Of a stretch of DNA of 64,000 nucleotides, positions 1 to 64,000 are shown in pieces. Each line of letters opens with the position of its first letter. Positions within the stretch are counted from its first letter, which is position 1. Origin of the DNA: Macrostomum lignano (taxonomy: Eukaryota); the NCBI GenBank assembly GCA_002269645.1, contig NIVC01000601.1, positions 1-64,000 of the forward strand. Reading direction: 5' to 3'. The translations under genes were made by a program, and so were the position numbers. The notes under the pieces were generated by a model. It was not told where the DNA came from, did not search any database, and saw only the letters and a program-made list of their open reading frames with translations.

Positions 1-242
1 GCTCAGAGAAAAGTACTCGGTTACTCTCGCACTCAATTTGCAAGTTGGGTAAAACGATCACACACAAACGCACACACATACCTACCGAAAAACCATTTTT
101 AGTATAGACAAATCTTAGAGATTTAGTATAGGTGGATTTAGTATATTTAGATTAGAGCTGCAGTTGAATAAAATCAAGCGAAGTAAATATTTAACCCTCT
201 CAGTGTGAATGCAATCGTAAAAATTCAACACCTCAAGCTCAC

Positions 243-3200
243 CTACAATCGGTCCGCGTCTATAAGAGAACGCAATGCCCGACCATCAAAGCGTCTGCCA
301 GTTTTAACTCTAATCAGCAGGGGTCCCGTCAGGACAAAGTCCGTTGACGTGGCATTCGCGTCAGTTAGAATGAACAGCAAGTTTTGCTCATCGGCATCGG
401 CGCTTGCTTGATCAGAAATTGCAAAGACTTCAATGAAGCTTCCATCTGCTCCGAGATTTGACCAGTTGAATGCCAGCTTGTAAACATATTTGCCCGGAAT
501 CAGCCACTTATACTCCATCCACTTCTCCATTGTCCTGTTAGCATCGGTTGGGTACTGAATCATTGCAAAACTTTGGGACTGATTGGCGAAACTGAAACTG
601 TTTGAAAATAGCGGGGATCAGAGATGATTGGAAAATGTCAGAGGAAGTGTAAAAAGTGCAATTACCAGTCCTAGGCTCGATGGAATAGGACAAGTCGAAG
701 CCCTGACCGACTAGCCGTTTATCCGTGCTAAACCGGATCAGCACGGGACCAATCAACTTATACGTTGCCGATGTCGCATTCGCCTGTGTCAGTGTGAACC
801 TCAGCTTGCTGTCTTCTGGCTCATCGGTTTCTCCATCAGTCATCTCGTACAACTGGATGATGTCATTTCCGTAGCCAATGTCAGCAGATGTGACAGTGAT
901 GAGGACGAAATTCCTTCTGTTGATGGTCCATCTGTACTCCATCTCGTTAGCGTAAGTCGAGCCAGTCTCTTCGGGACAACTAAAGCTACCAGAGTCATTG
1001 GTCATGGCGACGTGCACTGAAAATGTGAACAAATTTTAAGCATCACATTGCCCACATTGTGCAAAGTTGGAACTTAGTGTCAATCAGCAGATTAATATTA
1101 TCGCAATACAATGTGCAACTAAAGAATTCTCACCACTTCTGATCTGATAATCGAAAACAACTTGACCGCTCGCCGAAGCAGAGTTGTTGGACGAATATAC
1201 AACTGCAAGGATGCCTTTGTGCGTCACGTGATTCGCAAATGGGATCCGTCTCGCACTTTTCTGCATCGCTGGGCTGCTTAGCAGATCCATGTCGCCAGCG
1301 AATATCTCTACAGAAGACGAAGTCGTGATACGGTTAAAGATGAGGTGCGTCAGGAAATCATGAGAACCAGTTGTGCCACAATCCACTTTGTGCTCGAAGG
1401 TCTCGGGAGGACGGTGGATCCTTCCGCTGGATTGCAGAGTCTCATGCCTCTGCTGCCCCTGATTACCTCGGTTGCTGGTGAAGCCTCTGAAAGATTCAGT
1501 TGTGTTTCAGTGCTAATGATTTGGTGGTCTTTGGAATCAAATGACTGAGACGGAGGTTCTGGCCAGATTTTTCTTGGCGATGCAGTCACAATGATGGTAA
1601 ACTCATAATCCTTGAATGAGGGCGTACTTGGATGTAAGAAATCGCTAAGGTGTTAACTTAAAAAGGTGATCTCTGAGTAGGAAGTTTTCTGAATCTTCAA
1701 CAAAACAAGGAATTACCTTCAGCCGAACCATCAGCTGTGTAAGTGAGCTTGAAGTCCCTGCGGCTGCCGTCGCTGTTGGCTGTGAACCGAAGCAGCACAG
1801 GACCGGACAGTCGGAACTCTGACTGGCTGGCACTCGAATCGGACACCACAAATTTCAGATTGTCCTCCGTCTCAGACCTCGTGTTTTGGTACAGGTACAC
1901 TTTGTCCCCAGCAGGAAGATTGATGGAGCTGAACCTGATGCGAACCGTGCCGCTTCTGTCGATGATCCATCGATGGTCCAGGTTGCCATCAGTTGCTTCA
2001 CTTTGCGAGGAGTAACTGATTTCTCCTTCGGCATCACTCAGAGAAACTGAAATTCGTGGCAGGCGTTTAGGAGGTCAAATCTAAAGGTCAAAGCGGCCTG
2101 CTTTGAACTATAAGATGCAATAAGAGGAAAGGGTGGAACTCTTTAGATGACAAAGACACAGCAGACTTCGGACTCAACTCACCATTCCCAACGGAGTAGG
2201 TGAACCTCAAGCCGAATCTGTCTCCGCTGGCTCCAGTTCTCAGCACCACGGTGACGAATCCGCTCGCTCTCAGGGTCTTCCTCTCGCCAAGTAGGCCAGT
2301 CTGACTGAATATGGGAGACTCGCTGAGCCTGGGCTCAACTCCCGTGTACACACTGACTGTATCGCCATGCGGCTGGCCTCCCTCGGCATCAAAGAGCTGC
2401 AGCTCAACCGTCTGTTGAGGGCTCACAGCGATGGACCAGGCTCTCGATGAGCCCACTGGTCCTCTGGACGGATAAATTGCTTTGCTTCCCTCAATGTTTT
2501 TGATGAGTTCAGTCGGCGTTGGTAGTTCTGGAATAATGCGAGGGTAAATATGAGTCCAGCTCTTATCCGGCCATTAGCAAACAGTGAAAGGTAAGAGTGC
2601 TGGCGATACTAAGAATGTGTTCGCTGGATAAGTTTGTTACACTGAACAGGGCAAATAATCATCGTTTCCTATCGGAGACACTATTATTATCCGCTGTCGT
2701 GTATTCTGTGGTGACAGCCCGCCCAGTTTTGTCTATCCGCCCTACATGCTATTGCTGAACAGAAACACGGTCCAAATTATCGTTGTCATTTCTGCGGTTG
2801 AAATATCCCATAAACTGGATGAATTAGTTTAGAAATAATTTTTCATTGATTTGACCAATAATGGAGCCACTGAGTCACCAACGGCAGTGCGAACCGCATT
2901 AAAAACTGAAGTACAGTAAAAAGACGCTAAATCGATTTTCCCAGTAATGAGCTGAAGGTAAGGAACACACAGTACGAGTATAATTGTCGCATCGCTAGTG
3001 CTTTTGCTCTCAAGAAGTCGGATTTTTCTAGCGCAAAGTTTTTTCGACCGAATTATTCTATAGCGAAAGCCCCTTCAGAGCCGTGCCCTCTAGCGATTCG
3101 GAAAATATTCGGTCTTTACAAGCGTGCACCTCATTTCTAAAAAAATCGAGTGTGCCGTTCACTTCAGTTGTCCATGGCAAACCGACCTTAAGCATATCAA

Positions 3201-6200
3201 GCGTCTGTACACATTGAATGCTCTGTAATGAAGGCGTGTTTATACTTATTAAACGTGTTTGAGCAGTTGAACAATCATGTATCTGGGACTCAAAAGTTTA
3301 TTTACAATATTTCCTATAAATGATGAATAAATGGAAAATGATCATATTTTACCTTCGCTCCCGCTCTGATACGACAGCTTGAAGATGTTGCCACTGACCC
3401 GCTTTGTGGTGACTTGAACCAGCACGGGACCTCTGAGCCTGAACTCTACAGAGGTCGCATTCGTCATTGACCTGTGCTCAGAGACGAAGGCCAGCCTGTC
3501 CTCGCTGGGGTCAGCAGTCATCTCGTACAGTCTGACAATATCTGCGTGAGACAGCTTCAGCGAGACCCAGCCTTGACGATCAATGAGCCACCTGTAGTCA
3601 GTCTCGAGGTCATACTTCATCTCTTCTTCCGCAGGAAGCTGCTCGCCTTCAGAGCAGACAACATCGGCTTTTTCGTCTGTCAGGTTTCTCGATTTTACTA
3701 AAACGGTTTCATTCAGAGCGTACTGAGGAATGTTACGAATATTAAAGATGTAAATAAGTAGTTTGACGGAAACAGTAACATCACTTTCTGTTTGTTTTGT
3801 TTTGATTTGTTTTGTCACTCTCTGTAAATTTTTACTGACTAAATATTTAATTAACAACAACTTACTTCTGCTGTCAAGAGCCGAGTAAGATAAGTTGAAG
3901 CCCGCCCCGATGATACTAATGTCAGTAACGAATTGGATCAGCACCGGACCAACGACATGAGCTGTTTTGTTATCACTTGTCACGGTAAACCCTTTCTTAG
4001 AATCCTGAGCATCTTCAAAAAGCTGAGTCTTCTCATAGAAACTAATTTTATCGATTCCCGTTTCAACGTCATACGAGTCAACCTTCATCTCGAGCAGGCT
4101 CAGATCGCCGATCCACCAGGCGTACGTTTTGTTGTTTAAATAGTAACCGCTGCCGAAGTTCTCTGGGCATTGAAGCTTTCCTGAGTCGACTGAAAAGGCA
4201 TCGAAAATTGAATAGACGCCAGATGCTTTGCATTGGCTCAAATGTAGACCCACCTTGCGTGCTAAAATTCAACTTAAATAACAATAATTAACATTACCAA
4301 TTACTGTAAACAGTAATGAGAGTATCTGGAACTCAGGAATTCGAAACTCACCCACGTATCGATCGAGATAATAATCGATTATAAAGCCTCTTGACGCGTT
4401 CTGATGATCAGTTTTAAATCGGATCAACGCAGGTCCAACCAAAACATACTTTATTGAGCTCCAGCTGTCTCCAGTCAGTGCGTATTTTCTGTTCTCAGGC
4501 TGCGGTTCCGCCGAAGAGTCAGTCTTTTCATAGAATTCAAGCACATCGTTTGCGTCCTGAATGCCCATGCTTCTAACTGTCAAAAAGACAACTCTGCTCG
4601 ATGGAATGTACCAACGATAGTCCATCTGATGCTCGTAGGCTTCATACTCTTCATTCGGACACCTGATGCTGCCCGAATCGTTTAGCAGATTACGGGAAAC
4701 TAAAAATGTAAAAGAAGTGGCTTGGTGGAGAAACACCCACGTGCATTGAAAACCAAGCGTCACAATACGCAAAGCTGCAAAATTTTACACCGTGAACTCA
4801 AAATTTTAAACTAAGGAAATGCATAAAACACCAAAATGGCTCACGAGTTCGTTCCTCAACAGTATAAGACAAACTGAAGCCTTTGCCAACAAGAGACTCA
4901 TCCGTGCTAAACCGGATCAGCACGGGACCAATCAACTTATACGTTGCCGATGTCGCATTCGCCTGCGTCAGTGTGAACCTCAGCTTGCTGTCTTCTGGCT
5001 CATCGGTTTCTCCATCAGTCATCTCGTACAACTGGATGATGTCATTTCCGTAGCCAATGTCAGCAGATGTGACAGTGATGAGGACGAAATTCCTTCTGTT
5101 GATGGTCCATCTGTACTCCATCTCGTTAGCGTAAGTCAAGCTGGATTCCTCTGGACAGCGAAGGCTTCCAGAGTCCTCGCTAAGGTAGCGATGCACTGAA
5201 AGGAAGTAAGGTTTATGGTCTCACCATGGTCTCACGGTGCACTGAAAAGGGCAAGAGCTCACCGTTTCTGATTTGATAATCGAATTGAAAGACCAAATCA
5301 GTACAGCGGTCAATAATACTAGACTCTTCTATCTGTTCCCAGTAAACGGAAACAGGTCCACCTTTACTGATGTGCTGTGTCAGTCCACTGAACTGAGCCT
5401 CAAAGCTATCATTGGAGAGTCTCTGAGTAAGCCAATTTCCAGCATAAACGAACCAACCGCAGGTATACGAATCGTAAAATTCAAAAAATTCTTCTTCTTT
5501 GAAAAGAATATGAACGGTGAATTCATGACTCGGCTTTGGCGCAATGACCCAAACAATTTTTGCTCTTTCAGTCCTGTCGGTGGTATCAAATTTAGGGAAG
5601 CTCCATCTGGTACCTCGACTGCTCTTCACTACTTCAACCGCATTTTCCACTGCAAGAAGGTTTGATTGGGATAAAAATGGTTTACGATTACGTACATTTA
5701 GTTTTAGTTTTAATATGCACGCGACTTCTCAAAAGGCTTACACTTCAAATCGGGATCTGACTGATATGCCAGCCGGAAGCTTCTCGGGCTGCCGTCTCCC
5801 GCTGCCGTGATGCGAATTAAAACAGATCCTCTCAGCCAGAACTCCGACTCGCTGGCACTCGCATCTGCTAGCACAAATCTTCTCTTGAGCTCATCCTTGG
5901 ACGTGGTGTTTTCGTACAGATGAAGCTTGTCTCCGTCCTGGAGATTGAGGGAACGAACATTGATGCGAACAGAACCGCTGCTTTGAATGATCCAGCTGTA
6001 ATCCATGTCCAAGTCGAAAGCTGAACTATCCGACGAGTTTTGAGGGAACCTGATTTCTCCCGATCGTCCTGACAGTAAAACTTTAAGTGCAAAGAAGAAT
6101 AGATCATGCAATGCAGACTAAAGTAGTATGAATATATTTTTGCATTAGTTATTGTTAAAAAATGAAAACAAAGTATGTATAATTACCGTTTTTCACTGAA

Positions 6201-9200
6201 TACTGGAGGCCGAACCCTCGCTTTGCTTCATTGGCGTCGGTTCTCAGCACCACGGTGACGAATCCGCTCGCTCTCAGGGTCTTCCTCTCGCCAAGTAGGC
6301 CAGTCTGACTGAATATGGGAGACTCGCTGAGCCTGGGCTCAACTCCCGTGTACACACTGACTGTATCGCCATGCGGCTGGCCTCCCTCGGCATCAAAGAG
6401 CTGCAGCTCCACAGTCTGTTGAGGGCTCACAGCGATGGACCAGGCTCTCGCAGAACTCGGTCCGCAGCTGCTTCGACCATCAGGCATGAGGCAGCCCTGC
6501 AGTCCGTCCAAGTTTCGCAAAAGCGCAGTTGTCATCGATAAATCTGCAGGGAAGTTATTTAGAAAAGTCACTGTTCCTATCTAGAGATACAAATTGTGAA
6601 ATTGATTGTCGCTTTCAGATTGCCTCACTTTGTCGGTTGACACTGAACGTCGCCCCGAACGGCACTATCGTCGGCCTCATCCTTCGCGATTGAAGCCGAA
6701 CAACTGCTGGGCCTCTTAGTTTGAACTCGGTAGACATCAAATCGCTGAGCGGTGCATCAGTCAGGGAGAACACGCGACTCCTTGGAGTTGGGATCTTCGT
6801 CCTCTCGTGCAGCTCTAGCTTGTCGCAACCGCTTAGCAATTGAGCCTGCACGAATCGAATGCTGACCGCCGCTGTTGTGTCGACGACCCACCTTCGGTCA
6901 ATCTCCATGTCGTAGCCATCAGTATCGCAGACATCCAGCCCAATGGCATTCCTCAAGTTGCTTGACTGCACTCCAATTTCACCTTGAGTCTGTGTCAGAA
7001 CACTGGATATTACTAAAATATTATAGAAACCGTGCATTATTTCAGACAATAGAAAATACCAAAGACGCGTAAGATGGGATCAAAAACATCAAAGTGACAT
7101 CAGCATACCGAATTGGTCTCCTATTTCATAGGAAAAGTTTAGAGCTCTTTGCATTGGTCGACCAGCTGTAACTAACTTGATCATACCAGGTCCGATCAGT
7201 CTGTATGTAGATGAAGTAGCATTCCCCTTCGTCAGTGTAATGTTTGCAGCTGACGAGTCCTTTCTCCATAACTGGATTTTGTCGCAGCAGTCTGAGATTT
7301 CCACCCCACTGAATTTGACTGCCACAGCTGCCTTTCGGTCGATTTTCCAAATGTAGTTTACCTGGGCTTTGGTGAATGATGGCGGGTTCACCCACCGAAC
7401 TTCACCCGAGTCTCCTGACAGACCTGAAAGTTCGAATTCAACTTTTAACTTGTCTTATGAAGCAGCTTTCATAAATATAAATATAATGAACTACTGTTTG
7501 CTTGAATACATAAATTTTTTATTTTTGAAACGAGCCAGGTAAGAAAATGCAGAAATCTATCATGAACTCCTAAATTCTAATTAAAATCAAATTACGACGT
7601 ATAATCAAACTTTGATAAAAAAATACTATACTAATTATTTCTTACTTGAGGTTTCTTCTAGATAGTATGTCATGCGAAACCCGTCACGATTGCCACTGCC
7701 GTCAGTTTTGAACCTGATGAGCACTGGTCCCTTCAAGGTGTATGTTTCACCGTATCCGCTCCCTGTAAGCCTGTACTTTCGTTTATTTTCGTCAGGCTTC
7801 TCATGCACCGGTGAGTTTTCGTACAAGCCGATCCAATCATAATTACTCTCAGTATCATAGCGAATGAACGTAAGCACCACCGTTTTCTGCTCATAGATGC
7901 TCCACTCGTAGTCAACGTTGTTATCGTACTTAGAGTATCCATAGTTCTCCGGATATGAAAGGTTTCCACTGTCCACTGAAAGGATTTAAGGAAAATATAA
8001 TAACGAGTAAAAAGCGGTTGTTTAGTATGTGCAGACAAAATATTCCCAGAAAGACTGAAAGCTTTTAGGCAATTATGTGCTAACAAACTTCATGGAAACA
8101 TTGCGAATTGATGCTTACAGATTTTGCTGCCAGCCTGATAGTAGAGCTGGAAGCCGGGAGCAGTAACTTGAGAGTTCGTTCTGAACCGGATGAGCACTGG
8201 TCCGACCAGCGTAATATTCGACGCTTCTGCAGCCTCCTGAGTCACATTGAGCTTCCATCTCCGCCGATCTGGCTCTCCACTCTCATCGACCTTCTCATAG
8301 AACTCGATGGTGTCTTGAATGTCAATAAAGTCGAACCGAATGACAATGATGCTTTTTCGATTGATTGTCCATCGATAGTCCATGAACTTCTCATAGTTCA
8401 CCAGTGCGGTCTCGGGGCAGAAAATATTGCCGGAGTCATAATTTAATATTCGGTGTACTGCAAACGTTAATGAGAACATGTCTACACAGTAAGTTTTATT
8501 CGAGCTATAATCATCTCTCAGTTAGTAGCTTAAAGAGAATTCTATCTAAAGAACTGGAATTCTTGATATCCACTAGAATCCACTTGTTTACTACGAGCCA
8601 AAATTCCAGTTCACAACCATGCAACTGGCTGTGCACTGTTTATACTTTCTTCGAAAAAACATGCATGTGAAACCGTAAGTTTTATCTTCAAACAACATGG
8701 TCGCATTTCGATAGGATAAGAATCGGCAATTTGATAAGACCCTAAAGTCACAACTCAATGAAATGAACATACTGAGATAAGAATCGGCAATTCGATAAGA
8801 CCCTAAAGTCACAACTCAATGAAATGAACATACTGAGATAAGAATCGGCAATTCGATAAGACCCTAAAGTCACAACTCAATGAAATGAACATGCTGAGAT
8901 AAGAATCGACAATTCAATAAGACCCTAAAGTCACAACTCAATGAAATGAACATACTGAGATAAGAATCGGCAATTTGATGAGACCCTAAAGTCACAACTC
9001 AATGAAATGAACATACTGAGATAAGAATCGGCAATTCGATAAGACCCTAAAGTCACAACTCAATGAAATGAACATACTGAGATAAGAATCGGCAATTCGA
9101 TAAGACCCTAAAGTCACAACTCAATGAAATGAACATACTGAGATAAGAATCGGCAATTCGATAAGACCCTAAAGTCACAACTCAATGAAATGAACATGCT

Positions 9201-12200
9201 GAGATAAGAATCGACAATTCAATAAGACCCTAAAGTCACAACTCAATGAAATGAACATACTGAGATAAGAATCGGCAATTTGATGAGACCCTAAAGTCAC
9301 AACTCAATGAAATGAACATACTGAGATAAGAATCGGCAATTTGATGAGACCCTAAAGTCACAACTCAATGAAATGAACATGCTGAGATAAGAATCGGCAA
9401 TTTGATGAGACCCTAAAGTCACAACTCAATGAAATGAACATGCTGAGATAAGAATCGGCAATTTGATGAGACCCAAAAGATATAACTCAATGAATTGATA
9501 TTCTGACTTACAAGTCCGCTCTTTAGTAGTGTAGGACAGATTGAATCCCTGACCAACAAAATCTTTGCCCGGGACGAAACGGACCATGACTGGACCCGGA
9601 ATTCGGTAGGCCCCCCGTGCTGTAGCATTCGACTGAGTCAGAACGAACTTCAGCTTGGCCTGCTGTGGCTCGTCGGTCAAATAGGCTTCCTCGTACAGCT
9701 CGATGACGCCACTCCCAATGTCCACTGTTGAGACCTCGATAACAACTAAGTTAAGCCGGTTGATTGTCCATCTGTACTCCATTTCGCTCTCTAAGGTCTC
9801 ACCAGACACTTGAGGACAGCGAATTGAACCCGAGTCTTTTACGAGAGGCTCTTGAGCTGAAAAGAAGAAAGAAAAAATGCTCTTAGCTGCTTGCAAGTGA
9901 AATAAAATTTGACTAAAATCTGAAAGCGCTTTGAGTATTTTAATAAGCATCATAGCATTTTGCAATAAAATGACTACTCATAGAAGACAAAGACTGTATC
10001 ATTAGATAAAAATGCCAACATTCATTACCGTTCATTAACTGAAACTTGAACTCTCGCTGAGATCTAATGAAGCTCAAAGCCCGTGGTCGATAAACAACAG
10101 TGAGAGGACCGTTGTACCTGACGATGCTCGCATACGGGATCCGCTGGAGTGGCTCAGAATTCGACAAGCTGGTGACGGCTCCCTCATAGAGACTTATTGC
10201 GATTCCTGACTCCACTGGCAGCTCTGGCAGGTACAGCAGAACTGAGCGCCCGGGCTTGGCTGCAATGACCCATGCAGTAGGCGACCCGTTCTCGGGGATA
10301 AGAGCTCTCGAGCCTCGATAGCTGTCAATCAGCTCAACAGCCATGTCGGTATCTGCAGTGTCACACAAGCAGTCGCGTCAATCGCATATCTATGCTTGTC
10401 ACCTAAGAGATAACAATTCAATTTTTAGGAAATTATCACTCACTGCCCGACTGGTCAGCTGCATACGACAGTCGAAAGTCTCTCGACTGACCGTCTCCGC
10501 TGGCAACTAATCGAATCATGACGGGACCGGACAGACGGAACTCCGACTCTCTGGAGCTCGCATTGGTCACCAGGAATCTCAGAGCCGCTTCGTCCTCAGA
10601 CGTTGTGTTCTCGTAGATGTACAGCTTGCCATTGGGACGGAGGCTTATGGAGGCGAATCGGATGCTGAGTCTGATGTCTCTGCTAATGAACCAGCGGTAG
10701 TCAATGTCGCTGTTGAACTCCGCTGAGCCCTTCGGGAACCCGATCTGTCCACTCGGTTCCGCTTGAGGAGCTTAATGAAGGTGAGAAAATATTACCGATT
10801 TAGTTTTAGTTACCAACAGAGCTGCTGAAATTTGCGTAGTCAGTGCCTTGACTGTGTATATTCTGCTTCACTTTTACCTGACTCATGCATTTGGCTGTTA
10901 TGCCCTACATCACATTATATGCTAAGCTTTTCGTTGCACTTCGATTATCATAGTTCAAAACGATTCTTACTGCTGTATACAGTGTAGGAGAGACCGAGCC
11001 CACGTCGTGATCGTCTGGCTTCTGTCGTCAGCACCACAGTGACGAATCCGTTCGCTCTCACGGTCTTCCTCTCACCAAGTAGTCCAGTCTGACTGAATAT
11101 CGGGGACTCGCTCAGCACAGGACGAACCCCATTATATACGCCTATCGTATCCGTATGAAGCTGACTTCCCTCGGCATCAAATAGCTCGAGCTCAACGATT
11201 TGCTGGGGATTCACGGCGATAGACCATGCTCTTGTTGTGACATTGCTCACAGCGATGTCGGCACCTTTACTTTGGTAACAGATTCTCTCTCCTTTTTCAT
11301 TTTTGATTATTTCAGTAGGCATTTCCAGATCTGAAGCGACAATGGAATCATCATTGTAATAGTCTAAGAACGGAGTCACCCTAAACTTTAGTGATTCGTT
11401 TTAAGTCTAGAATTACCTCCGTCGCTGCTTCTGTAGGACAGCCTAAAAACTCGTCCCCTTGTCTGTGTCTTCTTAACCAGCACCAGCACCGGGCCGAACA
11501 GTCGGAAACGCGACGTCCCTTCTCTCTCTTTCGGTCCGTTGGTAAAGACGGGCTCCTTGTCGGGGGTTGTCGTCATCTGGTAGATCCGAGCGAGGTCAGA
11601 GAAGGACAGCTTGAGGTCGATTCTCCCGGGTCGGTCAATGAGCCATCTGTATTCAATGCTAACATTGCTGTCTCGATCCGAGACTTCCAGCTCTGAGCAG
11701 ATTGCGTCGTCGCTGGGCTCGGTGAAAGTTCTGAATCGAACTAAAATTGCGAAAATAGGGTAGTTTTTCAACTATCAGCTCATTGCTTTGATATTACTTA
11801 TACTATTTACCACTTATACTAATACGTATACTTATCCTACTTATCCAAGCTTTTTTTCAGTATAGGAAGCCTTCATTAAATACATGCAGACAGTAGCCAA
11901 CGTTAACAACGTTACTCACCCAAAGATTCCTCAAGCGTGTAGGTTAGGTTGAATCCCCTCTTTGCGACGCTACTATCTGTCTTAAATCGAATTAGCACAG
12001 GAGCAATGAGCACAAGCGCTTGGGATGTAGCGTTATTCGGATTGATTCGGAATTTCGGATTCCTGCGATACGATACTTCGAGGTCGTCCGTACCCTCGAA
12101 AATCTCCAAGCGGTCATATGGGGTCTCCAGTTCCGCAAAGTGGAATCGGATGGCTACAGCCTTCGGCCCGCGAATGGTCCAGTTGTAGACTTTTGAGTTC

Positions 12201-13138
12201 TCATAGACGGCGCCGGGCTGCCCAAAGTTTTCCGGACATTGAATTGTGCCAGTGTCGGCCGGGACTGAAACTGTGGATCAGGGACCACATCAGCACTTGG
12301 ATGAACATAGCTGAGCTGACAGAACTGCTTTAATTGCAAAACAGTCTAGAACTTTTGATGGGTCTGTAAACTTTGATTGACTCATCTTGACTGTCAGTCA
12401 ACACTTCAACTGCTAAAAATTTACTGCTGGTCCTAACCTATTATTGAAGTAAATCATCGGCAGAGAAACGTCAGGAACCAAATTCTGACTGTTCTTGATG
12501 ATGGCAACACAATACATATATTCCCTTGATAGCTTCTGATTATAGATTTCTTAACACTGATTTAAACTTTTTAACATTCATTTCGATGCGGGCTCGTGTT
12601 TGAATGTAACCAATATTACGTGAGTTCAAATCATCATTGTTGTCTGGACTTTAAGGCCCGGACTGATTATACTGAATATTACCGATTTTTCGCGGCAGAC
12701 ACAATAACTTGCTGTCTTGAACGCAGACAAATCTGTAGTACATCCACTTGTACTACAGATAGCTGATGTTGAATAAAAGTGTCAAATACAGTCATCAATG
12801 ATCTTAAAAATGACTGTGCAATGTTCATCCGAACTCTTGACTAAAATCGTGGAACAAATGAAGAGCTAAAAAATCGAGGGCAATAGAACATCCACAATCA
12901 CATTGCGGTCAGTCAGTCAGTCGCAAATCTGACTTGATCAGAGGCTGCAGTTCTCAGTCCATAGCATTAGGATGTTGAAATATTGGCGTCAACAATCAGA
13001 CTCACCCGCTACAGCAGAGCCGGTTTCAAATGCCAAGAGGCTGCCTAGAAAGGCGGTGAGTAGCAGTTGCAGCAAATCCATTTGCTGGTTGCTGCACAAG
13101 AATTTCTTAGGGCTCCGGTGCTGCAGCTTGACCAGCAT
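243..13138 (-). CDS. Multi-exon secreted or cell-surface protein with about 22 tandem degenerate CUB-like modules; 3' end lies beyond the left edge of the window
   Basis: Signal-peptide exon 13006-13081/13138 (MDLLQLLLTAFLGSLLAFETGSAVA, phase-1 donor GTGAGT). It is followed by exons of about 330-390 bp at approximately 11917-12270, 11400-11730, 10970-11330, 10440-10770, 10030-10350, 9530-9860, 8115-8460, 7640-7975, 7110-7425, 6625-7010, 6190-6545, 5740-6075, 5260-5655, 4840-5195, 4350-4700, 3870-4200, 3350-3690, 2190-2530, 1720-2045, 1130-1470, 660-1015 and 243-560. Most carry CUB-type motifs (SG.I.cP..Y.N...Y.W.I, D.le.ye, GPVLIRF.TD.S....GF.L.Y). Many N-glycosylation sequons. Confidence 0.8.
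8713..9474. repeat. Intronic minisatellite, 61-bp unit, about 12.5 copies
   Basis: Unit GAGATAAGAATCGGCAATTCGATAAGACCCTAAAGTCACAACTCAATGAAATGAACATACT; consecutive starts at 8774 and 8835. Confidence 0.95.
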
Positions 13139-13920
13139 AATATTTATAAACTTTTAAAGCCCAGGGACCTCGTGAAGCTCCGGAAATTCCATAGCCATGT
13201 TTACGTGTGTTTTCAGCTTTTTGTGAGCCCTGGACACACCTCGGGTTGTACTCGTAGCAGGGGTAGGCCATCTCGGTGCGATCTTAATGATAAAATATGC
13301 CAAAATCACGCGTGTTGAATGCAAAAGCTGCGGCGATGAAAAGCTTTCATTAGACTGCATCGCGACTTTTGTGTTGGCGAAGTAACTTTGTATTGCACCC
13401 CCGGTGACCCTTTGATTGTAGAGCCATGGTTTGACCCCTCATATAAATGAACAAGCATCGATTGTGAAAATGGCAAATATGGAATAACACTATCATTTAT
13501 AGACAGTATCACATATCAGTGACAGAATCGCTCCGGTAGTTATGATTTGTAACTGGTACTGCTGCTATCTTGAAATATTTGCAGTAGGGTTGTGGCCCAA
13601 AAATCGGAATGTGGCCCAACAATTGGTTTGCTTCCGTTCAATACATAATTTATGTCAAATTAAATTAAGCACGTCAAATTTTTTATTGTTTTTTGTCAGT
13701 CAGTGATACTTTGTCAATGAAAATTTAAAAAATTCATAATTCGAGAAACAACTATTAACTGTTGGCTACGCTAAAAAACAAAAACGAAAGTTGGCTGCAG
13801 CTGTGAGTCAGAGACAGGTGTGGATACGGAGTTTAAAATACATAATTCTATGGGAATTCATACAATTCGCGAATTCCCGAAAATCACGTTCCAGAATTCC
13901 GTCTTGAACCCGATCCCGAA

Positions 13921-14060
13921 AAAGTCGACTGCCTGCTGACTGATGCCGGCGCCCTGGACACTGCCGGCGGTGCGTCCTACGTTTGCACCCAGGCCCTGAA
14001 ACGCGTCCTGTGACATTGTCTCCGCTTGACTGGCTGACAACGTATTTTGTTTTTATTTTT
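13921..14060 (+). mobile_element. 5'-truncated 3' end of an RTE-clade LINE
   Basis: Encodes KVDCLLTDAGALDTAGGASYVCTQALKRVL*, homologous to the C-terminus of the RTE copy at 16828-17060 (FVDCLLADAGAP...). The two copies share the 3'UTR motif CTGACA(A/G)CGTATTTTGTT(T/G)TTATT. Confidence 0.7.
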
Positions 14061-16787
14061 GTCATGAGCAATAGTTTCGTTAATTAGTAAAAAAAAGATA
14101 AGATGAATTCCGAAATCTGTACTTACATGTAAAACTGGTCTGAGAAAAAGCATAACCATTCCAGATAGCTATGTTTAGACCTCCATGAATGAACAACGCT
14201 GATGGCCTGATTAAATCCAAGTTCGAAAGGGTTAACTAATTATTAACCCTAACAAATTGCATTAAAATGGCCAGTGATTTATCAGTTTAAGCGGGGCCAG
14301 CGCCCGAGCCCTAATCTAGAGTGGCCATCTGTCTTTCAGGTGAGGTAGGTGAGGTTGGCGATTTTTTTACCTTTTGGCGTACCGAAAATTGTTAAATATT
14401 TGTCAACAGGAAACACGGCCCTTGTCTACCATCAAAAGGAGCATTTGAAATTGCGGTCAAGTAAGCAAAATCCTCTAGAATCCAGCGATTGGCAGAGCTC
14501 CACTACTTTTATCAGATGATAATTTGACATAAATATTTAAGGCAAACAATTTCAACGGAAGCTTGTTCTGGAAAGAAAAAGTAAGAAGATGGGGAGAGGT
14601 GAAGATGACTTTGCAGATTAAGCACAAATGTTAAGCTTAGCTTCTGATTACGAAGTAATATATTGGTCTCGTGGACCCGGCGGTTTAGGCTACTGGTTCA
14701 TTATAATTATTCTTTAGAATTTAAACTGGTTTGATTTTGGTAGGTTGCTGCCACTAGGTTTCGTGATACTACGCCCTAATCCTAGAATTTAGCTATTAAA
14801 GAAGTGAGACAGGACACCAATATAGAATTTAATTTTTCAAGCAAAATATAATAAAATTTCAGCATACAAAAGGTGTTCTGCATTAAATTTTCTTGCATGT
14901 GGTTTGGGCAAGACTCCCAGTTTAGTCGAGGCAAGACTCTTCTTGTTCGATATTAGCTATTTGTCTATGTTGGTCCCTTATTTTTTCCTTACCTTAATGC
15001 CTTAATGCCAATAAACAGATTCCTGCTTATTGTGTCTTGGCTGTCATCACTGGTAGATTATATAGTATGTATCACTGGTCATCGCTGATTATTTATCCAT
15101 TGCTATGCACTTTTGGTGACAATAACACGCGCGTGGTATGCGTGTTAATGTCATTTTGGACATTAACACGCAACGGCAATTTAAACATTAAAAAAGGGTA
15201 AATTTTATTTTTTTATGTTAGAAAAACATCAAAAACTGTTCAACAAAGAAATCGTATGTTAATCAGTTAATACCAGGCCTACACAGAAACGTCACTCAAA
15301 AATAATATCGATCAGATTGCGAATGGTCACTTTCATCTTCTTTGACGGAGCAGCCTGCACACGTAGTGCGCCGTCGGTCTGGACAGGCTCTTGATAAACA
15401 CCCGCACATTCCTCCATCATAGCCTCGCTTATTGTGATTGGATTTTGGACGAGCTACATGTAGCTTAACGATCTTATTGACATTAGTTTCAGAAACTGTA
15501 TGATTCAGCGCCTGATCCACAGCCAGAGATGCCCTATACAAACTGCGATCACGTCGCCTCGATAAGTAGCGCTTAACAGTCCGCTCACACTTTCGCCCAG
15601 TGATGAGCAAGATCTCCTGGATAGTCTGGCCACAGGCATTCAGGTGGCACGCTCTAGTTACTCTGCAGTTTAAGAAAAGTTGGCAACTGATTTGTCTAGA
15701 TGCAAATGTGTTCACAGAGAAACATTATGAATATGGTGAGCAAAAGTACAGGTCAAACTACCTACCATATGCAGCGGTCGGTGTACACCATAGTAAGGTC
15801 TGCTTTCTCACTGACGTTCTTCATAAACTCAAGAAGATAGCGAAAGCCTTTAGCAGTTTTTCTCGGAGAATCTATAGCGGTACGCTGCATCTCGACTGTC
15901 TAATGACCTTGGGCATGATCGAATGACGTGCAAATCAAGTCGAACTCGCCGGATGTTACTCCTGAAATCTCACCATTCGGCATAGCTCCGTAGTTAAATA
16001 GAGGAGGCAGAACTTCTGCCACTGTAGTTGGCTCTGCGTCAGCCATGGCGATTTTGTTAGCGAATATGAAAGATGCAAGCTCTCTTAAACCTTCTGTCTT
16101 TCTACTCAGCTCTCTTAAACCTTCTGTTTCCCTCTTTATGGGGTCAAAAAACTACAGTGCATATTAATGTCGATGTGGGCCATAGACTAAAATTTATTTA
16201 CATTCCATTGTAGAACAATGATGGATTGTTCAACGCTGATCAAAAGCGTACATCTATGAGACAATGTTGATGCGTTTCGCCACTCGTGAAACTTAATCAT
16301 TGTCAATCTCTCAAACCACATACGCAACTATACATTATGTATCAGATTAAACATGCCTTTTGAGGGAGTTATTTGTATAAATCACGAGGGCCTGAGGCCC
16401 GAGGGATTTATGAAAATAACTCCCGAAAAAGCCATGTGTAATCTCGTATAAACCATAGACATAAAGACTTTACGGGATATTATTGAATATTACCAAATAA
16501 AATCCCGGAGAACGCAAATATTGTCACGGAAAGTCTTTATTTAATCTAGCATAATTTTTCGAAAGCTGCCTTTATAGCTTCATGGTGAAATACGAGTAAT
16601 TCGGTCGCTGTTCCCTACTTTATCATAATCCTTTTGCAAATAGGATTTTTTGAGTGTCGTGTTGCTTCACTTTTTCCTTGAGTGAATTGACATTTGGAAA
16701 TGATTTCTTGATAATGCACTCAGCTTTTAATTTTTACGAAAATAAATGCATATGTGAGCAGTGTGCTGCCGTCTTCTCAGTTGCAGC

Positions 16788-19700
16788 AATAACAACAAAA
16801 TACGCTGTCAGGTGGAAAAATGCAGCGTCACAGCGCCTTGGCGCGAACAAAGGCCGCACTGCCGGGGCGCCAGCGTCGGCCAGCAGGCAGTCGACGAAAC
16901 GCCGAGTTCGGGCCTGGCCGCACCGATAGGGTGCCTGCAGCGTTAGCAGCAGCACCTCCTGCACCGGCTGCGAGCAGTAGGACTCGGCGCGGATGATGTG
17001 GCCTGCCAGCTGGAGTCGCCGAAGTCGCAGCAGTTCACTTGGACGGGCCAGGCCGCCCGGCGGTAAAAATCACGTCGAAATGACGTCGAAAAGCGACGTC
17101 GAAATTTCATGTCGATTTGAACCCCGATTTCGACGTCGAATGTTTCGCCATCAGACGACGAGTATGCGACGTCGCGTTTTCCACTACTGATGGCGAAAAG
17201 TCGACGTCGTTTATATTCGTGATGACAGCAAGCTGATGGCGATTTTCGACAAATTTTCGATTTTTTATCTATATACTATAGTATCATTGTTAGTTAATAA
17301 TATGCTAGTTCATTGTTTCATACAATAGTCATAAGCTACATGTACTTATAACTGACGAAACATAATGTTAATTCATACACTAGCTATAATCTACCCTAAG
17401 AGGAACGAAATAAAGCATAAAAATGCCAATCAAGACTGCATGACGTTTCATTTGATATATATCCAAACCATGCATAGATGCAATTATTATCTCGCAACCA
17501 TGAAAAAAGTATACAGTGTATTCAATTCACTAGCAATTTGAAATATAATCATAGAAATAGCATCAAGCTATCAGGAACAGAAAGTAAACGATGGAAAATG
17601 AGGAACAACAATGGCAACAAATGCAACAAATTCAACAAATTGGAATCATAAATGGGAAACATTGAAAATCAATGGCGTCAGCGCGTTTACTCCTTGTGGA
17701 AAAGTCAGCTTTTCTGCACCCCTAAAAAGCGCAGTCTTCTGCCGTCGCATAGGACGTCCTTGGCCGCCAAGTTGAGAGGGGTATTTGCTGAAAATTTTTG
17801 GTAGAGTAGGAGGTGGCTTTACTAAACAAGTAAAATACTTGAAATAAAATAAATTTCTGAAAAAAATTACAATATATATACAATATTGAAATACAATACA
17901 ATATGTTCTAAATATAATCCCAGACCTCATAGAGCATTTACAATAGAGTTTTTAACTTTTTATAGCATAGCTACATATTATAGTATCTCCTGTTTTCCCT
18001 ACATAGAAAAAGTTAAGATAATTATGGTATAAGTAGTAATTCATGCAGCTATGGGTGGGCTATGCTTTTTGTCTTTGAATGTAACAAACATTCCTTAGAA
18101 TGCATATATAAATGAATTTTAAGTTAAAATTATATTTTAATACATTTCTCAAAAATTTGTTTCAAAACAAATATATACTTTACATAGTTGTGCCCTTTTA
18201 ACATTTACGAGTATGAGGATTGAATCCATCACTGTTCATTGTTACACTATTAATATTTCCAATAGGCTGCACTAAAAAGTAAAAGTTTCTAGTTTATGGC
18301 TACTTTGATATTAATTCATTTGTCCTGTATAAAATCCTACATGTATATAGTAGTCAGCGGCAGTATTATAAAACATCAAACTAAACACAAAATTTTTAAC
18401 GCACAATAATAGCAACAAAAATAATGCAACACAAATTACATAATGAAAGGAATGAATTGCCAAGTGTAATACAGAAAATATATACGTATATGAAATACAC
18501 TAAAATTAATTTATAAGTCTACAATATGACAAATAATCGAGATGCGATCGATAATCGACATCGCATGGCGATATTTTTAAAAAAAAGTGTATCTTATGCG
18601 TTGTAAACAAAAATTATCGTGTCTGTTTTACACTGAATTAATTTGTCCTTTAAGTTAACTTAAAGCAACGTTGGAAAAATATTTTTAAATACTTATTACT
18701 GATCAATTCTGCAAATTGAGGGATAAAAAAATTAATATCGAAATTTCGACGTCGAATGAAGGTTCAAACGACAACTCATTAGTCGCTAGTTTTTGAAAGT
18801 CGAATATCGACGTCATTTCGACGTGATTTTTACCGCCGGGCGGTGCAGCAGTGCCGCGTTAGTGATCTGCTCGTCGTTGATCTTAAAGGCGGCGCGCAGC
18901 AGGCCAGCGTGCGCCGCGTTGACTTGCTGTTCGAGCGAATCCGTCAGCGTCCAGGTCTCGGCGTTATACAACAGGACGGTCTTGACCACCGCCTGGAACA
19001 GGGCCGCCCTCTGGCGGTCAGGTAGGGCCTCGGACTGCAGGACCGCCCTCACAGAGCGAAAGGCAGCCCAAGCGAGCCCGCGGCGACGCCGCAGATCTTC
19101 GCGGACGTCAGGTACCAGACCGCCGAGGTATACGAACTGCTGACAGCGCGGAAGCTCCGTTACCTGCCCGTCAGCGCCTCGGCAGAAATTGCGGCCTCGA
19201 TGTCGCCCGGCCCACAGAGCACAACGGTCTTCTTCGTGTTGACCACCAGGCCGACGCTCGCTGCAGCGCTAACCAGCTTGTCCAGCTGGCGCTGGGCGCC
19301 CTCTACGGTGGAGAACGGCAGGGCGAGGTCATCGGCGTAGCCAAGCATGCTGAGCCGTTTCTCCAGTTGACGTTGACCCACGCGTCGCCGCAATAGGAAG
19401 CCGTCTTCGTCGGTAGGAAGAGCAGTCCGCAGCGCCCAGTCAAGCACCAGGACGAACAGGAACGGCGCTAGTGTGTCCCCTGGAGCACCCCGGAGGATGT
19501 CTCGAAGGAGTCCGACAAGCCGTCCGACGTCATCACAGCTGCTCTCGTAGCACAGTACAATGCCATTATGGCGGAGATCAGGTGTTTTGGCACATGGTAC
19601 GCGCGGAGCACATGTGGGAGCGCAGCCCTTGCAACCGAGTCGAATGCCTTCATGAAGTCAATGAAGACAACAATCAGGTCCAACTGGCGCGAGCGCGCCT

Positions 19701-21335
19701 CCTCGATGATTCGGCGAAGAGCTAGGATCTGCGTCACTGTGCCACGGTGGGGCCGAAACCCGTTCTGCTCAGGTCGCAGGTAAGGATCCAGCACGGGTTG
19801 CAACCGCGATAGCAGCATCCGGTTGAACAACTTCGCAGCACAGGATTGCAGGCAGATGCCTCGGTGCTCGTCTAGTCGTATAGTGCCCGGCTTCTTTGGA
19901 ATGGCGATGATGTGCGCCATGATCCACTCGGTGGGTGCCACCTCACCGGAGAGCACGCGGTTCATCACACGGGCGACCTCACTGGCCACACAGTAGATGC
20001 GCAGCGCCTCGATGGGCACCTCGTCCGGACCCAGCGCCTTGCGGCCCGGCGTCTTCTGGGCGAGCGTTACGACTTCAGCCATGGTGACTGGTGCAACGTT
20101 AAAACTGTCATCTGACGGCAACGGAGTCTCTGGTGGCAGCGTCAGGATGTTGGGCAGTGGGGGTGGCGGTGCGTTGACTATGGCGGCGAAGAACTCGCGC
20201 AGCTCGTTCCTGCGCTCATCCGCAGTGTCGCCTGCCAGATTCAGTTGGATGCACCGCTTCCGCCGTCAGAGCGTTAATGGCGGACCAGGCCACGCGCCCT
20301 CTGGCGTCGGGCCCAGCGGCAGAGACGGCCTGGACAACTTCATCAACTGCGGCCTGCTGCCACTGCAGATAGACAGTCGCCAGAGCCTCCTCCGCCTCGC
20401 GAGTAGGTCGCCTGCTCAGACGGAGCTTCTCCAGATCTTCCCTCGCTTGCTGAATCACAGGGTCGTCCTGCCAGACCGGCTGCCCACGTTGGGCCGGTCG
20501 CATCAACGGGACCGCTTGTTCCGCGGCGCTCACATCCGCGTACTCGGCATCCCCACGCTTGCTGCCGAGCGCAGTGATGAAGTTGCTAGCAAAGTGGCAG
20601 TGCGTTCCGGCGTCTTTGAGAGCGCGGTAGTAGCGCCGCGGTGGCCGCTTTGGCGGACGGTAAAGCGGATTGCGTAGCTCGAGGTCGCACATGAGAAACC
20701 GATGATCAGACCGCAGAGCCAGCGGCGTGATGGTGCGGCAGTTGACAGCGCGGCGGCGCTCAGGGATCGCAGAAGCACGTGGTCGATCTGTGCTAGCCTC
20801 CATGTAGCAAACCGGCCGCGCGCGTTCTGCCACCTCCGTTTGCAGCCCACGAAAGTCGCGAGCCTGCTGGGTGGCTTGCGGAAGCGGGTGTTGGCCGACA
20901 CCATATCCTGCCTCTCCAGGAAGTCCTCCAGCGCCTGGTTGTTGCCGTTCTCGCGGGGCGTCACAAACAGCGACCGCTCGGACCTACGCGGAACTGCGTT
21001 TAGGTCTCCGAGTACGACCACCGTGTCGCGCTGCGCAGTCTCCTCCACGCGCGCAGAGAGCTGCTCGAAGAAGTCCTGAGCCTCATCTGGGCGGGTGGCA
21101 GGTGGCGCGTACACGCAGAACAGGCAAGCGTTCCGGCCGCGAAGCCGGACGTCTACCCGAAGCATCCGGGGGACAAGAAAGAGCAGCGATAGCTCTGCTG
21201 CAGTCTCGGGCCGATCAGTGCTCCAACTCCTCCACGGCCTCGTTGATCCGCTGAGGTGTACCAGAGTGTCCAAACAGAGCTCAGGTCCTCACAGTGAAGT
21301 CCAGGCTCGGCTCTGATAGACACTTCCTGAAGTTC
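16788..21335 (-). mobile_element. Decayed RTE-clade non-LTR retrotransposon (APE endonuclease plus RT), 5'-truncated and split by a nested DNA transposon
   Basis: APE motifs LQEV, CVYAP, VLGDLNA and AQIDHVL (20770-21335). RT motifs PKKPG...RGICL, EQNGFR, FIDFMKAFDSV, GVLQG and YADD (19328-19339). C-terminal RLRRLQLAGHIIRAE lies at 16985-17030, with the stop at 16828-16830. Several frameshifts. Confidence 0.92.
17061..18835. mobile_element. Non-autonomous TIR DNA transposon inserted in the RTE ORF (possibly CACTA/EnSpm-like)
   Basis: Perfect 29-bp TIRs CGGTAAAAATCACGTCGAAATGACGTCGA (17061-17089 and 18807-18835). CCGG occurs on both flanks (17057-17060 and 18836-18839). Clusters of subterminal (C)GACGTCG motifs; AT-rich interior without a credible ORF. 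Excision restores the RTE reading frame. Confidence 0.88.
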
Positions 21336-21734
21336 TAGCTTCTCAGTTAGAATGCTACAAAATAGAGACATGTGACATATGCGCTCGTAATAAGGTAGCT
21401 TAACTTGTTCCAAACATCACTGCCTACAAAATCCGCAGAAAGTTAAAAAAAGAACAAAGAACTTTTCGCTTCTATGTCCGGAAAAGGAGTACTTTTCCCT
21501 AAACTTTCTTCTATTTTTCTATCAGCCCAGCTTGACAAATATCCGGTGATGCTTTGTTTAGTAAACATCCCAACCCAGAAATGTTTTGTTAGAAACCTAG
21601 AAAAATGGTTTTTACAAAAGACACCGAGTGAGTGACGCAGCTTCTAACAACCGCTTCTGTATTAAGCACTATGAGCTTGTTAAACTGCAAAAGCTACGCT
21701 CGTACCTAACACAATTCTTTGGAGACAAGCGCAT

Positions 21735-21743
21735 TTCCTGGAA
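21735..21743. promoter_or_regulatory. Candidate STAT/GAS element TTCCTGGAA upstream of the IFIT-like gene
   Basis: Exact TTCCNGGAA match inside the 13-bp near-palindrome ATTTCCTGGAAAT, about 360 bp upstream of the ATG at 22100. Confidence 0.3.
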
Positions 21744-22099
21744 ATTCTCTGCACTTTCTATTGTGAATATTCCAGTAAATGAAGGATTAAATGAGCGTGG
21801 AATGTGCATAGATTGAACAAAATTGTACAGCTCGAGACGAGAATGTGTGTCCGTGCATGCTTAATACGGCAGCGCGTGAATGTACGGCCAATGTAGAACT
21901 ACAGCAGTCAAATTGGCTGTACTTTATTCTTGTGAAAACTGCCTTTCTGTAATGTTACTGTACTCTGAACTCACTGCACTAGCTGTATCTCTAAGTCTAT
22001 ATTTATGGTCTAGGGCAAGCACAAGTCTAGCGGTCTGATAAAAGATTGAATCTCTCATAAACAAGTAAAATTGAGAAGTCTGCAAAATAAGTGAAAGGC

Positions 22100-25000
22100 A
22101 TGTCGAATCTAGAAAAACTGGAGGAGCTAGAATGTCACTTTACCTGGCTCCCAGAGGATGGCAGCACGAACACAAGCATCGATGAAGTTATCAAAAAGAC
22201 TGAAAGAAAGATTGACCGCCAGCCTCACAAGAAGTCGGCTCATTTAACGACTCTGGCTTACCTATATACTCGCAAAAGGGGTAAGAACTTCGGTTTGGCT
22301 CACAAATGCCTCGAGGAAGCTCTGGCGATCGATGAGCAAATCCGGCGCGATAAGCAGGAAGATGTGCAAGTATCTAGCGAGTTTGTCATCAGGGCCAACA
22401 TGCTGCACCTCGAGCAGCTGAGAAAAGGACAAAATAGAACTCTGAAGCCTGCAGAAATCGAACCGAAAATGCAGAGACTTAACAGCCTGTGGAGCGACTC
22501 AAACAGCCAGGCCCGGGTGTACGGAGTGAAAGGTGTCACATTCGACTGCTTCGGTCCCATGAAGTATCCGGTTGGAGTCGTTGCCTTCGCGGAGGCGTCA
22601 AGGCTTCAGGCGAATAATTTCAACTGGTTGTACGGCGAGGCGTTCCTGAGAGCTCGATGCGACAGACAGGTTGTGAAGAAGCACGCCGATAAAGCTCAGC
22701 TTCAGCTGTGGAGCAGGGCACGAGAAATTGGCGAGCGAACCGGACAAACAACTAACAATGCTACCTTCTACTCCAATTATGCTGAGGCAATTCTTTACAA
22801 CAGAAGATTGACTGAGCTATGCTGCGAACTTACGGATAGAGCAGTCGATATTCTTCGGAGAATGTCCGAGGAAGAGAAGGAGAACTCGCACGTGGACATG
22901 AAGATCTGCTTGAAGACCTATAGGCACATTAAGAAAATTTCGAATCTGGACTGTGAAAGCCGTCGAAAAACATTACTTGAGGAAGCAGGAAAAGTAGCAA
23001 TGATGCTCAAAGATCCAGACTTCTTTTTAACCATAGCCAATGAGGCTGAAGAAGCAGGAGACCGAGATAAAGCGATTGAACTGCTTGAAAGAGGCAAGCA
23101 ATTAGCAGGTGAGCCGGGTCACATATGGCTGAATCTTCGCCTTTTGGAGCTACAAATGCAAACCTTGAACAAGCAGCAAGTTATCGATGAGTTTGTCTCC
23201 ATGAGAGAGAGCTTCGGAGTTTATTTGAAGAACGTTTCAGCTATCGAGTTTCACAAGGCGCTATACTTGATAAAACAGGGCGATACAAAGGAGGCCTTAG
23301 AGTCATGCGTTGCTGCTTTAGAGGCCGATCCAAAAGTGGACCAGGTCTGGTTTAGCAAGAAGAAGGAGTTTTTTCTATGCCTAACCCAAAAGACTGCCGG
23401 CTTCGAGGAATATGTAGCCTGGTTTGCTGCCAACGTCGGCGACTTCAAAGAGCCGGTAAACATCGAGCCTCTCTTTCTACAGGCGCTTAATAAAGATGCC
23501 AGCAACGAGTTCGCGCTTGAGCATCTGGGTCGTTTTTATATAAAAAAGGGCCGATTAGACAATGCCTCTGGCTGCTTCAGGAAGCTGCCAGACCACATTG
23601 AGTGCAAGTACAAGCTACTCGCTCAGTCGCTGCTGGAGGACCCGAATGCAAGCTTTCAGAAGCTGCAGGAGTGTCTACAGTGCGGTTGCAGAGATGCTGT
23701 GCCGAAGCTTCTAGAATTTCTTGAGCAACGAAAGGCGAGCCAAAACACTGCCGAGATTGTCATTAACGATGTCGTGAGTCGGAGTGCCCGGGACTCTCTG
23801 TTCTTCAGCACTCAGCTGTATGAGCTGTGCGCTGAAATGGAGGCCACACTACAGGATCCGAACAGGTTTTGGCTTCGCGAAGATAACACGGAATCGACTA
23901 ATGATCCTGTAGAGCTAGCGAAACGGAGAATCGCAAAGTTTTTAGAGCTGGACCAGCTCATGAGCACAGTGGCATCGAGTCGATCCTGCGATGGCTCAGG
24001 CGACCGGGGAAACTTGATGAGGTCCAGCAGACTACGTTTAACGAAGCAGCGTCTTGAGAGAGGAGGCAAAACTCAGCAACAAACGCAGGAGCTCAACAAC
24101 CTCATCGTTTCAGTGGTGAAGGAGTCGAAGGAGGTTCTGGACCGCTCTCTAGTTGTCTTACTTTCTCGTTGCAAAAAAGAAGCGAAAGATGCGAAAAAAT
24201 TGGCACTATCTCGTAAGGAGAAAGAAAAGCGAAGCATAAATATCGACCACTATTATCCTCACGCGTTCAACAAAATCAAGAAGCAGCTTGGAAGTGACTT
24301 CCAAGAAAAGCTCAACAAGCTGGCTTTAGATGGCAAAGACACAAAAGCATTTGAGCGAGAATCACTGATAACCTATCTGAAAGAAGGAAAAAAAATTCAA
24401 ACCCAACCAGGCGCCACAGCGACGACAAATAATTCGGTATCGCCTGAGAACGTCCGAAAATGTCTTTCAGAGGCAGTCGCCGAAATTGACCCGAACTTCC
24501 ATCAGCAGAAGAGCACGAAAGATATGTTCGAATTCATGGCCCGTCGTGAGCACAGGATTCTGTCACAGGAGGACTGCTGGATTGTCCACTGGATCTACCT
24601 GGTGAACAGTGAGAAGCACTCAGCCGAGATTCTCGTGGCTGAGCTAAATGAACAGCTGCGTTCTGATTGGTCGGGAGGCGGCGAGTGCAATAGAACGGCG
24701 TATGATGTGGCGCACCTGGCAGCGGAGTTCGCTGAAGAGACCTGGGCCGTCTTCTCGTGTGAGAGCAGATCTGTTGTACCCACTGGCGCACATTCAACAC
24801 AGGTAGTTGCTTGTGTCGGAGATTCTAAAAATGCCGAAGACGTAGCATCTAATGTCACGGTTACCGGAGGAAATGTTACTGGTGCTGGAGATGCAACTGG
24901 TCTCGAAGATGTCACTTGTGCTGGAGTAGCGGCAAGCAGCGTTGATCATGTTTCATTATACACTAGTGCTTCCAACAATCCCGACGAAAGGGACAATTCG

Positions 25001-25558
25001 CGCAGCTACTTTGGCCGAGGCGGCATAGCGAGAGGCGGCAGTGAGCACTTCCGAGGCCGAGGCGGCAGTGAGCACTTCCGAGGCCGAGGCGGCAGTGAGC
25101 ACTTCCGAGGCCGAGGCGGCAGTGAGCACTTCCGAGGCCGAGGCGGCAGTGAGCACTTCCGAGGCCGAGGCGGCAGTGAGCACTTCCGAGGCCGAGGCGG
25201 CAGTGAGCACTTCCGAGGCCGAGGCGGCAGTGAGCACTTCCGAGGCCGAGGCGGCAGTGAGCACTTCCGAGGCCGAGGAGGCAGTGAGCACTTCCGAGGC
25301 CGAGGCGGCAGTGAGCACTTCCGAGGCCGAGGCGGCAGTGAGCACTTCCGAGGCCGAGGCGGCAGTGAGCACTTCCGAGGCCGAGGCGGCAGTGAGCACT
25401 TCCGAGGCCTAGGCGGCAGTGAGCACTTCCGAGGCCGAGGCAGCAGTGAGAGAGGCGGTAAATATGAGCACTCCCGTAGCGATAGGACAAGTTCCGAAGC
25501 TACTGAAACCGGTGCCAAGGTAAGAGGCGAAGGAAGGTTCGCAAATCGAGAAGACTAA
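22100..25558 (+). CDS. Intronless 1152-aa protein: IFIT-like TPR region, putative HEPN RNase domain and RGG-repeat tail
   Basis: Uninterrupted ORF (first ATG at 22100, TAA at 25556-25558). The N-terminus LEELECHFTW...TLAYL...KCLEEA...RANM...KGVTFDCFGPMKY...AFAEA...NWLYGEA follows the IFIT1/IFIT5 pattern. Further TPR-like helices run to about 23760. A helical domain at about 24000-24750 carries KESKEVLDRSL, HYYPH and WIVHWIYLVNSEKH. The C-terminus is (GGSEHFRGR)x15. Confidence 0.9.
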   Translation: MSNLEKLEELECHFTWLPEDGSTNTSIDEVIKKTERKIDRQPHKKSAHLTTLAYLYTRKRGKNFGLAHKCLEEALAIDEQIRRDKQEDVQVSSEFVIRANMLHLEQLRKGQNRTLKPAEIEPKMQRLNSLWSDSNSQARVYGVKGVTFDCFGPMKYPVGVVAFAEASRLQANNFNWLYGEAFLRARCDRQVVKKHADKAQLQLWSRAREIGERTGQTTNNATFYSNYAEAILYNRRLTELCCELTDRAVDILRRMSEEEKENSHVDMKICLKTYRHIKKISNLDCESRRKTLLEEAGKVAMMLKDPDFFLTIANEAEEAGDRDKAIELLERGKQLAGEPGHIWLNLRLLELQMQTLNKQQVIDEFVSMRESFGVYLKNVSAIEFHKALYLIKQGDTKEALESCVAALEADPKVDQVWFSKKKEFFLCLTQKTAGFEEYVAWFAANVGDFKEPVNIEPLFLQALNKDASNEFALEHLGRFYIKKGRLDNASGCFRKLPDHIECKYKLLAQSLLEDPNASFQKLQECLQCGCRDAVPKLLEFLEQRKASQNTAEIVINDVVSRSARDSLFFSTQLYELCAEMEATLQDPNRFWLREDNTESTNDPVELAKRRIAKFLELDQLMSTVASSRSCDGSGDRGNLMRSSRLRLTKQRLERGGKTQQQTQELNNLIVSVVKESKEVLDRSLVVLLSRCKKEAKDAKKLALSRKEKEKRSINIDHYYPHAFNKIKKQLGSDFQEKLNKLALDGKDTKAFERESLITYLKEGKKIQTQPGATATTNNSVSPENVRKCLSEAVAEIDPNFHQQKSTKDMFEFMARREHRILSQEDCWIVHWIYLVNSEKHSAEILVAELNEQLRSDWSGGGECNRTAYDVAHLAAEFAEETWAVFSCESRSVVPTGAHSTQVVACVGDSKNAEDVASNVTVTGGNVTGAGDATGLEDVTCAGVAASSVDHVSLYTSASNNPDERDNSRSYFGRGGIARGGSEHFRGRGGSEHFRGRGGSEHFRGRGGSEHFRGRGGSEHFRGRGGSEHFRGRGGSEHFRGRGGSEHFRGRGGSEHFRGRGGSEHFRGRGGSEHFRGRGGSEHFRGRGGSEHFRGRGGSEHFRGLGGSEHFRGRGSSERGGKYEHSRSDRTSSEATETGAKVRGEGRFANRED
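25030..25440 (+). repeat. Coding VNTR, 27-bp unit x15, encoding GGSEHFRGR
   Basis: Unit GGCGGCAGTGAGCACTTCCGAGGCCGA; near-identical copies with degenerate flanking copies; in frame within the 22100-25558 ORF. Confidence 0.97.
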
Positions 25559-26805
25559 GGCTATTCATAATTTTTTATTAAATGACGACTTTTTTCTCAA
25601 AAACTTGACGGTGATTGCTTTCAATTTTTTCAAGGTCCTTTTGCGCCCGGTAACTGTTTTTCTGTTTAAATCCACTTTTCGTACTTATACGGTACTAGTT
25701 CTGCGAGTATTTGTGGCTAGCCAGTCCTGATTTGTCATCAAATTTGTCATTTGTCAGCAAAGAGCTAAACTTTCTTCGCAATTGGTTTAATACGAGTGTA
25801 GTGATATCAAGCACCCTATGGAGGATTGACTATAGAAGACCGATAAAGAAATGATGCCTTAGCAGCAGGACTACCAAGCCATTTCGGCACACGTTTTTAA
25901 ACCCCCTGAATGATCCCTGAAAACTTTGGTGCACCGAAACGGAGCCACGCCACGTCGCCACATGAATGGCTGCTATTCAGAAGGATGCCAGTGACTATTC
26001 ACAGATGCTTTAGCTGGCCTAGTGTAATTTCCAGGGCTTGATGAAGATTGGGAAAATTTACTGCGTGAAATCTGCTAGTACCACATGTTGCAGGTCCACT
26101 GGCTCGGTCTAGTCGAACGCCAGTAGGCATCATGAGCTGAAATGATGCAGACACATGTGGTTTGATAAACAGCTGAAGTAATTTTCTCTTTGGAAAAGCT
26201 GTACTGAGGTGCAATTCCCGATTGGCGTACATGGTGTACACAATGCATTAGTGCACATTGAGTGCACCTTATAGAAAAAGGTGAACCTTCTATCAGAATT
26301 GTTTAGTACTCGTATTTCGAAGTTCCGAAGAGGAGATAACTTGGTTCTTGTTTTATAAGGTTGCGCAGAAAAAATTTGGCCCGTGTTCCTGGGCTTCGTG
26401 TGCTTCATGCGAACAAGTTCAGGCACAGCAAAAATTGTCACAGGAGGAGGAATTCTCCATCTATTGGTAGTTCTCCTGTTAACCGCAGTTGAGTCCGATC
26501 CTAAGCACTGCATGTGCAAGCTAATCACACGCAGAAAAATATCTAAAAACCAAATATTCAATTATGATTCTAATGGAAACCAAGTAACTATGTTTTTTAA
26601 TTTGATGCGTTAAAAATTATTTCATTTTAGGTCCATTGCAAAATAGTTATCATAGGTATAACTATCAACCAATGTTTTCTTGATATTTTATTTGATTTTT
26701 TAAGTCGAATGTCCAAACTAAATATGCTACGCTTCAGATTTACATATGAATTTGTTACCTGATCTTCATCAAAGTGCTGATCTTTATAGTTTTTGCTTTA
26801 TAATT

Positions 26806-26900
26806 TTACAGGCGGGTGAACTGAAGCACTGGGGAATTAATTGTCTTGCTCAAGGACACAAATAGTCTTCCCTGGGCTGAGATTCGAACCCCCGACCTTC
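26806..26900 (-). mobile_element. Partial tRNA-derived SINE (family 1)
   Basis: The reverse strand has B-box GGTTCGAATC followed by TGTGTCCTTGAGCAAGACA...GCTTCAGTTCACCC...TGTAAAAT, matching the full copy at 26979-27276. Confidence 0.75.
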
Positions 26901-26978
26901 AGTCAAAAATCCGAGACAAAGTAACAGATACTGAGTAAATATGCAAATCCAGCAAATCCACTATCTAAGAGTATCAAA

Positions 26979-27276
26979 GAGGGGGTTGTAGCCTAGTGGT
27001 TAGAGCGTCAAAGTCGGGGGTTCGATGCCCAACTCCACTGATACAATTTGTGTCCTTGAGCAAGACACTTAAATCTGCATTGCTTCAGTTCACCCAGCTG
27101 TAAAATGGGTGCCAGCATTAGCTGGGGTAATTGAAGGTGGGTGTGGCGTCCGCCCAGTCCTTGGACTGAACAGCCGTACGCAGCCTTCAGATGCGCCGCG
27201 CAATAGCTGCGGCTGAGCTGTCGGTTGCACATCTGGCCCGATTGGGACAGGTGTAATCAATTATTATTATTATTAT
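26979..27276 (+). mobile_element. Full-length tRNA-derived SINE with a CORE-like central domain (family 1)
   Basis: A-box TAGCCTAGTGG, B-box GGTTCGATGCC, central GTGTCCTTGAGCAAGACACTT...CTGTAAAATGGG and an (ATT)n tail. Confidence 0.85.
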
Positions 27277-27310
27277 CTAAGAGAAGCTAAGAGTATCTAA
27301 GAGTATCCAA

Positions 27311-28590
27311 CCCTTCTGTAGCTGGCGCTCCACCACTGTGTAGCTGGCGCTCCACCACTGTGTAGCTGGCGCCCCACCCCTCTGTAGCTGGCGCCCAACC
27401 TCTATGTAGCTGGCGCCCAACCTCTATGTAGCTGGCGCCCAACCTCTATGTAGCTGGCGCCCCACCCCTCTGTAGCTGGCGCCCAACCTCTATGTAGCTG
27501 GCGCCCAACCTCTATGTAGCTGGCGCCCCACCCCTCTGTGGCTGGTGCCCCACCTCTATGTAGCTGGCGCCCAACCTCTATGTAGCTGGCGCCCAACCTC
27601 TATGTAGCTGGCGCCCCACCCCTCTGTGGCTGGTGCCCAACCCCTCTGTAGCTGACGCCCAACCCCTCTGTAGCTGGGGCCCAACCCCTCTGTAGCTGGC
27701 GCCCAGCCCCTCTGTAGCTGGGGCCCAACCCCTCTGTAGCTGACGCCCAGCCCCTCTGTAGCTGGGGCCCAACCCCTCTGTAGCTGACGCCCAACCCCTC
27801 TGTAGCTGGGGCCCAACCCCTCTGTAGCTGACGCCCAACCCCTCTGTAGCTGGGGCCCAACCCCTCTGTAGCTGGCGCCCAGCCCTCTGTAGCTGGGGCC
27901 CAACCCCTCTGTAGCTGGGCCCAACCCCTCTGTAGCTGACGCCCAACCCCTCTGTAGCTGGGGCCCAACCCCTCTGTAGCTGGCGCCCAACTCTCTGTAG
28001 CTGGGCCCAACCCCTCTGTAGCTGGGGCCCAACCCCTCTGTAGCTGGGGCCCAACCCCTCTGTAGCTGGGGCCCAACCCCTCTGTAGCTGACGCCCAACC
28101 CCTCTGTAGCTGGGGCCCAACCCCTCTGTAGCTGGCGCCCAACCCCTCTGTAGCTGGGGCCCAACCCCTCTGTAGCTGGGGCCCAACCCCTCTGTAGCTG
28201 GGCCCAACCCCTCTGTAGCTGACGCCCAACCCCTCTGTAGCTGGGGCCCAACCCCTCTGTAGCTGGCGCCCAACCCCTCTGTAGCTGGGGCCCAACCCCT
28301 CTGTAGCTGGGGCCCAACCCCTCTGTAGCTGGGGCCCAACCCCTCTGTAGCTGACGCCCAACCCCTCTGTAGCTGGGGCCCAACCCCTCTGTAGCTGGCG
28401 CCCAACCCCTCTGTAGCTGGGGCCCAACCCCTCTGTAGCTGACGCCCAACCCCTCTGTAGCTGGGGCCCAACCCCTCTGTAGCTGACGCCCAACCCCTCT
28501 GTAGCTGGGGCCCAACCCCTCTGTAGCTGGCGCCCAACCCCTCTGTAGCTGGGGCCCAACCCCTCTGTAGCTGGGGCCCAACTCTCTGTA
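27311..28590. repeat. Minisatellite, 20-22-bp unit
   Basis: Variants of CTGTAGCTGGGGCCCAACCCCT in tandem. Confidence 0.95.
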
Positions 28591-28830
28591 GATTTTATTT
28601 CCAGGCTTGAAAAAGCATTTCCAAGAATTGGATTTGGTGCACAAGTCAAAGATTAGTTGGATCTTAAGTCCTCATTTATTAGTAAAAATCGCGTACATTT
28701 TTCATGTACTTATCGTGAGAAAGTCAACAATGTACACGTGGAAATAACGGTTTTTAAGGAAAACTCCTTAAAGTACATTGCCACCATTAGTTGCATTGAC
28801 AACTCGAAGAAAATGTGAGAATATTTCGGT

Positions 28831-30782
28831 TCAATAAATGAAGGCGAAGTCGCGGTGGGCGAAGCCCCACCTGCCCTGCCGCATCAGCGCTGCCCGCGAT
28901 CTGTTTAATTTTTCCGAGGCGAACCTGGGGTGAATGTCGAAGCTCAGCTGAGCTGCTGGCACTGTGGCGTGGAAAAATGAGCCGCAGTTCTGCCTGGAAA
29001 TCCGCGGCGGCGGCGGCCTCACTTCCGGTTCCGGGATGGTAATGTTTATCAGCCTCAGCTGGGGCAGGTGCGGCCACCTGCGGTGGTTGGGGTTGCCCTG
29101 ACTGACTGACTGACTGACTGACCGAATGACTGACTTACTGACTCACTCACTCACTCACTCATTCACTCACTCGCTCACTCATTCACTCACTCACTCACTC
29201 ACTCACTCAATCGCTCACTCACTCACTCACTCACTCACTCACTCACTCACTCACTCACTCACTCACTCACTCACTCACTCACTCACTCACTCACTCACTC
29301 ACTCACCACTCACTCACTCACTCACTCACTCACTCACTCACTCACTCACTCACTCACTCGCTCACTCACTCACTCACTCACTCACTCACTCACTCGCTCA
29401 CTCTCTCACTCACTCACTCACTCACTCACTCACTCACTCACTCACTCACTCACTCACTCACTCACAACCGTAACTCACTTCAGTCCGAGCGGATCGCCGT
29501 GAATCTCCATCTTCCAGCCGTGCACTTCGAGAGCCTCATTGTAGGAGTTCCCGGTCGCAGCGCTGCCGGAAGCGACTCGGGCGGCAGACAGTCGGGCCGG
29601 GGCGGTCTTGGGCCTGCAGCAGCTGCTGGGGGACGGCGGGACCCCGGACTCAGAAGATCGGTTCTTGGCGCCATCGACTCCGCTTTGGCATCGCTTCGGC
29701 GCTGGGCTGGTTGCCGGGGCCACAGATGAAGCTTTGTACAGCTTCTCGTCTTTCTTAGTTACTTTCTTAGTGTCTGAAGTTTCCAGATTCGAATTATTGA
29801 CTTCTGCTTTGGATTCTTCTTCTTTAGTGTCAGCCACAGCCGTCTGCTTTGGTTCGCAAGACTCATACTGTTGTTGTGTTGCCAGTTTGACCCGCGCTTC
29901 GAAAGCTTTGACATCGTCTGGAACAGAGGAAAGCTCGGCTCCGTCATCAATTCTTGGCATGGAAACACAGAGGAAACAGGGAGTTGGAGATTGGGATGCA
30001 GGGAGATAAAGATTGGGATGCAGGGAGTTGGAGATTGGGATGCAGGGAGTTGGAGATTGGGATGCAGGGAGTTGGAGATTGGGATGCAGGGAGTTGAAGA
30101 TTGGGATGCAGGGAGTTGGAGATTGGGATGCAGGGAGTGGAGATTGGGATGCAGGGAGATGAAGATTGGGATGCAGGGAGTTGAAGACTAGGATGCAGGG
30201 AGATGAAGATTGGGATGCAGGGAGTTGAAGATTGGGATGCAGGGAGTTGGAGATTGGGATGCAGGGAGTTGGAGATTGGGATGCAGGGAGTTGAAGATTG
30301 GGATGCAGGGAGTTGGAGATTGGGATGCAGGGAGTGGAGATTGGGATGCAGGGAGATGAAGATTGGGATGCAGGGAGTTGAAGATTGGGATGCAGGGAGT
30401 TGGAGATTGGGATGCAGGGAGTTGGAGATTGGGATGCAGGGAGTTGGAGATTGGGATGCAGGGAGTTGGAGATTGGGATGCAGGGAGATGAAGATTGGGA
30501 TGCAGGGAGTTGAAGATTGGGATGCAGGGAGTTGGAGATTGGGATGCAGGGAGTTGGAGATTGGGATGCAGGGAGTTGAAGATTGGGATGCAGGGAGTTG
30601 GAGATTGGGATGCAGGGAGTTGGAGATTGGGATGCAGGGAGATGAAGGTTGGGATGCAGGCAGAGCCAGGCTGAGAAGCTCTCAGCCGCAGAAGTGAGTC
30701 GCTCACCCAGTGTAGTGTAGGCCCTGTTGCGTGAAGGCCCGGAGCCAGAGGCTGGCGGGAATCTCCCAAACGGCGGCTCCAT
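28831..30782 (-). CDS. Spliced hypothetical protein (about 261 aa from three exons; further 5' exons possible)
   Basis: Exons 30782-30707, 29917-29479 and 29101-28831 with GT-AG sites and compatible phases (786 nt). Non-repetitive motifs include YNEALEVHGWKMEIHGDPLGL and LSFDIHPRFASEKL. No family recognised. Confidence 0.55.
29101..29465. repeat. Intronic (ACTG)n/(ACTC)n microsatellite
   Basis: Direct inspection; fills almost the whole intron 29102-29478. Confidence 0.97.
29985..30660. repeat. Intronic minisatellite, 22-bp unit
   Basis: GAGATTGGGATGCAGGGAGTTG and variants. Confidence 0.95.
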
Positions 30783-31385
30783 CACTAAGGAGATCAATAG
30801 CTCAGCTTCCTGGGTTTCAGGCTGCAGCTGCGACACTGCCGGAATGTGGCTCTGAGCAGATGCTGCGCTTGTGTTAAGCGATGCAGATATAGATATCTAA
30901 ATCCTCTGCCTCAGGGCTGGCGTTGCCAGGGACTCAACACCTGTTGCTAGGATATCAGGCGGGGCATTGTTAGGCGGGGAGGGGTTTAAGGGGGAACTGA
31001 GGGGAGAGGAAGTGGGAGGGAGAGAGAGGGGGTAGAAAAAATGAGCAGATGGAGCAGATTGCTAAAAAAGCATCCATATAAAATTTAATACAAAACTGAA
31101 GCCAGAAAAATACGAGAGTAGTTATGCCTGCTTGACCTTGGGACCTGCAATGTGGCAAATTCAATTACAGCTCATGTGCTTTAGGAGAGTTATGTCGGAT
31201 TTTATTCAACACTATTTTTTTACTGAATTCAAAATCGAATCTGCGCGAGTCGGGCTGGCTGAACTTTTTGCAGTTGCGCTGCGGTGTTTGCTTTGCTCTG
31301 TCCACAGAGTCTCGCCTTGTGGGAGAGCGGGGGGTCTGGCTAAACAGGCTTTGCCTGTGCGTGCAGGAGAGGTACTTTTACTAGA

Positions 31386-31387
31386 CT

Positions 31388-31421
<34 letters not shown>

Positions 31422-32020
31422 TAGACAAAGACGACACACCGACTCATGGACACACACAGACTCAAGGGACAAACACAGACTCAGGGACACGCACAGACTC
31501 AGGGACACGCACAGACTCAGGGACACACACAGACTCAGGGACACACACAGACTCAGGGACACACACACAGACTCAGGGACACGCACAGACTCAGGGACAC
31601 ACACCGACTCAGGGATAAACACCGACTCAGGGACACGCACCCACTCAGGGACACACACAGACTCAGGGACACGCACAGACTCAGGGACACACACCGACTC
31701 AGGGACAAACACCGACTCAGGGACACGCACCCACTCAGGGACACACACAGACTCAGGGACACACACAGACTCAGGGACACGCATCCACTCAGGGACACAC
31801 ACAGACTCAGGGACACACACCGACTCAGGGACACGCACAGACTCAGGGACACGCACCCACTCAGGGACACGCACCCACTCAGGGACACACACAGACTCAG
31901 GGACACACACAGACTCAGGGACAAACACAGACTCAGGGACACACACAGACTCAGGGACAAACACAGACTCAGGGACACGCACAGACTCAGGGACACACAC
32001 CGACTCAGGGACAAACACCG
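31386..32020. repeat. (AGAC)n followed by an 18-bp minisatellite
   Basis: CAGACTCAGGGACACACA variants. Confidence 0.95.
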
Positions 32021-32529
32021 ATATTGTCGGACAGAATGAGCATCAATTCTAAACAACATTTTGGAAATAAAGTGCAGCCACTGTTGGCTGCGGCAATCAT
32101 TCAGAACAGGCAGAGTGAGACTGAACTCAGTGGCTGAACTCACAGTTCGTAGGCGAGCAACCGTTGGCATTTATTTGTACCCATGGATTTCGTTGCTAAG
32201 GGCCACTTTAGCGCAGGTTTTTGTTCCGGGAAATTCAGACTGCCAATTATGTGTCCTGCTTCCTGTGCTGCCTGCTACTTTTATCTGGCTAGAAAATGCC
32301 TGAAGAGAACAAAAGCTCTTTTGTGTTGCTGCACTGAGCTGGTGGCGTGTTCTTTCTTGTGAAATTGCATCGGGAAGACAGTTGGGAGGAAAGTATAGGA
32401 TGAGTAAAGCAGCTTGCTCCGTGCCTTGGGATTCTGTGCAATATATGATGAAAGTAGTATGAACTGATTGCATGAATTGATTGATGATTACACTGTGTTA
32501 AATCATCTAATGGCGTGTTCATGGCCGAG

Positions 32530-32775
32530 TTCCACACTCGGGATCATCGCCAAGTGCTACACTACAGTCCCCATCAGAGAGTTCTACAGTCGGGATCATC
32601 GCCGAGCTCCACAGTCGGGATCATCAGAGAGTTCTTCAGTCGGGATCATCAGAGAGTTCCACAGTCGGGATCATCAGAGAGTTCCACAGTCGGGATCAAC
32701 AGAGAGTTCCACAGTCGGGATCATCGCCGAGCTCTACAGTCGGGATCATCGCCGAGCTCCACAGTCGGGATCATC
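32530..32775. repeat. Minisatellite, about 25-bp unit
   Basis: CAGTCGGGATCATCAGAGAGTTCCA variants. Confidence 0.9.
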
Positions 32776-33013
32776 GCTGTGTTCCAAAATCGGAAAATAA
32801 AGAAATTTCCTAAATTTCGAGAGTATGAATCTCTATTTCTACTGGAAGTAGCGATGCAAGACTCAGTTCAATGTATTTTTTAAAAAAGACTGACGCAATG
32901 TCTAACAATTTTTTAATTGCCTTGTTTATAACATGCTGCTGTTATGATTGTACTCTTATCAGTGTAGAATTGAGCTTAAAAGTACATCGCATCCATTAGC
33001 ATGGTCCGATCAA

Positions 33014-34316
<1,303 letters not shown>

Positions 34317-34769
34317 CCTTGGTCTTTTAGATTCAATCGGTTGATAATACAGTTGCTACAGAGTGAGATTACATCAAATTAAATATAAACTGAGTTTTAA
34401 CAGAAGTGTTTTATGAGCTTTTGATAGTCCACTGCGAAACTTTTGAGTAAGTCTCTGATTGGCCACTCTGCAGCCGCGGCGGGGGTGCTCAGTCGGTCCC
34501 CCCATCATGGGAACGATCTCTCGAGCCTCTGGGTGAGACAAAGCAATTAAGTGGCCACCGTTGAGAGGGCCGAGACAGCAGGGGGTCGATTGAGACTTGA
34601 ATGATGGCTCAACTTGTGAGGTCTGAGCTTTCTCAGGCGCACCTGGTCAGTCAGATGGGCTTAGTTTCTAAGAATAGAAAGAGTTGCAATAATTAACTCA
34701 TAAATAAAGGTTTTAGCGAGATAATTGCTTGAGTAAGTTCGAACATTTTTTGACTGCAGGAGAAAGGAG

Positions 34770-35150
34770 GAGAGGAGAGGAGAGTAGAGGAGAGGAGAGG
34801 AGAGGAGAGGAGAGGAGAGGAGAGGAGAGGAGAGGAGAGGAGAGGAGAGGAGAGGAGAGGAGATGAGAGGAGAGGAGAGGAGAGGAGAGGAGAGGAGAGG
34901 AGAGGAGAGGAGGGGAGAGGAGAGGAGAGGAGAGGAGAGGAGAGGAGAGGAGAGGAGAGGAGAGGAGAGGAGAGGAGGGAGAGGAGAGGAGAGGAGAGGA
35001 GAGGAGGGGAGAGGAGAGGAGAGGAGAGGAGAGGAGAGGAGATGAGAGGAGAGGAGAGGAGAGGAGAGGAGAGGAGAGGAGAAGAGAGGAGAGGAGAGGA
35101 GAAGAGAGGAGAGGAGAGGAGAGGAGAGGAGAGGAGAGGAGAGGAGAGGA
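34770..35150. repeat. (GGAGA)n pentanucleotide repeat
   Basis: Direct inspection. Confidence 0.97.
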
Positions 35151-35849
35151 GGAGAGCAGAGCAGAGGAGAAAAGAAAGAACACAGTTGGAACTCAGGAAG
35201 CCTCAAAGTCCCGAAGTCAAATCAGTCAGTCAAGATTTTCTGAGAGGCCACCGGAATTCAGATAACTGCTCTTGCCCTGACGGAAGCCCCAGTTAAAGCT
35301 GAACAGTCATCGAACAAGCCCAACCATTTTCAATAGTTGCCAGTCAATATTCCTTCATCATTTGACTGGAAGAGAAGCTGCACACAGTTTCTAACGCTGT
35401 GCACTTTTGCCATTAAAAATGCGCGTTGAAGCCAGTTAGTTGTGTATGAAGCGGACAGTTTTAAAGTTAAGTTAACTCAAACTCCAGTTCACTCAGCTTG
35501 CATTGAGATCGCATCAAGTGAGTTTAGATGTAGGAGAAAAAGGGCAAGGGTGAGCGTGTTCCACAATGTTCCACAGTTTGCAGTCAGGGGGGAAGGGAGG
35601 GCAAACACACGAAAGCAGGCTGCTAAGCAAACTTTGCGCCCAAGGTAGCCTTACTGAGTTTGCTTACCGGGCGTGCAAGGAGCAGTCGGCTCGTGTCTCC
35701 TGTTGCTCAAAATTCAATCCCAAAATGGCAATTTGAGTCGTTATCGGCAGTGAGGCAAACCTTGTCTTCTGCGCGGGTTCGTTTGAATCTTTTATGAGGA
35801 GCTGAGTTGGCTCATTTTATTGGCATTAGGGTGGAAATGGGTGCAGAAA

Positions 35850-38316
35850 TTAGAATGGATTGCTAATCTAGCCAACATCACGGATGAAGGGATAGAATGG
35901 ATTGCTAATCTAGCCAACACATCACAGATGAAGGAATAGAATGGATTGCTAATCTAGCCAACACATCACAGATGAAGGAATAGAATGGATTGCTAATCTA
36001 GCCAACATCACAGATGAAGGGATAGAATGGATTGCTAATCTAGCCAACACATCACAGATGAAGGAATAGAATGGATTGCTAATCTAGCCAACATCACAGA
36101 TGAAGGGATAGAATGGATTGCTAATCTAGCCAACACATCACAGATGAAGGAATAGAATGGATTGCTAATCTAGCCAACATCACGGATGAAGGAATAGAAT
36201 GGATTGCTAATCTAGCCAACATCACGGATGAAGGGATAGAATGGATTGCTAATCTAGCCAACACATCACAGATGAAGGAATAGAATGGATTGCTAATCTA
36301 GCCAACACATCACACATGAAGGAATAGAATGGATTGCTAATCTAGCCAACATCACACATGAAGGAATAGAATGGATTGCTAATCTAGCCAACACATCACA
36401 GATGAAGGAATAGAATGGATTGCTAATCTAGCCAACATCACACATGAAGGAATAGAATGGATTGCTAATCTAGCCAACACATCACACATGAAGGAATAGA
36501 ATGGATTGCTAATCTAGCCAACACATCACAGATGAAGGAATAGAATGGATTGCTAATCTAGCCAACATCACACATGAAGGAATAGAATGGATTGCTAATC
36601 TAGCCAACACATCACAGATGAAGGAATAGAATGGATTGCTAATCTAGCCAACACATCACAGACGAAGGAATAGAATGGATTGCTAATCTAGCCAACGCAT
36701 CACAGATGAAGGAATAGAATGGATCGCTAATCTAGCCAACATCACAGATGAAGGAATAGAATGGATCGCTAATCTAGCCAACATCACAGATGAAGGAATA
36801 GAATGGATCACTAATCTAGCCAACATCACAGATGAAGGAATAGAATGGATCGCTAATCTAGCCAACATCACAGATGAAGGAATAGAATGGATCGCTAATC
36901 TAGCCAACATCACAGATGAAGGGATAGAATGGATCGCTAATCTAGCCAACATCACAGATGAAGGAATAGAATGGATCGCTAATCTAGCCAACACATCACA
37001 GATGAAGGAATAGAATGGATGGCTAATCTAGCCAACACATCACAGATGAAGGAATAGAATGGATTGCTAATCTAGCCAACATCACAGATGAAGGGAAAGA
37101 ATGGATTGCTAATCTAGACAACACATCACAGATGAAGGAATAGAATGGATCGCTAATCTAGCCAACACATCACAGATGAAGGGATAGAATGGATTGCTAA
37201 TCTAGCCAACATCACGGATGAAGGAATAGAATGGATTGCTAATCTAGCCAACATCACGGATGAAGGGATAGAATGGATTGCTAATCTAGCCAACACATCA
37301 CAGATGAAGGAATAGAATGGATTGCTAATCTAGCCAACACATCACAGATGAAGGAATAGAATGGATCGCTAATCTAGCCAACATCACAGATGAAGGGATA
37401 GAATGGATCGCTAATCTAGCCAACATCACAGATGAAGGAATAGAATGGATCACTAATCTAGCCAACATCACAGATAAAGGAATAGAATGGATCGCTAATC
37501 TAGCCAACATCACAGATGAAGGAATAGAATGGATCGCTAATCTAGCCAACATCACAGATGAAGGAATAGAATGGATCGCTAATCTAGCCAACATCACAGA
37601 TGAAGGAATAGCATGGATTGCTAATCTAGCCAACACATCACAGATGAAGGAATAGAATGGATGGCTAATCTAGCCAACACATCACAGATGAAGGAATAGA
37701 ATGGATTGCTAATCTAGCCAACACATCACACATGAAGGAATAGAATGGATTGCTAATCTAGCCAACATCACAGATGAAGGAATAGAATGGATTGCTAATC
37801 TAGCCAACATCACAGATGAAGGAATAGAATGGATTGCTAATCTAGCCAACATCACAGATGAAGGAATAGAATGGATCGCTAATCTAGCCAACATCACAGA
37901 TGAAGGAATAGAATGGATTGCTAATCTAGCCAACATCACAGATGAAGGAATAGAATGGATCGCTAATCTAGCCAACATCACAGATGAAGGAATAGAATGG
38001 ATCGCTAATCTAGCCAACATCACAGATGAAGGAATAGAATGGATCGCTAATCTAGCCAACATCACAGATGAAGGAATAGAATGGATCGCTAATCTAGCCA
38101 ACATCACAGATGAAGGAATAGAATGGATTGCTAATCTAGCCAACACATCACAGATGAAGGAATAGAATGGATTGCTAATCTAGCCAACACATCACAGATG
38201 AAGGAATAGAATGGATCTGAATCTGAATTTGAATCTGAATCTGAATCTGAATCTGAGTCTGAATCTGAATCTGAATCTGAATCTGAATCTGAATCTGAAT
38301 CTGAATCTGAATCTGA
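35850..38316. repeat. Minisatellite with 42/44-bp units, followed by (GAATCT)n
   Basis: ATAGAATGGATTGCTAATCTAGCCAACATCACAGATGAAGGA, with or without an extra AC; hexamer run at about 38213-38316. Confidence 0.96.
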
Positions 38317-38920
38317 GATCAGCTGACGTGGGAGCTCAGAGTATTAAGAGCACCTGTATTCGTTTATCATATTACGAAGCACTGTGCAAAAATATTTTAA
38401 AATGCTTGCTACAAAAAGTTGCATTTTGTGATCCTTTTAGTTTATATTGTTGAGTATTAGGTTAATAGGAAAATAAACAATAGTTTATAACGCGGGCTTT
38501 AGAGGAGTAAAAATGCAGACCGGCAATATTAATTAGGCAAAAATAAGCAGTTACAGCTGGTGCACTACTTGAGTCAGTAGCAATAATGTACATGCATGCT
38601 AGACTTTGTGTGAAATTACAAAAAAATGTTCTGAGGAAGAAATTAGAGGAAAAACCTGCAATAACATGTAATTTTAAACAGCTGTGCGCCGAACTGCCTA
38701 CTAACTAGTAAGTAGTATTTAAAGCAGAGAGAGTTCCGCAATTTCGTATGAAAAATAAAGCATCATTTGAGTAAATGGATCTACTATCACTAATTTGCAT
38801 GCGACTGCAAATAAATATTAATATTAACTGAATGAAAAGCTAACTAAATTAACTTTCCTTTGAGCTCTCAATGTTTATTTGTACTTTTGTAAAAATAATT
38901 TACACTGAAGTCCAAGCTCT

Positions 38921-41900
38921 TCACCCGGCCGAGCTGCTGAGCACAGAGACAATCTGCTCAGTCTGCACATTGCCGTCCTGGTCCACGTCCAGCAGTGAGA
39001 TGAGCTCGTCAACTTCTACCGGGTCCATCCTGTCGCCCAGATTGACCATCACCTGCCGGAGCTTGTCCACGTGAAGCTTGCCCGTCTCTTCTTCATCAAA
39101 CACCTGTAGTTGAGATGGATCGAGTGAATGTACTCATAGAATGGGGCTTGGGAAGTGAGGTGGCTGCATACAGATGGGTAAGAAATGTACGCATAGAATG
39201 GGGCTTGGGAAGTGAGGTGGCTGCATACAGATGGGTAAGAAATGTACGCATAGAATGGGGCTTGGGAAGTGAGGTGGCTGCATACAGATGGGTAAGAAAT
39301 GTACGCATAGAATGGGGCTTGGGAAGTGAGGTGGCTGCATACAGATGGGTAAGAAATGTACGCATAGAATGGGGCTTGGGAAGTGAGGTGGCTGCATACA
39401 GATGGGTAAGAAATGTACGCATAGAATGGGGCTTGGGAAGTGAGGTGGCTGCATACAGATGGGTAAGAAATGTACGCATAGAATGGGGCTTGGGAAGTGA
39501 GGTGGCTGCATACAGATGGGTAAGAAATGTACGCATAGAATGGGGCTTGGGAAGTGAGGTGGCTGCATACAGATGGGTAAGAAATGTACGCATAGAATGG
39601 GGCTTGGGAAGTGAGGTGGCTGCATACAGATGGGTAAGAAATGTACGCATAGAATGGGGCTTGGGAAGTGAGGTGGCTGCATACAGATGGGTAAGAAATG
39701 TACGCATAGAATGGGGCTTGGGAAGTGAGGTGGCTGCATACAGATGGGTAAGAAATGTACGCATAGAATGGGGCTTGGGAAGTGAGGTGGCTGCATACAG
39801 ATGGGTAAGAAATGTACGCATAGAATGGGGCTTGGGAAGTGAGGTGGCTGCATACAGATGGGTAAGAAATGTACGCATAGAATGGGGCTTGGGAAGTGAG
39901 GTGGCTGCAGACAGATGGGTAAGAAATGTACGCATAGAATGGGGCTTGGGAAGTGAGGTGGCTGCAGACAGAGGGGTAAGAAATGTACGCATAGAATGGG
40001 GCTTGGGAAGTGAGGTGGCTGCAGACAGAGGGGTAAGAAATGTACGCATAGAATGGGGCTTGGGAAGTGAGGTGGCTGCGTACAGATGGGTAAGAAATGT
40101 ACGCATAGAATGGGGCTTGGGAAGTGAGGTGGCTGCAGACAGAGGGGTAAGAAATGTACGCATAGAATGGGGCTTGGAGAGTGAGGTAGCTGCAGACAGA
40201 GGGTAAGAATTGTACAAATAGAATGGGGCGAAAGGGCTAGTGTAGTGAAGGTCCGCCATAGCTTAATCACGTGGTACAATGGTACAATAAATTATAGAAA
40301 TTGTCCCTTTGATGCAGCCAGACGATGTTGTGATGTGGGAAACAGGATTGTCGATGAAGCAACCTGATGAAGGATTAGCTCACACGAGGACATCACAAGG
40401 ACTCAGACGTTAAGAGACTCAGTAGTGCTCATCGATTTTTTGTCTATATATACCCTCCCTTTGTCTACCTGTCCATTGCAAAAAACAGCAACTTGTCCTG
40501 TTTTCCTGTCATTAAACTTCTGTGTAATATTTAGACACTTTCTGTTGCGTTTGCGTCAAATTAAAACCTGTCCAGAGGAGGCTGGAGGGCTCAAGTGATG
40601 GGCAGAGTGAGCACGTGGCTGAATTTGCCACGGATGCTGACGTAAAAAAACAGTATTCATAAAGAGAAGTGAAACAAAAGGGGTCTATATTCTACAATAT
40701 CACCTTCATCATAGCAGTCTCCTTGCTGCATCCAAAGCAGCAGGTAATTAATGCTTGTTGTGGAGATGCTGTTAGAGCGCAGAGTGCATTCAGCTGATGT
40801 CAGTTTTGCGTTAATTAGCTTAAATAAAACTAATAAAAGCCAGCCCTTTCTTCCACTGAAAAGCTCAATTGTACTTTTTAATTATTAACATATGAACTTT
40901 TGGCACAAGTAGGCTAAATGACAAGTGCACAAAAATACTAGAACTTAACTGGTGAATCTGGGGAGCTGAGGACTGAGAAACTGGGGAGCTGCGGACTGAG
41001 AAACTGAGGATCTGAGGACTGAGAAACTGGGGAGCTGAGGACTGAGAAACTGGGGAGCTGAGGACTTGAGAAACTGAGGATCTGAGGACTGAGAAACTGG
41101 GGAGCTGAGGACTGAGAAACTGGGGAGCTGAGGACTGAGAAACTGGGGAGCTGAGGACTGAGAAACTGAGGATCTGAGGACTTGAGAAACTGAGGATCTG
41201 AGGACTGAGAAACTGGGGAGCTGAGGACTGAGAAACTGGGGAGCTGAGGACTGAGAAACTGAGGATCTGAGGACTTGAGAAACTGAGGATCTGAGGACTG
41301 AGAAACTGAGGATCTGAGGACTTGAGAAACTGAGGATCTGAGGACTGAGAAACTGGGGAGCTGAGGACTGAGAAACTGGGCAGCTGAGGACTGAGAAACT
41401 GAGAATCTGAGGACTTGAGAAACTGAGGATCTGAGGACTTGAGAAACTGCATGGGGAGCTGAGGACTGACAAACTGGGGAGCTGAGGACTGAGGGGCTGG
41501 GGATCTGAGGACTGAGGGGCTGGGGATCTGAGGACTGAGGGGCTGGGGATCTGAGGACTGAGGGGCTGGGGATCTGAGGACTGAGGGGCTGGGGATCTGA
41601 GGACTGAGGGGCTGGGGATCTGAGGACTGAGGGGCTGGGGATCTGAGGACTGAGGGGCTGGGGATCTGAGGACTGAGGGCTGGGGATCTGAGGACTGAGG
41701 GGCTGGGGATCTGAGGACTGAGGGGCTGGGGATCTGAGGACTGAGGGCTGGGGATCTGAGGACTGAGGGGCTGGGGAACTGGGGACTGAGGGCTGGGGAT
41801 CTGAGGACTGAGGGGCTGGGGATCTGAGGACTGAGGGGCTGGGGATTTGAGGACTGAGGGGCTAGGGATCTGAGGACTGAGGGGCTGGGGATCTGGGGAC

Positions 41901-42355
41901 TGAGGGGCTGGAGATCTGAGGACTGAGGGGCTGGGGATCTGGGGACTGAGGGGCTAGGGATCTGAGGACTGAGGGGCTGGGGATCTGAGGACTGAGGGGC
42001 TGGGGAACTGAGAGGAATTCAGCCACTGAACAGCGGGAGTAGACGCCATCAGCAATCGAATTTTTACCTTCAAGGCCTCCCGAATCTGGCCGCTTGACTC
42101 TCCATCGTTCATCTTCATCATCATGAGGATGGTGAACTCGGAGAAGTCCAGCTCCCCGTTCCCGTCGACGTCCACCTGTTCGATGAGCCGCTTGATCTCC
42201 TCGTCCGACGGGTTCTGGCCGAGCGAGCGCATGACGTCGCCCAGCTCGTTGGCGGAGATGGTGCCGCCTCCGTCTCTGTCGAACAGCAGGAAGGCCTCGT
42301 GCAGCTCAGCGATCTCCTCCTCGGACAGGTCGATCTGTTGCTGGTGCTCCGACAT
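38921..42355 (-). CDS. Calmodulin-like four-EF-hand protein (156 aa)
   Basis: Exons 42355-42068 and 39103-38921, phase 0, GT-AG. EF loops [36 protein letters not shown] and [12 protein letters not shown]; CaM-like [16 protein letters not shown]. Confidence 0.9.
39128..40215. repeat. Intronic minisatellite, 57-bp unit, about 19 copies
   Basis: CATAGAATGGGGCTTGGGAAGTGAGGTGGCTGCATACAGATGGGTAAGAAATGTACG. Confidence 0.97.
40955..42012. repeat. Two adjacent related intronic minisatellites (about 23-24-bp units)
   Basis: GAGGACTGAGAAACTGGGGAGCT-type units to about 41450, then GAGGACTGAGGGGCTGGGGATCT-type units. Confidence 0.95.
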
Positions 42356-42974
42356 GCTGCCGGCTGATTTGCAAGCAACAGGTTTCGGGTATTTTTAGTC
42401 CTGCTTGCAGCTTCTAAACTGCTGCTGGTGCTGCTGCAGAAAATTAATTTAGAGCAGAGAAAAGGAGAGGGAGAGAGAGGAACAGGAGAGAGAGAGCGGG
42501 GGGACTCAATGCGTTTGTCTTCCCCCCCTCAAGCTTAACGAGTGGAGAACAAGAGGGGAGCAGAGAGCGGCGGAGGGAGGTGGCGGCCTAAGGCACCAGA
42601 ATGGATTACAGCCGGTCATTGGCCACTTGTGCGATGGGCCTGATGTGCCTCCAGAGCTTCCTTTGCCAAACTGTCTGGGCTGGGGAAGCCGCCCTCTCAT
42701 TGGCCACTTCACACCGGCCTGGGGTGGCTGACTCTGGACTCAAACTGCCTGCACTGCAGTCTGCAGAGCCATGGCAGCCGGGGGCACGGAAAGAAAAACA
42801 ATAGAGAAAGCGGGGGGAAGACGCGCTGCCACCCTCTTCACAGAGCGCTCTTTGGCCTTGCCTTCCCCTTCGGGTTTTTCCTGCGCGTCTGGCCTCAAGC
42901 TGCAACAGCGCAGGTGGAAGGCAATGATTGAACAAGGAATAGTTTAATGAATAGATAATGAAATGAATAGGTAG

Positions 42975-43776
<802 letters not shown>

Positions 43777-44780
43777 GTACATGTACGAGCTAAATGCTCC
43801 AGTGAAGCTCCAGTGCACCAGCTTTCTGCTCCGGTCAGCCTGGCTGAGTTCCCCAGATAATGCCAAGTTGATTGACTGCCTGGAAGAGCAGCTTGCCGCT
43901 TCCCCAGACTCAATTATTCCTCATCAGAACGAAGGAGAAAAGTTTAGCAGCTCTGCCAGCCGGATATGGCTTGATATCGGCTTTCTTAGGATGCAGTTTG
44001 CTTTCACTTTACTTATAAGCTTCCGCAAAGTCAAGTATAATTGGCAATTGCCAAGTAGAAACTGTTTTGAGCTTTCTTTGACCTTCATTTCTTTATTTGC
44101 CTTCTATTTCCTCTTCCGCTCTTCTCTCCGCCATCTCTTCTTCCACTCTTCTCTGCTTCATCTTCTCTTCATGTCTCCTCCTTTTCCTCTTTCTATTATT
44201 AAAAAAAACTTGACTGAAGCAGATGAAGCCATGCTGTTCTCCTCGCATTTATGACACTTTGCCGACACACTTTGCCAAGGACACTACACCAGTACTGCTT
44301 GCTGTTCACAATCTGGTCAAAAAGTATTTGAAAGTTGTTTCCGCTCGATATCTATAAGCCCAACGTTGAATTCTTCTTTTAAATTTATGCAATTTTTCTG
44401 TGGAATCATTTTTATTCATGAATTCCTCCCTCCCTACTCGAGGCAAAAAGTGCAGCCAAAGTGGCCCAGAAGACCTAGCTCATGAATAGTCATTGCACGG
44501 GCAGAACGCACAATATTAGCTGTTTTGCTACCGCGGCAATAAATATATTGTCCCTCGAAAGACAGACATCAAAGAGACGAAAAGGATTTTAGCCCATGGC
44601 ACTATAGCACTGGCAATATGGGATTTTATCGATTGGCGTCCCGCCCAATTTGCTTCTGACCCGTGGGATTTGCATGCCAAATGCAGTCTTGTTTTTCGCT
44701 GCTTTTATAGGATTCCCGCGAATCAGAGGGGCATGTCGCTGCTCAGGTGGTCCGCAACACTAAATTCTGTGTATGTGAGA

Positions 44781-44877
<97 letters not shown>

Positions 44878-46094
44878 GTCTGTCTGTCACTCTGTCCGCA
44901 AGCTTTTATCTTCGTAATAATTAGGCTTTTTTTCGAAAAAAACCTTTAATTTTAACTAGGCGTCCAAAATAATAAATTGTATTGCCAGAGAAAACTGCAA
45001 ATATCAATAACACGTTGAATTGTTAATTCTTCTTCGCTAAGTAGTCAGATGTAAAAATAATATTTTTGCTTAATTAACAATTTCTTTCTCGCATATTAGT
45101 TTTTAAAATTGTTGAGTGCACAGCAGCATGTTTGTTTTCTTGCCTAACTATCGTTTCAAAGATTTAAAATTCTGTTTGAATTTACGCGCTCTGAATCAGC
45201 GAACATTCAAGATCTGAGATCCTGGCTGCACACTAACAGAATGGGATCATTCGACTGAAACAAACATGGCTGTTGCTTAACTGAAGGGTCAGACTATTAT
45301 CTCTTTATTCGTGCTCCATTTGCATGCGTTTTTACTCATTCGTTTTTTAGAATTAATTTGAAATTTTTTAGCATTTATGGCATATATTAATCAAGTTGGT
45401 ATTAATCAAGTTTCAGGAATTGTTAAACAGGTAAGCCAGCTAGTATTCATTTTTTGCCTTAACTGGTGCAATTAGTTTCCCATACAACTTGTGCATGAAT
45501 GATTTAGATAACTCCGACTGTAGACTTATTGTAAAGTTTATTTTATAGCTCCATGCTAGGCCCTATTTGAATAATTTCCAACTAAAGTTTAGTCAGTAAT
45601 ATTCATCAGATATGTGTAATAAAGCCAATGTATTTTTTTTATAAATCTTCATGACTTTAGTGCTAAATAATAAGCCCTTGCCTTTGATTTGACTTCTTTA
45701 TCCTTAGAATATGTTATATAAAGTCAAAGGCAAATATTAACACTAAGATATTATGTGACAGTAGTTTGTAGAAGTATATATGTACCATTTTTCCTTATCT
45801 TGCATTCATCATACTGTACTACTTGTATTCTTTAATTTTATTTTAACAATATTCTATATGTATTATTATCACGCTTATGTTACTGTTAAATGCTTTGTTT
45901 CTTTGTAGTCTCATATATGTATTTATTCTATTATTTGTATTTCATTCTATCATTATTATTTCTCATAAAGTAGTTCCATCTATGTACAGTACTGGCATTA
46001 TGATATTCTTGCACAATATATTTTATTGATTAATTTGTGCATGTACATTGTGTGTGGGGGGTTGTCTGGCTTTTGGATAAGGGTGTTGTTATCT

Positions 46095-46548
46095 GTTTAC
46101 CTACCAATTAAATATACTTGCAATCAGTAGCCACTCTCTCCCTTTGCGCCCTCTTTGACTTTGCTTTGCTTCTTGCTCTAGGCTCGCAAACCCCCTTTTT
46201 ATTAGAAGCAGGGGGGTTGTGTGTACCTTGGCACAATTTAAGCGTCATTGGCACACAACTGGCGAAAGGCATTACTACCCATTCCGCCGACTCCCCTGAG
46301 CAGGCATACAAGCGTGCGGATATGTTACGCAGGCATACACTCACACAGGAGTGTACAGCGGCCCTAACTTTATCAATTGTTAGGCATGTACATTTCACTA
46401 CGCCTTGGGGGGGGGGTTGGCTCTCAAGGCCGTTAATTGCACAAGCGAGCCAAGCCAAGATTCCAATCCAGCCCCAAATGAATGTGGCTGCACTTGGAAT
46501 CGAGCCTGGGTCGCGGCACACCAGAGCAGCTGCACTACCGCTGGGCTA
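46095..46548 (-). mobile_element. tRNA-derived SINE (family 2)
   Basis: The reverse strand starts TAGCCCAGCGG (A-box-like) ... GGCTCGATTCC (B-box-like). The body is homologous to 53233-53520, including GTACATGCCTAACAAT...GTTAGGGCC.CTGTACACTCCTGTGTGAGTGT. Confidence 0.75.
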
Positions 46549-47122
46549 TGGCCCCCCTGCAAACCCCTTAGCTATCTGGCCTCCTTGCCTCAACTCTCCC
46601 GTCACCTACCTCAGCCTACCAACCAATCAACTGAATCCCAATCTTTGCAAGGCATAATGATTCAAAGTAACACTAAAGGGTGAAAGCTGCTCGCTGATCT
46701 GCTAAGTCTAAATCGTGAACTATCCAGTTAACTGCTACACAAACCATCTTTCCACCTTATTTGTCACAATTACAATAAGTTGATATAAGAAAAGTTTATA
46801 AATAAAAGTTAGGCCTAGCCTAATGACTTATAAAAATGGAGCAAGATTTTTTTGTTAAGTTTTAACCAATTGATAGATTGCAATAAGAATTAAAAGACAA
46901 TAAGATTTGTTTAAATAATTTATCTATAATATAATACCCGAATGGCTATGTTTGTAGTTTAGTTTATTCAAGTAAATAAGATAAAAATATTATAAAAGAT
47001 TATATTTCAATATAAATCATATCTAATGATAATGAATTTCAAAATGAAAAAATCAAAAATGCTGCCCTATCAACAATAAACATTTTATTTATTATGTTAA
47101 AGTTTTAAAATATATTATTACC

Positions 47123-47157
<35 letters not shown>

Positions 47158-47796
47158 ACAATCTCCCTAATTAAAACTAGCTAAGAAAGTTAGTTTTAAC
47201 AAAAATGCAACTTAGTTAGCTTTAGTAGTCTAATTGTAGTTTTTATTGTTTTTTTCAGTTTTTTATTTCTTTCTGTTCTCTTTCATCTTCCATTTTGCTT
47301 TGCTCTTATTTTCCTTTTTAATTTATTGTTTTTTGGAAAAGGTCAATTTTGTAATAGCCTCTATCTAGCTAGATTGGTCAGGTTGGCTAGGTGTTGTACA
47401 TGTAAAGCAGGCATATAGCCAGAAATTTTCTTTGGGGGGAGAGAGCATAGGCCACATCTTGAAATGGAATTTTTTTGGTTGGGGGATAAGATGCTTGTAA
47501 GGAGAAAAACATATTTCAAAAAATTTTTGGCTATTGTTGGGGGATTATATCCCCCAATCCCCTCTCCTTATACCCTTGATATAAGGTGATTTTAATAAGA
47601 ATTTGTAAATATCAAGCAATCAAAAGTATTATATTATATATTTTTATTTTCTTTTATATTTATTAATTGTTTTTCTAACCAAACAAGTATAAAATGGCTA
47701 CTTTAATAATACTTACTATAGGCAAAGTGCCTTATAAGGTAGCTATCATAGAATAATAAATTTATAAGCATCTATCTATACTAAATCTTATATCTA

Positions 47797-48042
47797 CTAA
47801 AGCTGAGTGGACTAGCTGGCTGGGCTTAATGTGTATCTCCTCTTAGATGGCTAGCAACTTAAAAGCAAGACATATATATCATCAAATTTTGCAACAATAA
47901 AATTGCTTATTTATTGAGTAGGAAAAGTCTGTATTGATATATAAAAAATCCTGCATTTGTATTTTAAGTCTCACATTTGAGCTGCTAGCCATCTAGGAGT
48001 AGATATGCATTAAACCCAGCTGGCTAGTCCACTCAGCTTTAG
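47797..48042. mobile_element. MITE-like foldback element with about 66-bp imperfect TIRs
   Basis: CTAAAGCTGAGTGGACTAGCTGGCTGGG...GATGGCTAGCAACTTAAA (47797-47863) is the imperfect reverse complement of 47977-48042; AT-rich flanks. Confidence 0.7.
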
Positions 48043-48526
48043 ATATAAAAAGATACCTTGTCTTTGAAGAAGTCAAAGAGGCTAATATAGCCTTAACTTA
48101 GACCCATCTATTAATTAAAAAGGAACTAATCCATTTGGTTCCAAATAGCAAGTCATTCAATTTATATTTATCCTGTGTAAAACTTTTTGTCCCATCTCAG
48201 ACCTCTACAAATTTATGAATTTTTAGTGCTACACAACGTAGAGAAAATTGGCAGATATAGAAAAATTTCTATGAAAATCTTGCCAGATTGATAAATTAGA
48301 ATGTACAATACAACTATACCAAATGAATGTCTCTTTACATTGCTTGTATAGCCTACTAACAGTAGAAACATCAGGAGAATACACTTACAAATTATCTACA
48401 AAATGAAAAAATCAATACTGCCCATAGAATAAAAATAATAGAGTTCTTTATTACAACACAATGAGACAACAGTGTCTATATAGTCGAGATCGACAGTTTA
48501 AATTCAAACCAACGACCCCCACTCAG

Positions 48527-64000: not shown

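What the first reader, a model, noticed from the sequence alone, without database searches (positions are those of the whole stretch)
22100..23760. IFIT-family signature in an invertebrate genome
The N-terminus reproduces IFIT hallmarks in order and spacing: LEELECHFTW (22118-22147, compare IFIT1 LEQLRCHFTW); TLAYL...KCLEEA (compare NLLAYV...SLKEA); RANM (compare WGNF); and KGVTFDCFGPMKY...AFAEA...N..WLYGEAFLRAR (compare EGWALLKCGGKNY...CFEK...PE...GYAI..YRLD). The CHFTW motif is quite specific to IFITs. IFITs are best known as interferon-induced genes of jawed vertebrates, so a homolog here would bear on the pre-interferon origin of this sensor family.
Basis: partly seen in the sequence, partly recalled or inferred. 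Interest (0 to 1): 0.72.

Follow-up and report, generated by a model that had tools for sequence, protein, structure and literature searches.

The report
Flatworm relative of antiviral IFIT proteins
A flatworm (Macrostomum lignano) gene encodes a 1152-residue protein whose first ~500 residues are a true but distant relative of the vertebrate antiviral RNA sensors called IFITs, which matters because IFITs were thought to have arisen together with interferon in jawed vertebrates.

Summary
The flagged span is the N-terminal half of one intronless ORF (22100..25558, +, 1152 aa) of Macrostomum lignano (hypothetical protein BOX15_Mlig030191g2). It starts with LEELECHFTW, the invariant IFIT N-terminal motif at the same spacing; about 6e-5 such motifs are expected by chance in the window.

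Evidence for homology:
- An exhaustive HMMER search found a family of about 55 invertebrate proteins, plus a stingray IFIT5-like protein at E=1.6e-8.
- A profile built only from invertebrate members hits human IFIT5 (6.7e-19), IFIT1 (7.6e-13) and IFIT2 (1.1e-9) as long colinear matches. The next natural protein scores 2e-4.
- hhalign gives 99.1% probability over window residues 5-496 against IFIT5 residues 11-461.
- An AlphaFold model (pLDDT 89.9) has IFIT5 as its five best PDB matches (TM 0.58-0.59).

It is not a canonical IFIT. Only 3 of 9 invariant RNA-pocket residues are kept and K150 is Cys. The protein also carries an uncharacterised ~330-aa C-terminal module and a GRGGSEHFR repeat tail.

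RNA binding is inferred, not shown. The searchable literature restricts IFITs to jawed vertebrates.

The parts
22100..25558 (+). Complete intronless coding sequence, 1152 aa plus stop (TAA at 25556-25558). Equals M. lignano hypothetical protein BOX15_Mlig030191g2, except for the number of C-terminal repeats.
   Evidence: tblastn finds a single copy in the window
22118..22147 (+). LEELECHFTW (residues 7-16): the IFIT N-terminal hallmark LxxLxCHFTW, with the same spacing as IFIT5 L13..L16.C18HFTW22.
   Evidence: PMC11462223 describes CHFTW as invariant among IFITs, in loop L1 between alpha1 and alpha2; chance expectation
22112..23587 (+). IFIT-homologous helical (TPR-derived) region, residues 5-496, colinear with IFIT5 residues 11-461.
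   Evidence: hhalign probability 99.1%, E=1.4e-18; PDB profile searches; AlphaFold model pLDDT 89.9 and Foldseek top hits IFIT5/IFIT1
23021..23137 (+). Pfam-detectable TPR (TPR_14/TPR_19), residues 308-346.
23249..23335 (+). Consensus-like TPR (TPR_2/TPR_8/TPR_1), residues 384-412. This repeat draws in the designed consensus-TPR hits.
23513..23584 (+). TPR (TPR_7), residues 472-495 (FALEHLGRFYIKKGRLDNASGCF).
23780..24760 (+). Family-specific C-terminal module, residues 561-887, with no counterpart in IFITs. Its conserved core is about residues 806-886 (nt 24515-24757), with invariant E817, I820, W827, W831, N836, K839, H840, E876 and E879 (RREHxI..AW..W....N..KH ... AYDVAHxAAEFAE).
   Evidence: alignments; no match in Pfam, PDB, PADLOC or NCBIfam; recurs in 25 or more hits of the exhaustive search
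24761..25031 (+). Low-complexity Gly/Ala/Val/Thr/Ser-rich linker, residues 888-977, not conserved in the paralog.
25032..25450 (+). 27-bp tandem repeat x15.5 encoding GRGGSEHFR (13 exact copies; 17 RGG tripeptides in the protein). This is an RGG/RG-type tail. The NCBI copy of the protein has only 5 repeats.

Best explanation
The ORF 22100-25558 is a functional Macrostomum lignano gene. Its N-terminal ~500 residues are a divergent homolog of the vertebrate IFIT proteins: the same N-terminal LxxLxCHFTW motif, the same order of helices, and the same clamp-like arrangement of TPR-derived subdomains.

It belongs to a previously undescribed invertebrate family. The family has several M. lignano paralogs, short IFIT-sized proteins such as UniProt T1JLK3, and many genes on unnamed animal contigs from environmental assemblies. 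The short invertebrate members link the flatworm proteins to vertebrate IFITs.

Shown here: the homology, the predicted fold and the family. Inferred: the clamp binds single-stranded RNA in the channel between its subdomains, as IFIT1 and IFIT5 do, using the retained Y156, R186 and R275 (IFIT5 R260) together with basic residues K33, K37 and K268. It probably does not use the canonical 5'-triphosphate or cap pocket, because K150, Y250, Y254, H287 and Q288 are replaced. The RGG repeat tail would add non-specific RNA affinity, and the conserved C-terminal module would provide an unknown partner or effector function. The most likely biological role is RNA surveillance or regulation (antiviral, or directed at other non-self or aberrant RNA) that does not depend on interferon.
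For: Gene and family:
- An intact 1152-codon ORF, identical over 950 aa to an annotated M. lignano protein on an 883-kb contig.
- A paralog at about 50% identity keeps the motif and the long conserved blocks.
- The exhaustive HMMER search gives 59 hits at E<=1e-3, many beginning L..LECHF[TNK]W.

Link to IFIT:
- A stingray IFIT5-like protein appears at E=1.6e-8.
- Invertebrate-only profiles hit IFIT5/1/2/3 at 1e-15/2e-10/7e-10/9e-6 (N-domain) and IFIT5/1/2 at 6.7e-19/7.6e-13/1.1e-9 (full region), as single colinear stretches starting at the N-terminus. The next natural proteins score about 1e-4.
- hhalign probability is 99.1%, E=1.4e-18, over 426 columns.
- Single sequences P0160 and P0161 reach IFIT5 at 4.7e-7 and 3.5e-5.

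Fold: the AlphaFold model, built with no vertebrate IFIT in its alignment, has pLDDT 89.9 and pTM 0.80. Foldseek ranks 1-5 are IFIT5 (TM 0.54-0.59 normalised to IFIT5, rmsd about 7 A), followed by IFIT1.

RNA inference:
- Y156, R186 and R260 are conserved, and R253 becomes K (the residue list is Table 5 of PMC9677429).
- M. lignano proteins with the same N-domain carry RRM_1 domains (P0136, P0146).
- Proteins with the same C-terminal module are named C3H1-type zinc-finger proteins by UniProt (P0173, P0192).
- RGG repeats occur in the window protein and in P0157.
Against: - Identity to IFITs is only 16-18%, and a single-sequence phmmer search of the window protein finds no IFIT in PDB. The link needs profiles or intermediates.
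- TPR proteins give inflated profile-profile scores in general. Generic bacterial TPR proteins score higher in total against the IFIT HMM than the window protein does, so the argument rests on colinearity, the N-terminal motif, ranking and TM-score rather than raw score.
- The strongest triphosphate contact of IFIT5, K150, is Cys here. Y250, Y254, H287, Q288 and F337 are also replaced.
- No RNA-binding data exist, no expression or inducibility data were available, and pocket electrostatics could not be computed.
- AlphaFold was trained on PDB entries that include IFIT5.
- No ISRE-like element lies near the gene.
- More than half of the protein (residues 497-1152) has no IFIT counterpart.
Confidence: 0.6

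Rival explanations
1. The protein has an IFIT-derived fold but is not an RNA clamp. The TPR region would be a protein-protein scaffold, as IFIT3 largely is, and any RNA contact would come only from the RGG tail or from partner proteins.
For: Five of nine invariant pocket residues are replaced, including K150. TPR arrays are classic protein-binding modules (Pfam TPR hits). The large conserved C-terminal module suggests additional partners. The paralog P0002 lacks the RGG tail.
Against: R186, Y156 and R275 are strongly conserved across the family: R in 18 of 22 sequences, Y in 14, and R or K in 11. Extra basic residues sit at the positions of T37 and Q41. Fusion partners within the family are RNA-binding modules.
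Confidence: 0.25
2. It belongs to a separate, older TPR family that merely shares a common ancestor with IFITs. This could be a sister family that includes proteins such as TTC22, so calling it 'IFIT family' would overstate the relationship.
For: Identity is only 16-18%. The architecture differs (1152 aa with a C-terminal module). The TTC22 comparison could not be run. The long flatworm type scores lower against the IFIT HMM (10-24 bits) than the short invertebrate type (30-46 bits).
Against: CHFTW is described as an IFIT-specific invariant (PMC11462223) and is present here. Among solved structures only IFITs match from the N-terminus. The only named vertebrate protein among the exhaustive hits that I looked up is an IFIT5-like protein.
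Confidence: 0.3
3. It is a generic TPR protein, and the CHFTW motif and IFIT resemblance are chance or convergence.
For: Single-sequence searches give only generic TPR hits. A truncated two-sequence profile lost IFIT5.
Against: Motif expectation is 6e-5. Colinear similarity beyond the motif exceeds all or 99% of shuffles. There is a gap of about 15 orders of magnitude between IFITs and other natural TPR proteins. The global structural match is best to IFIT5. The motif is conserved at the N-terminus of about 20 family members.
Confidence: 0.03
4. It is not a functional flatworm gene: either a contaminant, a recent horizontal acquisition, or a decaying pseudogene.
For: It is intronless. It lies next to a retrotransposon fragment and a large block of satellites. 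No expression data were found.
Against: The ORF runs 3.4 kb uninterrupted. The same protein is on an 883-kb M. lignano contig. Several diverged paralogs exist in the same species. The conservation pattern between paralogs is block-wise, as expected under selection. Relatives in other animals are also intronless and lie in tandem. At 16-18% identity to vertebrate IFITs, recent transfer from a vertebrate is excluded.
Confidence: 0.03

Closest known systems
Human IFIT5 (PDB 4HOR, 4HOQ, 3ZGQ), a 5'-triphosphate ssRNA-binding TPR clamp
   Same: N-terminal LxxLxCHFTW motif at the same spacing. Colinear profile match over IFIT5 residues 11-461. Best sequence-profile hit in PDB (6.7e-19). Best structural hit (TM 0.58-0.59). 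Y156, R186 and R260 conserved.
   Different: 16-18% identity. K150 becomes C, Y250 becomes V, Y254 becomes I, H287 becomes L, Q288 becomes T, F337 becomes H. The window protein has a further ~650 residues (C-terminal module plus RGG repeats). There is no interferon system in flatworms and no ISRE near the gene.
Human IFIT1 (PDB 5W5H, 5UDI, 6C6K), a cap0/PPP-RNA binder
   Same: Colinear match of profile positions 6-425 to IFIT1 residues 12-426, E=7.6e-13. TM 0.53-0.58.
   Different: The same pocket differences apply. The cap-binding residues of IFIT1 were not examined individually.
Short invertebrate IFIT-like proteins found here: UniProt T1JLK3 (P0161, 441 aa), P0160 (405 aa), P0155 (426 aa), P0151 (472 aa)
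   Same: The same N-domain with L..L[EQ]CHF[TKR]W. They hit the window family profile at 1e-10 to 1e-14. They are IFIT-sized TPR proteins.
   Different: They lack the C-terminal module and the RGG tail. They are closer to vertebrate IFITs (30-46 bits against the IFIT HMM, versus 23 for the window protein) and reach IFIT5 by pairwise search.
M. lignano paralogs: P0002 (Mlig031348g1), P0136 and P0146 (RRM-fused), P0144 (Mlig010163), P0152 (Mlig011244), P0157 (Mlig019237), P0169, P0173 and P0192 (C3H1 zinc finger)
   Same: They share the N-domain, the C-terminal module, or both.
   Different: They carry different accessory modules: an RRM at the N-terminus, CCCH fingers after the C-module, and different low-complexity tails.
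RGG/RG-motif RNA-binding proteins (FUS, hnRNP, nucleolin type tails)
   Same: 17 RGG tripeptides in a 27-bp tandem array.
   Different: The repeat unit GRGGSEHFR is idiosyncratic, variable in copy number, and absent from the closest paralog.

Membership tests
[quoted passage not shown] | Invariant N-terminal pentapeptide CHFTW, preceded by LxxLx, in the loop between helices alpha1 and alpha2 | tested here: met
   LEELECHFTW at residues 7-16, matching IFIT5 L13, L16 and C18-W22. Also kept in paralog P0002 and in about 20 family members. The motif is defined in PMC11462223.
[quoted passage not shown] | Significant, colinear sequence similarity to IFITs over most of their length, with IFITs as the best match among characterised proteins | tested here: met
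   hhalign 99.1%, E=1.4e-18, window residues 5-496 against IFIT5 residues 11-461. In PDB, IFIT5 scores 6.7e-19, IFIT1 7.6e-13 and IFIT2 1.1e-9, against 2.3e-4 for the next natural protein. This needs profiles; the single sequence alone fails.
[quoted passage not shown] | All-helical clamp of three TPR-derived subdomains plus a pivot, rather than a regular TPR superhelix | tested here: met
   Prediction only. Model pLDDT 89.9. The five best Foldseek hits are IFIT5 (TM 0.54-0.59 normalised to the target, rmsd about 7 A over about 545 columns), then IFIT1. Regular TPR solenoids give TM 0.11-0.52 with rmsd 14-28 A.
[quoted passage not shown] | Conserved 5'-end RNA pocket residues (IFIT5 K150, Y156, R186, Y250, R253, Y254, R260, H287, Q288) | tested here: not met
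   Three of nine are identical (Y156, R186, R260 as R275) and one is conservative (R253 to K268). K150 becomes C150, Y250 becomes V265, Y254 becomes I269, H287 becomes L310 and Q288 becomes T311. The residue list comes from PMC9677429 Table 5.
[quoted passage not shown] | Binding of 5'-ppp or cap0 single-stranded RNA | not testable with these tools
   This needs recombinant protein and binding assays. Surface electrostatics could not be computed either, because model coordinates are not exposed.
[quoted passage not shown] | Induction by interferon or virus through ISRE elements | tested here: not met
   GAAANNGAAA occurs twice in the window, at 588 and 2043, about 20 kb from the gene and below chance expectation. 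Flatworms have no known interferon (general knowledge). Inducibility by infection was not testable.
[quoted passage not shown] | Size of about 400-500 aa consisting only of the TPR clamp | tested here: not met
   The protein is 1152 aa, and residues 497-1152 have no IFIT counterpart. Short family members (405-472 aa) do meet this feature.
[quoted passage not shown] | Closer to IFITs than to other vertebrate TPR families such as TTC22 | not tested
The literature search links TTC22 and IFIT only in gene lists.
Tetratricopeptide repeat (TPR) superfamily | At least one Pfam TPR repeat above the gathering score | tested here: met
   TPR_2 at 38 bits (cut-off 27), TPR_14 at 31.5 (23.5), TPR_8 at 31 (25.7) and TPR_19 at 30.2 (25), at residues 308-346, 384-412 and 472-495.
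RGG/RG-motif proteins | Clustered RGG tripeptides in a disordered tail | tested here: met
   17 RGG tripeptides, with 13 exact GRGGSEHFR units encoded by a 27-bp tandem repeat. RNA binding by the tail is not testable here.

The most novel reading that the evidence does not exclude
IFITs are not a jawed-vertebrate invention that arose with interferon. They would be the vertebrate branch of an old, animal-wide family of CHFTW-clamp proteins. In flatworms this clamp is fused to a conserved, so far unknown C-terminal module (invariant E, W, W, N, K-H, E..E) that acts as an effector. The protein would then be a self-contained, interferon-independent RNA sensor-effector, with RRM-, CCCH- and RGG-bearing paralogs forming a lineage-specific RNA-surveillance toolkit.
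Probability: 0.2. Interest if true: 0.85.

Novelty: new variant of a known kind. Interest (0 to 1): 0.68.

Why it matters
The published view is that IFIT genes exist only in jawed vertebrates and arose together with the interferon genes (Liu et al. 2013, PMC3688568; restated in PMC11462223). I found no report of an invertebrate IFIT homolog in the searchable literature.

A family of invertebrate proteins with the IFIT hallmark motif and an IFIT-like predicted fold moves the origin of this sensor scaffold to before interferon. It also supplies intermediates (short, IFIT-sized invertebrate proteins) for reconstructing how the 5'-end RNA pocket evolved.

The question becomes experimentally testable in Macrostomum lignano, a laboratory flatworm in which RNAi and transgenesis are available (general knowledge). 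The work also exposes an uncharacterised conserved domain that travels with RNA-binding modules.

Tried and rejected
- Single-sequence phmmer of the full protein and of residues 1-600 against PDB gave only designed consensus TPRs, via one repeat at residues 391-424, and no IFIT.
- A two-sequence profile of residues 1-356 lost the IFIT5 hit seen with residues 1-600, because it fell below HMMER's filters.
- The first hhalign run was spoiled by a tandem-duplicated IFIT1B in the IFIT alignment and by the shallow query.
- The first AlphaFold run, with a two-sequence alignment, gave pLDDT below 50 for residues 1-240 and was not used.
- The third word-indexed homolog search, with the N-domain profile, returned only one protein because the candidate list was swamped.
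- A loosely specified literature search returned irrelevant papers.
- Net charge and pI of the regions do not discriminate.
- PADLOC, NCBIfam, Pfam and a PDB profile search of the C-terminal module all found nothing.
- By eye, P0173 has CCCH-like fingers. Pfam did not confirm this, but UniProt names the protein as C3H1-type.
- The taxon of the ENA and Logan contigs could not be determined. P0161 (T1JLK3) has no contig on record. Its assignment to the centipede Strigamia maritima is from my memory of the accession series and is unverified.
- The TTC22 comparison could not be run.
- The HEPN-like Rx4-6H motif was considered for the C-terminal module and rejected, because the Arg is not conserved.
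Full report
**What is there.** The flagged span 22100-23760 is the first half of a single uninterrupted ORF on the + strand, from ATG 22100 to TAA 25556-25558, 1152 aa. Over the 950 residues searched it is 100% identical to 'hypothetical protein BOX15_Mlig030191g2' of the free-living flatworm Macrostomum lignano, which lies on an 883-kb contig. A paralog (Mlig031348g1, P0002, 921 aa) is about 50% identical. The window holds only this one copy.

**Checking the observation.** LEELECHFTW is encoded at 22118-22147, as stated. In an alignment of vertebrate IFITs, L13, L16 and C18-H19-F20-T21-W22 (IFIT5 numbering) are invariant. The flatworm protein has L7, L10 and C12-W16, and the paralog has LDQLECHFTW. 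A published description calls CHFTW invariant among IFITs and places it in loop L1 between helices alpha1 and alpha2, where it contacts alpha7 (PMC11462223). By chance, 0.005 CHFTW and 6e-5 LxxLxCHFTW are expected in the six-frame translation of the window; one of each is seen.

IFIT positions 12-197 align to residues 5-196 of the window protein (15.6 bits), and positions 12-198 to residues 3-198 of the paralog (22.3 bits). In the first 215 IFIT positions, 71 columns are at least 90% conserved, 65 of them within the aligned range; the window protein matches human IFIT5 at 28 of them. Shuffle controls show the signal is not just the pentapeptide:
- With the motif kept and the rest of residues 1-240 shuffled, scores average about 10 bits (maxima 20.0 and 22.4 in 1000 shuffles) against 21.0 and 27.3 for the real sequences.
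- With the motif deleted, the remainder still aligns in register (IFIT 56-190 to residues 50-188) at 4.8 and 8.1 bits, against a 99th percentile of 3.6.

**Is it related to IFITs or just another TPR protein?** Pfam sees only generic TPRs, at residues 308-346, 384-412 and 472-495. Single-sequence searches of PDB find only designed consensus TPRs. A two-paralog profile of residues 1-600 brought up IFIT5 at E=1.2e-5, but a shorter profile lost it.

The decisive step was an exhaustive HMMER search of 1.84 billion representative proteins with the two-paralog profile. It gave 59 hits at E<=1e-3. About 20 of them begin with L..LECHF[TNK]W or close variants. [quoted passage not shown] The other named hits are M. 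lignano paralogs and UniProt T1JLK3. The rest come from unnamed animal contigs in ENA and Logan assemblies.

Short, IFIT-sized members score 30-46 bits against the vertebrate IFIT HMM over IFIT positions ~11-296 (P0161 at 441 aa, P0160 at 405 aa, P0155 at 426 aa). P0160 and P0161 reach IFIT5 directly by pairwise phmmer, at 4.7e-7 and 3.5e-5, as long colinear stretches. They therefore bridge the flatworm proteins and vertebrate IFITs.

Profiles built only from invertebrate sequences then gave the results below.

| Test | IFIT5 | IFIT1 | IFIT2 | IFIT3 | Next natural protein |
|---|---|---|---|---|---|
| N-domain profile vs PDB (A6, 25 sequences) | 1e-15 (profile 8-209 to residues 13-213) | 2e-10 | 7e-10 | 9e-6 | about 1e-4, a single TPR |
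| Whole TPR-region profile vs PDB (A7, 26 sequences) | 6.7e-19 (9-367 to 13-348) | 7.6e-13 (6-425 to 12-426) | 1.1e-9 | not listed | 2.3e-4 |

A profile-profile comparison of A7 with 16 IFITs gave probability 99.1%, E=1.4e-18, over 426 columns, aligning window residues 5-496 to IFIT5 residues 11-461. One caveat: total HMM scores are not discriminating for TPR proteins, since long bacterial TPR proteins out-score the window protein against the IFIT HMM. The case therefore rests on colinearity from the very N-terminus, the motif, the ranking and the structure.

**Structure.** With the 26-sequence alignment (no vertebrate IFIT, no templates), AlphaFold2 gave a confident all-helical model of residues 1-600 (mean pLDDT 89.9, pTM 0.80). 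The earlier two-sequence run had been poor. In Foldseek against PDB:
- Ranks 1-5 are all human IFIT5 (E from 2.8e-8 to 7.9e-7; TM 0.54-0.59 normalised to IFIT5 and 0.45-0.50 normalised to the 600-residue query; rmsd about 7 A over about 545 columns).
- IFIT1 entries follow (TM 0.53-0.58).
- Ctr9, OGT, SPINDLY, Ski3 and BBS4 have similar E-values, but TM of 0.11-0.52 and rmsd of 14-28 A.

The predicted global arrangement is therefore that of the IFIT clamp, not a regular TPR solenoid.

**The RNA pocket.** I took the mutationally tested IFIT5 residues from Table 5 of PMC9677429 and mapped them through the profile-profile alignment.

| IFIT5 residue | Window residue | Note |
|---|---|---|
| Y156 | Y156 | kept |
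| R186 | R186 | kept (R in 18 of 22 family sequences) |
| R260 | R275 | kept |
| R253 | K268 | conservative |
| T37 | K33 | becomes basic |
| Q41 | K37 | becomes basic |
| K150 | C150 | lost; the strongest triphosphate contact (a few family members have R) |
| Y250 | V265 | lost |
| Y254 | I269 | lost |
| H287 | L310 | lost |
| Q288 | T311 | lost |
| F337 | H341 | lost |

So 3 of the 9 IFIT-invariant pocket residues are identical and one is conservative. The canonical 5'-ppp/cap pocket is not preserved, although a basic lining remains plausible. Bulk charge is uninformative.

**What IFITs do not have.** Residues 561-887 form a module conserved across the family. Its core is RREHxI..AW..W....N..KH...AYDVAHxAAEFAE, with invariant E817, I820, W827, W831, N836, K839, H840, E876 and E879. 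It has no match in Pfam, PDB, PADLOC or NCBIfam.

The protein ends in a low-complexity linker and a 27-bp tandem repeat x15.5 (25032-25450). The repeat encodes 13 exact GRGGSEHFR units, and the protein has 17 RGG tripeptides in all. The NCBI copy has 5 units, which accounts for its 1062 aa.

Within M. lignano:
- Proteins with the same N-domain carry RRM_1 domains upstream (P0136 at 5.5e-9, P0146 at 1e-6).
- Proteins with the same C-module are named C3H1-type zinc-finger proteins by UniProt (P0173, P0192), although Pfam did not confirm a finger.
- P0157 combines the C-module with RGG-rich repeats.

These partners are all RNA-binding modules. That is the main indirect argument for an RNA-related function.

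**Context.** A broken non-LTR retrotransposon (RVT_1 and endonuclease, minus strand, 19468-21273) ends about 830 bp upstream of the gene. From 27.3 kb to the end, the window is a patchwork of more than 20 unrelated satellite arrays, and these account for all the other long 'ORFs'. No ISRE-like element lies near the gene. In one environmental animal contig, two family genes sit in tandem, both intronless, reminiscent of the clustered, nearly single-exon IFIT genes of vertebrates.

**Comparison with what is known, and novelty.** Liu et al. 2013 searched invertebrate genomes and concluded that IFITs exist only in jawed vertebrates and arose together with interferon. Their invertebrate and lamprey candidates grouped with FKBP4, not with IFITs (PMC3688568). 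Later papers repeat this. Searches for invertebrate IFITs in the held literature returned only IFITM mentions or citations, and the gene itself is not mentioned anywhere. Automated database classifications that I could not consult may already group some of these proteins with IFITs.

I file the protein as a new variant of a known kind. It is an IFIT-superfamily member by motif, sequence profile and predicted fold. It fails the membership features of pocket conservation, size and architecture, and interferon-type regulation. Its RNA binding is untested.

**Verdict.** The mechanism (an ssRNA-binding clamp with a non-canonical pocket, assisted by an RGG tail and coupled to an unknown C-terminal module, working in interferon-independent RNA surveillance) is inference (about 0.4-0.5). 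Interest is 0.68.

Noticed in passing
window 25032-25450: A 27-bp tandem repeat x15.5 (98% matches) lies inside the CDS and encodes GRGGSEHFR. The window copy has 13 exact units, but the NCBI protein for the same gene has 5 (1152 vs 1062 aa). This suggests copy-number polymorphism or collapse in one assembly.
   Followed up: partly
window 23780-24760 (core 24515-24757): A conserved C-terminal module (RREHxI..AW..W....N..KH...AYDVAHxAAEFAE) with nine invariant residues matches nothing in Pfam, PDB, PADLOC or NCBIfam. It also occurs without the IFIT-like part, joined to C3H1-type zinc-finger proteins and RGG repeats in other M. lignano proteins. Its function is unknown.
   Followed up: partly
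window 19468-21273, minus strand: A fragmented non-LTR retrotransposon (RVT_1 at E=4e-16; Exo_endo_phos at E=2e-7), split over several overlapping ORFs, ends about 830 bp upstream of the gene's start codon.
   Followed up: partly
window 27307-63771: More than 20 different satellite or minisatellite arrays lie back to back, for example a 22-mer x59 at 27307-28591, a 42-mer x55 at 35851-38216, a 57-mer x19 at 39127-40229, a 35-mer x64 at 56180-58361 and a 21-mer x88 at 59363-61280. All the multi-frame ORFs of 200 aa or more in this stretch are artefacts of these repeats.
   Followed up: partly
window 8715-9498: A 61-bp tandem repeat x12.9 (96% matches) lies upstream of the gene region. It was not examined further.
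   Followed up: no
L004 10001-12610 and 16666-18762: On an unnamed environmental animal contig (ENA ERZ25074608, 491 kb), two members of the family (869 and 698 aa) lie in tandem on the same strand about 4 kb apart. Both are intronless, which resembles the clustered arrangement of vertebrate IFIT genes.
   Followed up: partly
proteins P0136 and P0146 (M. lignano; not in the window): Two paralogs have an RRM_1 domain fused upstream of a degenerate version of the IFIT-like N-domain, in which the motif reads AESPFKW or AENPFKW instead of ECHFTW.
   Followed up: partly
window 3342-4253, minus strand: A 303-aa ORF with no Pfam match. It was not examined further.
   Followed up: no
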